Positions 1 through 64,000 of a stretch of DNA of 64,000 bases are shown piece by piece. The notes under the pieces are model-generated. The model saw only the letters and a list, made by a program, of their open reading frames with translations. It searched no databases and had not been told where the DNA came from. The translations under genes were made by a program, and so were the position numbers. The stretch lies in the IMG/VR virus record IMGVR_UViG_3300036945_000847, positions 5,486-69,485 of that record, one strand, 5' to 3'. Source of the DNA: a virus. Every line of letters starts with the position of its first letter. The stretch's first letter is position 1.

Positions 1-33
1 ATAGATTGCCTCTCTTGGATACGGGGGTCGTGT

Positions 34-291
34 TTAGAAACATTCAAGAGCTTGAGCCTTAACCAAAATGGTCATAGTCTCGTTCTCCTTGATGAATGAT
101 TTAAGTACTTCAGTATCAGTGGGATCTAAGTCCAAAGATTCTCCATTGTACATTTTGTTTGCCCAATGCCAGAACTTGAGAGCATCTCCCTTTCCAGACT
201 GAATTAGTGTTTGAGCGACAATCTTGCCGATGTTTGTGTCTGCGATTTCCTTTCCGTCTAGACCAAGTAAATTTTTATTTAAGTTTATCAT
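34..291 (-). CDS. small hypothetical protein at end of tail-fibre cluster
   Basis: 85-aa ORF translationally coupled (ATGA overlap) to the upstream 288..560 gene. Confidence 0.6.
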   Translation of the reverse strand: MINLNKNLLGLDGKEIADTNIGKIVAQTLIQSGKGDALKFWHWANKMYNGESLDLDPTDTEVLKSFIKENETMTILVKAQALECF

Positions 292-560
292 AAAATTGTA
301 AAGTCTAATTTATTACAAGCCCAATCTGTAACGTAAGAATCGTCCGAGCCCCAAGCAGAATACTCTTCTTGGTTCATTGTTAAGTTGCCATCCATCAACG
401 GAGTGCTTGGGATTTTAACTCCGTCTTCGTCTTCGGCCTCAGATAAAATCTGCCAATAGAAAGTTACAGAACTAGGATTCATAGGGAAGTTCAATGCGAG
501 AATATTGAAGTATTTCGCAGTCCCTTTAGTTGGTACTATGATGTCTTGTATTTTAATCAT
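288..560 (-). CDS. tail-fibre-associated small protein (assembly/chaperone-like)
   Basis: 90 aa with GNLTM..EEYSAWGSDDSYV..W pattern seen in small genes following fibre genes; own TAACTTCG box 4 nt upstream of the ATG. Confidence 0.55.
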   Translation of the reverse strand: MIKIQDIIVPTKGTAKYFNILALNFPMNPSSVTFYWQILSEAEDEDGVKIPSTPLMDGNLTMNQEEYSAWGSDDSYVTDWACNKLDFTIL

Positions 561-569
561 GTGGCGAAG

Positions 570-1103
570 TTACAAAACATTTACGATAATTCCATTTTGT
601 ATATCTAAAGTTTGTTGTCCAGGAGGATTCATAACAACTGTAAAAGATCCTGTATAACCACTTCCACCAGCCGAACCATTTGCTGCGGCAGTAATTCTAC
701 CCTTGCTGTCGACAGTGATATTGGCATTTGTGTAAGCACCAGCCGTTACGCCTGTGTTTGCTAAAGTAGTTGTAATTGCTGTAGCACCCGAACCCGTTAC
801 ATCCCCGGAAAGAGTTATAGTTTGGTTTCCACTAACGGGAGTGAAGCCTAGAGCAGTAGTAACATCACTACCACTCAAGGTTATTGCTCCAACTCTTGTA
901 TTAAAACTAGTTACTAAATTGGCTGTACTGAGGCCCAAAGTAACATCACCAGTTCCCGAATCAACACCCGTGCTATTAATAGTCAAAGGCGAATTTACAA
1001 ATATTCTAGCGGTCAATGCTTGACCTGTAGTAGTAGTATTAATATCTACTCTACGAATTGATCCGTCTTCGATTAATGTAGTTGGTATCTGAGTTCTAGC
1101 CAT
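570..1103 (-). CDS. short tail fibre-like protein
   Basis: Thr/Gly-rich; [15 protein letters not shown] and [18 protein letters not shown] fibre-shaft repeats shared with 1106..2800. Confidence 0.65.
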
Positions 1104-1105
1104 AG

Positions 1106-2800
1106 TTATGGTTTCAAGTAATTTATTTTGATTTTATCCGTTGCCACCGGAGCAAATAAGAAAGTAATTATCAAGGGTGTATAAGCAACCGTATAATCAT
1201 TACCTGCTCCAGACTCCATCAATACTCCATTTAAGAAAACTTGCTCAGAACCATTAATAGCGGCCGAAGAACAAGTAAATACTGTAGATGCTCCATTAGG
1301 AACTGGACTTGGTGTTTCTCTTATTGTATAGTTAGCACTATTCATTGTTCCAGATGGCAAGTCACTTGTTGATAAAGTAGTACCAGAAGTCACACGACCT
1401 TTAGCATCTGTTGTTACTTTAGTGTAAGTACCAGCAGTTCCTACAGAAGCAAGAGTTACGCTTATTGAAGTTGTTCCACTTCCAGTTACATCATTGCTTA
1501 ACGTAATTGTTTGGTTTCCAGTAATGTAAGTATTAGTATCTAAAGACCAAGTATTCAAAGCAGTCTTTTTCAAAAATCCTGAAGCACCGCCTAAACCAGC
1601 AATTGCATCCAAATCAGCATCCCACTCTTGTACATTCGTACCGATAGTAAGTCCTAAAGTATTACGAGCAGTTGTAGCATCTACATCATCCAACAAAGAA
1701 CGACCAAAGGCCGTTAAAGCAGACATTGCAAAAGTATCTACACCTGTAGCGTAAATCAACTGATCAGCAATCGTAGCCAAGCCAGCAAGCGCAGTCAAAG
1801 TTGAATCAAGTCCTTGCTTACCATTCAACTGAGTTTGTATAGCAGAAGTTACTCCATTCACATATCCGATTTCAGTTGCTGTGGTGGTCGCTACTACTAC
1901 TTTGCCAGAAGCATCTGAGACCAATGCTCTATTCAAAGTCAAGTTAGAAGTAGTAATCGTTGAAGCACCTCCCGTGATGGCTGATTGAGCACGAGCATTT
2001 GTAAAGAATAAATTAGTACTGCCTTCTACTAAATTATCAGTTGTACCAGCAACCGCAGAAGTAATACGTCCATACAAATCTACTGTAAATCTATTATAAG
2101 TTCCAGCAGTTACACCCGTAGTTGCTAAATCAATATTGTCGGCATTGACAACAATACGAGAAGAAGATGCAGTTCCTACATCAAAAGTAATACCAGTTTT
2201 ACTTAAACCTGCTCCTGCCACATAGTCAGCGGCTCCAGAGAATTGGTTAAATACAATTGATGTTGAACCGATTGTAATAGGACCAGGTGTACTCTGAGTC
2301 CAACCCGTTGCTTGCAAAGTAGTTCCTACATTTACAAAGTAGAAAGCGTTTACTAATTCCGTACCCGTATCAGAATCTGTTGAGCGACTCCAAGCACCGG
2401 CTGAAACATCATATACACCATTCTGAGTAGTTGTGCTTTGGTTCTTTACAAGTACCCGATCGCCCGCAATAACGGCAATACCATCAATAGTTTGTGTACC
2501 GCTTAATGTAATATTGGCAGTTGTTGCTACACGCACAGAAGTTTTAACGCTCAAACCTTGAGCAACCGAGTCTACATATGCTTTAGTTGCGGCATCTGTT
2601 GTTGTTGTAGGAGCACCTAAGTTTGTTATTCTAAAACCACCCAAAGATTGGTCGGCTATAAAGGCTACACTTCCATCTTTTTTCACGAAATTCGCACCAT
2701 CGGCCAATTTAGAACTGGCGATAGCCGCAGAGGCATCGATGTCAGCGTTCACAATTGTGAGGGCATCGAGTTGGGATTTTTTGATTTTAGTTATGGCCAT
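1106..2800 (-). CDS. tail fibre protein
   Basis: [29 protein letters not shown] fibre domain, GTY..VT.D.KGRVT repeats, C-terminal [11 protein letters not shown] module. Confidence 0.75.
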
Positions 2801-2805
2801 GATGT

Positions 2806-5800
2806 TTATATTTGATATTCAATTATTAATTGGTCTGTAGCAAAAGGAGCAGCTGCAAATGTGATTTGGTTTGTTCCTGTTTCTATGTAATCGTATCCTA
2901 CTCCACGAGTTAATCTCTGACCATTAAGGTAAACTCTCGTTGTGGTAGAAATAAAGGTTGCACTAGTCGTAAAGACTACGTTAGAGCCATTCTTTACGCC
3001 TATTATATTTGGATCGTAATCTATTTTGAACTGAATCGCAATCGGAGCAGTTCCATAGGTCATCAACCCCGTAGAAGAATTATAATAGACTACGCTGTCT
3101 GTAAATGCATTTGCTAGAGTTGCAGTAACTGCTCCTTGTACTCGTGCTGTTCCGTTAACGTCTAAACGATAACCTGCGTCTGTGAATGTTCCTCCGTTTT
3201 GTAGGGTAAGGTTTCCTGTTGTTCTAAAAATAGAAAAGTATTTTGTAGACTCACTTGTTATATCGTAACTAGTTGAAGTTATAGTATTAGCCCATCTTGC
3301 AGCTCCTCTTTTTGTATAATTTATTATTAAATCTGTTGCATTGCTTGCACTAGAAAATTCAATTTTACCACCTCCTGTGTAATCTCCTAATTCAGACCCT
3401 ATCTTTATTTTACCAGTTCCATAATATAATTGTATATCAGTACTTCCCTTAATAGTTGGTGAATTAGCACCAAGCCTTATTGCATAATTTGTTACCCCTG
3501 TAAAAGCACCATTAGTAAATGTTGGTGCAATATCCAATCCCACTAATACATCGTTATTTGCTGCTGCTACAAGTGTATTGTTTAAATATGTTCCTCTTGC
3601 TATTGCAGAGGCTGCGGTGATTGATCCTGTAACTTGGAATTTGGCTGTAGTGGTTGTAGTGCCTATTGACAGACTACCATTTAAATAGTTTTGAGCAGTA
3701 CCATCCATATAGAGATTCCATCGGTTAGTACCTGCAGGTATTTGTCCTTTAAATCCATAGTTAGTGGTAGCACCTATAAGATTTGAATTTACTTGAAATC
3801 CTGTTTGTGTTGAAACTGTCGAACCTGCCCCAAATGTACCTTGTGAAGTGCTATAATAAACTAAATTATTTAAAGTAAAAGATGCTGCAGCAGTTGCTGA
3901 TACAACTTGATGATATAATGCTTGAGAAGTTACATCTGATTGAATTGTTCCTTCATTAGCAATACCATAAGAAGTAGTTGCTCCTGTAATATTTTTTTGA
4001 ACTCTTAAATTATATCCTGTTAAACTCGTTGTACCAATACCTAAAGCACCATTTAAGTAGTTATTAGCAGTACCACCTGCATAAATATTATATTTACCTG
4101 TACCCGAACTAATTTGTAGATTTACTGCTCTTGTTATAGTAGAAGCAGAAACATCAGCAATGTTTAATCCGTAAAAATTGGTTATATTATTTGAAGGTAT
4201 ATGAGCTGATTCAAAAACAATATAATTTGTATATGAATTTGTATTTGCTATTGGTCCAGTAGCACCTCCAGCATATAATACAACACTATTAAAATTTCCT
4301 GTTCCTGCTGTTAATGCTCGCCAAACAGTTGTATTTTCTGTAGCAGTTCCATTATTTATTACATAACCTTGATTTATATTAAAACCATTTGTTGTTGCAA
4401 TACTTCTTGTTGTTATAATTCTATTGTCAAACGCAGAAAAGCCAGCAGTAGTAAAAGCATCGTCATTAAAGTTCCACGTATTTCTACTAACTATACCCCA
4501 GCCATTTGCACTACCTGCAACATTAAATGTTTGCCCTAAAAATGTGTTACCTGCAGGAAGCACTTTAGTGGAACCACCACTTATAAACCCACTGATATTA
4601 GTGTCAGAACCTATATTTACAAGTGTACCACTATCTGAAATATTACTATTACCTATTGTAGATGCAGCAGTAAATTTAGGAATATAGTTTGTTGAACCTG
4701 TTCCACCAACAGGGTTAGCAGGTATTGCACTTGTTAAAGCCAAAGTTCCTGTTGCACCTGGTAGGGTATAAGTATAAGTTCCATTAGTTATCGTTGAACC
4801 TAGTGTTAATACTCCACTAACTCTTGCAGTTCCTTGTACATCTAAACGATAACCTGCGTCTGTGAATGTTCCTCCGTTTTGAAGTACTAAGTTTCCTGTA
4901 CTATATAAACGAGCAATTTCAGTACTTCCGCCTGTAAACCATCTAAACTGAGCTCCAGTGGTTGGTTGTAAATAGAATCTGGAATCTGTTCCGTTTACAG
5001 TCATCCAGTTACTTCCGCTAAATCTTATAATACCATTCGCTGATTGAAAATTTACTACACCAGTTCCTCCTATTCTAACGTCTTGAGTTGTTACCCCCGT
5101 AAACGCACCATTTGTAAATGTAGGATTGATGTCTAGTCCTACCAATACGTCATTGTTTGCTGCTGCTACTAAGGTCTGATTAAAATAAGAACCCCTTGCA
5201 ATTGCTCCACTTGCTGTTACACTTTGGTTTGCTGTTATTCCCCCTACAGTAATAAAATTAGTAGTGGTATTCCCTGCTGTGGTTACTTGTGCTAGGGTAG
5301 GGACTGTGACTAAAGGAGTACCTCCGAAGATGGTAGATATGCTTTTGTTCTTCCAAAGAGCACTTGAAGTTTCGTAAACTACAAGATCGTTGTTTGCTTC
5401 AGAAGTTAGAAGAACTCCGTGTAACTCATCAAACTCGTAACCATTCTGAATCGAGATAACCAAACGACCTTGAGTGGGGTGAGCCCTAGCAACATAGCCG
5501 ATAAATACTGTATGATTAGGTTCAGCAGGAACTGTACTTGTAAATGCTCCAGCCGTAGTAGCAGATAACCAAACAGCATCTCCAGCCGTAAAAGCCGAAG
5601 TATCTAAATCATGAAGAGTTCCGTTTGTTGCTACGTATCCATCAGAGTTATTTGCAATATTTGCTACAACTATACCTATGGTTTTAGAGGATGTAGCCTC
5701 AGTATGTGCTTGAGATAAAACCGCATTAGGTCTATTTCCTGTTGCTCCACTCAAGTAGACTACTTGCCCTTTAGTTAAAGTAACACCCGTGCTATTTCTT

Positions 5801-6147
5801 ACTATAATCTGAATGGTCTCAGCACTATCTACAACTCCGTCATTATCAACATCGTATGTAGCTTTGAGCATATCCCCACCACCACCAGCAGCAGGAGTTT
5901 GATTCTCCCATTGTAAACTGGTAGAGTTATAGGTTAGTACTTGTGCGTTGGCAGGGGCACTGATTGTTACATCGTCTAGTCCATTTAAATCTGTTGCCCC
6001 AAACGCAACCAATCGTAAATTTTCAACAATTTTACGCAAGCGGACGGCCTTGTCCCTATACGCTTGGTCACGAGTTTTTTTATAGTTTAAGTCAGCCTCA
6101 TTGGCAGACTTTAATAGTTCGGATGCTATAACGTCTAATGCTGCCAT
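2806..6147 (-). CDS. long tail fibre / receptor-binding protein
   Basis: 1113 aa, Gly/Thr/Asn-rich, duplicated internal modules (TLVAAANNDVLVGLDI.PTFTNGAFTGVT x2; NGGTFTDAGYRLDV.GTARV x2), C-terminal RVYLNGQRL..G.DY module. Confidence 0.75.
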   Translation of the reverse strand: MAALDVIASELLKSANEADLNYKKTRDQAYRDKAVRLRKIVENLRLVAFGATDLNGLDDVTISAPANAQVLTYNSTSLQWENQTPAAGGGGDMLKATYDVDNDGVVDSAETIQIIVRNSTGVTLTKGQVVYLSGATGNRPNAVLSQAHTEATSSKTIGIVVANIANNSDGYVATNGTLHDLDTSAFTAGDAVWLSATTAGAFTSTVPAEPNHTVFIGYVARAHPTQGRLVISIQNGYEFDELHGVLLTSEANNDLVVYETSSALWKNKSISTIFGGTPLVTVPTLAQVTTAGNTTTNFITVGGITANQSVTASGAIARGSYFNQTLVAAANNDVLVGLDINPTFTNGAFTGVTTQDVRIGGTGVVNFQSANGIIRFSGSNWMTVNGTDSRFYLQPTTGAQFRWFTGGSTEIARLYSTGNLVLQNGGTFTDAGYRLDVQGTARVSGVLTLGSTITNGTYTYTLPGATGTLALTSAIPANPVGGTGSTNYIPKFTAASTIGNSNISDSGTLVNIGSDTNISGFISGGSTKVLPAGNTFLGQTFNVAGSANGWGIVSRNTWNFNDDAFTTAGFSAFDNRIITTRSIATTNGFNINQGYVINNGTATENTTVWRALTAGTGNFNSVVLYAGGATGPIANTNSYTNYIVFESAHIPSNNITNFYGLNIADVSASTITRAVNLQISSGTGKYNIYAGGTANNYLNGALGIGTTSLTGYNLRVQKNITGATTSYGIANEGTIQSDVTSQALYHQVVSATAAASFTLNNLVYYSTSQGTFGAGSTVSTQTGFQVNSNLIGATTNYGFKGQIPAGTNRWNLYMDGTAQNYLNGSLSIGTTTTTAKFQVTGSITAASAIARGTYLNNTLVAAANNDVLVGLDIAPTFTNGAFTGVTNYAIRLGANSPTIKGSTDIQLYYGTGKIKIGSELGDYTGGGKIEFSSASNATDLIINYTKRGAARWANTITSTSYDITSESTKYFSIFRTTGNLTLQNGGTFTDAGYRLDVNGTARVQGAVTATLANAFTDSVVYYNSSTGLMTYGTAPIAIQFKIDYDPNIIGVKNGSNVVFTTSATFISTTTRVYLNGQRLTRGVGYDYIETGTNQITFAAAPFATDQLIIEYQI

Positions 6148-6161
6148 CTGAGACCCAAAAT

Positions 6162-6746
6162 TTAGGCGATATCCTTACTTTCGATAACGGTATATGTAAA
6201 AGAGTTACCTTGTAACTTGGCGGCTTTCTTGCAATGTTGCATAAACACATCAAAGTCCTTCACTCGCTTGAACACGGTACAACCATGAGACCAGTGGTCA
6301 ATCCAAGTCGAATCTCGACCAGCCTTATGAATATTGATTCCGTAAACACCTTCGGTAATCTTACTCTCATCATAATTCATATCCTTGTTGGCATCACGAT
6401 AAACCTTCACATTGGCTTTCTGCTTCAATGCTTCGTACTTACCTTGGTGCAATCCAACGTAGTGAGAACCGGGGTATTGACCAGGAACGATGCGAGCAGT
6501 ACCCGTACCATTGTTTCCCTCAGCCATCGGTGCTTTTCCTGGATCGAGAGTAGCACTCCAAATAAAGGACTGCCATACACCATTCACTTTAAAGGAGATA
6601 GACAACCAATCGTCAAACACATTGGTAACTTTCTTACTGGGGGCGTTATTACGTATTCCGACCACGTTCATATTGTAATCGCCATTTTCAAAGTACTTAT
6701 ACCCTTTGGCCTTTATAGCATTCTCAATCTGTTCTCTTGTAAACAT
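6162..6746 (-). CDS. putative lysin with L,D-transpeptidase-like active site
   Basis: GINIH...WSHGC His/Cys motif resembling YkuD-type L,D-transpeptidases; located in the late module. Confidence 0.5.
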   Translation of the reverse strand: MFTREQIENAIKAKGYKYFENGDYNMNVVGIRNNAPSKKVTNVFDDWLSISFKVNGVWQSFIWSATLDPGKAPMAEGNNGTGTARIVPGQYPGSHYVGLHQGKYEALKQKANVKVYRDANKDMNYDESKITEGVYGINIHKAGRDSTWIDHWSHGCTVFKRVKDFDVFMQHCKKAAKLQGNSFTYTVIESKDIA

Positions 6747-7888
6747 TATCTTCCTAATGAATTTAAAAATGTTTTAACTAGGGTGCTTAATGTATCGCAC
6801 TCAGCATCGGTCAAACCATATCCAACGGTAAAGAAACCGAAAGAACGGGTTGTTCCATCTTGTGTTGTATTATCTGCGTTGATTGCACCCATATAAAGGT
6901 CTAAGTTCGGGATGGGACTTACTATACGATTTGACGTATAAGCTCCCAACTCTACTGCCTCTCTCCTCATTCTCAAATCATTCTGAGCCTTGGTAGTAGT
7001 GATGTAATAACCTTGGTTACCACCATCTAAGAAATCGTAAACTACAACACGACCTGCAAGACCACCTTGGGCCCACATATCGGTAAAGTAGTTCTGTCCT
7101 ACACCATCGAATACAAAGGTCATTCGATCGTCTCCACCAGGGACTGTATAATCTTGGATTGCGCCCCAAGCGATGTTTCTAGCCACCGTATTTGCATCAG
7201 GAGTATAGAATGATACGTGAACATCAACAATTTGAGAATATCCCAAACTAGCAAAGTTCAAATTCAAATCTCCGAAGCCATTGGTTGTACCATCAAAGTC
7301 TACACCTTTCGTAACTGAAGAACTGCCTGAGCCCCAACCTATCTGATGCTTTGCGATATTAACCAAATTGTAAGTTTTGGCAGTCAAATCAGCACCAACA
7401 AAAGGATAAATTACATGAAATTTACTCCATAAACCAGCAGCTTTGATAGCTTTTACTAACTTATCTAATTCATCAATTTCCAACAAACTTTTAGTCTTAT
7501 TGGCAACCACAAACTTCTTAACATCGACATCTAAATCGTCAAAGTTATCGATGATTTCCAAACCTTTTGACGTACCCAAAAAGGCAGCAATTTCAGCATC
7601 GCTTATCACACAATCTGCACAATTCTTGGAGAATCTGTTTGCAATACTGATTAGTTTGTCTTGATCCGTATCTTCATTACAAGCAATATTTTCAAGGGCG
7701 AATTTCAAAAACAAACCCTTCTTGATATTCGACTCATATGATTTACAAGGCATATCGTACTTCATCTCGGCATATTGTTCCTCAATGAGCGTACAGATAG
7801 CCTTATCTACGGCTAAATATGCTTTAATGTATTGTTCTGTTGTATATTTAACAGCCACAGCCCCTGCGAATTGAAGATGAACAACCAT
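6746..7888 (-). CDS. virion structural protein (Cys-rich N-terminus, lectin-like C-terminus)
   Basis: 380-aa ORF in late operon; start codon uncertain. Confidence 0.5.
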   Translation of the reverse strand: MVVHLQFAGAVAVKYTTEQYIKAYLAVDKAICTLIEEQYAEMKYDMPCKSYESNIKKGLFLKFALENIACNEDTDQDKLISIANRFSKNCADCVISDAEIAAFLGTSKGLEIIDNFDDLDVDVKKFVVANKTKSLLEIDELDKLVKAIKAAGLWSKFHVIYPFVGADLTAKTYNLVNIAKHQIGWGSGSSSVTKGVDFDGTTNGFGDLNLNFASLGYSQIVDVHVSFYTPDANTVARNIAWGAIQDYTVPGGDDRMTFVFDGVGQNYFTDMWAQGGLAGRVVVYDFLDGGNQGYYITTTKAQNDLRMRREAVELGAYTSNRIVSPIPNLDLYMGAINADNTTQDGTTRSFGFFTVGYGLTDAECDTLSTLVKTFLNSLGR

Positions 7889-8387
7889 TCAGAGCATCAT
7901 TAATGTCTGCATAGATTTCTTCTGCAAGAACGTATTCCTCACACTCCATCACTTGCAACATCTTATCGTAAAGCATCTTTAACTCGGCATAGTCATTACA
8001 ACTCATATCGCCCAATGCCAACTTACCTAAAGCACACTTAATACTAGCGTCACGATAAGTATAGGTTGTTATTACTTCGCTATTTGCACCAACTGTGAAG
8101 GTTGTTACAAACTTCCAAATGCCATCAACTAAAGTCAATGTAGAGGCGATATCTTGAGAGCGAATTATATCATTGTCAAAATCGCCACCAGTCATTGTAA
8201 TTGTTACAGCCGTACCATCGGGACTAGTAGCGACAGTGCTAATAGCAGTTAAAGCAGAACGTGCTTCGTTCGGAGACCCCCAACCTTTGGGGTTAGTCAC
8301 CGCATTATAGTCACCAGTAGAATCGATAATAATCAATTTACCGGTAGAATGAGTAAAGGTTACTATTGGATCTACACTTAATGCCAT
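7848..8387 (-). CDS. virion structural protein (tail hub-like)
   Basis: 179 aa, Cys-rich C-terminus (..GCGC); TATCTTTG promoter box directly upstream. Confidence 0.5.
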   Translation of the reverse strand: MALSVDPIVTFTHSTGKLIIIDSTGDYNAVTNPKGWGSPNEARSALTAISTVATSPDGTAVTITMTGGDFDNDIIRSQDIASTLTLVDGIWKFVTTFTVGANSEVITTYTYRDASIKCALGKLALGDMSCNDYAELKMLYDKMLQVMECEEYVLAEEIYADINDALNGCSSSIRRGCGC

Positions 8388-8410
8388 ATATCAAAGATAC
8401 AAAAAATGAT

Positions 8411-11400
8411 TTATTTTCCCCCTATGCCTATGAGTTTTTCGTAGTCGCCCTCGTTCAGAACACCCTTTCTCTTCATTTCCATAAGTAGAAAGCGCTCACG
8501 ATTTTTGTAATCATTCTCATAATCCAAGTTAGCAGCACTTCTCGCTTCTGAATACAGAGAGAAGAAGTTTTCTATCTCCTCTTGGGCCAGCAACAAGTCA
8601 CCATTTCTAATATAGGATTGAACCTTACCGATGACACCGTTGTCTACAGCATTGCTAACTTCTTGCATAGCGTAGAATTTCTGTAAACCTCTCTTCTTAA
8701 GCTCTTCACGATACATAGCCAAAGGCAAAGAGTAAGTAGCAGAATACTTCTGTCTGATTTGACTTACAGATTGCTGTTGTCTTGTGTCCTCACTAGAGAA
8801 AGTAAACTCATTCTTTTTAGCATCGGTTACCAACTTAAGCAAATTCATCTTTTCTCCGTCTACTTCGTATACATATTCTGAGCCCGTAAGTTCAGCATAA
8901 GCCAAAGCCAAATTGACCAAGGTAGTATGAATATTCATGGACCTTCTGTACAATTCTTTTTGCTCTTCTACTTGCTTAGTAGTCAATGTAAAACCACCTT
9001 TGTAAACTCTAGATGAGAATGGATTTACCATGGTTTCCAAGTAGGCTTGCGCTGTTCCAGGTTCAGATGTAGTTGTTCTGTACTGCATTTCTTCACCAAA
9101 TGGGCCAATCTGTGCTTCATAATATTCATTCTTAGCCAAGAAGGATACGTTACGATTCAACTTCTGAATTGTATTGGCAAATATTTTACCGACTGAGTTT
9201 GGTAACACTCCATATACACCTTTTTGCATACTTGGTTCGTATTGAGGTTGCAACTGACTAAGACTTTGAATCAATTCTGCATTTCCTTTGCTGATAACAG
9301 ACAAAACAGATGGCGAGAATACAGATAAAGAAGCAGCAGTTGTTCCCGAGGCCCAGTTACTAAATTTGTAACCTTTCTCATCTGTGAACGCTTGATAAAT
9401 TCTAGTTGTACCCTGCAACATTGGAAGTTGTTTTGCACCACTAGTAAGTAACTCGCCAAACAATAGTCCGCCCAAACCATAACTAATCGCTTTCAATTTG
9501 TTCTTAGATTCCATTAACTCTCCTCTGTACGCACCATATGCAGAACTATAAGAACCCAAGGCATAACCGCTGATACCCATATTACCAAAACTATTTATTT
9601 GATCTCCGGGTTTAACCGCACCGCCTCTTCGAATTGCAAAGTTATCTACGGGTTTACCAGAAAGTACAGCTTTCAAATATTCCATGTGAATAGTTCTGTT
9701 ATATGTTCCAGCCTTAAGGTTTGCCGCTGGGTACAATTTATCCTTCTCTTCCCCTGGTTCAGATGAAGCAATTACAGCACCCGCAAGAACCGCTGTTGTA
9801 GCAAATGCAGCCACACCAAACGATACCTCAATCTGAGCGAAATCATAAGTTACTTGGCGCTTCAATTTAACCAACTCCATCTTATCTTTTTCGTAAGCCT
9901 TCTTTTGGGCCTCGGTTGCAAACTTCTTAACAGCCTTTGGGTATTTCTTATCGAATTCATTTTGCTTTTTATCGTAGGCTCTCTGAGACCCATAATAAAT
10001 CGTCAATGCAGCGGGAGGGAAACTCTTCTGAGTTGCAACATACACCACGTTCGCAGGAACCTTCGCAAAAGGAACAACGCTCCAAGCAACAACATCTGCT
10101 GTTTGTAAAGCTCTGAATTTCAAAGAAGTCATCAAATCGAACTTATCATTTCTCTGAATTTCTCTATATGTTTCTTTGATTCCTCCACGAATATTTTTTC
10201 TAATTGAACCGACACCTTTGGCGAACATATTATCACCCAAGAATACTTTTTTCAAACCTTCTTTTTCAAAAGGATTGTCTCCCTCTAGACCAAAGTCAAC
10301 GATGGACAACAATTTCTTAAGAGTATTACGATCGAGCGTCAAATCTCTGTCGGCAATGTAATCTTCAATAAAACCACCCGTGGCATCTCCATTTGCAGTA
10401 TTCTTGAAGTAATCAATCAACGCTCTAGTTGTGTAAGAGTTAGCAAATGCTTTATCGCCTCCTAAAGACATCAAACGACCCGTAACTTCTGTAGCTTGTG
10501 GAGCAAGAGTCCAACCCCAGAATAAACTAGTCAACAATTTGTATGTCTTACCATCGGCAAGTTTCAAATCACCATTTTTGGTTTTATAAATAATTTGATT
10601 AAAGGCATCGGCATACTCTTCATCTGTCATTTCCCACAACTTTTTACCATCAACTTTACCGAAGATAGAACCTAACATCTTGTAAGCCAAGTGAGTATCT
10701 TTGAAGAAGTTTACTTGAGCCAAACCATCGTAGAATTTCTCAATGTAATTAGGATCGCTTTCAAATCCATACTTCAACATCTCTGCCATGTCAGCCAACG
10801 TTTTATCTTTTGAAATAGCAACTGCGTTTGCCCAGTTGGTCAAACTCAAAGTATCTGATTTCACACCACCAATCGCAGCGTCATATGCTTTTCTTGTACC
10901 AGCAACAATAAAATTCTGATTGAACAAAGCATTCTCCACGTTCGAAAGAATAGAAAGTCCAACAGTCTGAATTCCCAAAAGTGCTCGGCTACCACCGGAT
11001 GTTAATCTATCATTCCAAAACTTAGGTTTGAAATTATCTAGGAATTTCATCAATCCCCTTGCGGAATTTCTCAATTCTTTTTCGGCTTTCTTTGCAGCAT
11101 CATAATCTTGGTCAGAAAATGACTCAACAAAAGTGGCAGCAGCAGCATCCAAAGCATCTTTGCTTTGATTCAGTTGGGTAGTCAATCTTTCCAACTCCGC
11201 CTTTTGCTTTTCAGTAAGAGCAATACCCGCTCTTTCCAAACTTTTGGCAATCATTGAACCCATTTTCTTAGGGAACAAATTTCTGCCCAACTGCAACATG
11301 AAACCAGCATTAGATAAAAGCGCACTGAAGGTCACTAGACCGTCTCTCAACTCCTCTTGGGTAGTCACACCCTCCAACTCCTTACGCATTGCAACAGCGG

Positions 11401-14400
11401 CCTCCGCTAGCCCTTTTTCTTCGAATGCATCTGCATATGCTTCAACCATCGACATAGCATCGGTGAAATCCATACCCGCTCTCTGCCAAGTTTCGTATAA
11501 ATCATCCGCTACCTTTTTCTTTTTGATTGTGCGAGTATCAACAGTCAATTCATCAAGATAGTCATCGCTGAAGCCTTCCGATTCGATGGCATTCTTTATT
11601 GTGTTGCGATAGTCTGTTCCAAATACTTCTTTCAAATCTTCAGAACTCGCCATATCCATATTGTACATGGTTCTGAAAATCTCGTAGTGTGTGAAACCCT
11701 GATCGAGCAACTCAGAAACTTGTTCAGCCAAAGGCATCATATAGTTAGAGTTGATGAAGGTTTCAATATCTGAGGCCGTATCTCTTTTGGCTTGATTTAA
11801 TTTCTCGATGCTTTCCACTGCCAACTCTGCGTGGGCTTGCTTGTATTTTGCCTCATCTACATATGGCAAACCCAATTGATTCTTGATATCGCTCAAAAGG
11901 TAACCCTTCTTAACGATATTTTTGAGTGCTTCGGCTTCGGTCAAACCAGACATCAAATCAGATTGAAATTCAGGACTGATGTCACTAACATTCAATTGTG
12001 ATTTACTCTTAACATCGGGACTCAAAGCAGCATCTACAGCATTAATAAGTTCTGGATTGGTACCAGTTTCTTTTGCTTTCAGATACGCTCTAGCAACTTG
12101 ATTAGAAACAACTTGTTTTGCATTTTTAACACTTCCATCGAGGTTAAAACCATAAGTCTCATAATCAAAAGGAGTAGTTCTAGGTAAGTCTTTTGCTTTA
12201 TTTTCTTTGTTGATTTGGTCTACTTCTGCTTGAGTCAATACCTTATTGACTTTCATTTCGCCAGATATAATCCAACTTCCGGTCATATTTGAATTTGTCT
12301 TATACTTATAAGAACCACCCAAAGGTACTTGGTCTGTGATGTGAGCAGTTTTTGCAATCGGTTGACCATTCTTGCCAATTTCTGCTCTTTCATTAGCAAT
12401 TGTTTGCCAATCGATATCATTTCCAACTTCTACTTCTGCCCATACTTGATTGGGAGATCTAAATGAAGGAGCCTTATCGTTTTTGTTTACTTTAGATCCA
12501 ATATGCGTAGCAAGAGGTATGTCACCCGAGTGCCAACCTGGTCTGTATGCCAAAGGCCCTAGTGTTGATTTAACCATAGTCTTACCTTCTTTAGTCTGAG
12601 TCAATGCTCCAGCCTTTGCTTGAATCCACTCGCCCGTAGTTATAGATTGATCCGCACCTACAAACAGAGGGAACAATTCACCAGGGAATCCCTTCTTAAC
12701 CTTGAACAATTTGTAAACGGTCTTAGTTTCAGTAGGAACTTTAACATCATTGTTTATTAATTTCTTAAGGTCGTTTAACTTAGCATCTGATACCTTAGTT
12801 GATAAATCTGTAGAAACAGTGCTTACTTCTTTTGGATTCAATTGTGCTTTAGAACTAAGATTAACTTCTCCATCCTCAATACCAAATTGTTCATCAGCAA
12901 TTTTAAAATCCGCAGTTTTCATTGCTTCTCGTCCTTCTATACTAGGCTGAAAACCAATGCCTTTAGCCACATCTGTAGCAACATTTGTAACTTGTTCCTT
13001 TAGAAGACCCATTGGCTGCGCAATGGCTTTTTTAAATTCTATTTTTTTAGCTCCTTTTAAATCTGTATATCTTAATTCGGGAAGTATTTTAGTTTGAAAA
13101 TCAACTTGCGCATTAGGAGGATAATTTTCCTTGATTTTTTCAACGGCTTCTTCCTTGTAACTTGTTTCGTTCTTAAAATTATCACGAACCAACTGATTTA
13201 TTTTGTCATCGGCATAAACTGCTCCTTCAATCGCACCTTTCTTGGGTTTCTTTGATGGAATCAGATTCTCACTTTTGAATTTCTCAGAAACTGCTTTATA
13301 ATCAACCACCGTCTGTGGAACATTAAACCTTGCGAAATTCTTATTAACATCATATAGACCATCCAAAGCGAAATGTTTAGTACCGGGAAGTTTACCATTG
13401 AACAAGGGGTGAACAAATCCTTTGCTTTGCAAATCTTCAATTTCCTTATCCATTTCGGTTTTTTCTTTGATGTTAATTTCAAAACCACCAACAACAAAAC
13501 CACCCTTATCACCGTTTATTATATCATCGCTCAAAAATGTCTTATCACCATACTCTTTCAAAAAACTTTGAGTATTGAATCCGTTGTTTAACAACAGTCT
13601 TTTGATGGTCGGTGCATTTTTATTTACTTGTAAATCTGCTTTGTCTGGAACCAAACCTTGAAGAATCGCTTTGCGAGAATCAAAAGTTGTATCTTTTAAA
13701 AACTCCTTGGTGAATTGATTAACATCAGTATTTGCATCAATAGAATCAACTAACTTAAATAAAGCAGATAATGTATTTCTTTTTCCGGTTCTGCTATCTT
13801 CTTTCTTCAGGTTTCTCATTGTCTCTTTATTGCTGAGAACCCATTCTTTAAATGAATTTTTAGCAGCTAACAATTCTTGAGGATTAGAAGATAACGATTT
13901 CATACCTCTGATGAAATAATGAGACCCATATGAGTTATTTATAGTAGTATAAGGAGGCTGAATCATAACTAAAACAGCTACTTTATTATCACCATAAAAC
14001 TTTCTTATTGCTGTTGTTGTAGCTTTAACGGTAGATGTATCTACAGAAGCAAAACCAACTCCATCTTCTTGATTTTTAGGATGCGTTAAGAAACCAAAAC
14101 CTCCATAAATAGGATTTCCTTCAGAATCAAGTCCATAACCTGTACCATCGCTTGTTATAATAAATAGTCTACCATTATATTCTTTAGCGATATCCTTAAG
14201 TGATTTAACTGGTAAAGCATTTGAAAAACTTTCCCCATTGAAAACTGCACCTTCGTATGAACCCAACTGCGATTTAGAAGTTGTCGATTCAAAATTATCA
14301 TTGGGATTTACAGAAACTGCAACACCAGCATTGAATTCGTCCGCATTTTCAACAAAGTCAGCAATCTCTTCCTGTTTGATTTCTTGTTCCTTAGGGCTTA

Positions 14401-17400
14401 ATTCAGCAATAGGCTGATCAGTATTCAATACATTTGGGTTAACTATGTATAAGTTCTTCTCCTCTTTGTTCTGTAATCCGTTATCTACGAATTCTACTCC
14501 ATCGAAGCCTGCTGTCTTAAGTGCATCTTTGAACTTTTTAATGTCTGAGGCCGAAAGACTAGTTTCACCCATGTTTGGATCGACCAACTCCATGAACATC
14601 AACTCATCTCTGTTGTACTCTGCATTCTGTGGTTTCAAATCCAAATCTTGCATTATCTTCATTGCCTCATCTTCAGTAGCAATGTTGCCAGTAATTTTGA
14701 ATTCGTTTACAGCATTTGGTTGCTCGCCTTGAGGACTTTGTTCTGCATATCTCTGTGCCTCTTCTTTGTTTTGGCTGACAAACAAAACGCCATCTTGACC
14801 CAACTTACCCAAGATATCAGGAGAACCTCCATGATATACAGGCAAGTCTTCAACTTCACCAACTTGTGCTTTAGTACTTACTTCTTTTTGACCTTCTTCG
14901 GTAGGGACTTGAGTTTCTGGTTGGGGTTCTCTTTGGACCACTTCTTCGCCAACTCTGGCTTCTGGCTGTACAGATACTTCACCTGCTGTTTGCTCTTGAA
15001 CGGCATATTTGTTTAATTTTTTGTTTAACTTACCTGACTTGATAGAATCGGACAAAGAGTTGAAGAAATCAGAAACCTCAACCACATCCGCAATGTCTTT
15101 AAATGGCACAACAGTACCGAAAGTAATTTTAGATACAAACTGATTAATAAGGGCAGCAATCTTCTGCATGAGTGTTGTATCTACCTTGATGTTTTCGTTT
15201 GCCATCAATGCAGTCAACTGCGCAATATACTCCTCACCAATCTCTATACTTTTGTATTGCTTAACGAAATCATTTAACAATTTATTGTCGGAGTCCTTTA
15301 CCAGAGCGGAAAGACGATCTTTGAAATCTGTAAACAATTCAACATCCTCACCAAACACTTTTAACAATGCAGCGTGAGTTACCTCGTGAGCAATCGTAGT
15401 TTCGTTCGCCTTATCTAGGTTGACTTGGATTTCTACAGAGTATGTTCCATCTTGATTTTGTACATAAGCGAAATTACCGAATGACTCTTTCTTACCTTTA
15501 ACATTTTTCATTTTGTCTTGGTATGATTCATCGGTATGTAGAACAATCTTAACGCCAGGCATAATGGTATCCAATACTTTCTGTGCGTTCTTGGCTTCTT
15601 GAACACGAGAATCCAACTCTGCTTGATCACGAGTGCTAGAACTCAACAAATTATTCAACTCATCTTGATTCTCAACAGTAGCCGCATTCAGATTTGTTCC
15701 AGAACTATAAGCCTTAACTTCTTTAGAACCTTTCTTTTCAGCCAAGCCCTTGGTCATTTCTTGAACTGTAGCATTGATATCAGTATCCTTGGTACTTACT
15801 TTAACCAAACCCGTTTCAATGGCTTCTTTATTTCGTTCGATGATTTGAGTTGCTCTCTGCTTATCGGTAACATATTTGAAACCTCCTTTATTCTCGAATA
15901 CTACAAAATCAACATCTTTACCACCAACAAGGTCTTTCATTGTATTCTTCACAGACTCAATCTTACCTTGTACAAAGTCACGAAGTACATTACCTTCGGG
16001 AATAGCCTCTAGATTCTTTTCTAGCTCCTTCTGCTGACCCATAAGGTCAACATAGTACTTACTCTTGTTTTCGTCCTTTATGACGCTCTTGGCGCTTGGA
16101 TACGTTGTTGCAATATCACGTACTCCTTGAGCAATCATTTGGAATTCGCCTGCCTCAATCTGACCAGATTGCAATAGATATTCTGGAATGGCTTGAGCAG
16201 CGTTTGGTCCTATAACATCAATTGCACTAGCAATCATTTGGTCGAGACCTCTCGGACCTATAAATTGTTTGAAAGCATCAATTCTTTTTTCTCTTTGGAC
16301 AGATTCATATCTAGATTTTACTACACCTGCTCCAGACATAACTGCAACACTAGGTAAAATTTCCAAAGCCAATGTTGGTCCTTCTGCCTGAGCATACTCT
16401 GCAAAGGTTGCATCTTTATATTTTGGGTCGTTATTTAATTTAGCCGCAGTATAATTCTGTACCAATTCCGTTACCAATTCGGGAGCATATTCAACCAATG
16501 CTAATTTACCTACATCTTGTGCTACTGCCTTTGCGCTTATACCTCTTGCTGTACTGAAGAATTTTCCAGTAAATGGCATAAATTGTACTGCGTACAACGG
16601 AACCATTTGAGTTTGTATTTTTAATGTCTCCGCTGCTGATTTGCGAGCTTCTATTTCTGAGCCCGTTGCCTCAAATTTATCTTTGTAGTTTTGTCCTACT
16701 TGATCAACAGTATCTTGAGCCCAAGAAACCATTCCACCAATGTATGGATTTGCTGTAAGCACACCAGCAGAAATACCAGTTGCTAAGTTTGGAACTTGGT
16801 CCAAAATAGAACTTAGAGCAGCCTCAGTAGACTCAGAAAAACCCTCAGCATCGGCAAAAGTAAGATTTGACTTCTTATTGTTTACCTCTACATACTTGAC
16901 ATACTTAAGCATATCAGCCAAAGGATTATTTTCATAACCCACTGTGGCGTTAAGTGCTTCAATAGCATTGTCAAATGTTCTTGCTGTTGCAGCTTGTATT
17001 CTATCTCCGGCCCATTCGACCAAAGCACCCGTTTTGAAATCTGCCTCCGACAATCTATTCGCCAAACTCTGAGAACTAAGTCTTTGTGCATCTCTACCAT
17101 CCATAAACTCTTTGTATGCATCTTGATGCATCTGAGTCAACTTCTCAACGGCTGCAAACGACACCTTACCATCCTTGACGGTCGCATCATACTTAGCATA
17201 TAACTTATCTAATTCTGCCTTCTTAGTCTTTTCAATTTCGGCTTTTTTAATTCTGAAATTTTCTTCTGCTCTAGTGACAAGATTGTTTCTCAATTCAATC
17301 CCCTCTGTGGTTGCATCTGAGACCATTCTCGTGTAAACCTCAGAGTCTGCAATCAATTCAGCCTCAGACAAATAACCACCAGTCTTAGAACGAGTTTCAA

Positions 17401-18724
17401 TTTCCTTGGCGAAATTTTCCAATTCAATTTTCTTATTCGTGCTGAAATCTGATATTTCCTTTGTGATATTTTCTATTGATGCATTTTGATATTCTTGCAA
17501 ATTGCTAAAACCATAGTTGGCCAACTTACGAACTTCCAAATCAAACTCTTGCGGAATCTTCGTATAGTCAGTTACAGTCTTATTTTGCTTCGCTAATTTA
17601 TCATTAAATACTTTTTCTTGACCTTCGCTAATCAATCTGTTCTCCGCCTCTTGCTGTACCAATCTAGTCAATCTGCGAGTAACAGTAGGTTGCAATTGCT
17701 CGGGCACTCCGCCCATCGCACTACGAACATACTTTTCAACTTGATTGGAAACCTTAATCGGATCAACTTCAACAACCCCATCGTCATTACTAAACAAAAA
17801 TCCTCCAGGTTGTTTGTTATTGGTAGTTGGCTGAATCCAAACACCATCAGTAATTAGATTTTTTGCATCTTTTGATAATTCCGCATCTAATTTTTGATTA
17901 GCAATTTGTTCTTCCTCGGCAGTTTTAACGGGTCTATTTTCAAACGCAAAATAAGAATTAAACACCTTATCTCTTTCATTCCCTGGAAGATTTGCGCTTT
18001 TAACTACGCTCGGAGCCTTTGGCTTGACCTTTAAACTCTCTGGAGTAAAGCCAGTAGCACTAGTAATTGTGATTCCTGAGTCCCTTAAAGATTTTTGTAC
18101 ATCCGGTTTATCAAAAAGATTCTTACTTTTAGTATAAATATTTTTGCCAAATGAGTCATTGATTTGCTTGATTTGTTCATTGAAATAACCTTTTTCTTTT
18201 AATTCCTTATACTTCGGATCGACAATCAAACGCTGAAAATCCGACAATGCCCTAAACGAGCCCTTGTCTATTTCTCCCTTAAATTCGTTCAGCTTCTGAA
18301 CATACATATCGCTCATCTGCTTATCCTTAGGATTAACAGCGGGCGGCTTTACGGGAGGAGCAAGGTTAGATTGAAATGATTTACCATAAACAGGTACTTC
18401 TGGCATTACATCACCGTAAACGCCAGCCATATTAATACCTTGTGCTTCTGCTCCTTCGGGAGTTACAACTTGATTGTCTTGCGGAATTCCCACCTCTGAG
18501 GCAGTCTCATTCCCAACCGATTGCAAATTCGATAAAGAATCGCCTTCTTCTTTTTTTTTTAAGAACGATGTTGCATTTTCAACACCATACTGAATCTTCA
18601 TGTCCTCATCTGCATCAGGAGATTTTGCTAGATAATCTTCAAAATCTTTCTTAGTTGTAAATGTGTTATTAAATCTGTAATCAGATTTTAATTCATCGTA
18701 GAGTTCTTCGAAGTTATTGGCCAT
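8411..18724 (-). CDS. giant polyvalent ejected (cargo) protein with zincin metallopeptidase and ADP-ribosyltransferase-like modules
   Basis: 3437 aa; HExxH (TIAHEVTHA); PVYHGG..LFVS..AQRYA..GFDGVEF ART-like pattern; LAYRPGWH domain; position downstream of tail genes. Confidence 0.7.
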   Translation of the reverse strand: MANNFEELYDELKSDYRFNNTFTTKKDFEDYLAKSPDADEDMKIQYGVENATSFLKKKEEGDSLSNLQSVGNETASEVGIPQDNQVVTPEGAEAQGINMAGVYGDVMPEVPVYGKSFQSNLAPPVKPPAVNPKDKQMSDMYVQKLNEFKGEIDKGSFRALSDFQRLIVDPKYKELKEKGYFNEQIKQINDSFGKNIYTKSKNLFDKPDVQKSLRDSGITITSATGFTPESLKVKPKAPSVVKSANLPGNERDKVFNSYFAFENRPVKTAEEEQIANQKLDAELSKDAKNLITDGVWIQPTTNNKQPGGFLFSNDDGVVEVDPIKVSNQVEKYVRSAMGGVPEQLQPTVTRRLTRLVQQEAENRLISEGQEKVFNDKLAKQNKTVTDYTKIPQEFDLEVRKLANYGFSNLQEYQNASIENITKEISDFSTNKKIELENFAKEIETRSKTGGYLSEAELIADSEVYTRMVSDATTEGIELRNNLVTRAEENFRIKKAEIEKTKKAELDKLYAKYDATVKDGKVSFAAVEKLTQMHQDAYKEFMDGRDAQRLSSQSLANRLSEADFKTGALVEWAGDRIQAATARTFDNAIEALNATVGYENNPLADMLKYVKYVEVNNKKSNLTFADAEGFSESTEAALSSILDQVPNLATGISAGVLTANPYIGGMVSWAQDTVDQVGQNYKDKFEATGSEIEARKSAAETLKIQTQMVPLYAVQFMPFTGKFFSTARGISAKAVAQDVGKLALVEYAPELVTELVQNYTAAKLNNDPKYKDATFAEYAQAEGPTLALEILPSVAVMSGAGVVKSRYESVQREKRIDAFKQFIGPRGLDQMIASAIDVIGPNAAQAIPEYLLQSGQIEAGEFQMIAQGVRDIATTYPSAKSVIKDENKSKYYVDLMGQQKELEKNLEAIPEGNVLRDFVQGKIESVKNTMKDLVGGKDVDFVVFENKGGFKYVTDKQRATQIIERNKEAIETGLVKVSTKDTDINATVQEMTKGLAEKKGSKEVKAYSSGTNLNAATVENQDELNNLLSSSTRDQAELDSRVQEAKNAQKVLDTIMPGVKIVLHTDESYQDKMKNVKGKKESFGNFAYVQNQDGTYSVEIQVNLDKANETTIAHEVTHAALLKVFGEDVELFTDFKDRLSALVKDSDNKLLNDFVKQYKSIEIGEEYIAQLTALMANENIKVDTTLMQKIAALINQFVSKITFGTVVPFKDIADVVEVSDFFNSLSDSIKSGKLNKKLNKYAVQEQTAGEVSVQPEARVGEEVVQREPQPETQVPTEEGQKEVSTKAQVGEVEDLPVYHGGSPDILGKLGQDGVLFVSQNKEEAQRYAEQSPQGEQPNAVNEFKITGNIATEDEAMKIMQDLDLKPQNAEYNRDELMFMELVDPNMGETSLSASDIKKFKDALKTAGFDGVEFVDNGLQNKEEKNLYIVNPNVLNTDQPIAELSPKEQEIKQEEIADFVENADEFNAGVAVSVNPNDNFESTTSKSQLGSYEGAVFNGESFSNALPVKSLKDIAKEYNGRLFIITSDGTGYGLDSEGNPIYGGFGFLTHPKNQEDGVGFASVDTSTVKATTTAIRKFYGDNKVAVLVMIQPPYTTINNSYGSHYFIRGMKSLSSNPQELLAAKNSFKEWVLSNKETMRNLKKEDSRTGKRNTLSALFKLVDSIDANTDVNQFTKEFLKDTTFDSRKAILQGLVPDKADLQVNKNAPTIKRLLLNNGFNTQSFLKEYGDKTFLSDDIINGDKGGFVVGGFEINIKEKTEMDKEIEDLQSKGFVHPLFNGKLPGTKHFALDGLYDVNKNFARFNVPQTVVDYKAVSEKFKSENLIPSKKPKKGAIEGAVYADDKINQLVRDNFKNETSYKEEAVEKIKENYPPNAQVDFQTKILPELRYTDLKGAKKIEFKKAIAQPMGLLKEQVTNVATDVAKGIGFQPSIEGREAMKTADFKIADEQFGIEDGEVNLSSKAQLNPKEVSTVSTDLSTKVSDAKLNDLKKLINNDVKVPTETKTVYKLFKVKKGFPGELFPLFVGADQSITTGEWIQAKAGALTQTKEGKTMVKSTLGPLAYRPGWHSGDIPLATHIGSKVNKNDKAPSFRSPNQVWAEVEVGNDIDWQTIANERAEIGKNGQPIAKTAHITDQVPLGGSYKYKTNSNMTGSWIISGEMKVNKVLTQAEVDQINKENKAKDLPRTTPFDYETYGFNLDGSVKNAKQVVSNQVARAYLKAKETGTNPELINAVDAALSPDVKSKSQLNVSDISPEFQSDLMSGLTEAEALKNIVKKGYLLSDIKNQLGLPYVDEAKYKQAHAELAVESIEKLNQAKRDTASDIETFINSNYMMPLAEQVSELLDQGFTHYEIFRTMYNMDMASSEDLKEVFGTDYRNTIKNAIESEGFSDDYLDELTVDTRTIKKKKVADDLYETWQRAGMDFTDAMSMVEAYADAFEEKGLAEAAVAMRKELEGVTTQEELRDGLVTFSALLSNAGFMLQLGRNLFPKKMGSMIAKSLERAGIALTEKQKAELERLTTQLNQSKDALDAAAATFVESFSDQDYDAAKKAEKELRNSARGLMKFLDNFKPKFWNDRLTSGGSRALLGIQTVGLSILSNVENALFNQNFIVAGTRKAYDAAIGGVKSDTLSLTNWANAVAISKDKTLADMAEMLKYGFESDPNYIEKFYDGLAQVNFFKDTHLAYKMLGSIFGKVDGKKLWEMTDEEYADAFNQIIYKTKNGDLKLADGKTYKLLTSLFWGWTLAPQATEVTGRLMSLGGDKAFANSYTTRALIDYFKNTANGDATGGFIEDYIADRDLTLDRNTLKKLLSIVDFGLEGDNPFEKEGLKKVFLGDNMFAKGVGSIRKNIRGGIKETYREIQRNDKFDLMTSLKFRALQTADVVAWSVVPFAKVPANVVYVATQKSFPPAALTIYYGSQRAYDKKQNEFDKKYPKAVKKFATEAQKKAYEKDKMELVKLKRQVTYDFAQIEVSFGVAAFATTAVLAGAVIASSEPGEEKDKLYPAANLKAGTYNRTIHMEYLKAVLSGKPVDNFAIRRGGAVKPGDQINSFGNMGISGYALGSYSSAYGAYRGELMESKNKLKAISYGLGGLLFGELLTSGAKQLPMLQGTTRIYQAFTDEKGYKFSNWASGTTAASLSVFSPSVLSVISKGNAELIQSLSQLQPQYEPSMQKGVYGVLPNSVGKIFANTIQKLNRNVSFLAKNEYYEAQIGPFGEEMQYRTTTSEPGTAQAYLETMVNPFSSRVYKGGFTLTTKQVEEQKELYRRSMNIHTTLVNLALAYAELTGSEYVYEVDGEKMNLLKLVTDAKKNEFTFSSEDTRQQQSVSQIRQKYSATYSLPLAMYREELKKRGLQKFYAMQEVSNAVDNGVIGKVQSYIRNGDLLLAQEEIENFFSLYSEARSAANLDYENDYKNRERFLLMEMKRKGVLNEGDYEKLIGIGGK
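14878..15006 (-). CDS. 42-aa basic protein overprinted in an alternative frame of the giant gene (MPFKSKQQVKYLYSQKPELAKKWSKENPNQKLKSLPKKVKKK)
   Basis: Hand translation; A-rich initiation region AAACAAAAAATTAAACAAAT before the ATG; resembles small MPFKS..Q...L....PE.AKKW phage proteins. Confidence 0.65.
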   Translation of the reverse strand: MPFKSKQQVKYLYSQKPELAKKWSKENPNQKLKSLPKKVKKK

Positions 18725-20258
18725 TTAGATATAGGTTATTTATATAATCGTTAATTTCTTGATATTTATTTTCGTCAATCAATTTCTTCAATGCGGGATC
18801 TGCTTTGAGTTTTTGATTAAATAGAGTTGTGGCCTTGGCAGCATCATTCTTTTGCGCTTGTATATTTTCATCAACAATACCAGCCTCTTGCTTATTTCCA
18901 ATTAGACCGCTAGATGAGAAATTTCTTGCGGGAATATAGTAATATTGTCCGGGCTTTCCAAACATAACGAACGGAGCAACGCCTAATATATACTTACTGG
19001 ATACCTTTGCTCCTTTTTGAATAGGATAAGTTCTAGTCACTCCATTTTCTGTCACTTGACCATATGGAAGAACGACAGATTGAATTACCTTCTTATCACT
19101 CAATACAGCACCACTAGCAGCAGTACCATCGGCATTGGATGTTTGACCAGTCACAACACCGCTGTAACCATCCGCTGGCAACCCATATTCATCATGGGTA
19201 TAATATTCAATTTCAGCACCGCTAGGTTCTTTACCCAACTTAAGAATATTCTTAGTTTTGGTTCTGCTCATAACGCTTTGCTTTTCGGAGTCCCCAAAAT
19301 TAAATACACTGCGTCCTTTGACAGTACTTGTCTTGACTGTAGGGTTTGAATATTCTTCTAAGTACTTCAACAAGTACTCATTCAACTTGCCTTGGTCTTC
19401 TGGAGTATAATAACCAGTATTAGGATCAACTTCAAAACCTAAATTCTTAGAATCTACCAACTGAACCATCGCCTCTGGTCTTTGAGTGATATAAGCCAAA
19501 GAAATATCTTCTAGAGATCTTGGTCTACCATCAGGATACAACTGAGGATTATCTTCATATGCTTTTTGAGCGGATGCTATACGAACAGGTCTTTGTTGAA
19601 CCATTGTTGTTTTTACACCACCTTCTCCAATAGGAGTATTGTAAGAAGAAGCAATTGTTTTGTCTAATTTGTTTGCATCGGTCTCAAGTTCGTTCTCCAC
19701 GGGAATAACAGATGCACCTCTGTACTTAGGAATACCATCTTCATTGATTTGAAAAAATGGGTCATTCTTAATTCCTTTCTTTGCCAAATTTCCTTGAAGT
19801 TCACTATGCGATGTTGCCTTTCCATTTTCAACAAGATAGTTCTTGAAGTTTTTAGTAAAGTAAACTTTGTTCTTATCTAAACTTTGAGTCTGAGCATCAA
19901 ATTTATTATACTCATCGCTCAGAGATTTATATTTTACTAATTCCAAATCGAACTCATTAGCCAATTTATAACCTTCGTTAACCCAAGATGGATTACCGCT
20001 TGTTTTAAGTTTATGCAATCTATCGATATACTCACTAGCAGTTTTAATCAAGTCTGGAGCAACCAAACGATTATAACTACCATCTATTTTGAAATTCTTT
20101 TCTAATTCTTTTGCAGCATTCGCAGCAGCAACATCGGCTTTTGCCGCACGTGCCTTATCTGCTTGAGCCGCTTGAAACGCAAGTCTACCTACTCTCTGAG
20201 CACTATCTAGTTTACCTTGCAGTGCTATTCCTTGACCTAATGTTGAGGGTGTTGCCAT
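18714..20258 (-). CDS. ejected cargo / internal virion protein
   Basis: 514 aa, helical Ala/Lys-rich N-terminus, between pilot-like gene and giant gene. Confidence 0.5.
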   Translation of the reverse strand: MATPSTLGQGIALQGKLDSAQRVGRLAFQAAQADKARAAKADVAAANAAKELEKNFKIDGSYNRLVAPDLIKTASEYIDRLHKLKTSGNPSWVNEGYKLANEFDLELVKYKSLSDEYNKFDAQTQSLDKNKVYFTKNFKNYLVENGKATSHSELQGNLAKKGIKNDPFFQINEDGIPKYRGASVIPVENELETDANKLDKTIASSYNTPIGEGGVKTTMVQQRPVRIASAQKAYEDNPQLYPDGRPRSLEDISLAYITQRPEAMVQLVDSKNLGFEVDPNTGYYTPEDQGKLNEYLLKYLEEYSNPTVKTSTVKGRSVFNFGDSEKQSVMSRTKTKNILKLGKEPSGAEIEYYTHDEYGLPADGYSGVVTGQTSNADGTAASGAVLSDKKVIQSVVLPYGQVTENGVTRTYPIQKGAKVSSKYILGVAPFVMFGKPGQYYYIPARNFSSSGLIGNKQEAGIVDENIQAQKNDAAKATTLFNQKLKADPALKKLIDENKYQEINDYINNLYLNGQ

Positions 20259-20260
20259 TT

Positions 20261-21001
20261 TTATCTTAATTTAGGAGTAAAGCCCAATCCGGCTGGTTTA
20301 CCTCCTAGTGAATAGTTAGGTATTCCACCAGTTGAAGTGTATTGACTCGGAGTCCCAAACTTTCTATAAAGTGATAAAGGATTAGCGAATGGATTAACTG
20401 CGCTAGGTTCTCCAGCGGTCATGCCATTGACATCTCTATAAGCCTGTCTGTCTTTTTCTGCATTTTCCATGCTCATTTTCGATGTAGTATAACCTTCCAA
20501 AGCGCCCATTCCGCTATAAACAGCATCTTGAACTCCTTGACCAAATGCTTGCTGTCTTCTGTTGTAATCACTTATATCTTCGGCCACTTGTCTTTGCTGC
20601 AAACCACTGAGTTGCTGATTGGCACCCATTCTGATTGCTTGACCTCTTTCAGAAGCGGCTTGGCTTTGCGCTGCCAATCCCATACCAAACTGTGCATTGC
20701 TTGATGCACCCATTCTAGATATCGCACTTGACAATTGCCCTCCAGATGTATCTGTAGCTGCACGATAACTACCCGCTCTTGCTTGACCAAAACCTTCTTT
20801 TGCCGTGGCCAAAGCAATTGGAGACAACCCCCTTCTTTCTTGAGCTAATCCCAACTGCCTATTTTCTTGAATTGGGGCAGCAGCATCTATGTATTCAGCT
20901 TTCCTCTCACCCTTCATTCCCATCAATCCTTGGGCGCTCTTAATACCTCGATAGATAGAGGTTCCCAATTGTACTCCGGCTAGTATTGCTGGTAATGCCA
21001 T
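20261..21001 (-). CDS. DNA pilot-like / ejected protein
   Basis: Gly/Ala/Gln-rich with hydrophobic N-terminus (MALPAILAGVQLG), typical of podovirus ejection proteins. Confidence 0.55.
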   Translation of the reverse strand: MALPAILAGVQLGTSIYRGIKSAQGLMGMKGERKAEYIDAAAPIQENRQLGLAQERRGLSPIALATAKEGFGQARAGSYRAATDTSGGQLSSAISRMGASSNAQFGMGLAAQSQAASERGQAIRMGANQQLSGLQQRQVAEDISDYNRRQQAFGQGVQDAVYSGMGALEGYTTSKMSMENAEKDRQAYRDVNGMTAGEPSAVNPFANPLSLYRKFGTPSQYTSTGGIPNYSLGGKPAGLGFTPKLR

Positions 21002-21023
21002 ATATTACAAATTTAGTTTATTT

Positions 21024-24000
21024 TTATTGATTATACAAACGAGCCATTGTCCTAAACTTGACAATGAAGTTAATCAGTTTCTGTTTTGCAGAACTTGACT
21101 CAAGAGAAATTTTTACTTTCAACCATTTACCCCACAGTCGTGATGTATCTCCATTATTCAAACCGCTGATGGTAGAATCGTTTTTGATTGGGCTATACCA
21201 CAAATCCTCTCTCTTTTCGAACTCGGTTTCATCCAAATAAGAAATTTGAGTAGGTGTGGTCAAGTATACTTCAAAAGGTTGTCTATCCGTTACAAATTGT
21301 AACGCTTCGAAGTTCTTACTGACGTTTGGTTCATAGTTCATCACCGCTGTTATAGTGGCGGGGTAGTATGTTCCATAGTAAGTGGATTCTGAGCCCCTAT
21401 CATGAAGGTATAAAGTTTTTGTCAAACCAACCGTAGGATTAGGAGAAAAGAAAGTGTTTTTGTAACGCAAGTAGATATTTGGGTAGTAAGAATGAAAACA
21501 GATAAATCCATTTTTCAATTCATCATACACCAGAGTAAACTGTTTATTTGTTACTCCTTCTGTGTACTTGAATGTAAAAATAGCCTCACCATACTTATCA
21601 TTCCACACACCATTGATTCCTTTTCCGGTCAGTGGGTATTTATCATTGAGTCCAAACTTACCATTGTTTGTTAAATAACTTATCAATCCCTTATCGCTAA
21701 TTACTCTTGTACCATCTTGACCGAAACGAACAACTTTTTGACTCTGATCGTTATACCAATAGAAAGTATCTTTACCTGTTGTGGTTTTTCCTTTAACGTG
21801 GGCCCACTTGTTAAATATTCCAATTGCTGTCAACTCTTGACCTGGAGCACCCAAGATTGAGCCACTACCTACAACAACATCTGATCCTTCTTGAGAACCC
21901 AATAGAGATGCATCTCTGAAGTATTGTCTCTGTACACTAAATGGTTGCCAAGTATAAAAAGAATTGTTTATAATATCGTGATGCACAATTGGTCCAAATG
22001 TCAAATCTAAATCTACAAAATCCAAAGGTTTGAATGTTCTGTAGTTATCTTTCTGAGACCCAATCACTTTCTTAGCAGACCATGTTACACGTGAAGGTAA
22101 AGAACCATCGTATTTAACATTTGAATTATAGTTGGTTTCGATAATCGTATCATCTTTGTAATTATACGAACGACTATAGTTATTTTGATTACTTACTTCG
22201 GGCCATTGCTCCAACCAATAAAATAGTCCACTACCTATCGAACCTTCTGGAAGCGCAGTAAGTACGGGACTTCCTAAATAATCAACCCAATAATTACCAG
22301 TGGAGTTTTTATCTAAATATTGAGGGAACACATAACCTGGACCACTGAAGGAATCATCATGATCCAAGATATTGAACATCTGATAATTACCACTGTTCTG
22401 ACTATAGAAAGAAATACCATAACCCATACCCCAAAGCAAATTATTGTGAGGCATACGATGAATTGCCATGTGACTCTTCTGTATGAATGTGTCTCCACCA
22501 TAAACCGAAATGTTGTTTATTACTCCGCTTTGGCCGGGGGTCAAAAGATAATAATGGCCGGTACTTTCATAGAAACTCAATTCTTTGTTGGCGGGGTATT
22601 TTTTATTACCTCCTAAATCTCTAAAGATTTGTCCATACCACATCCCATTATCTGTTAATCCCGTATTGGTATGTGCTTTAGAACTAATTTTGAATACTTC
22701 GCTTGATGCAAGATTCGAATAAAGAGTTTGCCACGCATACGCTGCCGAAACAGTCTTCGTATTCAAAGAAGTGTTAGAACCAGTTTCTAAATGAGTATGG
22801 TGAGTAGCAAGAAAATCTGTGTAATTTTGTGTAGTAGCACCGAAGTACCCTCCATAATCTTGATACGAACTATTATTACTTCCGTTTGCGTGTCTTTGGT
22901 TTGCTCTAGAATGCCCAGAAAAAATAGCGTGCTCATATGGAGCAGCTGCCAATCTTACTTTATCGGTGCTTGCATTAAACTGATAATCAGCATTGTTAAA
23001 ATAAAAATCAGGACTATAGAAGAAGAGATAATCGGAATAGTCAGTTGCACCAGTACCTCCACAAACTGATACGAGCGAACTAGTACTACTAGTACCAATA
23101 GCTAAATTCTGAGCGGTTCCAAAAATGTAACCTGCATTATTTCTCATTAGCGGATTAGCCACACCAAGCGTTGTTCCGTTTTGAATTCCTAAGAAGGGAA
23201 CAATTGGAAAGGTAGTAGTAAATCGTCCATCTGAATGTTCAACACCAGCATAAAATATACCAGTCGCTAAAACCTCAGGAATCCTTTTACTTCTAACTAT
23301 TCTGAACCCGCTAATTAAATCACGAATTCTTTTTCCGCCAACAACAGCATTCAAATTGATATTGTTGAAATTGACATGATAATATTTGACTCTATTGTTG
23401 GATGTATCTTGCAAATTGATATCCACACCACTTACCGAAGCATCTCTTCTATTGCCGATTACATTCGTTGCAGAGCCATCAATTCTTATATCATCAATCC
23501 AATAAGGTAAACTCCACTTGTTATATTCTTTCCACTGTACTTGAATACCAAAACGATAGGTATCATTATACATATAGGAAGTGTAATCAAATGTGTTATT
23601 AGGAACTAAATACTCTCCGTACTTATGGTCTGTAAAACTATTTACCAAGTTTTGATTTTGCTCAAATGATTTACCGACACCTTCGATGTAACCTTGTTCT
23701 ATACTATGACGAATGGTCTGAGCCCAATTGGCCAAATTCAAATCTACACTCTCTGTTAAATTACTAAGTGTAATTCTATTATCAAAAACTTTTAAACTCT
23801 GAGATGTCAAATACTTTGAGGTAATTGCGACTAACTCATTGTTACTCAATATAATATTTTCTTGTCCTAGATTCGTATGTTCTACATCGATACTAGTTTG
23901 ATTTGAGGCAAGTTTGAATCTTTGAACAATTACCGCACTAAACGCAGCATCTTTATATTCAATCGCAACAAGTTCGAAATAAGTATATAAATCTGGAGTA

Positions 24001-25154
24001 ATATTTTCAATAGTCATACTGACATATTTATTTGTCGATGTACTATCTTGTTCTCCTCTGATTTCGCTAGGAGTTGTAATTTTCCTATCGTAAATATTTA
24101 TAATATTTGTTGGGTATAAGAAATCTGTAGGAGTTAAATCCTCAGTTAAAAAACGACCCGTATATCTCTTATTGCCAGAAGTTAAAAATCCACCTGTCTC
24201 CTTAACTTCAATATTGGTAAAGTAGGCTTGGGGTACCCTTGAGAAAAATGCCGATTCTTCTTCTATTGTTTCTAATTCGTATTGTCCTCCAGAAGTAAAT
24301 AAGAAAGCATCTGTAGTTGTAATGAGACTATACTTCAAATACATAGCACGTGGTTTGTTAAAACCATCGGTCCAATACAAATTTACCTCATCTCCATTTC
24401 TTTCAATCTCTGCCTCTACTCTACGATCAACTGAAAAATTTAATTTCTTACTTCTGAGCAGCCGAACATAGTTAAAAGTAACATCGTTATCTGTAGAATA
24501 TACTACACCAATCTCACTAATGCCTGTACCCGCCAACCACACAAACAAGTAATCTTGCAATTGCTGAGACCCAATCACTTTAAAACTACCACCCGTTGCA
24601 ATGTACTCATTTACCAATTTGATGGTACACAACTCAGCAGTGATATTATTTATGGTCAATACGAGATCAGTATCTAAACTCGTAGTAATATCAAAATACG
24701 CTTCTACAGAACTAGTTTCTGTATAGTTGCTATAAGTCAACAAACCACCATAGGCAGTATTTGAAAGGATATTAAAATAACTTTGCAGTGTGGCAGCATA
24801 GTTTACCAATGTAACTCCGGGAACCACTGGCATCGGAGGCGAAATAGAATGCAGAATACTTGTGAATACAGTACCCGCAGAATTCTTAAGAATTATATAT
24901 CCTTCGTTAGCAGCAACACTTCCATCTTGCACTTTCGATATATCGATATAAATTCTATATTTCTTACTCGATGATATATAATCAGGAAAAGTTAAAACAT
25001 TCGTATTTCCAATCACAGACATAACACCACCGAAATTACTACCATCAGCTTGGCGATGGCGAATATCGTTTGCATCAATGTAATTACCTTGATTGACATA
25101 TGCTGGATCGGTATCCTTATCCATGATACCCGAAGGAGTTACTCTTATCTGCAT
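21024..25154 (-). CDS. tail stabilisation / muzzle protein (crAss-like, P22 gp10 analogue)
   Basis: 1376 aa; N-terminal GIMDKD.DP..V.QGNY.DA.DIR, LYWTDGFNKPR, C-terminal FEKREDLWY..RLWGKWLKVKI. Confidence 0.75.
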   Translation of the reverse strand: MQIRVTPSGIMDKDTDPAYVNQGNYIDANDIRHRQADGSNFGGVMSVIGNTNVLTFPDYISSSKKYRIYIDISKVQDGSVAANEGYIILKNSAGTVFTSILHSISPPMPVVPGVTLVNYAATLQSYFNILSNTAYGGLLTYSNYTETSSVEAYFDITTSLDTDLVLTINNITAELCTIKLVNEYIATGGSFKVIGSQQLQDYLFVWLAGTGISEIGVVYSTDNDVTFNYVRLLRSKKLNFSVDRRVEAEIERNGDEVNLYWTDGFNKPRAMYLKYSLITTTDAFLFTSGGQYELETIEEESAFFSRVPQAYFTNIEVKETGGFLTSGNKRYTGRFLTEDLTPTDFLYPTNIINIYDRKITTPSEIRGEQDSTSTNKYVSMTIENITPDLYTYFELVAIEYKDAAFSAVIVQRFKLASNQTSIDVEHTNLGQENIILSNNELVAITSKYLTSQSLKVFDNRITLSNLTESVDLNLANWAQTIRHSIEQGYIEGVGKSFEQNQNLVNSFTDHKYGEYLVPNNTFDYTSYMYNDTYRFGIQVQWKEYNKWSLPYWIDDIRIDGSATNVIGNRRDASVSGVDINLQDTSNNRVKYYHVNFNNINLNAVVGGKRIRDLISGFRIVRSKRIPEVLATGIFYAGVEHSDGRFTTTFPIVPFLGIQNGTTLGVANPLMRNNAGYIFGTAQNLAIGTSSTSSLVSVCGGTGATDYSDYLFFYSPDFYFNNADYQFNASTDKVRLAAAPYEHAIFSGHSRANQRHANGSNNSSYQDYGGYFGATTQNYTDFLATHHTHLETGSNTSLNTKTVSAAYAWQTLYSNLASSEVFKISSKAHTNTGLTDNGMWYGQIFRDLGGNKKYPANKELSFYESTGHYYLLTPGQSGVINNISVYGGDTFIQKSHMAIHRMPHNNLLWGMGYGISFYSQNSGNYQMFNILDHDDSFSGPGYVFPQYLDKNSTGNYWVDYLGSPVLTALPEGSIGSGLFYWLEQWPEVSNQNNYSRSYNYKDDTIIETNYNSNVKYDGSLPSRVTWSAKKVIGSQKDNYRTFKPLDFVDLDLTFGPIVHHDIINNSFYTWQPFSVQRQYFRDASLLGSQEGSDVVVGSGSILGAPGQELTAIGIFNKWAHVKGKTTTGKDTFYWYNDQSQKVVRFGQDGTRVISDKGLISYLTNNGKFGLNDKYPLTGKGINGVWNDKYGEAIFTFKYTEGVTNKQFTLVYDELKNGFICFHSYYPNIYLRYKNTFFSPNPTVGLTKTLYLHDRGSESTYYGTYYPATITAVMNYEPNVSKNFEALQFVTDRQPFEVYLTTPTQISYLDETEFEKREDLWYSPIKNDSTISGLNNGDTSRLWGKWLKVKISLESSSAKQKLINFIVKFRTMARLYNQ

Positions 25155-25651
25155 TATACGTTAGCTAGTTTTTGTGTTTGATATTCCCTCTGATAGTTTT
25201 GCATTACTGCAACACCAAAATCTTTAATGTATCTACGTGTGTATTTCCATCCGATATAAGCAACCAACATACGTTCCCAATCATCGGGAACAATTAGACC
25301 GCCATCAGAATCAATATTCAATCCATAGTATCTGAAAGTAAACTTTGTACCATCGGCAATTCCGAGACCCGAATCAAAAATGATACAATCGTTTTGAATT
25401 CCATAATCGATATCAGGACACAACTTCTCTCCACTACCACACAAATACAAGCCCATGATTCTCAACCAACCTTCAGGAAGAGTAATTTTATTATCGTAAG
25501 CCTTAAGAATCACATCGATTTCTTTAAACTTGCGAGGAGTCTTATGTGTTTTAACAGCCTGGTTAATCAGAACCTCAAACCACAAGGCGTTGTTTTCATA
25601 AGAAGCATTTAATTCTTCTGATGCCGCAGCTATTACATCTTGTACTTTCAT
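25154..25651 (-). CDS. tail ring / adaptor protein
   Basis: 165 aa, ..DSDG.LIVPD....LVAYI.WKY pattern; synteny between head and muzzle genes. Confidence 0.55.
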   Translation of the reverse strand: MKVQDVIAAASEELNASYENNALWFEVLINQAVKTHKTPRKFKEIDVILKAYDNKITLPEGWLRIMGLYLCGSGEKLCPDIDYGIQNDCIIFDSGLGIADGTKFTFRYYGLNIDSDGGLIVPDDWERMLVAYIGWKYTRRYIKDFGVAVMQNYQREYQTQKLANV

Positions 25652-26286
25652 CGTGGTATATTAGTTTGGTTATCGTTATTTGGTTCAACTGGAACACGAG
25701 TTTTACGAATCAAGTCGAGAGTAATCATTTCAACAATATCTTTCTTCAAGTTCTCATCAACTGGATAGTGATCTAACTCTTTATCATAGTTAGGAATAGT
25801 TGTAGGATTATTAAACATCGCTCTGACCATAATATATGCCAAATGCTTTGCGTTGTAAAACTGCAATACATTTCTACCTTGAGTCATGTGCTTATAGTCC
25901 CACATAACCTCTGTCTTCTTCCCAAATAAAGAATGGCGTGTGAGTGTTGTAAATCCTTTACGGATGCGTACAAAGGGCTTTAAACCGTCTGAATGACCAA
26001 CGTAGATGAATCCATCTGCTTGACCATCGAGCGAAATGACATTGGGACATTCAAAAGTCTTAACTTCACACTCTTTTTCGTCTTCGCTAAAACGCATATC
26101 CAAAGTCTGTATCCAAGCATCGTTGATGAACTTACCACTCTTCATCATGTAGTTCATGATTAATGTAGCACGGGCACCATGAATTTTGTTCTCAATGTAT
26201 TCATCATCGAAACGACTATCGTTGTAAGTCATTCCACTATGTAAGTCGCTCTTAATTTCGTCTACGATTTCTTGTAAGTAAATCAT
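25648..26286 (-). CDS. tail ring / adaptor protein
   Basis: 212 aa, I...RA.LI and VRAMFNNP..YPVD patterns of crAss-like ring proteins. Confidence 0.55.
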   Translation of the reverse strand: MIYLQEIVDEIKSDLHSGMTYNDSRFDDEYIENKIHGARATLIMNYMMKSGKFINDAWIQTLDMRFSEDEKECEVKTFECPNVISLDGQADGFIYVGHSDGLKPFVRIRKGFTTLTRHSLFGKKTEVMWDYKHMTQGRNVLQFYNAKHLAYIMVRAMFNNPTTIPNYDKELDHYPVDENLKKDIVEMITLDLIRKTRVPVEPNNDNQTNIPR

Positions 26287-27068
26287 GGGTTTTCAATTAT
26301 ATCTTGTTGTGCACTCTGCTTTGTTGGATAGTCTTTTGTCTGAGCCCCAAAGTTCAATACACATTCATCCATCAAACGATACAAAAACTTCATCCCGTAA
26401 TAATCCTCGAGAATAGTTGTTGTACTCGCCACGTCAATATCTATAGGTGGTACACGCATATAGTCAATAGTACAAGTAGCGGGAGAAGGACTAACCTTAA
26501 ATCCTCTCGGAGTTGCTGTACCCGTATTCAAAGATTCAAATCTTGGAGTTGAAAAAGTAGCGCTATGGAAAGCACCATTCTTTCGATCCCCAACCATTTG
26601 CTTAGCTTCTTTGTCTACCACTTGCTTATATGTTCCCGTGGCCAAACCAGCAGTACCCAAATCAAAAGTGTCTCCTTTGACTTTGCTTACGACATAAGAA
26701 GTTACGCCTAACTTAACAGTATTTCCTTTTCTTAATTTGTGCTTTGCTGAAGTTAAAGTTGTACCACTAACCGCAGTTACAACAACATCTACTTCATATC
26801 TCACACCCATACGCATAATGTGCATATAGTTGGGAAGCAAAGTCTTAATATCGATAACACCAGCAACGGGCGTAACTGTAAAATCACGAATCATGAGACC
26901 TACCATCTCATCATCCTCACGTTCAAAGGAAAGACCACGCCAATATTTATCAGCAAGACGATACATGGATTCTTTAATGAGTCCATTCGCCTTGGCGTTA
27001 TCCAAGTATGCTGAGTAGGCTTTATCTAGTTTTTGCTGAAGATAAGTCCAAAATTGTGCACCTGTCAT
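26283..27068 (-). CDS. tail tubular / portal-adaptor ring protein
   Basis: 261 aa, N-terminal QKLDK..S, LPNYMH, IDYMRVP patterns. Confidence 0.55.
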   Translation of the reverse strand: MTGAQFWTYLQQKLDKAYSAYLDNAKANGLIKESMYRLADKYWRGLSFEREDDEMVGLMIRDFTVTPVAGVIDIKTLLPNYMHIMRMGVRYEVDVVVTAVSGTTLTSAKHKLRKGNTVKLGVTSYVVSKVKGDTFDLGTAGLATGTYKQVVDKEAKQMVGDRKNGAFHSATFSTPRFESLNTGTATPRGFKVSPSPATCTIDYMRVPPIDIDVASTTTILEDYYGMKFLYRLMDECVLNFGAQTKDYPTKQSAQQDIIENP

Positions 27069-27100
27069 TTATATCAAAGATACAAAAAAACAAGTAAAGT

Positions 27101-27123
27101 AAAAAGGGGGACCATGCCCCCTT
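27101..27123 (-). terminator. intrinsic terminator
   Basis: AAGGGGG-ACCATG-CCCCCTT hairpin with U-tract on the minus strand, after 27149..28000. Confidence 0.7.
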
Positions 27124-27148
27124 AATACAGAAATACTAAAAACTAGGT

Positions 27149-28000
27149 TTAATCTAAACCAGGCTTTCTCGCTTTACGCTTATCATTCGCACCAGTTACG
27201 GGCAAAAGATTCTTGATTTCTTCTGGCAAATCCAAAGGATCTACAGTATCAAGTTTCAAAGTTTCACTAACGTCATACTTATCTACCTCGGGCTTAATGT
27301 AGTTTTCAAACGTATCGGTGTCAGCCAAAAGCATTGCAACTACAGCATCCATTGTGGTACCTGCGTTACGACCTCCGATTTTATAAACGGGACCATCCTT
27401 TTGGATAATCTTGTAAGCCATTGCTTTGTTTGCATAAACGGTTGCAATCCTTTCGTTGGCACGAACAGAAAGATATGTTTTAACATAGTCCTTACGTGCA
27501 ATAGCGATACCATTTAGCGTCAAACCAACCAAGTGAAGGTATACCTCCATCGGAGACATTTCACGAGGATCTGAGCCCAATGCGAAAGCCAAATTCATTT
27601 GCTCTTGGAATGTCATATTTGACACTTGTCCAATACACTGCAAACGACCTAACAATTCGCTGTATTCAGTTTGAATCTTTTCTTCTTTGATTTCAAATTT
27701 GAATTGTTGAGATATCAAATTTGGATTATCATAACCATCGCTAAACACCAAAGGATGCTTTTTCCAAAACTCAATAACTGCCTGCTCTTCGAAACGCTCG
27801 CTATCAAAATTCAATGTCAAAGGAAAACCCTCTTCGAAAGTATATTGAAATACTCGATCGTTCTCATTCAACGTAGTAACAACCTTCTTACCAGAGGCCA
27901 TCAAGAACATTTCTTTGTCAGTGCTCTTGTCACGATACGAACCAACAATACTGATATTGCCTTTAGTTCTCTGTGGGATAATTAATGCTTTAATTCTCAT
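27149..28000 (-). CDS. conserved head-module protein (unknown function)
   Basis: 283 aa, own promoter and terminator, follows capsid genes as in crAss-like modules. Confidence 0.55.
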   Translation of the reverse strand: MRIKALIIPQRTKGNISIVGSYRDKSTDKEMFLMASGKKVVTTLNENDRVFQYTFEEGFPLTLNFDSERFEEQAVIEFWKKHPLVFSDGYDNPNLISQQFKFEIKEEKIQTEYSELLGRLQCIGQVSNMTFQEQMNLAFALGSDPREMSPMEVYLHLVGLTLNGIAIARKDYVKTYLSVRANERIATVYANKAMAYKIIQKDGPVYKIGGRNAGTTMDAVVAMLLADTDTFENYIKPEVDKYDVSETLKLDTVDPLDLPEEIKNLLPVTGANDKRKARKPGLD

Positions 28001-28038
28001 AACTTTTTACAAATATAAATTATTTTACTACCTAAAAC

Positions 28039-28069
28039 AAAAAAAGAGGGAGATTTTATTCCCCCTCTT
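28039..28069 (-). terminator. intrinsic terminator after capsid operon
   Basis: AAGAGGGAG..CCCCCTCTT stem plus poly-U on the minus strand. Confidence 0.7.
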
Positions 28070-28087
28070 CTTGAGATTGGTTATTTA

Positions 28088-28834
28088 TTATTTAACCAAT
28101 AAACCAGAAAGAGCAGTGATAAGAAGAGCCCAGTTACCACCAGAGTTGATGTAAAGGGTTAATTTCTCATCAGCACCACCACCCAATACGCTTTCGCCTT
28201 GGGGTTTGATTTCGAAAACCATAGCGCTGTAGGTTTGACCAGCAACAGGAAGACCTGTATCAGTGTTGAAATAGCCAGAAGCCAACAAATCAGCACCTTT
28301 GGCACCGTACTCCGGGGAACCAGCAGTAGAAACTACGGTAGCCATCAAAGGTCCACCGGCAGCACTAAAGATTGGAAAACCAGCCTTAGCAGTGATAATC
28401 AAAGTAGTAGTACCAGAAGCAACAACACGAGTACTCCAATAAGGATGGTTGTTAATAGCAGTACGGAAAGCATCACCGATAGTAGTCGCAGTACCACCTG
28501 TAGCGGCAGTAGTGTGAGTAAATACAGTTTGTACTTCATTAGGCAAGTTGTTATTAAAAGTTTGTCCTTTTTCAGCGCTCAATACAACACGGTAATCAGT
28601 GTTAGCAGCGGCAGTAGGAGTAATAGTAATAACACGCAAAACCTCAGCAGCATAAGCCTTATAGTAGCCATTTTTGATAGCGTTCAACTGGAAAGGAAAG
28701 TTTCTCAAAGCAGAAGGAAGACCAGCCAAGGCTTGAGTTCCACCCAAAGAGATAAATCCACCCTTGTTTACAGCGGTACCATCATTAGCACTAGGGTTAG
28801 CGGCTAAACAGTAATATTTTTGAGTCATTGACAT
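28088..28834 (-). CDS. auxiliary capsid / decoration protein
   Basis: 248 aa Ala/Thr/Gly-rich, directly after the MCP and before a strong terminator. Confidence 0.6.
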   Translation of the reverse strand: MSMTQKYYCLAANPSANDGTAVNKGGFISLGGTQALAGLPSALRNFPFQLNAIKNGYYKAYAAEVLRVITITPTAAANTDYRVVLSAEKGQTFNNNLPNEVQTVFTHTTAATGGTATTIGDAFRTAINNHPYWSTRVVASGTTTLIITAKAGFPIFSAAGGPLMATVVSTAGSPEYGAKGADLLASGYFNTDTGLPVAGQTYSAMVFEIKPQGESVLGGGADEKLTLYINSGGNWALLITALSGLLVK

Positions 28835-28845
28835 AGTTATAAATA

Positions 28846-30192
28846 TTAGATAGCGAATTCAATCAGACCCATTTTGTCTGCAATACAATACAAACCACAA
28901 TCAGAAAGGATGTGGAAGTCAACTCCGTCAACATCACTAGTACCCAAAGATACAGACTGACCACCGCTCAAAGCAGCTTTAACAGTTGAAGCACTACTTG
29001 ACTCCAAACCAATCATACCAGGAACGTAGTTGGCGATCAACTCGTCTTGATTGAAGTGGTATTTTTGCAAAGCAGCGATATTTCCAGAACCATCAGCAGC
29101 AGGAACAGCAGTAGTGTCGATGAAGTAAATAGAGTTACTCATACGAGGCTTACCGTTTACGCTTGACAATTCACCACGGAACATCTCGTCATCCAACAAT
29201 GCCCAACGAACGAATTCGATTTCCAAACCAGCGTAAGCATACTTCATCACGTTCAAACCGGTTACGGTAGTTCCACCCAAGGTGTTAGCAGTACCAGCAT
29301 ATTTGATGTAGTCACCCAAGATAGTTTGCAAACGAGCCATGGCAGCAGATCCCATCAAAGCAATCAACTTACGTCCACCTTCAGCAGATACACGAACCAT
29401 TTGCTCCAAGAAATCATTGAATACAGACTGAGTCAACTCAGAAGTCAAAGACAAATAAGAACCACCATTGTTGATGATTGACCAACGCAAACCACCGGTA
29501 GTGTAATACTCACCGAAAGGACCTTGCTTGATTTGACGCTCAGAGAAAGCATATTTGTACTCCAATTGCTTGGCGAACGCTTTCAAAGTCAAATCATCAT
29601 AAGACCTCCACCAGAAATCGCCATTCCACTTCACGAAAGAAGCAGTACGATCTCTACGAGATTGGTGTGAACTTTCACGAGTTACCGCAGTCAAAGCAAA
29701 GTCGGTATCAGGTGTGTAGTTCAAAGTGCTCTTACCTTGGCTAGAACGGTTAGCAGAAGCATCAAAGAAACGCTTTGCGTGTTGGTTCGCCAAAAAGTGA
29801 GATCCAGCAGTCAATGAAGTTACGCTATGAGGAGCAATAGTCAAACTATTTGCTACAGTATCAACGCTAACTACAATACCTTGAACCAAGTTACCGTCAG
29901 CAACGATGTCACTAACACGGAACTTACTTGCATCAGATACAGGAACGGTCAACATACCGCTACCAGCAGCAGTACCGTTAGATACAATTTTAGAGTAAAC
30001 ACCCAAGTTACCCAAAGAAGAAATCTCTACTTTCGGCTGTGAAGTCGAAATAGAAGAAGACAACTTAGAAGTAAGCTGAGTCAACACGTTATAACCGTAA
30101 TCTTGGCTATAAACCATTGCCATTTTGTTTGGCAAAGAAAGTCCTTTAAGCAATAAAGATTGACTTAATGGAAGATTTGAAATGGTTGACAT
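28846..30192 (-). CDS. major capsid protein
   Basis: 448 aa after portal and scaffold; TTGGLRWSI, FNDFLEQM, LMGSAAM..L HK97-fold-like segments. Confidence 0.8.
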   Translation of the reverse strand: MSTISNLPLSQSLLLKGLSLPNKMAMVYSQDYGYNVLTQLTSKLSSSISTSQPKVEISSLGNLGVYSKIVSNGTAAGSGMLTVPVSDASKFRVSDIVADGNLVQGIVVSVDTVANSLTIAPHSVTSLTAGSHFLANQHAKRFFDASANRSSQGKSTLNYTPDTDFALTAVTRESSHQSRRDRTASFVKWNGDFWWRSYDDLTLKAFAKQLEYKYAFSERQIKQGPFGEYYTTGGLRWSIINNGGSYLSLTSELTQSVFNDFLEQMVRVSAEGGRKLIALMGSAAMARLQTILGDYIKYAGTANTLGGTTVTGLNVMKYAYAGLEIEFVRWALLDDEMFRGELSSVNGKPRMSNSIYFIDTTAVPAADGSGNIAALQKYHFNQDELIANYVPGMIGLESSSASTVKAALSGGQSVSLGTSDVDGVDFHILSDCGLYCIADKMGLIEFAI

Positions 30193-30225
30193 TTTTTATC
30201 GTTTTTTTTGTTTTTGTCCCTCTTA

Positions 30226-31143
30226 TCAGCCAGGGAACATAGCTGCAAAAGCCTCTTGTGCGGCCTCAAGTCCAGAACCAACCGAACGTCCACCGCCTGT
30301 CATGTTTTTACTAGGGTTACTAACTTCTTTAATAACCTGTTCTTTACCTTCGTTGCGAGCTTTCGTAATGTTGGCTTTTACTAAGTCTTTTCCGTATTTC
30401 ATCCATAGAGATACAGAATAAACCTTTTCGATGTCGAACGATCCGTCTTCCTTTTGGAGAGTAAATTCTTCGTTAATGAATTTTTTCAAATCCTTAGACA
30501 TTTCGTCTGTAATTTTTAGTCCATAAACTTCTTTACCTACAACTTCCTTAGAAAAACTTTCCAATTCAACTTCGTATTTTTTAGCAATAGCTTCTTGAAC
30601 TTCAGTAGTTTGTTTATTATTTGAGGTCAACTGTTTCAGTTTGTCCGCATTTTTATTATCAAACTTCTGTTTAAAGTTCTCAGCCCATTGTTTCTTTTGA
30701 AAAATAGACGCAGTGTCATATTCGTAAGCTGCTTGTTCGAGTTCTTCATCGCTAAGATTCATAAACTCTTTCAAACCTTCTTTTACGATTTTCTCCTCTG
30801 TCCATTGCGAATGGTCTTCGATTTGATATTCCTTTACAAAATCAGCAAGAGTTTTACCGCTCTTTTTGTATTCTGAAAGTAATTTCAAATCATCGTCCAA
30901 TTCATATGTTGGCTTATCTTCTACAGGCTTAACTTCAGTATTTGCAACAGGTTTTTCATCTTCATCCCACCATTCTTTTGTTTGAGTTACAGCATCTGTA
31001 ATTTGATCATTAACTTCTGTCTCGGGAACTATTGGTTCAGCGGTTGTTTGTTCTTCCGCTTGTACTTCTACCGTTTCGGTAGCATTTGGAATCTGCTGGC
31101 CTCTCAGCTCATCAGCAATCTGACTCAAGAAATCTTCTGACAT
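30226..31143 (-). CDS. scaffolding-like protein
   Basis: Acidic, Glu/Lys-rich coiled coil between portal and MCP. Confidence 0.65.
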   Translation of the reverse strand: MSEDFLSQIADELRGQQIPNATETVEVQAEEQTTAEPIVPETEVNDQITDAVTQTKEWWDEDEKPVANTEVKPVEDKPTYELDDDLKLLSEYKKSGKTLADFVKEYQIEDHSQWTEEKIVKEGLKEFMNLSDEELEQAAYEYDTASIFQKKQWAENFKQKFDNKNADKLKQLTSNNKQTTEVQEAIAKKYEVELESFSKEVVGKEVYGLKITDEMSKDLKKFINEEFTLQKEDGSFDIEKVYSVSLWMKYGKDLVKANITKARNEGKEQVIKEVSNPSKNMTGGGRSVGSGLEAAQEAFAAMFPG

Positions 31144-31186
31144 ATTCTAACAAATTTAGTTTATTTTTACTATTATTACAAATTTT

Positions 31187-33406
31187 TTATTGTTGAGGCA
31201 TCTGTTCTTCACCACCGCCCATGATTTGTTGCATCAAGTCTGCTGGCATTTCTTCTCCATTTGCAGTTGATTTATCAATCATAGTAGAAGCCATCTTACC
31301 TTGAACATCCAATTCTTTTCTGTAATTAGAACCTTCTTCTTTCATTCCTGCTACTTGCTGTTGCTGTGCCATCTGTTGTTCTTGCTGTGCCTGTTGCATC
31401 ATCTGCATCATTGCTTGTTGTTTTTCAGCATCTCTCTTCTTCTTATTCAAAGAGTATTCCAATTCGCTTACCAACTCGGTATACGTCTTGGCTCTTTCAA
31501 TTCGCAAGTAATCCAACATATCAATCATTTGGTTCTGCATAGATGCTTGAGCCAAACTCAACAAACGTTCTCTAGCTGCATCATCAATAAAGTCTTTAAC
31601 TTTGATATAAACGCCCAACTCTTCGAATTGGAAATCTTTAACAATCTTCAACCATTGTTTGCCCCGAGACCCAATCACTGGAATTTCTTCTTCTGATTCA
31701 GCCATCAATGAAACTTTAAATTGATTCAAAGCAAAGGCCAATTCTTTTTGGATGAATTGAATGAATCCTTGGTAAAGATAAGTAGTTCCCAAGTTAGATT
31801 GAGCGATGGTACCGGCTTGTGTTTTAGCACCGACATAACCGCTCTGTTGTCCCAAAGCAATTTTAGGAACAGATACGATTTCTTCCATCAATCTTTCTTC
31901 TTCTTGGCGCAAGTTGATTAGCAAATTCACATTGGGATCAAGCGTCATGTCTACAACTTCGACCATCTTGGCTTCTTGACCAGATACAAAATCTTCTCCG
32001 GTTGCTGAACCATCAGTAATATGAATACCCATTCTTTCGAAATCAGAGATTACATCCTTAGCCGTAGAAGAACCCAACTTCTGTTTGTTAATCAGATATA
32101 CTTTACCCTTACTACGAGTCATCATTTTGGTAATCTCGTTGGTAATGTAATCGATACGATCTTGGTGTTGGTGGAGACGTGCCACTACAGAACGATTCTC
32201 ACCCATAACCATATTCGGAATAAATACTTTTAATGGTAATTCCACATCGCCAGGGTTGTCGTGCTTTCTCACTTGGTTTGTTACCTCCTCAGCATCAACA
32301 ATATACTTATTACCGATTAGAGTTCCTTTGTAAATTGTTTTGGTCCAATACTGACCCTTCCTACCATTTCTAATTTTACTGTAGTGAGTATTACCAAATT
32401 TATCTCCAGACTTCTCATAACCCATATCCTTCATACCAACCCAATAGCCAGTAACACACGCCAAGGTTGGCAAATTGTTTACGTTGAATGCCCAGTTGGT
32501 TGCATAAGGGTGAGTAGTCAAATCGAGCAACTGATATAAGTTGTTCATATTGATTTGCTTGATTTCTTCAATCTCTTCAATAGTGAGTGAGTCTTGATAA
32601 CGTTCGATTATATCAGTTACATTCAACCAATCAATTTTACCTACAAAACGGGCCTCAGAATTGAAATCGTCATCTTTCGCCCTATCAACAATAAGATTAT
32701 GAGGTAGCACAACATCAAAATACTGCTTACCATTTTCTATTCTATTTTCTATTCCTACGTATCCACCTAGCAAGGTATACAAAAAGGCTTGCTTGAATTT
32801 CTCCATGTATGAATTACGATGTAGAATATCCTCACACATTGTCATAGCAATGATTTCAGAATATTCTTTGTAATCGTATTCCATGTAACGATAAATGTCT
32901 TCTGGAACTTCAAACCCTTGTTGGGCATTACCCATGGGATTATATTCAATTCCAAATTGCGCCATCCTCTCAAATAACTCGGGCATATCAAATTTCAATA
33001 GCGCCTGATCGAGCAATTTGGTTTTTTTGTTGATGGTCGCCTTACTCTGAGATTTAACACTTGGTTCAACGTTCTCAATCATCTTGATTGCGTTACCAAC
33101 CATGTAGTCAACTAAGGAGGTTATTTTTTGACCATTGATCCAAACTGTTGGCAAATCACAACCGCTTTGGTCTTGGGTTGTGTAGTAATAATCTTTGTTG
33201 TATTGTCTCCCTAGATAGTAGGTAAACATTCTCACCACTTCATCAATAGGATTTTCTAAATCTTCTTGTTTTCTAATTCTTGAAATGCGGTCGTGTCTCT
33301 TATTGAAATGAGACATGATAAATTTTAGATTCTCCTTATACCAAATTTTGTTTTTTTCACTTTCTGATAAAAACTGCTTTGGTTGATTAGTTATAGTGAA
33401 TGCCAT
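31187..33406 (-). CDS. portal protein
   Basis: 739 aa; N-terminal PKQFLSESEK...W, SVVARL...Q, GQ....G.KT, Gln/Met-rich C-terminal barrel typical of crAss/P22-like portals. Confidence 0.85.
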   Translation of the reverse strand: MAFTITNQPKQFLSESEKNKIWYKENLKFIMSHFNKRHDRISRIRKQEDLENPIDEVVRMFTYYLGRQYNKDYYYTTQDQSGCDLPTVWINGQKITSLVDYMVGNAIKMIENVEPSVKSQSKATINKKTKLLDQALLKFDMPELFERMAQFGIEYNPMGNAQQGFEVPEDIYRYMEYDYKEYSEIIAMTMCEDILHRNSYMEKFKQAFLYTLLGGYVGIENRIENGKQYFDVVLPHNLIVDRAKDDDFNSEARFVGKIDWLNVTDIIERYQDSLTIEEIEEIKQINMNNLYQLLDLTTHPYATNWAFNVNNLPTLACVTGYWVGMKDMGYEKSGDKFGNTHYSKIRNGRKGQYWTKTIYKGTLIGNKYIVDAEEVTNQVRKHDNPGDVELPLKVFIPNMVMGENRSVVARLHQHQDRIDYITNEITKMMTRSKGKVYLINKQKLGSSTAKDVISDFERMGIHITDGSATGEDFVSGQEAKMVEVVDMTLDPNVNLLINLRQEEERLMEEIVSVPKIALGQQSGYVGAKTQAGTIAQSNLGTTYLYQGFIQFIQKELAFALNQFKVSLMAESEEEIPVIGSRGKQWLKIVKDFQFEELGVYIKVKDFIDDAARERLLSLAQASMQNQMIDMLDYLRIERAKTYTELVSELEYSLNKKKRDAEKQQAMMQMMQQAQQEQQMAQQQQVAGMKEEGSNYRKELDVQGKMASTMIDKSTANGEEMPADLMQQIMGGGEEQMPQQ

Positions 33407-33688
33407 TACTACAAATTTATGAAATTTTATTTGTAATTCACAATACTATTACTTAGTATATTGCCTTCCGAGACGTAAGACAGAGTATTTTCTTGGGTGA
33501 ACCACTATTTAAACCATACCCCCCTTTCCCCCCTTTCCTTTAAAAGCCTCAAAAAAAGCTTTTGTGAAAATTGGTTCAGGTGTGGTAGTGGTTGTGATTC
33601 CCAAGCGTACTTTCTCGTTCATCCCCACACAGTCCTTCAAGACATACCCCCATTAAAAACTAAGGACTGCGGTGCAAACATAATATCA

Positions 33689-34087
33689 TTATTCTGAAAA
33701 GTCAAGTATGTAATGTCTTGGAGTCAACTTTTTTATGTAGAACTCAATAAACTCGGCACCTTTCAGAACTAATTTTTTTTCTACGATGAGTCTGAAGATG
33801 TATTTATCGTTGAATCCGTACTTCTTCTGCAAGATGTCTACGAAGGGTTTTACGACATTATCTATGTCTGAGGCCATGTTGGATAACCCTACGACCATTG
33901 AGAGCTCTATGGGCTCCTTAGACGTGCTTAAATCGTATGGTTGTAACTTCAGCAGTACTTCCTTTTCGTAAGCGGTGTATTCTGGTGTTTTGAATCTTTT
34001 ACCTTGCCAGGCTCTGTTTACTGACAAAGGTTTAATTTCTACTCTGTTTGAAAAGAGCAGGATATGTTTTTTTGAGGATATCGCCAT
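33689..34087 (-). CDS. rusA: RusA-family Holliday junction resolvase
   Basis: PLSVN..W..RFKT.EY..Y and DIDN..K...D.L.....ND..I catalytic Asp pattern. Confidence 0.75.
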   Translation of the reverse strand: MAISSKKHILLFSNRVEIKPLSVNRAWQGKRFKTPEYTAYEKEVLLKLQPYDLSTSKEPIELSMVVGLSNMASDIDNVVKPFVDILQKKYGFNDKYIFRLIVEKKLVLKGAEFIEFYIKKLTPRHYILDFSE

Positions 34088-34445
34088 GAGTTTCTAAATC
34101 GTTAAATAATAAAAGTTCTACGGGCAATCCGTAAAACTCAGCCACAAGAAAGAAAGTTCTTAAACTTCCTACTCTCTTCTTGCCAAAAATGTAATCGTTG
34201 TGATCGGGATGAGCAATGACACCCATAAATTCCCTAATTTTTCCGTAAGTTGGATATTGTTTATGTAGAGTTTCTAGATAACTGACATTCTTAACAAAAG
34301 TACTGCTGATTTCTTGCATCTTTTGGTCAATGCGAACATTGTAGAATGTTTCTCTTACTTCAGCAATCATGGAGGCTTCGAGAATTATATTCAAGCCTTT
34401 CTTTTTGATGTCAATTATCTGCTTGTCTAATTCATCGTAGGTCAT
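34032..34445 (-). CDS. hypothetical protein, possible degenerate HTH C-terminus
   Basis: 137-aa ORF, ..VAEFYGLPVELLLF.DL XRE-like tail. Confidence 0.45.
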   Translation of the reverse strand: MTYDELDKQIIDIKKKGLNIILEASMIAEVRETFYNVRIDQKMQEISSTFVKNVSYLETLHKQYPTYGKIREFMGVIAHPDHNDYIFGKKRVGSLRTFFLVAEFYGLPVELLLFNDLETHGDILKKTYPALFKQSRN

Positions 34446-34684
34446 ACGGTAATTGACTGGTTAAAATACTCCATGTATTTTTCATTTTCATTGATGCAGT
34501 TTTGAACTTCACGCATAACAAGAATTAATTTTTGACTATCGATTAATGATTTTCCGTTTAGGATGTTGTAAACGTCATACTTCTTAACGCCAAATGCTGA
34601 CGTTCTCTCCACGATGCGAGCCATGTCCCCCCTGCGGAGTTTTGATTTTAGCTCGACCACTTTATTTTTTAATTCGTTGTTCAT
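34442..34684 (-). CDS. small HTH-like protein
   Basis: Likely start MNNELK (34684); LRRGDMARI....YDVYNILNG pattern. Confidence 0.5.
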   Translation of the reverse strand: MNNELKNKVVELKSKLRRGDMARIVERTSAFGVKKYDVYNILNGKSLIDSQKLILVMREVQNCINENEKYMEYFNQSITV

Positions 34685-34756
34685 AATAATATACAATTTT
34701 AATATTTTTTTTTGTAATTTCCAAATTTGGTTGTATATTCGCCTCACAATATAGTT

Positions 34757-35362
34757 ATGGCTTTAAAAGAAAAAACAACCCCATTAGTTTATCTTACTAT
34801 CAGAGAAGGTAAGATTGCAAAGAAAGAAGGCGAAAAGTACATCTTGTTCGACTCAGTAGAAGGTTACATCCGTGCGATTAGTACGAGAGACCACAAGTAT
34901 GGTACAGATTTGTGCATCACGTTGGAAGACGATCAGATGTATCAATTGCAAATTAAAATGAAAGGTGAAGAACCTACTAGTAAGCAGACTTCTTACTTTA
35001 TTGCTTTTGCGCATTGTTGCCCTTCAATCAATCCTCACTTGAGAGTGGAATTTATTCCAAACTTGAAAATTGTTGATGATAAGAAGAGAAGTGCTTTGTT
35101 TATCAAACAGAATGGCGAAGTAATGAAGTGGGCCTTTAAAATCGGTCAAGAAGGCGTACCTGCTCCAGAGGAATTGAAGAACAAAAAAGGAGAAGTGATT
35201 AGTGTGGATTGGTCAGAGGTTGAGGCTTACAGAGTTGATAAAGTAAATGAGTTTACTCGTAACTTGGCTCCTGTAGTTCCAAATGATATCGTTACTGACC
35301 ATGCGGTTAATCCTTACGTAGAGTCTCCTCAGGACGATGATTTTGGGGATCTTCCGTTCTAA
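34757..35362 (+). CDS. single-stranded DNA-binding protein (putative)
   Basis: Acidic C-terminal DDDFGDLPF tail; TATATTCG promoter-like box upstream; start at MALKEK. Confidence 0.65.
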   Translation: MALKEKTTPLVYLTIREGKIAKKEGEKYILFDSVEGYIRAISTRDHKYGTDLCITLEDDQMYQLQIKMKGEEPTSKQTSYFIAFAHCCPSINPHLRVEFIPNLKIVDDKKRSALFIKQNGEVMKWAFKIGQEGVPAPEELKNKKGEVISVDWSEVEAYRVDKVNEFTRNLAPVVPNDIVTDHAVNPYVESPQDDDFGDLPF

Positions 35363-35601
35363 TGGCAAGAGGCGTAAACGATATGGCATTGGCTAATAAG
35401 ATTGGAGGTAAAGTTGAACCTGCTCATATGAAACATTATGGGCAGGAGCAGCGCTCTATAGTTCGGCAGTCTTCTTTGAAAAGTGCCGTTTCTTTGGTGG
35501 AGGCAATACTACCCAGACTCCAAGTAGATTTCACGGTTAGCGATATTCGCAACCTCACTTTGGAAACCGCTGAGATGTTTGAGGAATGGGTCTCCAGATA
35601 G
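35362..35601 (+). CDS. small conserved recombination-module protein
   Basis: IVRQSSLKSAV..A..FEEWV pattern; coupled between SSB and YqaJ. Confidence 0.55.
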   Translation: MARGVNDMALANKIGGKVEPAHMKHYGQEQRSIVRQSSLKSAVSLVEAILPRLQVDFTVSDIRNLTLETAEMFEEWVSR

Positions 35602-36569
35602 TTCAAATCAACAAAGACAAGTCATACGAAGAGTGGATTAATTTCCGCTCTCGTGGGCTTGGTGCCTCAGAGATTGGTACCTTAATGGGTGTCAACTCTT
35701 GGAAAAGCCCAGCAGAACTTTATTATCAGAAGATTGGTTTAATCCCACAGAAGGTAGAGCCCAACATTCCTATGTTCATGGGTACTATCTTGGAGAAAAC
35801 TGTTGCTGAGATATTCGAGTACTGGGATGGAGATGATGAGAGTATGCTGCGTAACCACGAAGCCCAAACAAAAGTGCGGACTTTGTACGAGCCTGTAGGG
35901 TATGTAATCAATCCCGATTACCCACACCTATTCTTTTCTCCAGACCGATTGCAAATCAAATCAAAAAATTTACGTATAAGAGATGGTAGAATTAACTTGG
36001 AAAATGTGGAAGCGGTTATTGAGATTAAGACAATTAGTGGATGGAGTAGCAAGCAGTGGGCAGGTGGTGTACCACCGTCTTATTACTTACAGCTCCAAAC
36101 GTATCTTATGGGTCTTGGGATTGATACCGGCTATCTTGTTGCTCTCGAAGACGGACGGAATCTAAAGGTTCACAAGTTTGATAGGGATCAAGAGATGATT
36201 GAAATGATTGGCAATGTAACTCGAGAGTTTTGGAATCGAGTAGAGGCTGGTCGTTTGGCTCTTGAATTGGGAGAGGACTACGAGCAATTTGCTCCGCCAC
36301 CAGATGGTACAGAGGCTTACTCTGAGTTCTTAAATGAGAAGTACAAGAACCCCGAGGAGAATTCAATTGTATCTACTCCAGAGATTGACGAGTTTATCTT
36401 GCAATACAAAGTTAAGAATACAGAGATTTCTATTCTTGAGGATGAGAAGCGAGAGGCTGCCAATTTCATCAAAGATTACATGGGTAACAATATGATTTTG
36501 GCCTCAGACGAGGGTAAAGTCACTTGGAGACCCAATACCAAGGGATCTAGAGTATTCAGAGTTGGATGA
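35586..36569 (+). CDS. YqaJ-like (lambda exonuclease family) recombinase/exonuclease
   Basis: EW...R..GLGASE, SPDRL, IEIKT, YYLQLQTY motifs. Confidence 0.85.
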   Translation: MGLQIVQINKDKSYEEWINFRSRGLGASEIGTLMGVNSWKSPAELYYQKIGLIPQKVEPNIPMFMGTILEKTVAEIFEYWDGDDESMLRNHEAQTKVRTLYEPVGYVINPDYPHLFFSPDRLQIKSKNLRIRDGRINLENVEAVIEIKTISGWSSKQWAGGVPPSYYLQLQTYLMGLGIDTGYLVALEDGRNLKVHKFDRDQEMIEMIGNVTREFWNRVEAGRLALELGEDYEQFAPPPDGTEAYSEFLNEKYKNPEENSIVSTPEIDEFILQYKVKNTEISILEDEKREAANFIKDYMGNNMILASDEGKVTWRPNTKGSRVFRVG

Positions 36570-36847
36570 GCAAGAAAGATATTGGATGGTATCAAAAGAT
36601 GTGGAACACACGTCCTCATCAGTGCCAGGAGTGTGGTATACATCTACCACACTTCAGTCCGATGTTCATCTCGCATATCATTACAAAAGGAAGTTATCCG
36701 AGTCTGAGGAATCATCCCGAAAACTTTATGATATACTGTACCTCATGTCATCAGCAATGGGAGTTTGGGAAGAGGACGGAGATGAAGACGTATGATGAGG
36801 CTATGGAGATAATGGATAGATTAAAAAGAGAGTATCATACAAAATAA
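36566..36847 (+). CDS. Zn-finger HNH / NinG-like nuclease
   Basis: CQECG..SHI..KG.YP.LR....N....CTSCH. Confidence 0.65.
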   Translation: MSKKDIGWYQKMWNTRPHQCQECGIHLPHFSPMFISHIITKGSYPSLRNHPENFMIYCTSCHQQWEFGKRTEMKTYDEAMEIMDRLKREYHTK

Positions 36848-36849
36848 AG

Positions 36850-36881
36850 TTTGCATAAGTAAACCTTTTAATATATCTTTG
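36850..36881 (+). promoter_or_regulatory. Bacteroidota sigma-A promoter of the HNH gene
   Basis: TTTG (36850-53), 20 nt, TATCTTTG (36874-81), then ATG 4 nt later. Confidence 0.7.
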
Positions 36882-36885
36882 TATT

Positions 36886-37296
36886 ATGCCTAGAAAAAGA
36901 GATAGCAAATATGATGATGCTTACCAACTTTATTTGGATGGGATGTCGTTAGATCAAATTGCCAATTCTATTGGGGTTACAAGACAATGTGTTTATAAAG
37001 CATTTAAGAAAAGAGAATTTATTCTTCGGAGTCCTAATTTTCAACCTCATCAATATTTTGACGAACATAAGTTTACTTTGAGGAATCATGGCTATTATGA
37101 GAAAACTACTGGTAATAGAGAATTAATGCATCGTTATGTTTGGGAAAAGCATAATGGAGCAATTCCCGAAAAACACGATATTCACCACAAGAATCATAAT
37201 AAGGCCGACAACTCAATTGAAAATCTTGAATTGCTTTGTCACAAAGAACACGCAAGAAAATATGCAACGGGGAATAATCAGCATACGAAAAAATGA
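36886..37296 (+). CDS. free-standing HNH homing endonuclease with N-terminal HTH
   Basis: HRYVWEKHNG.IP....IHHKNHNKADNSIENLELL...EH. Confidence 0.85.
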   Translation: MPRKRDSKYDDAYQLYLDGMSLDQIANSIGVTRQCVYKAFKKREFILRSPNFQPHQYFDEHKFTLRNHGYYEKTTGNRELMHRYVWEKHNGAIPEKHDIHHKNHNKADNSIENLELLCHKEHARKYATGNNQHTKK

Positions 37297-38279
37297 TTCA
37301 CTTTAGTTTATTTTCGGGTTTGGGAGGATTTGATCTAGCTGCCGAGTGGATGGGTTGGAAAAACTATTTAAGTTGTGATATCAATCCTTTCAGCAGAAAG
37401 ATATGTGAATTCTATTGGCCAGAAGGATATCACCACGATGATATTAAGACATTAAACTATGACACAATTAACATTGAACTTTCAAGGAGATTCGGAAGCC
37501 ACTGGAGAAATGAGGACATTATCCTCACCGGTGGCTTCCCATAACTGTGCCAGCCCTTCAGTGTCGCTGGAAAAAGGATGGGAAAAGAAGATAATCGCCA
37601 TCTTTGGCCAGAGTTCTTCCGAGCAATCAGAGAAATTAAACCAAGATATGTCGTGGGGGAAAATGTTCGTGGATTCCTTAATTGGTCGGACGGATTGGTC
37701 CTCGAAGAGGTGTACGCTGATTTGGAAAGTGAAGGATACGAAGTCCAAACGTTTGTACTTCCAGCTGTCGGCATTAACGCCCCGCACCGCAGAGATAGAG
37801 TCTACATTATTGCCCACGCCAACAGCGATGCAGGACGAAGCGAATCCAGCGAAGGTGGACGCACGGAATGCGAAGCAAGTGGCAATGGGGAATCCTCCAT
37901 TTATCTTGGGTCTCAGTCAAATGGCAATGAGGGGAATGCTACCAACACCGAACAGTTACGATTGGAACACAGCAGCAAAACCCGAAACGTATTTGGCTCG
38001 GTCTCAGAGGCACAAGGACAAGAATGTAAATCTCCAGATGAGTTTAAGACAAATGACAATGTTCATCCCCAACAAGGTGGACCATCCGAAACTTGGGACG
38101 GCTTCCCAATTAAATCCCCACTTTGTAGCGGAGATTATGGGCTTCCCACTGAATTGGACGGACTTACCTTTCCTAAGTGGAGAAAAGAAAGTATAATGGG
38201 ATATGGCAATGCCATTGTTCCTCAAATCGCTTACCGTATATTTGCAACCATAGATGAAATCGAATCACAGAAGTCCTAA
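37293..38279 (+). pseudogene. C5-cytosine DNA methyltransferase main chain, interrupted by an in-frame TAA CTG insertion in the catalytic motif
   Basis: Motif I SLFSGLGG, motif IV GGFP*L-CQPFS, VI GENV.G, VIII HRRDRVY, X GNAIVP all in one frame; stop at 37542-44. Confidence 0.75.
37459..38196 (+). CDS. alternative-frame second subunit of the C5 MTase (LPTP repeats, motif IX)
   Basis: Nested 245-aa ORF with LPTP x2 and LNPHFVAEIMGFP..WT (motif IX), which the main frame lacks; M.EcoHK31I-like architecture. Confidence 0.7.
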   Translation: MTQLTLNFQGDSEATGEMRTLSSPVASHNCASPSVSLEKGWEKKIIAIFGQSSSEQSEKLNQDMSWGKMFVDSLIGRTDWSSKRCTLIWKVKDTKSKRLYFQLSALTPRTAEIESTLLPTPTAMQDEANPAKVDARNAKQVAMGNPPFILGLSQMAMRGMLPTPNSYDWNTAAKPETYLARSQRHKDKNVNLQMSLRQMTMFIPNKVDHPKLGTASQLNPHFVAEIMGFPLNWTDLPFLSGEKKV

Positions 38280-38697
38280 GATAGACAAGAAGCAGTATCT
38301 GCGTTACATGAAGACGTACTTGTGGGCAATTCGCCATAGCAAGGATGAATTAATCCAAACGGTTATGGGTAGACACATAGATGATTACCCGACTAGCGCA
38401 GCAACTCTAGAAGAGGCTGTAAACAACATGGATTTCAAACACGAGTTGCGTCAGACTGGTTTAAGTATGACCGATATGTATGCAATCAAAGAAGCACTTA
38501 ATTTAATTGAGAAAAATGACACCGAAAGAAGAAGCATTGAAGATGGAGCGGGAGATAACGAATCTCCCATTTCAAATGGACACCTTCCGTTACAGGGAGA
38601 TAGCGAAGTACTCGATAAACCTATTGAAGAGAGAACTACAAGAGGTAGAAAAAGTATCGAGAGTCAACATGACGGAGTTAATCCGCTATTGGGATGA
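38254..38697 (+). CDS. hypothetical protein
   Basis: 147-aa ORF; its C-terminal part overlaps the next gene. Confidence 0.45.
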   Translation: MKSNHRSPKIDKKQYLRYMKTYLWAIRHSKDELIQTVMGRHIDDYPTSAATLEEAVNNMDFKHELRQTGLSMTDMYAIKEALNLIEKNDTERRSIEDGAGDNESPISNGHLPLQGDSEVLDKPIEERTTRGRKSIESQHDGVNPLLG

Positions 38698-38719
38698 AGT
38701 AAAAAATAATTTACCATGA
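38516..38719 (+). CDS. MTPKE..A-family small phage protein
   Basis: MTPKEEA...YWDEVK; paralogue of 52423..52647. Confidence 0.55.
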   Translation: MTPKEEALKMEREITNLPFQMDTFRYREIAKYSINLLKRELQEVEKVSRVNMTELIRYWDEVKNNLP

Positions 38720-39003
38720 CAAAATATACAGTAAGAGGTCAGAGAGTTATTGTAACTCCGCCAGAGATTAAACAAAGCGTTATCGAAGTAGACGATAAGT
38801 TGAAAAGAGAACTGATGGAAAAGGAAATGAAGAAGTGGTGGAATTTGACCACTTTAGCCGTGGGTGATGAAGTTGTAGGGATTGAACCTGGAGACGAAGT
38901 TTATGTCAATCCTATCTTCTTGCACAATGCAGAGAGAATCGAGATAGATGGAGTAGAGCACATGATTGTGCGTGCTGCTGATATATCTATTGTTTGGAAA
39001 TAA
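38716..39003 (+). CDS. groES: GroES/Cpn10-like co-chaperonin
   Basis: RVIV..., LAVGDEV..IEPGDEVY, IEIDGVEHMIVR..DI. Confidence 0.75.
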   Translation: MTKYTVRGQRVIVTPPEIKQSVIEVDDKLKRELMEKEMKKWWNLTTLAVGDEVVGIEPGDEVYVNPIFLHNAERIEIDGVEHMIVRAADISIVWK

Positions 39004-39008
39004 AAATT

Positions 39009-39164
39009 ATGGAATCAAATACAGCAAAACAGATCATCGCTGAGGCGTTGAACATCGCAATCGCAAGGGGTTGCTTCGGATTGGTAGAAGTACAAAACAT
39101 TGTTAAGGCCCTAGAGGTAATTAATGAAGTGCCAGAAATTCAGTTTGAGAAAGAGGTAGATTAA
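39009..39164 (+). CDS. 51-aa hypothetical protein
   Basis: Hand translation MESNTAKQIIAEALNIAIARGCF..., directly after GroES. Confidence 0.55.
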   Translation: MESNTAKQIIAEALNIAIARGCFGLVEVQNIVKALEVINEVPEIQFEKEVD

Positions 39165-39175
39165 ATCTATCTTTG
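39144..39175 (+). promoter_or_regulatory. sigma-A promoter of a small RNA
   Basis: TTTG (39144-47), 20 nt, TATCTTTG (39168-75); no ORF follows before the terminator. Confidence 0.6.
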
Positions 39176-39179
39176 TATC

Positions 39180-39252
39180 GCCTTGGGATAGCATCCCTCG
39201 GCCAAAAGTTCCCACCTGCATACCGTAAGATCTGCTCGTGGGACTTTTTTTT
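39180..39252 (+). ncRNA. candidate ~70-nt small RNA
   Basis: GCC..GGGAT-AGC-ATCCC..GGC hairpin, then AAAAGTTCCCAC..GTGGGACTTTT stem with U-tract. Confidence 0.45.
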
Positions 39253-39259
39253 GTAAAAA

Positions 39260-39291
39260 TTTGTATTAATTGGTATTTCTAGTTATATTTG
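39260..39291 (+). promoter_or_regulatory. sigma-A promoter of tmRNA / tRNA-like operon
   Basis: TTTG (39260-63), 20 nt, TATATTTG (39284-91). Confidence 0.7.
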
Positions 39292-39312
39292 CATTCTAGT
39301 TCTTTGATTTAT

Positions 39313-39658
39313 GGGGAAGAAATGGAATCGACAGGATTGATTGGGTTCGATGTTCACGCAGAGAGATGGTACTGTTCTCTTTAATCACGTATCAAAAAAT
39401 TTAAACGGCAACGTAGAATTATCACCAATGGCTTTTGAAGATGCAATGTCTTTCGTTTCTAACGAATACAAAGTAGCAGCTTAAGCTATGGGGAGTCATC
39501 CCTGGGAACAGAAAATGGCAAAAGACGTTTTGCTAGTTATGTCAAAACTAGATGGTGGAATTGAAATACGGTGCAGAGTTTACTCAGTACTAAGCGTGTA
39601 AATAAAGACATTGGATTGCGACTTTCTCTGGACGGGAGTTCGATACTCCCCTTCTCCA
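39313..39658 (+). ncRNA. ssrA: tmRNA
   Basis: 5' GGGGAAG..GGAATCGAC; 3' GACGGGAGTTCGATACTCCCCTTCTCCA; acceptor stem with G3-U70; tag ORF 39407-39484 ending YKVAA-stop. Confidence 0.9.
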
Positions 39659-39664
39659 CAACAT

Positions 39665-39786
39665 AGTCAGGTGGCGAAATGAAGGTAACGCAATGTGATG
39701 CTGCTATCCGTAAGCAAAAACGGTGAAAGGATTTAGCAAATCACGCTAAGAAACACATTTTACAGGTTCGAATCCTGTCCTGACTA
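39665..39786 (+). ncRNA. tRNA-like RNA 1 (122 nt; anticodon arm replaced by a ~70-nt branched structure)
   Basis: Acceptor AGTCAGG/CCTGACT-A, D arm GCG..GGTAA-CGC, T arm ACAGG-TTCGAAT-CCTGT. Confidence 0.75.
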
Positions 39787-39848
39787 CGAAAGCCAAGAGC
39801 CTCTCGAAGTAAGCACACTGGTTGACGGCTCGGAAAGACGAGCAATAT

Positions 39849-40003
39849 AGTAAGATGGCGGAAAGATTACGGTGCCGGGATAAAAACTGGGACCTTGATA
39901 ATCGTGGTAGACGCTAGTGTGGAAATTGGAATTGCGGTGTGGAAGCCGTAGTTCCGCCAAGAAAGCTACATGACCATTATGGGTTCGAGTCCCATTCTAA
40001 CTA
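39849..40003 (+). ncRNA. tRNA-like RNA 2 (155 nt; hairpin inserted in D loop plus extended anticodon arm)
   Basis: Acceptor AGTAAGA/TCTAACT-A (one mismatch), GCG..GTGGTAGA-CGC, T arm ATGGG-TTCGAGT-CCCAT. Confidence 0.7.
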
Positions 40004-40008
40004 CAAAT

Positions 40009-40081
40009 AGTCAGGTGGCGCAATGGTGACGTTACGGAATCGCTCTCCGTGTTGATGTAGGTTCGAATCCTACCCTGACTA
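40009..40081 (+). tRNA. canonical-size tRNA-like RNA 3; nominal anticodon CGC (Ala) but atypical, identity undetermined
   Basis: 73-nt cloverleaf: AGTCAGG/CCTGACT, ACGGA-ATCGCTC-TCCGT, GTAGG-TTCGAAT-CCTAC; A32, U37, no G3-U70. Confidence 0.65.
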
Positions 40082-40087
40082 CAAAAT

Positions 40088-40195
40088 AACAGAGTGGCGG
40101 AATTGGTAACGCACATACAACGAGAGTTCTGCAAACTCGCCCGTAAAGTAAGTTGTATGGTGGTATAAATACAGGTTCGAGTCCTGTCTCTGTTA
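40088..40195 (+). ncRNA. tRNA-like RNA 4 (108 nt; extended anticodon arm)
   Basis: Acceptor AACAGAG/CTCTGTT-A, GCG-GAATTGGTAA-CGC, CATACAAC/GTTGTATG stem, ACAGG-TTCGAGT-CCTGT. Confidence 0.75.
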
Positions 40196-40196
40196 C

Positions 40197-40303
40197 AACA
40201 ACTGGAGTCATAAACAAAAACACTTGTGGTAATTGGGTAAGTTGCATGACCGTACAGACCTTAGAAGCAACTTGTTGTGTGAGTGACACAAACTCCAGTT
40301 GTT
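40197..40303 (+). ncRNA. rod-shaped structured RNA between tRNA-like elements
   Basis: 12-bp perfect closing stem AACAACTGGAGT/ACTCCAGTTGTT, inner AAGTTGC/GCAACTT. Confidence 0.55.
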
Positions 40304-40411
40304 TAAGCCAAGTGTCGTATATCCGAAGCGGGGTTACCCCAGAGATGGGCCTCCGAAATATGTGAAATTCATAGACTTAGGAACTGAGGGTTCGAATCCC
40401 CCCTTGGCTTA
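40304..40411 (+). ncRNA. tRNA-like RNA 5 (~106 nt; acceptor and T arm around several mini-hairpins)
   Basis: TAAGCCAAG/CTTGGCTTA stem, GAGGG-TTCGAAT-CCCCC T arm. Confidence 0.6.
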
Positions 40412-40416
40412 CAAAT

Positions 40417-40446
40417 AAAAAAGGGCTGCCTTTCAGCAACCCCTTA
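40417..40446. terminator. terminator between convergent ncRNA operon and 40466..40792
   Basis: AAAAAAGGGCTGC..GCAACCCCTT imperfect hairpin. Confidence 0.55.
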
Positions 40447-40465
40447 AGTTAATTTAGAATGGGTC

Positions 40466-40792
40466 TCAGCTCCAAGGTAGAGGAGTAATCTCCGGTGATG
40501 TAGGAGGATTCTTTTGACTTTCAATTTGTCCGTCAATAGTAGAAGTAATAGAGATAACGCCATTTTCTCCTAATTCAGATTGAATCCAAGAAAGGACTAC
40601 TTCCTCTGTTAAGGAATCAAAAGGAATTACTGTTTGACCTTCTATAAAGGAGAAGGAGATCATAGAACTCATCTCACTAGAGTAAGTGCCATCGTTTCCC
40701 GATACCTTGTAGCCTGCGTTCACTACGAATCCTTGTTCTGGAGTACTCACTGTATAGAGTGAGGTAACTTCCCATTTATATATTGTTTCCAT
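40466..40792 (-). CDS. fibre-associated small protein
   Basis: YKW.V.., IPFDSLTEEVVLSWIQ, C-terminal LPW; pattern seen after fibre genes. Confidence 0.6.
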   Translation of the reverse strand: METIYKWEVTSLYTVSTPEQGFVVNAGYKVSGNDGTYSSEMSSMISFSFIEGQTVIPFDSLTEEVVLSWIQSELGENGVISITSTIDGQIESQKNPPTSPEITPLPWS

Positions 40793-42756
40793 TATGCTAG
40801 TAAGATTTTTTGTGCTACTCCATTAATTATTACACTCCAAGTTTTTGTTTGTACAGCAGTTTCTGTTGTTACTGCACCTGCGTTGTAGCCAGTACTACCA
40901 ACTACAAATTGATTTGAAGCGGTTGCAGTAGCGTCTCTTCCAAGAATAATTGAAGCACTGAAGTTTCCTGATTGAGTAGTATGACCTATTGCTGTATTAC
41001 TACTACCTGTTGTATTGTTTTGCAAAGCAGCATTTCCAATTGCCGTATTACTATTACCTGTTGTAGTTGACACTAGTGCAGAACTACCAATTGCAGTATT
41101 ATTTGCACCTGTTGTGTTTGCGGCAAGTGCAGAATTTCCCAAAGCAGTATTATTATTTCCTGTACTCAATCTTAACGCTTGATACCCGATAGCTGTGATA
41201 CCTGTTCCGCTTGTATTGGTAAACGCTGCTTCGTGACCTACTGCAATGTTGGTTCCTGCGGTGTTATTATATAAAGCATTTTGTCCTATAGCCAAGTTGT
41301 TACTACCTGATACATTTGATCCTAACGCTTGTAATCCTATTGCAGTATTACTTGCTCCTGTAGTATTTGAAAACATAGTACTCTGACCAATTGCTGTATT
41401 GTTGTTACCTGTTGAATTTAATAATAAAGCAGAACTACCAATTGCAGTATTATTTGCTGCCGTTGTATTTGCCGCAAGTGCAGAATTTCCCAAAGCAGTA
41501 TTATTATTTCCTGTACTCAATCTCAAAGCCTGATATCCTACAGCAGTTATGTTTATTCCAGTACTATTCGTTGTAGCCGCCTCAAATCCTACTGCTGTGT
41601 TGTTGGATGCGGTGTTTGAGTTCAGTGCGCTACGACCTACTGCTACGTTGTTACTTCCTGATGTATTATCAATTAAAGAAGCATTTCCTATTGATGTATT
41701 ATTAGCACCTGTCGTGTTAGCTAGTAAAGAATTTCTGCCTAATGCAGTATTGCCTCCTCCTGTTGTGTTAGCTGTTAAACAGGCATAACCTACAGCTGTA
41801 TTGTCACTTCCTGTTGAACTACGTAACGCTTGATATCCTACAGCAGTTATGTTTATTCCACTCGTATTACTAAAACCTGCCTCAAAACCTACTGCGGTGT
41901 TGTCGGATGCGGTGTTTGACGCCAAAGCACTTCTACCAACAGCCGTATTGCTACTACCCGTTACGTTGGCCGATAAAGAAGTTCCGCCAATGGCTGTGTT
42001 ACCAGAGCCTACTGTATTAAGAAATAAAGAAAAAGATCCTAAAGCGGAATTATTACCACCAGTAGTATTTGATGGCAAAGTAGATGTACCAACCGCAGTA
42101 TTATTTGTGCCCGTATTTAATTTCAACGCTTGATAACCGATAGCCGTGATTCCTGCTCCACTCGTATTAGTAAACGCTGACTCAAAACCTACTGCGGTGT
42201 TGTTGGAGGCGGTGTTGTTTTGTAACGCATTCGAACCAACCGCTACGATACTATTACCCGTAGTATTATTGCGGAGGCTTCTAAATCCATTTGCTACATT
42301 GTTCTGTCCACTCGTATTACTAAACCCTGCCTCAAAACCTACTGCTGTGTTATTGTTGGCGGTGGTGGAGTTTAATGCAGTATAACCTACTGCGGTGTTG
42401 TTATTACCCGTTACGTTGCTTAATAACGCATTTAAACCAATGGCTGTATTACTTGCTCCAGTTGTGTTTGCTTCCAGAGCACTATCGCCAAAGGCAGTAT
42501 TTGAGGCTATGTTTCCGCCACCCCTACTTGTAATTGATGTTGTCGATAAGAAGATAGAACTTAAATTCCCGTCCCTATCTTGTACTTGTTGTAAAATAGA
42601 ATCCAGAGGAAGAGGAACCATAAGAGTGCCATTGGGTGTTATTTGACTAGGACGAATAACTCCTACAACACCAGCCTTCTTACTGAAGACTTCTATTAGA
42701 TCTGTATCTAGACTGAAATTGTCTAAGGATAAGTTTAATCTACTACCATATGTCAT
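40792..42756 (-). CDS. beta-roll repeat (trimeric-adhesin-like) fibre/spike protein
   Basis: Dozens of ~13-14-aa NTA(V/I)G..AL..NTTG repeats. Confidence 0.75.
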   Translation of the reverse strand: MTYGSRLNLSLDNFSLDTDLIEVFSKKAGVVGVIRPSQITPNGTLMVPLPLDSILQQVQDRDGNLSSIFLSTTSITSRGGGNIASNTAFGDSALEANTTGASNTAIGLNALLSNVTGNNNTAVGYTALNSTTANNNTAVGFEAGFSNTSGQNNVANGFRSLRNNTTGNSIVAVGSNALQNNTASNNTAVGFESAFTNTSGAGITAIGYQALKLNTGTNNTAVGTSTLPSNTTGGNNSALGSFSLFLNTVGSGNTAIGGTSLSANVTGSSNTAVGRSALASNTASDNTAVGFEAGFSNTSGINITAVGYQALRSSTGSDNTAVGYACLTANTTGGGNTALGRNSLLANTTGANNTSIGNASLIDNTSGSNNVAVGRSALNSNTASNNTAVGFEAATTNSTGINITAVGYQALRLSTGNNNTALGNSALAANTTAANNTAIGSSALLLNSTGNNNTAIGQSTMFSNTTGASNTAIGLQALGSNVSGSNNLAIGQNALYNNTAGTNIAVGHEAAFTNTSGTGITAIGYQALRLSTGNNNTALGNSALAANTTGANNTAIGSSALVSTTTGNSNTAIGNAALQNNTTGSSNTAIGHTTQSGNFSASIILGRDATATASNQFVVGSTGYNAGAVTTETAVQTKTWSVIINGVAQKILLA

Positions 42757-43022
42757 AGAACAAAGTTAACGAAAATACGTCAAATGTCAAAATGCGCCTA
42801 CTTTTCATAAGATGCGCCCATTATTCTCAGAACAACTAAAGTTCAACTAAAGTACAACTGATAAATGCCAGTAAATAGAAAAAGTGGCAAATATTTGTGG
42901 AACAAGCTGCTGCATAATTATAGTTTTCTTTAGTTGGTCTGCCAAAATGCCGTGTTGAGACCCAAAACACTAGAGTGCATGGCAAAAATGGAAAAATTCA
43001 TGCAACAACTGCTGCACGAATG

Positions 43023-43090
43023 TACCGCTCGGTAAAAAATATACCCCCTGGTATAATACTCCTTGGTATAATACCGCTCGGTAAAAAATA
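43023..43090. repeat. four TAC(C/T)nnnnGGTA 12-bp quasi-palindromes, including a 19-bp direct repeat
   Basis: 43023-34, 43042-53, 43057-68, 43072-83; TACCGCTCGGTAAAAAATA at 43023 and 43072. Confidence 0.8.
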
Positions 43091-43604
43091 GCCCCCCCCT
43101 AGTATATTCAGCATAGTTTGTGCGAGTGGTGGTGGTAATGTAACGTTACGGATCGATGAGGTGGCGAAAAAAAACAGTCCCCCCTATCTCAATGGCATTC
43201 TGCGATTTTTAATGGCATCCCGCATTCGCTCGGCCTTGATTGATATCAGAGCGCAAAACAAATCGGGAATTGCATACACGTTCGGTCATATGTATATGCA
43301 AACAATAAACCCATCAGCGCATCGCAACAAATAAACAATAACAAATCGCCATATGTATATGCATTGTGTATGTCTGTGCATTGTGTATGTGCATCAGATG
43401 AAAGTAAGCATCCATCTCACCCAAATCCATCCATCCAATCGCCACATCATTTGCATCGATTTTTGCCCATATACATCCATCCATATCTCGTGAATCACTT
43501 TTTTTCAAATTTTTTTTTCTGCTCTCAAATCCAGTATTTGCAAGGGTTGACGTAAAAGCTCCATCATTTTCTCACCCCTTTTTCAAAACTTTTTTCACAA
43601 AATG

Positions 43605-43637
43605 TTTGGTGGTCTGAAAACTATCCACTTATCTTTG
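43605..43637 (+). promoter_or_regulatory. early promoter
   Basis: TTTG (43605-08), 21 nt, TATCTTTG (43630-37). Confidence 0.7.
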
Positions 43638-43677
43638 CCATCGTTAATCACAACATAATCACTAAACAAACCACAAT

Positions 43678-43983
43678 ATGAACACACAAATCTCTACCTT
43701 CTTTTGGAATGCAAATGCGGACAATTGCATCGCCATCCTTAACTATGAATTTCAATCAGTATGTGAGGTCGTGAATGATTCTTACGGAAACGATGAATCA
43801 CCATCTTGCACATTCACTATCGATGGCATCACCTATAAGTTATTCTTTCCATCTGACTACCGAGGAGACTATTCGAACTTTGCTCTATTCAATTCTACAG
43901 ATTATACAGATGAACAACATATAGGTGAGTATACTACCATAGGGGATGTGCTTGACTATTTCAAATCTATCAATGTAATCTGA
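43678..43983 (+). CDS. early hypothetical protein (acidic)
   Basis: First ORF after the early promoter; A/C-rich leader. Confidence 0.6.
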   Translation: MNTQISTFFWNANADNCIAILNYEFQSVCEVVNDSYGNDESPSCTFTIDGITYKLFFPSDYRGDYSNFALFNSTDYTDEQHIGEYTTIGDVLDYFKSINVI

Positions 43984-44009
43984 GACCCAAACCAAACACT
44001 CATAAAACT

Positions 44010-44321
44010 ATGAACTACAAAGTTGAACTCAAAAACGGAATGACCTTTGTCTGCAATCAAATCTCTGATGCATTGTATGACCGAAAGTATGCCATCACCA
44101 TTGACGATGTTGTTACCTTTATCGCTGTATCAGATGTTCAGTGGATAGACCCGACATTCGAATCGCCCGAAGTAATCATCGAAAGAAACCAAGCCAATCG
44201 CACAGCATCAATTGTTGCAGTATGGAATGACAAAATGTTGGTGAGATATCAGATGCCGAAAGGCAAGGTATTTCACAACTACCTCTACCCAAACAACACA
44301 TACAAATCAGTTAAATTTTAA
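44010..44321 (+). CDS. early hypothetical protein
   Basis: 103 aa, AAAACT-ATG initiation context. Confidence 0.6.
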   Translation: MNYKVELKNGMTFVCNQISDALYDRKYAITIDDVVTFIAVSDVQWIDPTFESPEVIIERNQANRTASIVAVWNDKMLVRYQMPKGKVFHNYLYPNNTYKSVKF

Positions 44322-44344
44322 ACCATCTAAACCCAAATAAGACT

Positions 44345-44506
44345 ATGAAATCTCAAATCTATTTCTTTTTCGTCCTTGCAATTTTATCTATGTGCAACTT
44401 TGCCTATGCAGTATTCACTATGGATGTCTATGGAGCATTGTTGTCTCTTGTCCTTTGTGTATTCTCTCTCTACATTGTTTTACAATCTGAGACCCAAACC
44501 AAATAA
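44345..44506 (+). CDS. 53-aa membrane protein
   Basis: Hand translation MKSQIYFFFVLAILSMCNFAYAVF..; two hydrophobic stretches. Confidence 0.5.
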   Translation: MKSQIYFFFVLAILSMCNFAYAVFTMDVYGALLSLVLCVFSLYIVLQSETQTK

Positions 44507-44615
44507 CAACAACTCTCACAGACATGGAATTTGCCATCGCTTTCGGAATGCTATCTTTTATTGTCCTCATCGGATTGGGGATTGTTGATCACCTTTTAAG
44601 AAAACATATTGAGAA

Positions 44616-44828
44616 ATGAAGACCTTCGAAATTCTATCAGATAACAAAATCACCACCATCCAATGTCACGATACATTGGATGCAATAACCCGATGCAAGA
44701 ACGTCTCAAAAATCAGAGAGGTCTACCCCTGGACAGATGGTACAGCAAGATTTATCTTGGGTGAATCTGAATGGATGGATTTTGAAGAGTTTAAAATTGC
44801 CTTTTTTGAATACCAACACGAAATGTAA
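44616..44828 (+). CDS. early hypothetical protein
   Basis: 70-aa ORF in early operon. Confidence 0.55.
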   Translation: MKTFEILSDNKITTIQCHDTLDAITRCKNVSKIREVYPWTDGTARFILGESEWMDFEEFKIAFFEYQHEM

Positions 44829-44838
44829 AAAAACAGAA

Positions 44839-45555
44839 ATGAAAAAATTAATCTTTACCCAAAACGACATACTCACCGTAATTACATTCGGTAAGACTAC
44901 CAACAAAAAGATTGCAGAATCTGATGAGAAAATTGTGCAAACATCTCACTACAGCAGAGAGCAGTTCGAAATCGCCCAAAGACAGACATCGATGAAAGAA
45001 TTCTTTTCTGCTGATGGCAAGGTCTGTATGGATTGTCCATTTGCAGTAAGTAATGGCGCAAAACTTTCTGCTTGCTACACTCACAAAATGATGCAATACA
45101 GCGGATTCCTATCCTCGCTCCGTTCAATCGGTAAGACCTACACATCATTCGATGACATCCCAAAATTGTCTCCATTGGATTATGACAAAATTGTGTTACT
45201 ATGTCAAAATCTTTATGTGAGATTCGGCACATATGGTGAGCCATCACTTTTACCTCTCGAGTTGGTGGAGCGCATCTGTAATGTAGCAAAATCTTGGACG
45301 GGATATACCCACCAATGGAAAAAGAAACCCGAATTCGCTCCTTTCTTTATGGCATCTACCCATACTGAAGATGAAGAGCGCATTGCAACACTCATCGGTT
45401 ATCGATCCTTTGTTGCATCGCCATCGCCAATTGCAAAATTCATTTCTTGCCCAGCATCCTCTGAGATGGGATTCAAATCGAACTGCTCGAAATGTGGTTT
45501 GTGTTCCGGGACAAAAGGAAAAGGTACAAAATCAGTAATCATTTTAGAACATTAA
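44839..45555 (+). CDS. Cys-rich Gp88-like / radical-SAM-related Fe-S protein
   Basis: CMDCP....CY, VRFGTYGEP, WTGYTHQW, FMAS, CPAS..CSKCGLC; start at MKKLIF. Confidence 0.55.
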   Translation: MKKLIFTQNDILTVITFGKTTNKKIAESDEKIVQTSHYSREQFEIAQRQTSMKEFFSADGKVCMDCPFAVSNGAKLSACYTHKMMQYSGFLSSLRSIGKTYTSFDDIPKLSPLDYDKIVLLCQNLYVRFGTYGEPSLLPLELVERICNVAKSWTGYTHQWKKKPEFAPFFMASTHTEDEERIATLIGYRSFVASPSPIAKFISCPASSEMGFKSNCSKCGLCSGTKGKGTKSVIILEH

Positions 45556-45559
45556 AACT

Positions 45560-45781
45560 ATGAACTTTTTAAAATTAACAGAATTAAACCTTACTATTCA
45601 AGGCAATGTTGTAGAAAAAACAATCTATGTCAACGCTCATCACATCAAAAAATTTTACGAAGCATATCAAGAAAACTTCAAGATGGATTTGACAAGAATA
45701 CATTGGGCATTGGGCGGATTTAACGCAACCCTTGTAAAAGAAACACCTGAAGAAATCAATCACCAATTAATCGCTTGCTAA
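45560..45781 (+). CDS. small hypothetical protein (FlbD-like pattern)
   Basis: FLKLT..IYVN..HI..VKETPEEI. Confidence 0.5.
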   Translation: MNFLKLTELNLTIQGNVVEKTIYVNAHHIKKFYEAYQENFKMDLTRIHWALGGFNATLVKETPEEINHQLIAC

Positions 45782-45793
45782 ACAAAAAAAACT

Positions 45794-46453
45794 ATGAAAA
45801 AACTAAATGTATTAATCGCTTGTGAATTCAGTGGAACAGTTCGAAATGCTTTCCGTAAACTTGGACATAACGCATTCTCTTGCGACATCGAACCATCAGA
45901 TGACAATTCACCTTATCACTACCAATGCGATGTGCGTAATGTGATCAATGCATACGAATGGGATTTGTTAATCGCTCACCCACCTTGCACATATCTGACC
46001 TTGGCGGGCAACAGATGGTTCAAACCGGAATTCAAAGATAAATTCCCTACAAGAGAGCAAGACAGACAAGATGCCTATGATTTCTTTATGGAGATGTATA
46101 ATGCGCCTATCCCACATATATGTGTTGAGAATCCCATTGGAGTTATGTCCTCTCTATTCCGCAAGCCCGATCAAATCATTCAACCTTGGCAGTTCGGAGA
46201 CCCATTCCAAAAAAGTACTTGCCTATGGACAAAAAATCTTCCAACTCTCACCCATACCAATGTAGTTGACAAAGGTGAATTTTTTGAATGGACAGATAAA
46301 AAAACGGGCAAAGTAAAACGCCAAGCACAATGGTATATGGATGCGCTCAAAGGCAAATCTGCTTACGAAAGACAGAAGATTCGCAACAAAACTTTTCAAG
46401 GTATTGCCGATGCGATCGCAGACCAGTATTCGAACTACATAATAAATTTGTAA
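45794..46453 (+). CDS. phage C5-cytosine methyltransferase-like protein
   Basis: VLIACEFSG, SCDI, DLLIAHPPCT, VENP, K.TCLW, R.KTF.GIA.A.A.Q. Confidence 0.75.
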   Translation: MKKLNVLIACEFSGTVRNAFRKLGHNAFSCDIEPSDDNSPYHYQCDVRNVINAYEWDLLIAHPPCTYLTLAGNRWFKPEFKDKFPTREQDRQDAYDFFMEMYNAPIPHICVENPIGVMSSLFRKPDQIIQPWQFGDPFQKSTCLWTKNLPTLTHTNVVDKGEFFEWTDKKTGKVKRQAQWYMDALKGKSAYERQKIRNKTFQGIADAIADQYSNYIINL

Positions 46454-46520
46454 AAAAAGATAAAAAATAGTAAATAAACACAACTTAATCACTATATTTG
46501 CATACCCAATAAACAAGACT

Positions 46521-46775
46521 ATGAACAAGAAACAAGCAATCGAAATTATCAAAAGTAACAAATTCTTTTCTGCCGAATTCCTCAAAAAGGATGGCACAAT
46601 CAGATACATCACTGCTCGAGCTGGTGTAAAGAAAGGTCTGAAACCCGATGCTCGACCCAAAAGTTATGACCCAAGTGAATTAGGTTATGCGACCGTTTGG
46701 GATTTGAAAGAAAAGAACTATCGCCTAATCAATTTGCAAACACTCACCAAAGTAAACCAACAGAAAGTTAAATAA
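46521..46775 (+). CDS. WYL/SH3-like small protein
   Basis: FFSAEFLKKDGTIR..VWDLKEKNYR.INL; TATATTTG box at 46493-46500. Confidence 0.6.
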   Translation: MNKKQAIEIIKSNKFFSAEFLKKDGTIRYITARAGVKKGLKPDARPKSYDPSELGYATVWDLKEKNYRLINLQTLTKVNQQKVK

Positions 46776-46783
46776 ATAGAACC

Positions 46784-47479
46784 ATGCCAAATCACGTTTA
46801 TTATCAATTCATCTGTGCTGAGTTAAGCGCAGAACAATTAGAAAAATTAGATACAATCTCTACAACCCTAAACGGATTCTGTGGTTACTATCGCCCGATG
46901 CCCGATGACATCCGTAAGACCACATCACCTACTCGTGTTGTGACTCAGAAGGAATACGATAAGCAGATGAAGGAGAATGAGAAAATCGATCGGACTCAGG
47001 AGTGGTATCACGAGCCATTCCCCATCACCAAAAAAATGCAGAAAGCATTACTTGAAAAGTATGGTGTGGACAATTGGTATGACTGGACCTACGAGAATTG
47101 GGGTACAAAGTGGGGATGTTACGATCACGAAAGAGACGGCAACAATCTTCATTTCTCTACTGCTTGGGGATTATTCGATGCATCTATATTGGAGCAGATC
47201 GCAATTGATTTCCCATCGTTTATCTTATCCTATGAAGAAGAGCAAGGATGGGGTGGTGAGTTTATATATGAGAATGGTATCTGCACCGGCCATAGCGAAT
47301 ATGATATACCATCTTGGTCTGAGTCTTTGGTGGATTCAGAGGACGGTATGATTACAGAATTGCTCACTGAAATATCTGAGACCCATTTCAATGAATTTGT
47401 ACCGGTGGGTTATTACTACGATTGGGATGTTAATTGCCCTGTTCCACAAGATGTATTAAAGAAACACAAACTAAATTAA
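46784..47479 (+). CDS. DUF1281/YubB-like ferredoxin-fold protein
   Basis: MPNH, PMP, NWYDW..ENWGTKWG, FSTAW. Confidence 0.7.
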   Translation: MPNHVYYQFICAELSAEQLEKLDTISTTLNGFCGYYRPMPDDIRKTTSPTRVVTQKEYDKQMKENEKIDRTQEWYHEPFPITKKMQKALLEKYGVDNWYDWTYENWGTKWGCYDHERDGNNLHFSTAWGLFDASILEQIAIDFPSFILSYEEEQGWGGEFIYENGICTGHSEYDIPSWSESLVDSEDGMITELLTEISETHFNEFVPVGYYYDWDVNCPVPQDVLKKHKLN

Positions 47480-47481
47480 TT

Positions 47482-47763
47482 ATGAACAAACAAACACTCA
47501 TCAAATCGCTAACCAAAAAATATCCTAACATCGGAATTATGGCTGATGGCAACGGATGGATTCCCAAATCACCAGATTCATTTGTGATCAGTGCTGAGGA
47601 TGGTATCATGGACAGCAGAGGATACGATATGTTTAACTATTGGACTCAGAACTATACTTATTACGAATTCGGAGTAAGTACTGAACTAACTGAATACTTA
47701 GAAAAGAACGGATGGTTTTGCCAATGGGTTAACCCCGGAGTTGTAGCACTGTATAAAAATTAA
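47482..47763 (+). CDS. early hypothetical protein
   Basis: Start MNKQTL; FNYW..YEFGV..L..NGWFCQW.NPG. Confidence 0.55.
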   Translation: MNKQTLIKSLTKKYPNIGIMADGNGWIPKSPDSFVISAEDGIMDSRGYDMFNYWTQNYTYYEFGVSTELTEYLEKNGWFCQWVNPGVVALYKN

Positions 47764-47788
47764 CAAACCAAAAATAAAACACCTAAAA

Positions 47789-48058
47789 ATGAGAATTGAT
47801 ACACTAATCAAACAACTTGAGGAAAAGGGATTTATATTTCCCTCTTGCTTACAATGGACTCCTGCCGACATCAACCTTCGAATGATTGCTATCGGTCAGA
47901 AAGATTCACTTAAAACGATGAGTCAGATGGATAAGAAAATGATTATGGATGACTTCTTTGCGGAATACGAAGATGACATCATAGAATTCATTAATCAAAA
48001 ACTTGAAGACCATCTCGATGCATTGACCCATTATCAACCAGCTAACGAACCATTTTAA
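47789..48058 (+). CDS. hypothetical protein
   Basis: 89-aa ORF with A-rich leader. Confidence 0.55.
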   Translation: MRIDTLIKQLEEKGFIFPSCLQWTPADINLRMIAIGQKDSLKTMSQMDKKMIMDDFFAEYEDDIIEFINQKLEDHLDALTHYQPANEPF

Positions 48059-48060
48059 TT

Positions 48061-48684
48061 ATGAGAGTTTTAGAACTATTTGCGGGTAGCCGATCGATTG
48101 GCAAAGTATGTGATGAATTAGGACATGAGGTGTTCTCCTCTGACTGGACTCCGTTTGAAGGCATTGACTATGCTGTGGATATCAATCAATTTGATACCGA
48201 TAAGGTACCATTCATCCCGGACATGATATGGGCATCTCCTCCTTGTACTACATTCTCTGTTGCTTCTATAGGTAAGCATTGGGATATGAATCGGAGACCC
48301 AAAACTCAAGATGCTATGATGGGCTTGCAAATCCTCAAAAAAACAATTGATATTGTTGAATACTATTTGACATTAAATCCCAACCTTATTTGGTACATCG
48401 AGAATCCTCGTGGTATGATGCGTAAGATAGGTATGTGGGATGAAATACTTCACATCCGTAACACCATTACTTATTGTCAGTATGGCGATACACGAATGAA
48501 ACCTACAGATATCTGGACCAACAATTACCAATGGCAACCCCGCACTGCTTGTAAGAATGGTATGTCTTGCCACATCTCTGCACCTCGAGGTAGTAGAACT
48601 GGTACACAAGGTCTGAAAGGTTCGTACTTACGATCGCAGATACCCTATGAATTGTGTAAGGAGATAATACTTTCAACAAGGTAA
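48061..48684 (+). CDS. short C5-cytosine DNA methyltransferase
   Basis: VLELFAGS, IWASPPCTTFS, IENP, YCQYG...KPTDIW, RSQIP..L. Confidence 0.8.
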   Translation: MRVLELFAGSRSIGKVCDELGHEVFSSDWTPFEGIDYAVDINQFDTDKVPFIPDMIWASPPCTTFSVASIGKHWDMNRRPKTQDAMMGLQILKKTIDIVEYYLTLNPNLIWYIENPRGMMRKIGMWDEILHIRNTITYCQYGDTRMKPTDIWTNNYQWQPRTACKNGMSCHISAPRGSRTGTQGLKGSYLRSQIPYELCKEIILSTR

Positions 48685-48694
48685 TAAAAAAGAT

Positions 48695-49051
48695 ATGGAA
48701 AAAATAATAGAAAGATTGTTAACCGTTGGATATGTTTCATACAACCCATTCACTATGGAAGAAAGAAACCATCGTTACTTAGTATCAACAGATGTATACG
48801 AATTCGATGAGACATCTGTAGATACAATAACTGTAACAGATTATGTTATGAGCAAACATAACGATAGAGATAAACTATATACAGGCGATATGAAATCGAA
48901 TTGTTTTTTGGAAATCGGTGCTGAGAATTTTTTCTACAATATGAGTGTTGATTTATGCTTCGATAATAAACTCCAAGCCTTGAAGGTAGCTCAATCAATC
49001 GGTGCTGATGAAATCTACGATTTGTGGGAAGATAAATTTATCGATGTATGA
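48695..49051 (+). CDS. hypothetical protein
   Basis: 118-aa ORF. Confidence 0.55.
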   Translation: MEKIIERLLTVGYVSYNPFTMEERNHRYLVSTDVYEFDETSVDTITVTDYVMSKHNDRDKLYTGDMKSNCFLEIGAENFFYNMSVDLCFDNKLQALKVAQSIGADEIYDLWEDKFIDV

Positions 49052-49329
49052 GCAGTTTTAATGTTTTGGTGGAGACTACCTTGTTCAATAAATTACTGAC
49101 CAAGTTCAAGACCAGAAAGGCAACAACAGATGCAATCTCATTACGATTGGAACAGATGCTCAGAATGGAGCGCAGAAAAGTAATCATGGGTGAGACCACA
49201 GATACAAAAGTAACTGATGTGGAAGTTCATGTACCCGATTACCTATCTCCATATGTGAACGAGTATTGCATCAACAGAAACATAAGCAAGGCAGAACTGA
49301 TAAAAAAGATAATAACAAGAATGTTATGA
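49048..49329 (+). CDS. ribbon-helix-helix-like protein
   Basis: V.VP..L...VNEYC..RNISKAELI; coupled to the recombinase. Confidence 0.5.
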   Translation: MSSFNVLVETTLFNKLLTKFKTRKATTDAISLRLEQMLRMERRKVIMGETTDTKVTDVEVHVPDYLSPYVNEYCINRNISKAELIKKIITRML

Positions 49330-50018
49330 AAGCAGTAGGATACATCCGGGTGAGTACGGATATGCAAGCAGATAAAGGTACATCCCTTGATAACCAGATA
49401 GCACGCATTAAGGAATATGCTAAGGAAAAGGGGTTTACATTGGAAAATATCTTCCAAGATGCGGGTTATAGTGGAAGAAATACCAACAGACCTGGCTTCC
49501 AAGCCATGTTCAGCAGATTAAGGCAAGGTGGTGTGAATGCTGTTATAGTATGGCACAGCACACGTTTTGCTCGTAATTTGAAAGACAATATCATCCACAT
49601 GGCTGAGTTGGAACATCGTAAGATTAAATTCTATTCGATTGAAGAACCAATGATGTCGGGTTCGTCAGGTAAAGCGATGCGCAACTTGATGGCCGTATTT
49701 GCCGAATACCAATCAGATGTCACTGGTGACCATACACGATCGGTTAAGGCGAATTTAAAAAAGACTTTGAAGGTCTACTGCCCATACCCACCGCTTGGCT
49801 TTTCCAATAAGGATGGAGAACTCCAAGTAGATTGTGAGAGTATGCGCATTGTGGATCAAATTACCCACTTTTATGCAAGTGGTTTATCATTACATTCAAT
49901 CGCCCAAGAACTTAATAACCAAGGTTTGACTGGTTCTAAGGGTGGTAAGTTTTATACATCAACAATTCAAAAAATAATTAACAACCCTATATATGAAATA
50001 CATAGAAACAAAAATTAA
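49326..50018 (+). CDS. serine recombinase (resolvase domain plus recombinase-like C-terminus)
   Basis: GYIRVSTDMQ, SL.NQ, D.GYSG....RPGF, RFARN; start MKAVG. Confidence 0.85.
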   Translation: MKAVGYIRVSTDMQADKGTSLDNQIARIKEYAKEKGFTLENIFQDAGYSGRNTNRPGFQAMFSRLRQGGVNAVIVWHSTRFARNLKDNIIHMAELEHRKIKFYSIEEPMMSGSSGKAMRNLMAVFAEYQSDVTGDHTRSVKANLKKTLKVYCPYPPLGFSNKDGELQVDCESMRIVDQITHFYASGLSLHSIAQELNNQGLTGSKGGKFYTSTIQKIINNPIYEIHRNKN

Positions 50019-50328
50019 CAGAGAGAAAAAACAAACTATTCTTGAGACAATAGAAGATGTAACAGGTGTTCCAAGAGAATACTTTGAATTCAAGAGAACC
50101 CGTAAGCCCGAAGAAGTTTTGCTGAGAACATTGTATGTCTATATGCTAAAAAAGACTACGGGATGGTCGCTGAATCAGATTGCCTATGCTGTAGGCTTGA
50201 AGGATCACACTGGTCCAATGGTTGCCTTAAGAAACATAGATGATTGGATGAGCGTACCGCAAGCTCACAAAGAAAAAATTGAACTGCTAACCCTAATAGA
50301 ACAAGAATATGCAAAACGAAATAGTTGA
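49993..50328 (+). CDS. DnaA C-terminal-like HTH protein
   Basis: KRTR..EV..R....Y.L....SLNQIA..VG.KDHT. Confidence 0.65.
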   Translation: MKYIETKINREKKQTILETIEDVTGVPREYFEFKRTRKPEEVLLRTLYVYMLKKTTGWSLNQIAYAVGLKDHTGPMVALRNIDDWMSVPQAHKEKIELLTLIEQEYAKRNS

Positions 50329-50620
50329 TCTCTTCGAGTACATCCTCGACCAGATAGAACCAAGATGGAGAACCAATGAGGCAGTAGTGGAAACATTGGA
50401 GAAAATCAAAGAAGGTAAGAACAAACGATTTACTCCTCCCGCATTGCATGAAGTTGCTTTAGAACTCAAGAGGCAGAATGTTCGCCATCCCAACGCACAA
50501 GCAGATAAGTTTTGGAACTTTTACGAATCTAAGAATTGGATGATTGGTAAGAATAAGATGAAGAATTGGAAAGCTGCCATCAAAACTTGGAACTTTGATA
50601 AAGATAATTTAATACTATAG
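50309..50620 (+). CDS. replication-organiser C-terminal-domain-like protein
   Basis: FTPP...EV, KFWNFYESKNW.IGKNKMKNWKAA..TW. Confidence 0.65.
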   Translation: MQNEIVDLFEYILDQIEPRWRTNEAVVETLEKIKEGKNKRFTPPALHEVALELKRQNVRHPNAQADKFWNFYESKNWMIGKNKMKNWKAAIKTWNFDKDNLIL

Positions 50621-50707
50621 TGAAAAATAAAGTAAAATCTATTATAATTGCATTTACATTTATATTCACCCTTGGTAGTTACCACATAGCGATAAAAAAG
50701 ATAGAAA

Positions 50708-51211
50708 ATGAAATACATAGTAAATACAAATGATTTAGATGTTCGAGAATTCAAAACGAACTATACCAAACGCATATTGCTTTACGGCTTGGTTACTATG
50801 CTGGTCGGTTGTAATATATATTTATTTGGTCGTAAGGAATCCATAAAAGTGATATACAAAAAATGGACAGCGATTGATACTGTGAGTGTTGATTTACCCA
50901 TCGATGAACTCGCCTGGACCAACTACTTAGTGGAGCAAGGTTGTGTACTGCCGAATATCTGCATCGCCCAAGCCAAAGTAGAGAGTGGGTTCTGTAAAAG
51001 TAATGTGGCGAAGAAGGCTCACAATCCATTTGGTATTACCTACCATAAATGCAACTATGTAGATGGCAAACATGGTGTATATGCCAACTATAAGACTTGG
51101 AAGGATGCCATCCGGTGCTACATACACATTCAAGACAATTACTTAAAAAATATAAACGGAAAATATGCAACAGATCCAAATTATGTTCAAGCCATTAAAA
51201 ATGTTAAGTAA
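50708..51211 (+). CDS. membrane-anchored glucosaminidase (GH73-like)
   Basis: N-terminal TM; IAQA.VESG, NPFGI, YATDPNY. Confidence 0.75.
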   Translation: MKYIVNTNDLDVREFKTNYTKRILLYGLVTMLVGCNIYLFGRKESIKVIYKKWTAIDTVSVDLPIDELAWTNYLVEQGCVLPNICIAQAKVESGFCKSNVAKKAHNPFGITYHKCNYVDGKHGVYANYKTWKDAIRCYIHIQDNYLKNINGKYATDPNYVQAIKNVK

Positions 51212-51427
51212 GTTATTCGCCAAGGAAGAAATGCCAGAGGCACAACCTTACGTATTTGAGTACGATAGACCAGTACCAAATTTCAATGAATTCACACAAA
51301 ATTTAATCAAACACAGATATGACACCAAACGACATTCAACAACTGATGAATTTGCTCCACAGACTTCAAAGAGAGGTAGAGCAGTTAAGGGAACAAATTA
51401 AAAGATTAGAAGAAAAAATAGAACTTT

Positions 51428-51655
51428 ATGAAGGCGATACTGGAATTCAACTTGCCGGAGGATAATAACGAATTTACTTTGGCTGTTAACGCATCCAAGT
51501 GGTATAGTTTAGCGTGGGAATTAGATCAGCACTTACGGTCTCAGACCAAGTACGCTCCTGATTCCATGCCCGATGAATACCACAAGGCTCTTAAGGATAC
51601 ACGAAAGAAATTGTATGAGATACTCAATGAGGAAGGCTTGCTATTTAACTTATGA
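51428..51655 (+). CDS. MKAILEFNLPED-family small phage protein
   Basis: Characteristic N-terminus and ..DQHLR...KY. Confidence 0.6.
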   Translation: MKAILEFNLPEDNNEFTLAVNASKWYSLAWELDQHLRSQTKYAPDSMPDEYHKALKDTRKKLYEILNEEGLLFNL

Positions 51656-51805
51656 ACGCTAGAGTAGTTAAGGCCACAGTTAACAGAGTAGATGTGTGGC
51701 GAGTGTATTACAACCAAGAATTATTCGCCACGTTTGATACGGAGTATTCTGCTCGGTTATGTGCTGATTACTTAAATGAGAACTATTAATAACAAAACAC
51801 AAAAT

Positions 51806-52426
51806 ATGAAGAACAAAGTTGAACTATTGGGCTACTATGGTAGCGACCAAGTAATAGCACAGTCCGCTTGGACATCTACATCTCGTGAGTTAAGCGAGGA
51901 CAAATTAGCACGCATCCCTAAGTTGATCGAGATGCTGTGGACAGAGGGCCACGAGACACCATTCGAGAAAGGTAGCGTACACTTCTTGGTAACGTGCGAC
52001 ATCGCATCACACATTCATCTGCTGAAGCACCGGATCGCATCAATCAATGCCGAGTCGGCCAGGTACAAGGAGTTGAAGGAGGACAAGTTTTATTTGCCAG
52101 AGGATTGGAGTGGTACACACTGGGATGCTATGTTGTACGCAAAAACAATTGAGATGAATGGTCTTTACCATAAATGCCTTGAAGAGTTAACGCCTGTGCT
52201 TGGTCGCAAGAGAGCCAAGGAGAGTGCACGATTCTTCAAGACATACAACTCTCAGATAACCGCTGATGTGCAATTCAATATGCGTTCATTTGCTAACTTT
52301 CTTAAACTTCGGGCCTCAGAGCACGCACAGGTCGAGATACGAGACATCGCATGGGAGATGTTACTACTGGTACAGGGCATCGAGGGAAACCCATTCAAGC
52401 ACACACTTAAAATGATAAAACCATGA
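51806..52426 (+). CDS. thyX: flavin-dependent thymidylate synthase
   Basis: GHETPFE, KHRIASINAESARY, NMRS..NFL.LR...HAQ.EIR. Confidence 0.9.
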   Translation: MKNKVELLGYYGSDQVIAQSAWTSTSRELSEDKLARIPKLIEMLWTEGHETPFEKGSVHFLVTCDIASHIHLLKHRIASINAESARYKELKEDKFYLPEDWSGTHWDAMLYAKTIEMNGLYHKCLEELTPVLGRKRAKESARFFKTYNSQITADVQFNMRSFANFLKLRASEHAQVEIRDIAWEMLLLVQGIEGNPFKHTLKMIKP

Positions 52427-52647
52427 CACCACAAGAGAAAGCAAACGAATTAGTACATAAAATGCAACTAGATTGGGGGTGTAATTGCTGCCACAATGAT
52501 TGGGTAAAAGAATGTGCGGGGATTGCGGTTGAGGAATTAATAATGGCACACAATAAAATGAAAGATTTTTTATTTGATGAAATTGGGTATTTAATTACTA
52601 CCCCCGATTATTGGCAACAAGTAAAAAAAGAAATAGAAAAACTATGA
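52423..52647 (+). CDS. MTP.EKA-family small protein
   Basis: MTPQEKANEL..YWQQVKKEIEKL. Confidence 0.6.
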   Translation: MTPQEKANELVHKMQLDWGCNCCHNDWVKECAGIAVEELIMAHNKMKDFLFDEIGYLITTPDYWQQVKKEIEKL

Positions 52648-54574
52648 TACTAAGAGTTAAACACAAAGACACCGAGATTGAAATTGATGACAATAATGGT
52701 GAAACAACCATCAAATATTCAACTAGCGAATTAATTAAAATGCTTGAAAAAATGTCACTAGAAATTCAAGCAATAGAAAACAACTATAATCAAATAACAT
52801 ACGAAAATGAAACAAACTAGCAAAGAGTGGTTAGAAGATATAGGAACAATTATCGCTCAACCAAAACCAAAAAAAATAGTAGGATGGTATTGCTTATCAA
52901 GTAAGATTAAAGTAAATACTATTGCATTTGTTACATATAGTAAGCCTAACTTTATTAAAAGATTCTTTATGAGAACCTTACTAGACTTTTATTGGGTTAA
53001 AGACACAAACAATGACAAACAATAAACAACAAACGGCATTACAAGAGCATATTGCATGGCTCAAAAAACAATTACAACAATGTATTGATGATGGATATTC
53101 AAGTAGTTGGATTTACGCTTACCAATTAGCAATTGACAATGCTGAATTAATGCTTGATGTGGAAAAAAAGCAAATAAAGGAAGCAGTTTGGAGAAATTTG
53201 CCTATTGAAGATGGGGTAATGACTGCGGTACAAAAAGCCGAACACTACTACAACGAAACATACGGAGGAGGTAAGCAATGAAACTATACACAGAAGAAGA
53301 AGTAGTAAGAGCAATTGAATTAAGTGATGGCCGTTCAACAGATGAAGTATTGGCAGGATTAACACCCATTGAACTACCAACTGATAAGGAAATAAGGGAA
53401 GTTATTCAACCATTCCAAAATGAAATGGACGATTTTGATTTGGGATTTAGAAATGGTGTACAATGGTTAAGAGAAAAAATACAAGGAGGTGAGCAATGAG
53501 CAACGAAATGGCATCTATTTTAATAATAACAATATCAATAGGCACAATGAAAATATCTTATTGGTTAAAAGAAATTTGTAAAATTTTAAGAGATAAAGCA
53601 AATGACAAACAATAAACAACTGACGGCAGTGGACATTATCTATCAGGGGATGAGTGATAAAATAGTTATGCAAGATGTAAACAAAGCATTAATTTGTATT
53701 CATATTTCACATGACGATTTTATCAAACTACATAGACAAGCCAAAGAAATGGAGAAGGAAAAACACGAAAAATTCAACAAGTTTCTTAACGATGAAAAGC
53801 AATTGAAAATCTCTAATTTGAAAACAATAGAAAGAATACAATGGTATTACAACATTTATTTTAACGAAACCTACGGAGGAACCAAGCAATGAAACTATTC
53901 ACACAACATCAATTGCTAAACACTGCCGAGGCAATCAAAAATTACTACGAGAATAATCCAGATACTGCACAAGAAATGGTAAAAAACATCTTATGAATTT
54001 GGCACCCGTTACCACAAAAAGAACTCTCATCATCTACAATACCAAAGAAACAACGGAAGAAGAAGCAAGGCATCTATTAGAGATTCTAAATTGTGATGAT
54101 TCAACTTTATGGGATAACGCAGACCATTGCGGAGTTCAAGTAATTGAAGTACCATTAACCTACGGAGGATGTGAGCAATGATTAGGATAGTGGTACACGA
54201 TAAGCAATGGTTCATTGACAGGATAGGCAAAAGGGTATACAGGGAAAACAATATCTGTAACTGTAAGGTTTGCGTTAATGTACACGAACATGGCTTAATC
54301 ATCACCGATGAACAACACGCAATTTATTTATATGATTGCCAAGAATTAGATTTAATTTATTACGATAAAAAGGAGGTGAGCAATGAAAAGTAAAAACTTA
54401 GCGGTGCTATTAACAGCATTATTTATTTTGATCACCTTTGCGATTGTAGTTGCGCACACTCTTGAAGAAGGGGTTGCCATTGTATGCTTGGTCTCATTGG
54501 CTTTTATTCTTTTTTATGGTTTATTATCTTCCATGCACGAACTAATTAAACTTACAAGAGATGAGCAAGATTGA
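52644..54574 (+). other. array of about 10 tightly overlapping small ORFs joined by repeated junction sequences
   Basis: ORFs 52644-52820, 52807-53025, 53012-53281, 53278-53499, 53496-53615, 53602-53892, 53889-53996, 53993-54181, 54178-54393, 54383-54574. Confidence 0.65.
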
Positions 54575-54854
54575 ACAGACTACAATACACCTAGCAGAGC
54601 CACACTATAAACTGACTCGTGAGGATGATGAGTTGGTTAAGTATTCTAACGATGTGATGTGGCTAGAGTGGAACGAAGAAGGTCACTGGAAGGATAGACA
54701 TAGCGAGCCAGCGGTGGGTCGATCTCTACTGATGTCTCCCTTTAACGATGCTTTTACGTGGATGACTACAGAAATCACAGAGATACTGCATGAAGATGCT
54801 AATTTCATCAGATTTAAAACTAAGAACAGCACCTACAGACTATGCAAGATTTAG
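54561..54854 (+). CDS. hypothetical protein
   Basis: P.VGRSL, WMTTEITEI, FKTKNSTY.L pattern. Confidence 0.55.
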   Translation: MSKIEQTTIHLAEPHYKLTREDDELVKYSNDVMWLEWNEEGHWKDRHSEPAVGRSLLMSPFNDAFTWMTTEITEILHEDANFIRFKTKNSTYRLCKI

Positions 54855-55012
54855 ATTTGTACGGACTCACGCCAAGACAGTATGCTGTACTCATTCTCCG
54901 GGATGAATTGAAATACTCTTGGGAGAAATGTGGTCGTAGATTGGGTATCAGCCGTTACGCAGCACGGGAATTGTTCAAGAGGGCAATGATGAAGGAGTAT
55001 GAGAAGGGATGA
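54842..55012 (+). CDS. 56-aa sigma-region-4-like HTH protein
   Basis: Hand translation LTPRQYAVLILR...SWEKCGRRLGISR. Confidence 0.55.
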   Translation: MQDLDLYGLTPRQYAVLILRDELKYSWEKCGRRLGISRYAARELFKRAMMKEYEKG

Positions 55013-55144
55013 TGTTTATAGATTGGTGTTGTTTGTTATGTATTTAACTTTTATATTTGCCATTTACTATAGCACAATGTTCCAAACCTTTATTGTTTTA
55101 CTAATAACCATAGCAGTAACTACCATAGCATATAAACTAATAAA

Positions 55145-56881
55145 ATGAACGCAGATAAGTTAATCAAAATCGGGATAGACCTTAGAAACAAATGGAGCGG
55201 AGAAGTTAAGACTACTTGCCCTAAATGTGCCCACCAAAGAAAGAAGAAGAACGATCCATCCTTAGGCGTTAATATAGACGATGGGGTATGGAAGTGTCAC
55301 CATTGTGGTTGGAGTGGCTCAGTGAACCAGTATGTAAGGCCTGAGGCCCGTCCTCAAGTTACAACTGATGGTATCTTCTCCTACTTTACCAAGAGAGCTA
55401 TTTTACCTGAGACCGTAACTAAATTCCAAATCAGCGAGGGTGTGGAGTGGATGCCTCAAGACCAAAAGGAGCACAAGGTTATCTGCTTCAACTATTTTCT
55501 CGAGGACGATTTGATTAACATCAAGTTCAAGACATCCGATAAGATGTTCAAGATGGTTAAGGATGCTCGCAAGATTCCTTACAACATCAATTCGATTAAG
55601 GATAAGGACTATGTAATTATCTGCGAAGGTGAGGAAGAATGCATGGTGTGGGATCAGTCTGGTCATTCCTCTGCTGTATCTGTACCCAATGGTGCTAGTA
55701 AGAACAATAATAATCTAGAGTGGTTGGATGCTGTATACGATATGTTTGAGGGCAAGATTATCTATTTGGCCACAGATAACGATGAGCCAGGCCGTAAGTT
55801 GGGTGAAGACTTAGCCCGTAGGTTTGATGCTTCGGACATACGCATCATTCGTTTTCCAGAAGGGCAGAAGGATGCTAACGATTGTCTTAAGGCATTTGGT
55901 GGTCTGTTTGTGTCTCGCTTATTTCAAGATGCGGAACACTTGCCAGTAGCAGAGATATCCTCGGCATCTGATTATAGGTCCCTCATTGAATCCTATTATG
56001 AGAGTGGTTATCCCGTAGGTTCTTTAGTCGATATGTCTGAGACCGATAACCATTTGTCTTGGAATCGTGGCGAGTTAGTAGTAGTTACGGGCATCCCTGG
56101 TAGCGGTAAGAGTACGTGGTTAGACTTTATGTTTATTCGCCTCGCTTACTTGAAAGGATGGAAGTTTGGTATGTTTAGTCCCGAGAACATCGCCCCATTG
56201 AAAATTACACGTATGACCGAGCAGTTGATGGGTAAGGGGATGAAGCAGATGAATAGAACAGAACTTGATCGTGGTATCTCAATCATCGATAAGCACTTTT
56301 GGTTTTACAATGTGGAGACCATGGAGGACTATAGTCTAACCGCCTTGCTGAAGATTGCAGCTACAATGGTCAAGCGCAACGGAATCGATTGTCTGTGCTT
56401 AGATCCTTTCAACTACATCGAGCAAGATAGTTCGGATGAAAGCAGTAATGAGAAGATTGGTAATCTATTGCGCAAGTTGAAACAATTTGCAGTTAAATAT
56501 AATGTGAATGTAACCTTGGTGGCTCACCCCCGGAAGATGGATAAGACCTCTGCTGGTTACAATGTACCAAGGCTCTATGATATTTCGGGCTCACACCACT
56601 TCTTTAACGTACCCGATGTGGGTATCGCTGTTCACCGTACCTTTGAGAACGGACAGAAAGACCCCGTAGAAGTACACGTACAGAAAATCAAATACCATTT
56701 TCGTGGTAAGTTAGGTCGCATCGACTATGAGTTCAATAGAGATAGCGGTCAGTACTCAGAGGATGGTGTATTTCAAAACTTATTAAATAAACCATATGAT
56801 ACTGAAACTATTGCTGAAGATTTGTTCAGCTCACCACAAGCATGGGGAAGAGGTAGTGGAATTCAACCTGAACCCCATTGA
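55145..56881 (+). CDS. T7 gp4/Twinkle-like primase-helicase
   Basis: Zn finger CPKC..CHHC, TOPRIM ICEGE and DND..G, Walker A GIPGSGKS, LVAHPRK, DISGS. Confidence 0.9.
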   Translation: MNADKLIKIGIDLRNKWSGEVKTTCPKCAHQRKKKNDPSLGVNIDDGVWKCHHCGWSGSVNQYVRPEARPQVTTDGIFSYFTKRAILPETVTKFQISEGVEWMPQDQKEHKVICFNYFLEDDLINIKFKTSDKMFKMVKDARKIPYNINSIKDKDYVIICEGEEECMVWDQSGHSSAVSVPNGASKNNNNLEWLDAVYDMFEGKIIYLATDNDEPGRKLGEDLARRFDASDIRIIRFPEGQKDANDCLKAFGGLFVSRLFQDAEHLPVAEISSASDYRSLIESYYESGYPVGSLVDMSETDNHLSWNRGELVVVTGIPGSGKSTWLDFMFIRLAYLKGWKFGMFSPENIAPLKITRMTEQLMGKGMKQMNRTELDRGISIIDKHFWFYNVETMEDYSLTALLKIAATMVKRNGIDCLCLDPFNYIEQDSSDESSNEKIGNLLRKLKQFAVKYNVNVTLVAHPRKMDKTSAGYNVPRLYDISGSHHFFNVPDVGIAVHRTFENGQKDPVEVHVQKIKYHFRGKLGRIDYEFNRDSGQYSEDGVFQNLLNKPYDTETIAEDLFSSPQAWGRGSGIQPEPH

Positions 56882-57038
56882 TTATGAAAAATCTAAACAC
56901 ATTGATTTCATTTACAGAGGAAAAAAAATTAACTTTGTGTGCGACCATTGGGTAAAAATAGATAAGCATTATTATAGAGAAATCAATTCATCAGAAGGAT
57001 ACATATACATTAGCACCTTAACTTATAGACTAAAATGA
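56796..57038 (+). CDS. hypothetical protein
   Basis: 80-aa ORF coupled to the polymerase start. Confidence 0.4.
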   Translation: MILKLLLKICSAHHKHGEEVVEFNLNPIDYEKSKHIDFIYRGKKINFVCDHWVKIDKHYYREINSSEGYIYISTLTYRLK

Positions 57039-58957
57039 TTAAAATTTACGACATCGAAACATTCGCCAATTGTTTTACTTACACAGATTACGATCCAGAA
57101 ACCAAGGAAATTAATATCTTTGTTATTTCAGATTTTAGAGATGAGCAAGTACAATTTAGAGCCTACCTAGATTCAATTAAGAATGCTGGTATGGTTGGAT
57201 TCAACAACTTACATTTCGACTGGCCTGTAACAAATTTCATATGGAATTCGTTACAAATTACTGGCGAGCAGATATACGCCTTCGCCCAAGAAATCATTAG
57301 GGAAGAGGAGAAGAGAACGACCCCCCAAACAATCAAACAACTTGACCTATTTCTACTCAACCACTATGACAACAAGGCTAGGTCTACCTCGCTCAAAGCA
57401 TTGGAGGTATCCTTGGGGTGGAATGATGTGCAAGATATGCCATATTCTCACACAGAATTAATTGATGAAGAGAAATTAGAATTCGTATTAAACTATAACA
57501 AGAATGATGTGCTCTTTACCGCTAAATTTTATGAGTTGTGTAGTGAGAAAATTGCATTGAGAAAACAGATAGGAAAGAAATACAAATTAAATGTTTCCAA
57601 TAAAAGCGATGTCGTTATTGGTGAGACTATTTTCCTTAAATATTTATCAGATTCTATGGACAGAACCATCTACGAACTCAAGCAGTTGCGTGGTAAAAGG
57701 GCCGAGGTAGTATTGAATAAAATCATATTTCCTTATGTATCTTTTAAGAGCGAGAAATTACAAGGCATCCTTCAACTGATGCGAGAAACACGCAGTTCAT
57801 CTGCTTACCTTAAGAACTTTGTAGAACACTTGAACACCTCTTTATCAACCAATGTATTATATGACAAACTTAAACAAAATAATATCGATGTTAAGAAGAC
57901 TGCCCAGCAGAAAAAATCCTTCTCTTTTACAACTAACTACTCTGGAATTCGCTTGGATTACGGGGTTGGGGGGATTCATGGTTGTGTTACTCCTGGCGTA
58001 TATACTTCAGGTGATCGGGTTGACATCTTGGATATCGATGTAAAGTCGTACTACCCTAACCTATTTATTCAAAATCGTCTGCATCCTAGACAGATGGACC
58101 AAGATACATTTGTCAAAGTGTATTCCGATATCTTCCAAGAAAGATTGAAGGCCCAACAAGAGGGCGATAAGTTGACTTCTGATGCATTGAAGTTATCACT
58201 GAATGGTTTATTTGGTAAGACGGGCTCAGATGTATCTTGTTTCTACGATCCGAACGTATTCTTTGCTGTAACAGTTAATGGCCAATTACTTATTTCTATG
58301 CTATTAGAAAGACTTTGTGAGGTTGGCTGTGAAGTTTTACAAGTAAACACGGATGGTGTTACCATACGCCACCTCGTAGGCAAAAAGAATGCATTGCTGC
58401 AGGCTTGTAAGGAATGGGAAGCCAAGACCAAATTGACTTTGGAATATGCCAACTACTCCAAGATGATTATCCGGGATGTAAATAATTATATCGCCATCTC
58501 TGTTGATGGTAAGGTTAAGGAGAAAGGGGTATTTGAAACCAAGAAGGATTGGCACAAGGACAATTCATTTATGGTTGTACCACTAGCTGTAAGGGAATAC
58601 TTTGTAAATGATACGCCCATCTTGGAAACTTTGATGAAGCACGAAAACATCTTGGATTTCTGTGGTAGGTATAAGGCTAGTCGCAATTGGCACTCTGAAT
58701 ATGTTTACCTTGATGGATATGAAGAAAAAAGGATTAACTTTGGTAAAATCTATCGATTCTTACCCGTACTGAAGGGCGGAACTTCATTGAAGTTGAATGT
58801 GGATGGTCGAGTACATAATCTACTGGATGGATATCAAACAATTCCTTTCAATCAGATTGTGGAGATTGATAAGAAAGAAATTAACTACTCATTTTTTGTA
58901 AACGAATGTCACAAATTATTACAGACGATCCAACCATTACAGCAAACCCTATTGTAA
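57035..58957 (+). CDS. family B DNA polymerase
   Basis: Exo YDIET, GFNN..FD, YNKNDV; Pol DVKSYYP, KLSLNGLFGK, NTDG. Confidence 0.9.
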   Translation: MIKIYDIETFANCFTYTDYDPETKEINIFVISDFRDEQVQFRAYLDSIKNAGMVGFNNLHFDWPVTNFIWNSLQITGEQIYAFAQEIIREEEKRTTPQTIKQLDLFLLNHYDNKARSTSLKALEVSLGWNDVQDMPYSHTELIDEEKLEFVLNYNKNDVLFTAKFYELCSEKIALRKQIGKKYKLNVSNKSDVVIGETIFLKYLSDSMDRTIYELKQLRGKRAEVVLNKIIFPYVSFKSEKLQGILQLMRETRSSSAYLKNFVEHLNTSLSTNVLYDKLKQNNIDVKKTAQQKKSFSFTTNYSGIRLDYGVGGIHGCVTPGVYTSGDRVDILDIDVKSYYPNLFIQNRLHPRQMDQDTFVKVYSDIFQERLKAQQEGDKLTSDALKLSLNGLFGKTGSDVSCFYDPNVFFAVTVNGQLLISMLLERLCEVGCEVLQVNTDGVTIRHLVGKKNALLQACKEWEAKTKLTLEYANYSKMIIRDVNNYIAISVDGKVKEKGVFETKKDWHKDNSFMVVPLAVREYFVNDTPILETLMKHENILDFCGRYKASRNWHSEYVYLDGYEEKRINFGKIYRFLPVLKGGTSLKLNVDGRVHNLLDGYQTIPFNQIVEIDKKEINYSFFVNECHKLLQTIQPLQQTLL

Positions 58958-59253
58958 ATTTTTTCATACCCGAGCCCCGCATAGATATGAGAGTTATCTT
59001 GCTGGCACTCAAGTTTGAATTGATTAATAGGAAACTGATATTCAAAAGTCATCGAGGGGAGAGGGCAGATGTCATCATCCCCTCCTTACGCTTTGCTTTC
59101 AAAACTTATTACAAGGATGGTTATATCATTCTCAAGTCTCGCAAGACTATGAAGATACCTTGTACTTACGATGGGGATGGTGCTTCTGATGAGACAATCG
59201 ATGTGCTATGTGCGTGCATCGAATCTTTGAAATTGAATCACCCCTTTACCTGA
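58906..59253 (+). CDS. hypothetical protein
   Basis: 115-aa ORF filling the gap to the convergent terminase. Confidence 0.4.
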   Translation: MSQIITDDPTITANPIVNFFIPEPRIDMRVILLALKFELINRKLIFKSHRGERADVIIPSLRFAFKTYYKDGYIILKSRKTMKIPCTYDGDGASDETIDVLCACIESLKLNHPFT

Positions 59254-61063
59254 TTTTCACTTTCTTCCAGACTCTTTGGTATCTACCATTGACCAATTCC
59301 AACATTGGGATTTCCTTTTCAACAGCGGTGAATTTGTCTACACTCTTTTTGTACTTCTCTACGATGTTTTTATGCAATATCTCACACGCTACAACACCAT
59401 CAATCAAATCCGTATTCTCTACTAGATAATTCTTGGCCTCCTCGATGAATTCCAAAAACCATATTTCATCTGTGTGCTTACTCAAGTATTCAATTAGATA
59501 TGTATTGCCTCTCTCTGATGTCTGATCACTTTTGTAATAGCCATACGAACCATCGGATTTGCTGAAGCCTTTACCCAAGAAGATGGGTTTCTTGGCTAAC
59601 AGATGCAACTTATTCAATTGTTTGTATCTGTCGAGTACTACACCACCTCGGTTAATCTCTATCATTGCTACAGCATTGTTGTAATACTCTTGTAGCATAA
59701 TCATGTTGTCAACGATTGCATCGGGATCTGAGTCCCTTTCTGTATAATGGGCCACATACCGATTGGTATCGATATCTTTAATTACAATGGCTTGTTTAGA
59801 ACCATCGCCCATATTCTTACTGACAAAAGGAATCGGGTCAATACCAGCGATATATGTATGACCAGGCTCGGGGCTGTGCAAGAACTTCATTCTACTTCTC
59901 AAGTCTGGTCTACGCTCAAGATTTCCATTGACATCGTGATATAGTATAGCGCTGTCGATGGGCGGTCTAGCACCTAGAATAATTCTTTCTTGAGTATTCA
60001 GTTTGTCGATGATGTGCTTGGGCAAATTACCTTCTGCGCTGAATGAGAAGACCTCTTGAATATCCAATGGATACTGCTTGATGAATGAGTTCAAGAATGA
60101 TTTGTCTTCAATCTTATCCAACTTCTCACGGGTCTTGAGAATCCATTCCGTAGCAGCTTTCTCATCGCTCCATCCATTGGGACAAAAGTTTAGAATCTTA
60201 CCCGTCTCCTTACCTTCTTCGTCCAACTCGGGTGCCTCCATAATCCCTTTATTACCGGGGAGAAATAGAGTTAAGATATTCAAGTTCTCAGCATTGTTCC
60301 ATAGATTCATGGCCAACTTCTGACCTACCGATGTAGATTCACCAGCACTACCACCAATGATGATGGGAGCAATCTTAACGAAGCCCGATTTCACACTCGC
60401 TTGAGCAGATTTGTATACTTGATCCGCCTTGGGGTGTAGCATTGATTCATCAATAAAGATATGGGCAGCACGATACGCCTCGAATGCTGTAGGTGTGTCT
60501 ACAGTTTCCTTGGTTACAATCTGACTATCCAATCCAGAAACGGCTCCCGTGCTCTGATTCTTTTGTCCTAGGTGAAGATAACCTTGCTGACGTGTTGAGA
60601 TAACACCAGGGCGAATGTAATCGTCTAGGTGATCGAATACAATCCTCGTTTTGTTCTTAAACAATTCCTCTAGACGCTGTTTATCTGCCGAGGTGATTAG
60701 AGATGTTGAACCTGGATGAGTTAACGCAATCCATACGGGAATGATTCCTCCAAAGACAAGAGATAAACCTACCTCACGCCTCTTGGTTATGAATAAATCG
60801 TTATTGGTTCTCTTGGCCTCTTCGTAGCCTTCGTAAATCAGTTCGTCTATATCTCGCCAAATCGGTCTTTTTTTGTAACCTCTGGCGTCTTTTACTGTGG
60901 CTTGGGTTAATGCAAAGTAGTGTGCTCCAGTCAAACCGAAGCGACCATTCCTCCAATAATCCAACTCTTGACCCCACCATAAATCCTTTTCCTTAGCCGT
61001 GGCTGTAGGAGATAGACCATGCTTGGACCACCACTCGTCATAGACAAACTTACTCTTTTTCAT
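59246..61063 (-). CDS. terL: terminase large subunit
   Basis: TKRREVGLS Walker A variant, IFIDES Walker B, AGIDP RNase H motif, IEINRG. Confidence 0.88.
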   Translation of the reverse strand: MKKSKFVYDEWWSKHGLSPTATAKEKDLWWGQELDYWRNGRFGLTGAHYFALTQATVKDARGYKKRPIWRDIDELIYEGYEEAKRTNNDLFITKRREVGLSLVFGGIIPVWIALTHPGSTSLITSADKQRLEELFKNKTRIVFDHLDDYIRPGVISTRQQGYLHLGQKNQSTGAVSGLDSQIVTKETVDTPTAFEAYRAAHIFIDESMLHPKADQVYKSAQASVKSGFVKIAPIIIGGSAGESTSVGQKLAMNLWNNAENLNILTLFLPGNKGIMEAPELDEEGKETGKILNFCPNGWSDEKAATEWILKTREKLDKIEDKSFLNSFIKQYPLDIQEVFSFSAEGNLPKHIIDKLNTQERIILGARPPIDSAILYHDVNGNLERRPDLRSRMKFLHSPEPGHTYIAGIDPIPFVSKNMGDGSKQAIVIKDIDTNRYVAHYTERDSDPDAIVDNMIMLQEYYNNAVAMIEINRGGVVLDRYKQLNKLHLLAKKPIFLGKGFSKSDGSYGYYKSDQTSERGNTYLIEYLSKHTDEIWFLEFIEEAKNYLVENTDLIDGVVACEILHKNIVEKYKKSVDKFTAVEKEIPMLELVNGRYQRVWKKVKIR

Positions 61064-61383
61064 TTTTTACCTGAGACCCGATCCATAAAGGATACATTGT
61101 CTTCAATTACATCTTCCTCTGGATAAGCCTCTAACTTAGCCAACTTAAGACTTTTGTTGATTTTATCTCCCGCTTGTAGAAGTTGAAACAAACCCTTCTG
61201 ATACGCATCATCAAGGTCTAGAGTTTTTTCTTTCACGGCCGTCATCAACTGCTTGGATGCTGATACCAGAGTTGCATAGAAATCTTTAGCGGGATCGAAA
61301 TCCTGCAATTGCAACCTCTCTATCGCATCGACCTCAGAAAGTTTATTTTCTTTTAGGAACTTGGAGATTTTTTCTAAGCTCAT
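61060..61383 (-). CDS. putative terminase small subunit
   Basis: Helical 107-aa protein coupled to terL; start MSLEKI; positional inference only. Confidence 0.4.
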   Translation of the reverse strand: MSLEKISKFLKENKLSEVDAIERLQLQDFDPAKDFYATLVSASKQLMTAVKEKTLDLDDAYQKGLFQLLQAGDKINKSLKLAKLEAYPEEDVIEDNVSFMDRVSGKK

Positions 61384-61531
61384 TAATTTTTTTCTTCTGC
61401 TCTTCAATCTCCTTCTGAGCCTTGTTAGACTCAATAGGATTGTTGACTGCCGTGTAATACTCACACCACGAGATTAACTTCTGGAGTTCTTTGATTTCCT
61501 CCTCAATTACTTGTTTACTGCTTTTAGCCAT
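61343..61531 (-). CDS. small coiled-coil protein
   Basis: 62-aa ORF in operon. Confidence 0.5.
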   Translation of the reverse strand: MAKSSKQVIEEEIKELQKLISWCEYYTAVNNPIESNKAQKEIEEQKKKINELRKNLQVPKRK

Positions 61532-61878
61532 GTTATTAAATCAAAATTAGATAAATCTCCTTCTTGTATGTCTTCACCCATAGACATCTGCAAACGAACC
61601 ACATTACCTAAGGCAAGTAGTTGTTGTTTGGTCGCTGTGCTAGTGAAGACGTAATCATCAGTAACGCCTCCGATTAGCGCAATATGAATCTCTTGTCCTG
61701 GACAATAGTTAATGGCGTGTAAATACCCTTCGCTAGTAATGCAGTGTGTCAGTATTGGTTCTCTATTGAGTCCACCAACATGATATTTCTCATTGGACAA
61801 TCGCACCTTAGCCTTTTCATGGGCGCAAACCTCGGAAGGTTTCAAATCAGTTTTGCTGTATGTCCAATATATTTTCAT
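61507..61878 (-). CDS. degenerate T7-lysozyme/amidase-like protein
   Basis: HCI..EG, IHIALIGG, T..QQL.AL; metal-binding residues not evident. Confidence 0.4.
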   Translation of the reverse strand: MKIYWTYSKTDLKPSEVCAHEKAKVRLSNEKYHVGGLNREPILTHCITSEGYLHAINYCPGQEIHIALIGGVTDDYVFTSTATKQQLLALGNVVRLQMSMGEDIQEGDLSNFDLITWLKAVNK

Positions 61879-62171
61879 AATTTGCTGAAGGAGGACGATA
61901 CTTGATCATCTTTGTATTCTTGAACTGCACTAGGGTGTACAAATTCTTTTGGTACTTCTTGAACATATTGTTCAATCATTCTGTTCAAATACCATTGAGC
62001 TTTCTTCAAGTCTTCTACACCACCTTTTGATTCTGCTCTCCATATGTATTTGATTACATTGGCGGTACATACGGCATCCAACCCTTTTTTGTTAATGGTG
62101 GCTGCTTCAATGGCATCGATACACTCGACTTTACCTTGCTTGTAATGTGAAGGGTTTACGTTATCTTTCAT
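61875..62171 (-). CDS. DUF3310 (T7 gp1.7-like) protein
   Basis: VNPSHY..GKVECIDAI, NVIKY.WR..KGG.EDLKKA.WYL. Confidence 0.8.
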   Translation of the reverse strand: MKDNVNPSHYKQGKVECIDAIEAATINKKGLDAVCTANVIKYIWRAESKGGVEDLKKAQWYLNRMIEQYVQEVPKEFVHPSAVQEYKDDQVSSSFSKL

Positions 62172-62610
62172 CTATAAATTCGTTTGCTGGAACAAATATA
62201 CACAATTCTTTCGGAACTCTATAAAATTCATCTGTTCCTTTTCTTTGTGCAGTATTGATATATAATTTCTCTTTGTACTTTTCATCAAAGATTACATCTG
62301 ATCTGCACAATAATGCTGCTCGGGTTTCAGAGCATATAATCACATACCAAAAGGTATCTTCTTTCCACTTCGCCTTTCTGTTGAGGAAGGAGACCGTCTT
62401 AAACGCAAAGTCATCCATACAAGTCCATGGTCTTTTGCTCTTCATCTCCACCTCCCACTTGTATTCTATTCCATCTTTTTCTGAGACCAAATCTATACCA
62501 TATTTGTCACGATTATTCGAAACATTGTGACACTTTTTTTCTAGAAAAGCAGTAAGCAATTGCTTACCTATCCCATCGTTTTCGTCAAAAGATTGCTGAT
62601 TGAATTTCAT
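62161..62610 (-). CDS. PD-(D/E)xK nuclease-like protein
   Basis: YGIDL...WEVEMKS. Confidence 0.5.
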   Translation of the reverse strand: MKFNQQSFDENDGIGKQLLTAFLEKKCHNVSNNRDKYGIDLVSEKDGIEYKWEVEMKSKRPWTCMDDFAFKTVSFLNRKAKWKEDTFWYVIICSETRAALLCRSDVIFDEKYKEKLYINTAQRKGTDEFYRVPKELCIFVPANEFIDER

Positions 62611-63017
62611 CTACGCAAATATAATGCGATAAATATACCACCTATAAACGAAATAACAACATACCACCAATTAATCTTTTCGATATATGCAATTCTTCCG
62701 GGTACTTTCACTTCATAAGCAATAGTATCGTGAAAGGTTAGTGTATCGGGCTTAACTGTAATACCAAAAACATCACCTTTCTTATAGATAATTAACTTTT
62801 GGGTTTCAATAAAAGTATCACATAAAATAATAAAGGAATCCTTGTACTCAGGAACGAGCACTTTAGTCTCTTTGATGAGAGTATCTTTTATGATTACCGT
62901 ATCAGTCTCGACCAAATGCGGATATTTGCGTATCAAACGGTCATATTTTTGTTTTGGGGTCCCGCATGAGAACAGCGTAATACACATTACCGTAATGGCG
63001 GTTGCGATATTTTTCAT
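62607..63017 (-). CDS. lipoprotein with C-terminal TM helix (unimolecular spanin-like)
   Basis: Lipobox LFSC; hydrophobic C-terminal WWYVVISFIGGIFIALYLRR. Confidence 0.6.
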   Translation of the reverse strand: MKNIATAITVMCITLFSCGTPKQKYDRLIRKYPHLVETDTVIIKDTLIKETKVLVPEYKDSFIILCDTFIETQKLIIYKKGDVFGITVKPDTLTFHDTIAYEVKVPGRIAYIEKINWWYVVISFIGGIFIALYLRR

Positions 63018-63080
63018 AGTACAAATGTAAGATATAAACCTATAGGTTTACTATAAACTATAAATTATTAACCTATAAGT

Positions 63081-63106
63081 AAAAAGGGCAGCTAATGCCA
63101 CCCCTT
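63081..63106 (-). terminator. intrinsic terminator after RNR
   Basis: AAAAAGGGCA..TGCCACCCCTT imperfect hairpin with U-tract on the minus strand. Confidence 0.55.
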
Positions 63107-63253
63107 AAACCCTAAACTAAATAAAACATGAAACAGTACAAATATACACTTTTTGTGATTTTTTCACAATTTAATGTGCAATTTGTGCCATTTTAGCTCA
63201 TTTAACCATTAAAATGTGCAATTATGGTGCAATAATGATGGCTTTATCGCTCA

Positions 63254-64000
63254 TTAAGAAATTTCACAGGCCCCGCCAGCGCAAGCTGCTTCGCCCATTA
63301 GGTTTGTGTTGTCGTTAATTTCTACAATATTTGCGACATTAATCTTACTCAAACCCTTTGATAACTCTAGGTATGTAACCTCATCAGTATCCTCGAATGG
63401 AGTCTGTTTGTACGAACCTAAATTCTCTGGCATGAAAGACAAACCATTGTAGTGATTCTGATTCTCCCATAACCATTCTCCAACGATTCCCCATTCATTT
63501 GGTTTCATTGTTACACTGGCTGAAACGTTGTGCGTATTCTCACCATAGACGTGGCCAGGTTTAATCCATTTCTCGTGTAACAACTTCACCCTTTCCAAGA
63601 ACTGAATTGCGCTCTCAGAGTGCCTAGTAATCGATCCTTTAGGAGCAGCGATTGGAACACATACATAAGCCTCGGCAGAAGTGTAGATGCTATCCTCCAA
63701 CAACTCAGGGTGATTGATTGACAGGTAAGTGTAAAGTGCCTCAGTCTTACCTACTTTCATTCTGCGAATGTAGTAATCTGAGTGCCAAGTGTGAACACCA
63801 GACGAGCATCCCAAAACGATTGATGAGGTTCCTGATGGTTTGATTGTGGTGATACGAGCAGAAGGATTGATTCCAATCTCATCGGCAGTACTTCTATTGA
63901 CTCTGTAAGCAACTTCAGCAGCCTCAGGCATATCCAAACTAAGAACTGCACCCGATGCAACACCAGTCATACCGATTCCCAATAGAGCTTCTCTTTCGGT
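63254..64000 (-). CDS. nrdJ: class II (B12-dependent) ribonucleotide reductase, 3' part; gene runs off the window
   Basis: GIGMTG, ITTIKPSGTSS, HNVS.SV, C-terminal ACAGGACEI; frame open to 64000. Confidence 0.88.
   Translation of the reverse strand, partial: TEREALLGIGMTGVASGAVLSLDMPEAAEVAYRVNRSTADEIGINPSARITTIKPSGTSSIVLGCSSGVHTWHSDYYIRRMKVGKTEALYTYLSINHPELLEDSIYTSAEAYVCVPIAAPKGSITRHSESAIQFLERVKLLHEKWIKPGHVYGENTHNVSASVTMKPNEWGIVGEWLWENQNHYNGLSFMPENLGSYKQTPFEDTDEVTYLELSKGLSKINVANIVEINDNTNLMGEAACAGGACEIS

Follow-up and report, generated by a model that had tools for sequence, protein, structure and literature searches.

The window, a stretch of 64,000 nucleotides of viral DNA, carries a giant gene that encloses a 42-codon ORF on the same strand (Table 1). 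The small ORF lies in the +1 frame relative to the giant ORF, the T of its ATG being the third base of a giant-frame codon TAT, and it closes with TAA at 14878-14880; its start, strand and translation are identical to those of the original prediction. Over the same interval the giant frame reads YAVQEQTAGEVSVQPEARVGEEVVQREPQPETQVPTEEGQKEV, which corresponds to the low-complexity linker that had been described there. The HExxH motif placed upstream of the linker is also present, although no family model matched the module in Pfam, nor was one found by PDB sequence search. The designation of the downstream module as ART-like was not borne out, since searches of Pfam and of PDB sequences with giant residues 1283-1520 gave nothing significant. 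No family was recovered by a Pfam search of the giant protein, the only PHROG match of which is to phrog_30118 (function unknown) at residues 2000-2193, and blastn of 3 kb around the nested site against phages gave no match. The giant protein is modular and the order of its modules differs among relatives, with the HExxH module lying before the nested gene in the window and after the small gene in seven relatives.

Table 1. Features of the nested locus, with positions in the window
Feature	Position	Strand	Description or evidence
Nested small gene	14878..15006	-	Sequence, family (phrog_1375), dN/dS 0.13, third-position phase, AF2 model, charge
Putative translation initiation region	15007..15036	-	A-rich, SD-less, inside giant-gene coding sequence
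Two small-frame TAA stops	15013-15015 (-9), 15025-15027 (-21)	-	Read directly
Giant host gene	8411..18724	-	3437-aa ORF, structural module, complete 69.5-kb phage genome
Giant-frame linker	14879..15007	-	43 aa (giant residues 1240-1282), acidic, low-complexity; 10 D+E, 3 K+R, pI 4.1, net charge -7
HExxH motif HEVTH	15374..15388	-	Giant residues 1113-1117, module upstream of nested gene; read directly

The product of the nested ORF is strongly basic, with 14 lysine and arginine and two aspartic and glutamic acid residues (pI 10.3, net charge +12), and direct reading of its sequence reveals no cysteine and no hydrophobic stretch. An AF2 model built on 66 sequences (pLDDT 88.7) predicts two helices (residues 6-15 and 17-26) ahead of a tail rich in lysine. 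A resemblance to small basic MPFKS-type proteins, found as free-standing genes in environmental phages, had been suggested from recall, and homologues are indeed abundant. A peptide search of a collection of 5.8 billion proteins gave 29 matches of 40-54 aa, all starting with MPFKS (best E 1.7e-14), and a search of 1.84 billion proteins gave 97 representatives at E<=1e-3, most of them 40-80 aa long and matched at the N-terminus. Overall, homologues number in the hundreds, with at least 386 viral contigs matching, and include free-standing genes. The family start motif is MPFKSxxQ, and the invariant or near-invariant columns of two alignments (A1 and A2) comprise an N-terminal M-P-F-K/R-S-x-x-Q, P17, A20 and an L-P that is followed by the lysine-rich tail; the window peptide carries all of them. 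The phrog_1375 profile matches the window peptide at E 5.5e-4, over residues 3-29 only, and matches 27 of 66 relatives with a best E of 2.1e-8. The best fold matches in BFVD are uncharacterised phage proteins of 44 aa (TM 0.79-0.80). By sequence and profile similarity, motif, size and predicted fold, the window peptide is a member of the MPFKS family, about phrog_1375.

The expectation that standard gene callers would miss the nested gene stands in part: no 100% match to the window peptide is present in the 5.8-billion-protein collection, but relatives 79-89% identical to it have been called as genes on other contigs, where they may be nested or free-standing. No database protein matches any of the locus peptides exactly. 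Pfam searches of the window peptide and 66 relatives returned nothing, and PDB searches with the peptide yielded nothing below E 0.07 by sequence profile and a best E of 5 by fold. Against cultured phages, tblastn of the window peptide gave no match and a free-standing member gave only partial, weak actinophage matches (E 1e-3 to 0.6), the contexts of which (Barnyard gp9, FlowerPower gp48) are leads only. A profile search of genome contigs recovered 18 loci, from which no reliable host can be named because all are on MAG contigs. A language-model search offered a further, weak lead: DUF3008 (PF11450) is present in 15% of the members of the closest named Atlas cluster, which has a score of 0.84. 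This identity was rejected, as no member of A2 matches the domain at E<=1 and nothing in the genome of the window does so at E<=10. In literature outside subscription journals, no paper on DUF3008 and no report of the MPFKS family or of the nested arrangement was found.

Comparison of dN/dS in both frames across homologous giant genes had been proposed as a check on the nested gene, and it separates the frames clearly. Over the overlap, the small frame has a dN/dS of 0.13, against 1.69 for the giant frame and 1.42 for the unused third frame, values drawn from 465 pairs of 31 distinct sequences that are related, so that the pairs are not independent, and with a small-frame pS (0.68) that is near saturation. 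Entropy at small-frame codon positions 1, 2 and 3 is 0.62, 0.45 and 0.98, respectively. When the window is compared with the collinear locus L100, differences at giant codon positions 1/2/3 number 80/61/115 upstream, 13/1/2 within the overlap and 55/41/131 downstream. Among 40 listed variant places, 14 lie inside the ORF, 10 of them at third positions of the small frame, and 26 lie in the flanks, 24 of them at third positions of the giant frame; the flank variants keep the giant-frame phase up to 2-5 nt from the small stop (places 14873 and 14876). Contigs at least 80% alike, sought in four metagenome runs, pile up only over about 14881-15015, to a depth of 100-450 compared with 3-10 in the flanks, with loose contig ends at 15006; homology between contigs breaks exactly at both borders of the small ORF. 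Selection on the small protein keeps this island of 130 nt almost identical in many phages that occur together. Judged from these substitutions, the small frame is evidently under strong purifying selection. Over the same 129 nt the giant frame, which is free of stops where four to six would be expected, is evidently selected for that freedom only. The giant-frame value lies close to that of the unused frame, and the acidic linker of 43 aa thus appears, as had been proposed, to be a by-product of the lysine-rich small gene, since the AAG codons of the latter, read one base on, give GAA.

Related viral loci (n=80) were retrieved from viral sequences with MPFKS-type patterns, and the invariance of MPFKS among them is therefore partly a matter of ascertainment; nevertheless, the protein search that gave the 97 representatives, and which is free of that bias, still shows the motif. 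In 33 of the 80 loci the small ORF lies wholly within an ORF of at least 700 aa, always in the same relative frame, the host ORF being +2 relative to the small ORF in all 33. Locus L045, whose 701-aa host frame is GC-rich, arginine-rich and looks spurious, was left out of the nested set and of the statistics. In a further 14 loci the small ORF is enclosed, in the same relative frame, by a gene of 378-430 aa at the position of the scaffold gene, and PHROG searches of these host proteins gave no match. The small gene is free in 28 loci, where the would-be host frame holds 1-27 stops, and five loci are ambiguous in arrangement. In addition, an independent sample reached through another module of the giant protein has the small ORF nested in the same frame in nine of 14 loci. 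Closure of the alternative frame in related giant genes had been named as evidence that would count against the nested gene; the frame is kept open in those 33 and nine loci. The small gene is not universal among relatives of the giant gene, as it is absent from three more distant ones, which share 43-57% identity in the query module: neither their giant genes nor their records as a whole contain it, and one of these records is 98% complete.

Gene order in these loci shows the settings in which the cassette occurs: free just after a portal gene, within a gene at scaffold position, and between giant-gene modules whose arrangement varies. In L031 the order is portal, small gene, scaffold and major head, and in L068 a portal-type gene (phrog_449) is followed by an ORF of 99 aa and then by the small gene. 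L016 and L054 have terminase, portal, the host gene holding the small ORF and a capsid-like gene in that order. Because the cassette turns up in host genes of two unrelated kinds, as well as between reordered modules, it can serve as a natural marker of domain shuffling in giant phage proteins and may even be an agent of it.

The nested ATG follows an A-rich run, as do other starts in the window, in agreement with the original prediction. Adenine makes up 60% of the 30 nt 5' of the ATG, occupying -3, -6 and -11 to -16, and no Shine-Dalgarno sequence is present there; only 0.77% of 30-nt windows across the giant gene are equally A-rich. The 38 gene starts in the window have a mean of 40% A, with 70% at the gene in capsid position. 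When 31 nested loci, which are mutually related and hence not independent samples, were compared with 2930 same-frame control ATGs, A was enriched at -14 to -11, -3 and -6. Local MFE at the nested start is -5.0, against a giant-gene mean of -8.66, so that local structure there is weak. In L015, L024 and L077, AGGAGG-type motifs are present 5-8 nt 5' of the small ATG. The A-rich region of the nested gene matches the initiation determinants of Flavobacterium johnsoniae as they are given in section 15 of PMC6847099. Judged by sequence, this candidate region may provide the nested gene with start signals of its own.

Several other explanations for these data have been weighed. A non-coding ORF could arise by chance in an alternative frame of a long AT-rich gene, and by size alone the nested ORF is not beyond chance, because eight ATG-initiated ORFs of at least 42 aa, itself included, are present in the alternative sense frames of the giant gene. 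It stands above chance because of its homology and its substitution pattern: the existence of hundreds of homologues, among them free-standing genes, together with the low small-frame dN/dS, the switch of third-position phase at the ORF borders and the lack of any PHROG match below E 0.01 for the other seven ORFs, refutes an origin by chance, which is scarcely credible. Conservation could alternatively be due to the giant linker or to an RNA or DNA element, to which the small ORF would be incidental. A nucleotide island that is sharply bounded and common to many phages is what a cis element might produce, and the giant frame is indeed kept open. However, variable sites cluster at the third positions of the small frame and are fewest at those of the giant frame, the giant frame matches the unused frame in apparent dN/dS, the island is bordered by the ATG and the stop, and the same peptide is encoded free-standing elsewhere with many stops in the other frames, all of which make this explanation very improbable.

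The MPFKS segment might also be made as part of a large protein, either through a frameshift that yields a truncated N-terminal product ending in a basic tail, or as an in-frame fusion. There are precedents for the latter, as P0032 (1075 aa) has the peptide in frame at its C-terminus with 93% identity and the module stands at the N-terminus of longer chains in P0113, P0124, P0111, P0084, L043, L058 and L063, while the A6 run upstream of the nested ATG might be thought to favour the former. P0032 may, however, reflect an assembly indel. Entry into the small frame by frameshifting from the giant frame is unlikely because two TAA codons close the small frame just before the ATG, after the A run, and a small-frame stop is found no more than 30 nt upstream of the ATG in 28 of 32 nested loci. 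Moreover, the small-gene ATG is invariant among loci, and production as part of a large protein is accordingly judged very improbable, if a little less so than a linker or cis element. Finally, the giant ORF could be two genes on either side of a free small gene that were fused through an error of sequencing or assembly, and the flanking modules do differ among relatives as those of separate genes might. Against this, the giant frame is open across the cassette in the 33 of 80 and nine of 14 independent contigs, the flank variants hold to the giant-frame phase almost as far as the small stop, and the probability that the giant frame would be open by chance, given the small protein and the codon usage of the locus, has a median of 0.001 and a maximum of 0.013 per locus; such an artefact can hardly be credited.

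A nested coding gene with a by-product linker, forming a true dual-coding stretch within a giant gene of the virion module, is very probably the correct explanation on the sequence evidence, and the original interpretation is supported. The small gene would be the older partner, over which the large genes grew. Ribosomes would start its translation independently, at the internal ATG 15006 of the late structural mRNA, probably with the A-rich, SD-less region, of the type found in Bacteroidia, as the signal. No RNA sequencing runs holding the stretch are listed. From gene position and charge only, a role in head morphogenesis or within the capsid is possible, if somewhat doubtful, for the basic product with its two predicted helices, whose binding partner would be DNA or an acidic constituent of the head. 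More speculatively, and rather unlikely, the 130-nt island could be a joint for homologous recombination in the exchange of giant modules, a suggestion prompted by the break in homology at both borders and by the different order of the HExxH module in seven relatives, and the basic peptide and acidic linker may bind each other. Through such binding the peptide would be carried into the capsid by the giant protein, or by the host protein at scaffold position.

The locus provides a case of well-supported dual coding in a tailed phage that annotation misses. It also offers a natural test case for SD-less internal initiation inside a translated gene. In addition, it draws attention to an abundant and uncharacterised family of small proteins from environmental phages, adjoining portal, scaffold and capsid genes, as a target for functional work.

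Genes embedded within other genes are known in tailed phages from the spanins, in which Rz1 of lambda lies inside Rz and 18.7 of T7 inside 18.5, and spanin pairs are embedded, overlapped or separate in different phages. As in the embedded spanins, the small gene here lies wholly within a larger one, on the same strand and in the +1 frame, in a dsDNA phage, and the variety of spanin arrangements is much like the nested and free states of the MPFKS gene. The hosts of the MPFKS gene differ, being giant modular genes of the virion module and genes at scaffold position, not a lysis gene. Rz1, a lipoprotein, has a signal sequence and the cysteine of a lipobox; an identity as an Rz1-like o-spanin was rejected for the MPFKS peptide, which has no cysteine or hydrophobic segment and whose host genes are in the virion module. 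In PhiX174, gene E lies inside D and gene B inside A, and E is considered the younger of its pair, having arisen by overprinting. The likeness here is to an out-of-frame small gene with its own start inside a morphogenesis (scaffold) gene, for which L016 and L054 may be compared. In contrast to E, the embedded MPFKS gene is widespread and probably older, and it is the linker of the large gene that is the unconstrained frame; furthermore, the phages bearing it are tailed dsDNA phages with genomes of 40-70 kb and not microviruses. The usual direction of overprinting is thus reversed, with the embedded gene conserved and widespread and the inter-module linker of the giant gene as the passenger frame.

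Overlapping genes in viruses have been reviewed (PMC8227390). Members of phrog_1375 are likewise small phage proteins, with a profile that matches the window peptide, but PHROGs gives no function for them and makes no mention of nesting. The giant host resembles the polyvalent proteins known from phages and conjugative elements (PMC5512222) in that it is very large and multi-modular, with modules rearranged among relatives. It differs in that no Pfam domain was detected in it, its HExxH motif having been recognised by direct reading, and a text search of that article gave no occurrence of the term "overlapping gene". Embedded phage genes are a known theme, to which the MPFKS gene adds a new variant with a conserved embedded partner.

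The original prediction of a nested gene for a basic protein, with the linker of the giant protein (the giant-frame reading across the small ORF) as its by-product, is supported by homology, nesting and selection evidence. The sequence confirms that an ATG on the strand of the giant gene opens a 42-codon ORF in a shifted frame (+1 of the giant gene; translation MPFKSKQQVKYLYSQKPELAKKWSKENPNQKLKSLPKKVKKK). The window constitutes most of a complete virus record of 69,485 bp with direct terminal repeats, in which this ORF, or cassette, occurs once. An ORF of 42 aa is by size alone unremarkable in the giant gene, whose two alternative sense frames contain eight ATG-initiated ORFs of at least 42 aa; the other seven gave no match below E 0.01 in a PHROG search. 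An antisense TTG-initiated ORF of 122 aa (window 14648-15016, plus strand) also spans the small gene and is probably not a gene, since most related loci have closed antisense frames over the cassette.

Locations of features in the window and in related viral loci (L handles)
Feature	Location	Strand	Basis
Giant gene, 3437-aa ORF	8411..18724	minus	
Small ORF, 42 codons	ATG at 15006, TAA at 14878-14880	minus	sequence
Portal gene	31187..33406	minus	PHROG match
Large terminase gene	59246..61063		PHROG match
DNA polymerase gene	window		PHROG match
Primase/helicase gene	window		PHROG match
Gene starts with TTTG motif	8387, 21001, 27068, 28000, 31143, 33406	minus	
Gene starts with TTTG motif	36886, 38254	plus	
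Strong SD-like motifs	L015:~5985-6000, L024:~5985-6000, L077:~3460-3474		
Putative scaffold-position covering genes	L016:5529-6665, L054:5931-7100		
Same scaffold-position group	L017-L019, L029, L038, L053, L055, L060, L062, L074, L079, L080		

The peptide had been likened to free-standing small basic phage proteins, and such a family was recovered when homologues were sought. A word-indexed protein search yielded 29 matches of 40-54 aa, every one starting MPFKS, with identity down to 57%, and HMMER, run exhaustively over 1.84 billion representatives, yielded 97 at E<=1e-3, mostly of 40-80 aa and matching at the extreme N-terminus. In an alignment of 66 relatives, S5 and Q8 are invariant, and conservation is 90% or more at M1, P2, F3, P17, A20, L35 and P36. 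The PHROGs family phrog_1375, for which no function is given, matches the query at E 5.5e-4 and also 27 of the 66 relatives; Pfam searches with the peptide and these relatives found no family, and DUF3008, a weak Atlas lead, was rejected after a failed family model test. AlphaFold2 on the 66-row alignment predicted, with confidence, helices at residues 6-15 and 17-26 followed by a lysine-rich tail (pLDDT 88.7). No similar structure was found in the PDB, and the best BFVD matches were 44-aa uncharacterised phage proteins (TM 0.79-0.80).

The module also forms the N-terminus of longer chains (database proteins P0113, P0124, P0111 and P0084; loci L043, L058 and L063). In L043:5887-6747, L058:5995-6561 and L063:4922-5488 the MPFKS N-terminus is followed by glycine-rich continuations, with protein lengths of 188 aa and, counted from stop to stop, as much as 286 aa; in these phages a larger protein can include the module as a domain. 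In the database protein P0032 (1075 aa) a 1033-aa chain carries the peptide (93% identity) in frame at its C-terminal end, which reflects either an in-frame fusion that exists in nature or an indel in the assembly immediately ahead of the ATG.

Viral contigs scanned against the family alignment gave 600 candidate stretches. Of these, 386 were confirmed, and the top 80 by likeness to an alignment of the closest relatives of the window were retained. Among these 80 loci, in which group shares are not population frequencies, the small ORF lies entirely within an ORF of at least 700 aa in 33, lies within a 378-430-aa gene in 14, is free-standing in 28, and is ambiguous in five (short covering frames or, in L045, a GC-rich frame of spurious appearance). 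Many of the covering ORFs of at least 700 aa are clipped by the 6-kb flank, and the longest extend past 3100 aa. All nested cases, the window included, have the covering frame at +2 from the small ORF; the +2 frame of free-standing copies contains 1-27 stops. An independent sample of 14 loci was found with giant protein aa 1950-2250 as query and contains two apparent duplicate pairs (L104/L105 and L107/L111). In nine of the 14 the small ORF is nested within the giant one with the frame relation unchanged, and these nine are all the loci of at least 63% identity with the upstream region present. The alternative frame is thus kept open in related giant genes, as expected of a nested gene. Three giant genes that are more distant (43-57% identical over aa 1950-2250) lack the small ORF, and no family member was found anywhere in the whole records G001 (that of L109), G002 and G003, one of them 98% complete. 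Thus the nested gene, although common in the window's lineage, is not universal.

Selection in the two frames was compared over the first 30 codons, ungapped, of 31 distinct nested sequences. Column entropy at small-frame codon positions 1/2/3 is 0.62/0.45/0.98, and therefore the giant-frame third position is the least variable. A dN/dS comparison had been proposed at the outset; by the Nei-Gojobori method over 465 pairs the small frame gives 0.13 (mean amino-acid identity 0.68), the giant frame 1.69 (0.46) and the third frame, which is unused, 1.42 (0.46). For the scaffold-position class (11 distinct sequences) dN/dS is 0.32 in the small frame and 0.89 in the giant-equivalent frame. The related locus L100 is collinear with the window on either side of the small ORF; differences at giant-frame positions 1/2/3 number 80/61/115 upstream, 13/1/2 in the overlap (nine synonymous and five non-synonymous small-frame codon changes) and 55/41/131 downstream.

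Contigs from four metagenome runs were aligned to 14300-15600 at 80% likeness. Summed depth reaches 100-450 only over ~14872-15003, with 3-10 in the flanks; many contigs align solely over 14881/14891..15006/15015, and their unlike continuations begin at 15006, the ATG. Among 40 of the 77 variant places, 10 of 14 within the small ORF fall at small-frame third positions and 24 of 26 in the flanks at giant-frame third positions, so the coding phase switches at the small ORF borders. In three of the four runs one contig carries five extra letters directly upstream of the ATG (15006/15007), which fits flanks variable right up to the start codon.

When the small protein of each of 32 loci was randomly re-coded with the giant-gene codon usage of its own locus (2000 trials), the +2 frame contained 3.6-13 stops on average and was open in at most 1.3% of trials per locus (median 0.1%); both readings are therefore maintained. 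What is preserved in the small reading is its sequence, in the large reading only its continuity. Together with the giant-frame dN/dS, this rarity of chance openness supports the linker being a by-product. The linker is acidic (10 D+E, pI 4.1) and the peptide opposite it basic (14 K, pI 10.3), because AAG (Lys) one base on reads GAA (Glu).

The small reading might be entered by frameshifting or by initiation. In the window, TAA codons at -9 and -21 upstream of the ATG close the small frame; 28 of 32 nested loci have a small-frame stop no more than 30 nt from the ATG, and 28 of 32 have no alternative in-frame start between the upstream stop and the ATG. This makes frameshift entry unlikely and initiation at the ATG the probable route of expression. 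The A-rich run before it does resemble other gene starts in the window, which are A-rich and carry an SD-like motif in only 1 of 38 cases: the 30 nt upstream are 60% A, in the top 0.77% of giant-gene windows, with A at -3, -6 and -11 to -16. In Flavobacterium johnsoniae, A at -3, -6, -12 and -13 are described as positive determinants of SD-less initiation in PMC6847099. At 31 nested loci A has a frequency of 0.71-0.87 in -14..-11, 0.68 at -3 and 0.58 at -6, against 0.33-0.41 at 2930 other same-frame ATGs of those giant genes (Mann-Whitney p 6e-9, loci non-independent); the giant-frame amino acids upstream of the cassette are mostly unrelated across loci. Folding around the nested ATG is weak (-5.0 kcal/mol, versus a gene mean of -8.66 and -4.15 for 18 real gene starts), and 15% of giant-gene windows fold as weakly.

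Three loci have AGGAGG or AAGGAGG motifs 5-8 nt before the nested ATG, within giant-gene coding sequence; their other genes, few per locus, rarely have AGGAGG-type motifs. Many gene starts in the window have TTTG-containing motifs shortly upstream, for example TATCTTTG, AAATTTG and TATATTTG. These motifs, together with the scarcity of SD-like ones, fit promoters of the Bacteroidota type and SD-less translation, and suggest a Bacteroidota host.

Free-standing copies occur between the portal gene and the scaffolding and major head protein genes, in that order (L031), ahead of the major head gene (L059), and after a connector gene (phrog_449) and an ORF of 99 aa (L068). The 378-430-aa covering gene of L016 and L054 has the portal gene (phrog_6547, also the portal family of the window) on one side and a capsid-size structural gene (phrog_13704) on the other, and by gene order would occupy the scaffold position. 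Such covering genes are acidic, share a conserved M-[AS]-E start placed 23-66 codons upstream of the nested ATG, and contain the small gene in their 5' part in the same relative frame; their proteins had no PHROG match. The window's lineage has the giant gene in this covering role, within the same minus-strand block as the portal gene. Gene position, charge and neighbouring genes tentatively suggest that the small protein might act in head morphogenesis or inside the capsid, a role that is possible and rather unlikely.

The giant proteins have little in common outside the cassette, and in blastp most hosts align with the window protein only around aa 1209-1319. The HExxH module (window aa 978-1238) precedes the cassette in the window and follows it in seven loci (L005, L006, L012, L022, L024, L028 and L030); L102 and L103 have the window's upstream module and lack its downstream one, and L100 and L025 have its downstream module. 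Homology therefore breaks at both small ORF borders, which raises the idea that the cassette could be a recombination joint for giant-protein modules; taken jointly with further proposals, this is improbable.

A literature search on the MPFKS family or the nested arrangement found no paper, most subscription journals lying outside its coverage. An Rz1-type spanin was rejected, the small protein having neither cysteine nor hydrophobic segment. Embedded out-of-frame genes are classical in phages, as with E in D and B in A of phiX174 and Rz1 in Rz of lambda, and the present arrangement resembles these. Four features set it apart: wide occurrence and conservation belong to the embedded partner, the covering frame codes for a linker without sequence constraint in a giant modular protein, host genes of two unrelated kinds contain the cassette, and initiation is apparently SD-less.

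Follow-up and report, generated by a model that had tools for sequence, protein, structure and literature searches.

Putative tRNA-framed RNA genes with varying inserts downstream of the tmRNA gene of a crAss-like phage

The source genome (IMG/VR record IMGVR_UViG_3300036945_000847) is that of a complete 69.5-kb crAss-like phage, whose host is probably a member of the Bacteroidota. We analysed a 64-kb window of it (positions 5,486 to 69,485 of the record), and coordinates below are those of the window. In Pfam and PHROGs searches of 73 open reading frames in the window, the matches listed (25 of 27 Pfam and 25 of 92 PHROG families) include genes for structure and replication of crAss-like type and no RNA enzyme, and domain searches of the phage found no TROVE (at E ≤ 1), RtcB or CCA-enzyme domain. 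On the + strand, a phage tmRNA gene (39313..39659; called by ARAGORN and matched by Rfam RF00023 at 91.9 bits) is followed by five tRNA-shaped genes at 39665-40410, each where an initial annotation of this DNA had placed it. The T-loop word GGTTCGARTCC occurs five times in the window, always on the + strand within the array, against an expectation of 0.02 (100 shuffles). A promoter-like site of the form TTTG-N20-TAnnTTTG, which we take to be the Bacteroidota-type promoter consensus, lies at 39260..39291 (+), 21 nt upstream of the tmRNA, and is the sole such site before the cluster. This pattern has 11 matches in the window versus 2.5 expected, a count that none of 100 shuffles reached; seven of the matches lie directly upstream of ORF or RNA starts, and a pattern scan of the window found none inside 39313-40445. 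At 40420..40445 a GC-rich, terminator-like hairpin of 11 pairs, legible on both strands, sits between A and T runs, with the T run 3' of the hairpin on the + strand; the RNA unit ends there, as does the convergent gene at 40466-40792. The tmRNA, as first gene, and the array appear to form one promoter-to-terminator unit, bounded by one promoter-like site and one terminator-like hairpin, in agreement with the shared promoter suggested initially.

E1 (39665..39786, +), a 122-nt tRNA-framed RNA, has the acceptor stem AGTCAGG/CCTGACT, A73, a GCG..GG..CGC D arm and the T arm ACAGG-UUCGAAU-CCUGU, and an insert of ~70 nt replaces its anticodon arm. The insert has no homologue in the examined loci or in GenBank phages and is unique to this genome. 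Between E1 and E2 lies a spacer RNA, S1 (39787..39848, +), whose 3' end is a conserved hairpin, GCUCG-GAAAGA-CGAGC, 5 nt before E2. The hairpin motif has eight distinct sites in 826 kb of loci; at five of them a recognisable tRNA-framed element follows after 5-6 nt, and the site at L011:12779 is a possible sixth case. E2 (39849..40003, +; 155 nt) carries a ~40-nt hairpin in its D loop, and a long hairpin domain (10 bp) stands where the anticodon arm would be. Its acceptor pairs at 6/7 positions, with an A-A mismatch at pair 4; that of the relative L093, AGTTAGA/TCTAACT, pairs at 7/7. In the E2 homologues of L093 and L095 the 3' two-thirds are conserved and the D-loop hairpin is swapped for another sequence. 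E3 (40009..40081, +) is a 73-nt cloverleaf on the AGTCAGG frame, called by ARAGORN and scoring 44.5 bits against the Rfam tRNA model; its 7-nt loop AUCGCUC would present the anticodon CGC, and its homologue in L089 keeps the loop UCGCUC while stem changes are compensated.

In E4 (40088..40195, +; 108 nt), A26 leads into an 8-bp stem, after which come GA, an apical hairpin and a single strand that is conserved; GUGGUAUAAAU (11 nt) forms the variable region. Between E4 and E5 lies a 107-nt RNA (40197..40303, +), here called the rod, which is closed by a 12-bp stem and shows no tRNA features; L093 holds a different sequence at this position. The annotated content of the array was right as to the five elements but missed S1 and the rod, two further non-tRNA RNAs inside it. 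E5 (40306..40410, +; ~105 nt) has the acceptor AGCCAAG/CUUGGCU, a T arm and a multi-hairpin middle, and can alternatively be drawn with an 8-bp stem at 40305-40411. It has U73 and, instead of a Leu-type D arm, a 3-bp UCG/CGA hairpin in that place. Its homologue in L093 shows five differences over 89 shared positions (~94% identity).

The four oversized members and the four GCG...GG...CG(C/T) D arms (E1-E4) are as initially reported. The 7-bp acceptor stems ascribed to all five are fully paired in E1, E3, E4 and E5 and fall one pair short in E2, and the T arms, likewise ascribed to each, pair at 5/5 positions in E1-E4 and at 4/5 in E5, with an A-C mismatch. E1, E2, E4 and E5 lack an arm that combines a 5-bp anticodon stem with a 7-nt loop bearing U33 and a purine at position 37, and are predicted to be unable to decode. 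The accompanying statement that none of the five is an ordinary decoding tRNA holds for these four; E3 has the anticodon stem, the 7-nt loop and U33 and passes both detectors, and departs from the ordinary in its U rather than purine at 37, its lack of G3-U70 and its Leu-type frame. Judged by its letters, it is an atypical tRNA-shaped RNA.

Detector behaviour was as anticipated. ARAGORN calls only the tmRNA and E3 at the array, and these are also the only Rfam hits at the gathering threshold. In a scan extended to E ≤ 10, E4 scored 44.0 bits against the tRNA model RF00005 (cut-off 29) with a 47-nt insertion; E1, E2 and E5 gave no full match to this model, with fragments of 16.1 and 14 bits, and no Rfam family accounts for any of the three. 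Pieces of a tmRNA or permuted tmRNA were considered and rejected, the matches to RF00023 and RF04321 being weak (17.5 and 16.4 bits versus a cut-off of 47). Across 81 unique elements sharing the frame, 71 receive no ARAGORN call, so that annotation pipelines overlook such genes.

To place the array among other phages, we searched IMG/VR with one D-arm/T-arm pattern demanding an oversized middle. It returned 66 loci, with the acceptor paired at 7/7 positions in 62, the stem AGTCAGG in 27 and A73 in 56, and with 20 different acceptor stem sequences among them. The 3' frame word was found on 18 contigs among 185,579 species genomes, all of them MAG contigs, which together carry 19 complete elements (77-196 nt). 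In every case the word terminates an oversized or odd element and not an ordinary tRNA, so we rejected an attachment site or copy of a host tRNA as its source. The architecture spans 49 locus groups, that is, many unrelated phage contexts; its shortest members, of 67-73 nt, are almost devoid of payload, and MW202828 and L006 have a form of ~60 nt that lacks an anticodon arm altogether. By blastn against 50,697 phage records, the array gave T-arm-sized matches only, apart from E4, which matches one uncultured record, MW202828, and a full-text literature search found no paper on the family. We regard the AGTCAGG-frame family as a large, uncatalogued set of predicted RNA genes to which the array belongs: E1 and E3 have the exact frame (AGTCAGG/CCTGACT, A73, a Leu-type D arm, the T arm ACAGG-UUCGAAU-CCUGU and a non-anticodon middle), E2 is a variant of it, and E5 shares the acceptor/T half only.

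The frame carries a tRNA-Leu signature. Among the 81 unique elements, A73 is present in 75, A14A15 in 73, G18G19 in 78 and U48 in 74. The D arm is closest to tRNA-Leu among the ARAGORN-called tRNAs of the examined loci, and its motif matches all six cellular tRNA-Leu genes in three Bacteroidota MAGs. The frame reads as the upper body of a host-type tRNA-Leu. E. coli tRNA-Leu variants without anticodon and variable arms are still charged and depend on A73 and D/T contacts, according to PMC9976931; the identity rules applied here are these E. coli rules and may differ in Bacteroidota. The Leu identity nucleotides (A73, A14, A15-U48, G18G19) are present in E1, E3 and E4. The set is compromised in E2, where the ~40-nt D-loop insert displaces G18G19, and in E5, and the D loops of E1 and E4 are altered. 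In their flanks, U-1 in 60/81 and C74 in 78/81, the frame elements resemble the ordinary phage tRNAs of the same loci (U-1 in 118/210, C74 in 191/210), as far as these positions tell.

The initial annotation inferred a selected fold from compensatory changes, and the relatives of E4 confirm it. In 20 distinct homologous sequences, 16 of 28 base pairs change on both sides, which none of 500 shuffles matched, and 97.3% of cells pair, versus 29-39% after sliding the partners. E4 is the commonest payload of the AGTCAGG-frame family, found here on a compensated acceptor; its insert has a mean column identity of 87% across phages with five different acceptor stems, and its two internal helices covary, with 4/8 and 3/5 pairs changed on both sides. 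Relatives were also found for E2 (two), E5 (one) and E3 (one). That the genes are decaying tRNA-Leu pseudogenes or functionless recombination debris could be read from the unique E1 insert, the mismatches in the E2 and E5 stems and the variable array content of close relatives. We give this little credence, since acceptors stay fully paired in 62 of the 66 loci despite 20 stem sequences, covariation in the E4 family is strong, the Leu tertiary set is retained and the same architecture recurs across the 49 locus groups. The structure of the array is real and, judged by the elements with relatives (E2-E5), selected; it is not decay.

Around this constant frame the middle turns over. Inserts fall into 53 clusters with no 10-mer in common between clusters. 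The tmRNAs of L093 and L095 are identical to that of the phage at 346/347 and 345/347 positions, and the next slot holds different content. Inserts are, on this comparison, exchanged between phages with 99%-identical tmRNA. Four RNA-library runs were available as assembled contigs, which possibly include DNA, and most of them match the conserved T-arm/acceptor words alone. Most of E1, the rod and E5 had no contig over them, an absence that carries no weight either way. In record 1 of one run (X19; 541 nt), 115 letters of other sequence separate the tmRNA from 39823-39863, so this record comes from a relative with a different cassette.

Such turnover raises the alternative that the frame is the active part: a non-decoding tRNA-Leu mimic charged by or titrating LeuRS, EF-Tu, RNase P or a host factor sensing or attacking the upper body of tRNAs, with a near-neutral insert that disables decoding. 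The frame is indeed much more conserved than the inserts (AGTCAGG in 27/66 loci; Leu elements in 73-78 of 81), which are wholly replaced between near-identical phages and show no common motif above chance; the short members nearly without payload point the same way. Against it stand the conservation of the E4 insert over five acceptor stems and the covariation of its internal helices, as well as the retention of the E2 and E5 inserts in relatives. Several different copies per genome would also be needless for a neutral spacer. We consider this alternative unlikely.

The inserts could instead be introns, excised so that the exons join to form decoding tRNAs, as proposed for the Lak megaphages. 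The oversized Lak tRNAs, unclassifiable by bacterial callers, are read as intron-bearing, with inserts highly conserved between cohorts (Devoto et al. 2019, PMC6784885), and these 'enigmatic introns' resemble the array in belonging to oversized tRNA genes of Bacteroidota phages. Unlike the array elements, which permit no rebuilding of an anticodon arm, the Lak introns, compared here by their description in that text, lie in typed tRNAs (Tyr GTA, Thr TGT). Cut at 37/38, E1 could yield the loop AUGCUGA with U33 and G37; however, among 69 oversized members, tested at the canonical 37/38 cut sites, one can form an anticodon stem of 5 bp together with U33 and R37, which is the chance level (a mean of 0.99 for shuffled middles). 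The would-be position 33 of E4 is A or G in 20/20 sequences, self-splicing is unlikely because the inserts have no common core, and the phage lacks an RtcB ligase. One RNA-library contig, although it may be DNA, covers 39905-39992 unbroken, across the E2 insert and on to the T arm. Splicing of this kind is quite improbable on these grounds.

Searches for what the payloads might do were largely negative. No common motif emerged, the top 5-, 6- and 7-mers lying within the range of shuffle maxima; AAGGT, in 13 inserts, is just over the 95th percentile (12) and under the shuffle maximum (14). As to a partner protein, every family encoded within 4 kb of an element is confined to at most 4 of the 49 locus groups. 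An antisense or guide role was rejected: the E1, E2, E4 and E5 inserts, S1 and the rod, compared by BLAST with the 69.5-kb genome of the phage itself, gave exact matches of no more than 12 nt outside the cluster (E ≥ 0.2, chance level). The suggestion that the RNAs are decoys for anticodon nucleases found no general support. Hairpins resembling an anticodon stem-loop (5-bp stem, 7-nt loop, U2, R6) number 4 in 41 representative inserts against 1.9 ± 1.4 in shuffles, and with 4-bp stems 10 against 5.6 ± 2.3, at most a weak trend towards enrichment.

Y-RNA-like adaptors had also been envisaged; in such a role, the payload would bind a Ro60/Rsr ring or a similar host RNP in the manner of YrlA. YrlA RNAs do contain a tRNA-like module (PMC4201824), so that the YrlA-class Y RNAs (RF02553), like the array, are non-decoding RNAs embedding an acceptor/T/D unit, and a TROVE protein is present in a control genome, Bacteroides thetaiotaomicron. 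The proposal fares badly in this phage, which has no TROVE domain or Ro60 gene. The RF02553 model reaches 17.5 bits versus a cut-off of 69, with a match that straddles two elements, and the topology is opposite, in that the ends of the array RNAs form an acceptor stem, not a Ro-binding stem; the payloads, moreover, have no common motif. We hold such a role to be very unlikely.

We propose that the array consists of genes for tRNA-framed RNAs, from which host tRNA-processing enzymes would cut out a stable chassis with exchangeable payload RNAs, and we put the probability of this reading at roughly 0.6. The RNAs would be transcribed together with the tmRNA and freed by host tRNA-maturation enzymes, with RNase P acting at the 5' end, followed by 3' trimming and CCA addition. 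Such release is plausible because the features that these enzymes read are kept, namely a 7-bp acceptor on a T arm, the D/T elbow, U-1, A73 and a C74 trailer. Leucylation may occur as well, since A73 and the elbow, and not the anticodon, are what Leu identity requires; charging may fail for several members because of the D-arm or D-loop departures in E1, E2, E4 and E5 and the U73 of E5. The payload would be the middle, unrelated folded domains carried on a constant chassis and traded among related phages, for which recombination across the conserved halves of the frame is a plausible route. Function presumably resides in the payloads, whose likeliest role would be to bind or titrate host or rival factors during infection. 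The notion of a chassis for payloads, put forward initially, gains from the 53 inserts, their swapping, the tRNA-like flanks and the E4 covariation; for its processing and stabilising part, we infer from the retained frame that host enzymes could act as described.

More tentatively, phages, apparently chiefly those of Bacteroidota, might possess a natural modular tRNA-scaffold system, with one Leu chassis that host RNase P, 3'-trimming and CCA-adding enzymes and perhaps LeuRS would recognise, a fast-exchanging library of at least 53 unrelated payloads that the chassis would serve to express and stabilise, frame halves serving as recombination arms and payloads acting as effectors of takeover or counter-defence. 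We regard this broader picture as possible but doubtful. If it were true, a role in conflict would explain why payloads differ at 99%-identical tmRNA. From the chassis one would expect cleavage by RNase P, addition of CCA and possibly leucylation that needs no anticodon; from the turnover of payloads, one would expect them to act in conflict with the host.

The array RNAs would be the natural counterpart of the laboratory tRNA scaffold. In the engineered system of Ponchon and Dardel, the chimera is precisely processed and accumulates protected in E. coli, with inserts up to ~250 nt (PMC3753655). As in the array, acceptor, T and D arms are kept; the anticodon stem-loop is the insertion site, open to any structured RNA. 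The scaffold is man-made, from human tRNA-Lys3 or E. coli tRNAs, and the likeness, as far as that text describes it, is one of working, not of family.

Natural RNAs of this kind are already on record, and the novelty implied by the initial annotation was overstated: T5 and T4 entries annotate tRNA-like or stable RNAs in tRNA clusters. T5 RNA1 (144 nt) and RNA2 (125 nt) (AY543070: 30501-30644 and 32959-33083) bear the record note 'tRNA-like stable RNA with unknown functions', and RNA3 is a 'putative tRNA-like RNA'. These are oversized tRNA-like RNAs within a phage tRNA/stable-RNA cluster, and the array shares with RNA1 and RNA2 the setting in a phage stable-RNA cluster, the acceptor and T arm, the excess length and the want of a usable anticodon arm. 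In RNA1, ~80 extra nt separate a D arm of Leu type (GCCGGAATTGGTAGACGG) from a T arm, and the T5 cluster also holds stable RNAs without tRNA features, comparable to S1 and the rod. In contrast to the array, the T5 RNAs come from an E. coli phage and form no repeated-frame array, the RNA1 acceptor, on our reading, is mismatched, and they have no sequence homology to the array elements; the record describes them as stable in vivo, whereas the array RNAs are predicted from their genes.

The T4 RNAs rnaC and rnaD are processed like tRNAs. Species 1 (rnaC, 139 nt) and species 2 (rnaD, 119 nt), each annotated as 'small, stable RNA' where the tRNA cluster ends (NC_000866: 70908-71171), are likewise non-tRNA stable RNAs beside phage tRNAs, and the 3' end of rnaC is the T-arm-like CCGGG-TTCGAAT-CCCGG followed by a short 3' strand. 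They differ from the array in showing no visible Leu-type D arm and in an acceptor pairing that, on our reading, is imperfect, and no frame or payload is held in common. The small stable tRNA-like RNAs of T4 and T5, which GenBank still lists as of unknown function, are no oddity of two coliphages, and one Leu-type frame with dozens of inserts in many uncultured phages makes an old puzzle testable.

The virus record, of which the window covers positions 5486-69485, is 69,485 bp long, with direct terminal repeats and a completeness rating of 100%, and Pfam matches to crassvirus muzzle and ring proteins mark the phage as crAss-like. The word TTTG-N18-22-TAnnTTTG, the Bacteroidota-type promoter consensus, occurs 11 times in the window (e.g., at 21008-21039, 28010-28041, 31151-31182, 36850-36881, 42761-42791, and 43605-43637) against 2.5 expected, with most sites immediately 5′ of gene starts; this enrichment supports a Bacteroidota host. 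A promoter-like site at 39260-39291 (+ strand) lies 21 nt 5′ of the tmRNA (39313-39659, detected by ARAGORN and Rfam), and no additional promoter-word site falls inside the RNA cluster. From this site to a closing GC-rich hairpin between A and T runs (40420-40445), eight RNA-like units follow one another on the + strand with gaps of 0-6 nt: the tmRNA, the tRNA-shaped element E1 (39665-39786), the spacer RNA S1 (39787-39848), E2 (39849-40003), E3 (40009-40081), E4 (40088-40195), a rod-like RNA (40197-40303), and E5 (40306-40410). The tmRNA encodes a 25-residue tag, with two tag variants among the relatives (collected phage loci L073, L093, L094, and L095), and is identical to that of L073 over its 5′ 102 nt and 3′ 93 nt. 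The 107-nt rod, placed exactly between E4 and E5, has a 12-bp closing stem and lacks tRNA features; its position in L093 is taken by unrelated sequence.

Five copies of the T-loop word GGTTCGARTCC are present in the 64 kb against 0.02 expected, all of them within the RNA cluster and on one strand. In unconstrained minimum-energy folds, E1, E3, and E4 form the acceptor stem and T arm, E2 forms six of seven acceptor pairs and the T arm, and E5 forms the acceptor stem and a shortened T arm. ARAGORN called only the tmRNA and E3 in the cluster, while Rfam scored E3 as tRNA at 44.5 bits and E4 at 44.0 bits with 47 nt skipped, and gave no match at the gathering score for E1, E2, or E5. Thus, the description in the initial annotation, tRNA-framed elements whose anticodon arm is mostly replaced by large inserts, stands with minor corrections.

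Comparison with other phages argues that these folds are maintained. E4 is 91.8% identical over 97 nt to uncultured phage MW202828, and an IMG/VR pattern scan requiring a D arm, a 45-75 nt middle, and a T loop returned 66 loci, with a fully paired (7/7) acceptor in 62, exact AGTCAGG in 27, A73 in 56, and the E4 payload in 23. Among 20 distinct E4-type sequences, with pairs counted on the structure read from E4, 97.3% of cells were standard pairs vs 29-39% when the 3′ partners were slid by 1-3 columns, a control that favours this structure, derived as it was from one aligned sequence. Both-side changes affected 16 of 28 pairs vs 5.2 ± 1.6 after shuffling (0/500 shuffles reached 16), distributed over the acceptor (7/7), the long stem after A26 (4/8), the apical hairpin (3/5), and the T stem (2/5). 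The E3 homologue in L089 keeps the loop UCGCUC, and its stem changes retain pairing; L093 and L095 both carry an E2 homologue, and L093 also has one of E5, with five differences at 89 shared positions. The E1 insert had no homologue among the collected loci and GenBank phages. The array is real and under selection, not decay.

Selecting elements with at most one mismatch to CCTGACT in the 3′ acceptor strand, a 5/5 T stem, a 7/7 acceptor, and U8 yielded 81 unique sequences of 67-241 nt from the collected loci, including one true tRNA-Leu(UAA) that passed the filter; 69 measure 90 nt or more, and 71 received no ARAGORN call. Were the oversized elements tRNAs enlarged by a 37/38 intron, a canonical anticodon arm should flank it; such an arm is possible in 1 of the 69, which is chance level, and the phage lacks RtcB. 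Identity-related nucleotides persist in the frame, with A73 in 75 of the 81, A14A15 in 73, D-loop GG in 78, and U48 in 74. Compared with 227 ARAGORN-called tRNAs of the same loci (those starting with AGTCAGG or AGTTAGG set aside), its D arm is closest to tRNA-Leu, which supplied both best matches and six of the ten best, and also had the highest mean. In three Bacteroidota MAGs, the 18-nt D-arm word (≤ 2 mismatches) matched six times, always in cellular tRNA-Leu genes and once exactly; these six genes resemble the frame in A73, in the C74-A-rich trailer, and closely in the T arm, and differ from it in their acceptor stems. By these likenesses, the frame corresponds to the upper body of a leucine tRNA. 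E. coli LeuRS, as set out in the identity review PMC9976931, requires A73, A15-U48, G18G19, and D/T contacts, dispenses with the anticodon and long variable arm, and still charges tRNA-Leu variants lacking both arms. Thus, the frame retains just what an anticodon-independent synthetase reads. Leucylation is doubtful for E2, with its interrupted D loop, and for E5, with U73 and no such D arm. E3, 73 nt long, combines the Leu-type frame with the conserved loop (anticodon CGC, U37), lacks G3-U70, and has A73 in the window and G73 in L089; as pure speculation, an E3 charged by LeuRS and used in decoding would insert leucine at an alanine codon.

The elements also resemble ordinary tRNAs in their flanks. 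U-1 is present in 60 of the 81 and C74 in 78; 61 have a trailer of CAA, CTA, or CGA, and none has CCA. In 210 ordinary tRNAs of the same loci, U-1 occurs in 118 and C74 in 191, and the trailers are most often CAA or CTA. U-1 is a good fit for bacterial RNase P, and the absence of CCA for RNase Z. Because the flanks share this habit, maturation of both classes by the same host enzymes fits the data. An origin as a host tRNA copy or attachment site was rejected: the 3′ frame word was found in just 18 contigs of the species-genome collection, all from MAGs, and always in odd elements. Half of these contigs bear labels other than Bacteroidota, and contigs this short may be mis-binned phage DNA; therefore, we claim no host range.

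Sorted by insert, the 81 elements make up 53 clusters with no 10-mer in common, and shared 5- to 7-mers among 41 representative inserts stayed within the range of shuffle maxima, the top 5-mer lying just above the 95th percentile. In phage L036, at least seven frame elements lie beside a decoding tRNA array. The tmRNAs of L093 and L095 match that of the window at 346/347 and 345/347 positions, and those of L073 and L094 are ~87% identical to it. The slot behind the tmRNA holds the 122-nt E1 in the window, a non-tRNA spacer and then a 101-nt element in L093, a 72-nt mini element in L095, and, in L073 and L094, different elements again, 104 nt and at least 120 nt in length; a 541-nt RNA-library contig (X19 record 1) shows a further arrangement behind the same tmRNA. 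E3, E4, the rod, and E5 are all missing from L095. In relatives, E2 keeps its 3′ two-thirds, and the 40-nt D-loop hairpin is swapped for a different sequence at the same spot. By these comparisons, the payloads are unrelated and exchanged between phages.

Several individual elements deserve mention. ARAGORN calls the AGTCAGG-frame mini element (L095:1119-1190) a tRNA and gives it a four-base anticodon (gaaa); the middle of this element has a near-identical copy in marine RNA-library contigs. A ~60-nt tRNA-like element with acceptor, 4-bp D arm, and T arm, and no anticodon arm at all, adjoins the E4 homologue in both L001 (640-700) and L006 (minus strand, ~2790-2730). Payloads in L011, L071, L081, and L083 contain their own T-arm-like hairpins (e.g., GGTTCGAGTCC or CAGTTCAAATCTG); these additional T-loop motifs might engage in tertiary contacts.

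S1 carries a conserved hairpin, GCU(C)G-GAAAGA-C(G)AGC, flanked by UGAC(A/G) and AA-N-AU, with eight distinct occurrences (window 39828-39843; L093:1523 and 1707; L095:1229; L053:4988; L011:12779 and 13402; L030:3337). In five of the eight, a recognisable tRNA-framed element follows 5-6 nt downstream of it, with L011:12779 a possible sixth. The region resembles a sigma-70 promoter (TTGACG-18-TATAGT), yet the ‘−10’ overlaps the acceptor stem; the hairpin may be a processing or 3′-protection signal.

The initial annotation cast the frame as a processing and stabilising chassis for variable payloads. Comparative data on the frame, flanks, and payload exchange now back the chassis-plus-payload idea, which is the best-supported reading of the array at a probability of roughly 60%; its processing part, like CCA addition, leucylation, and the biological role of the elements, we infer. 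The roles floated at the same time fared less well. Y-RNA-like adaptors find little favour in this phage, which has no TROVE gene and whose YrlA model score is far below the cut-off, and anticodon-loop-like hairpins, as expected of anticodon-nuclease decoys, are not clearly enriched in the payloads. A guide or antisense function was rejected, the longest match in the phage's own genome being 12 nt. No conserved neighbour gene that might encode a partner protein was found around the elements across locus groups.

The literature searched held no description of the common Leu-type frame, of how many payloads it carries, or of cassette turnover. The kind is nonetheless already on record, given the precedents in T5, T4, Lak phages, and engineered scaffolds, and the array is a variant, not yet recorded, within this known but unexplained kind. 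Oversized tRNAs of Lak phages are read as intron-bearing by Devoto et al. (PMC6784885). A further oversized tRNA-like gene from a cultured phage lies at ~182566-182591 of Bacillus phage 0305phi8-36 (EF583821 / NC_009760) and is entered in GenBank as ‘tRNA-like element detected by tRNAscan-SE: intron-containing ...’. An engineered tRNA scaffold of exactly the same design is processed and protected in bacteria (PMC3753655). In T4, the small stable RNAs rnaC and rnaD close the tRNA cluster, with a T-arm-like hairpin at the end of rnaC. In the T5 record, the label ‘tRNA-like stable RNA with unknown functions’ is given to RNA1 (144 nt) and RNA2 (125 nt), whose neighbour RNA3 is entered as ‘putative tRNA-like RNA’; all three lie amid tRNAs and other stable RNAs. 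The rod described here resembles the non-tRNA ‘stable RNAs’ scattered through that cluster. In T5 RNA1, about 80 extra nucleotides separate a Leu-type D arm from the T arm.
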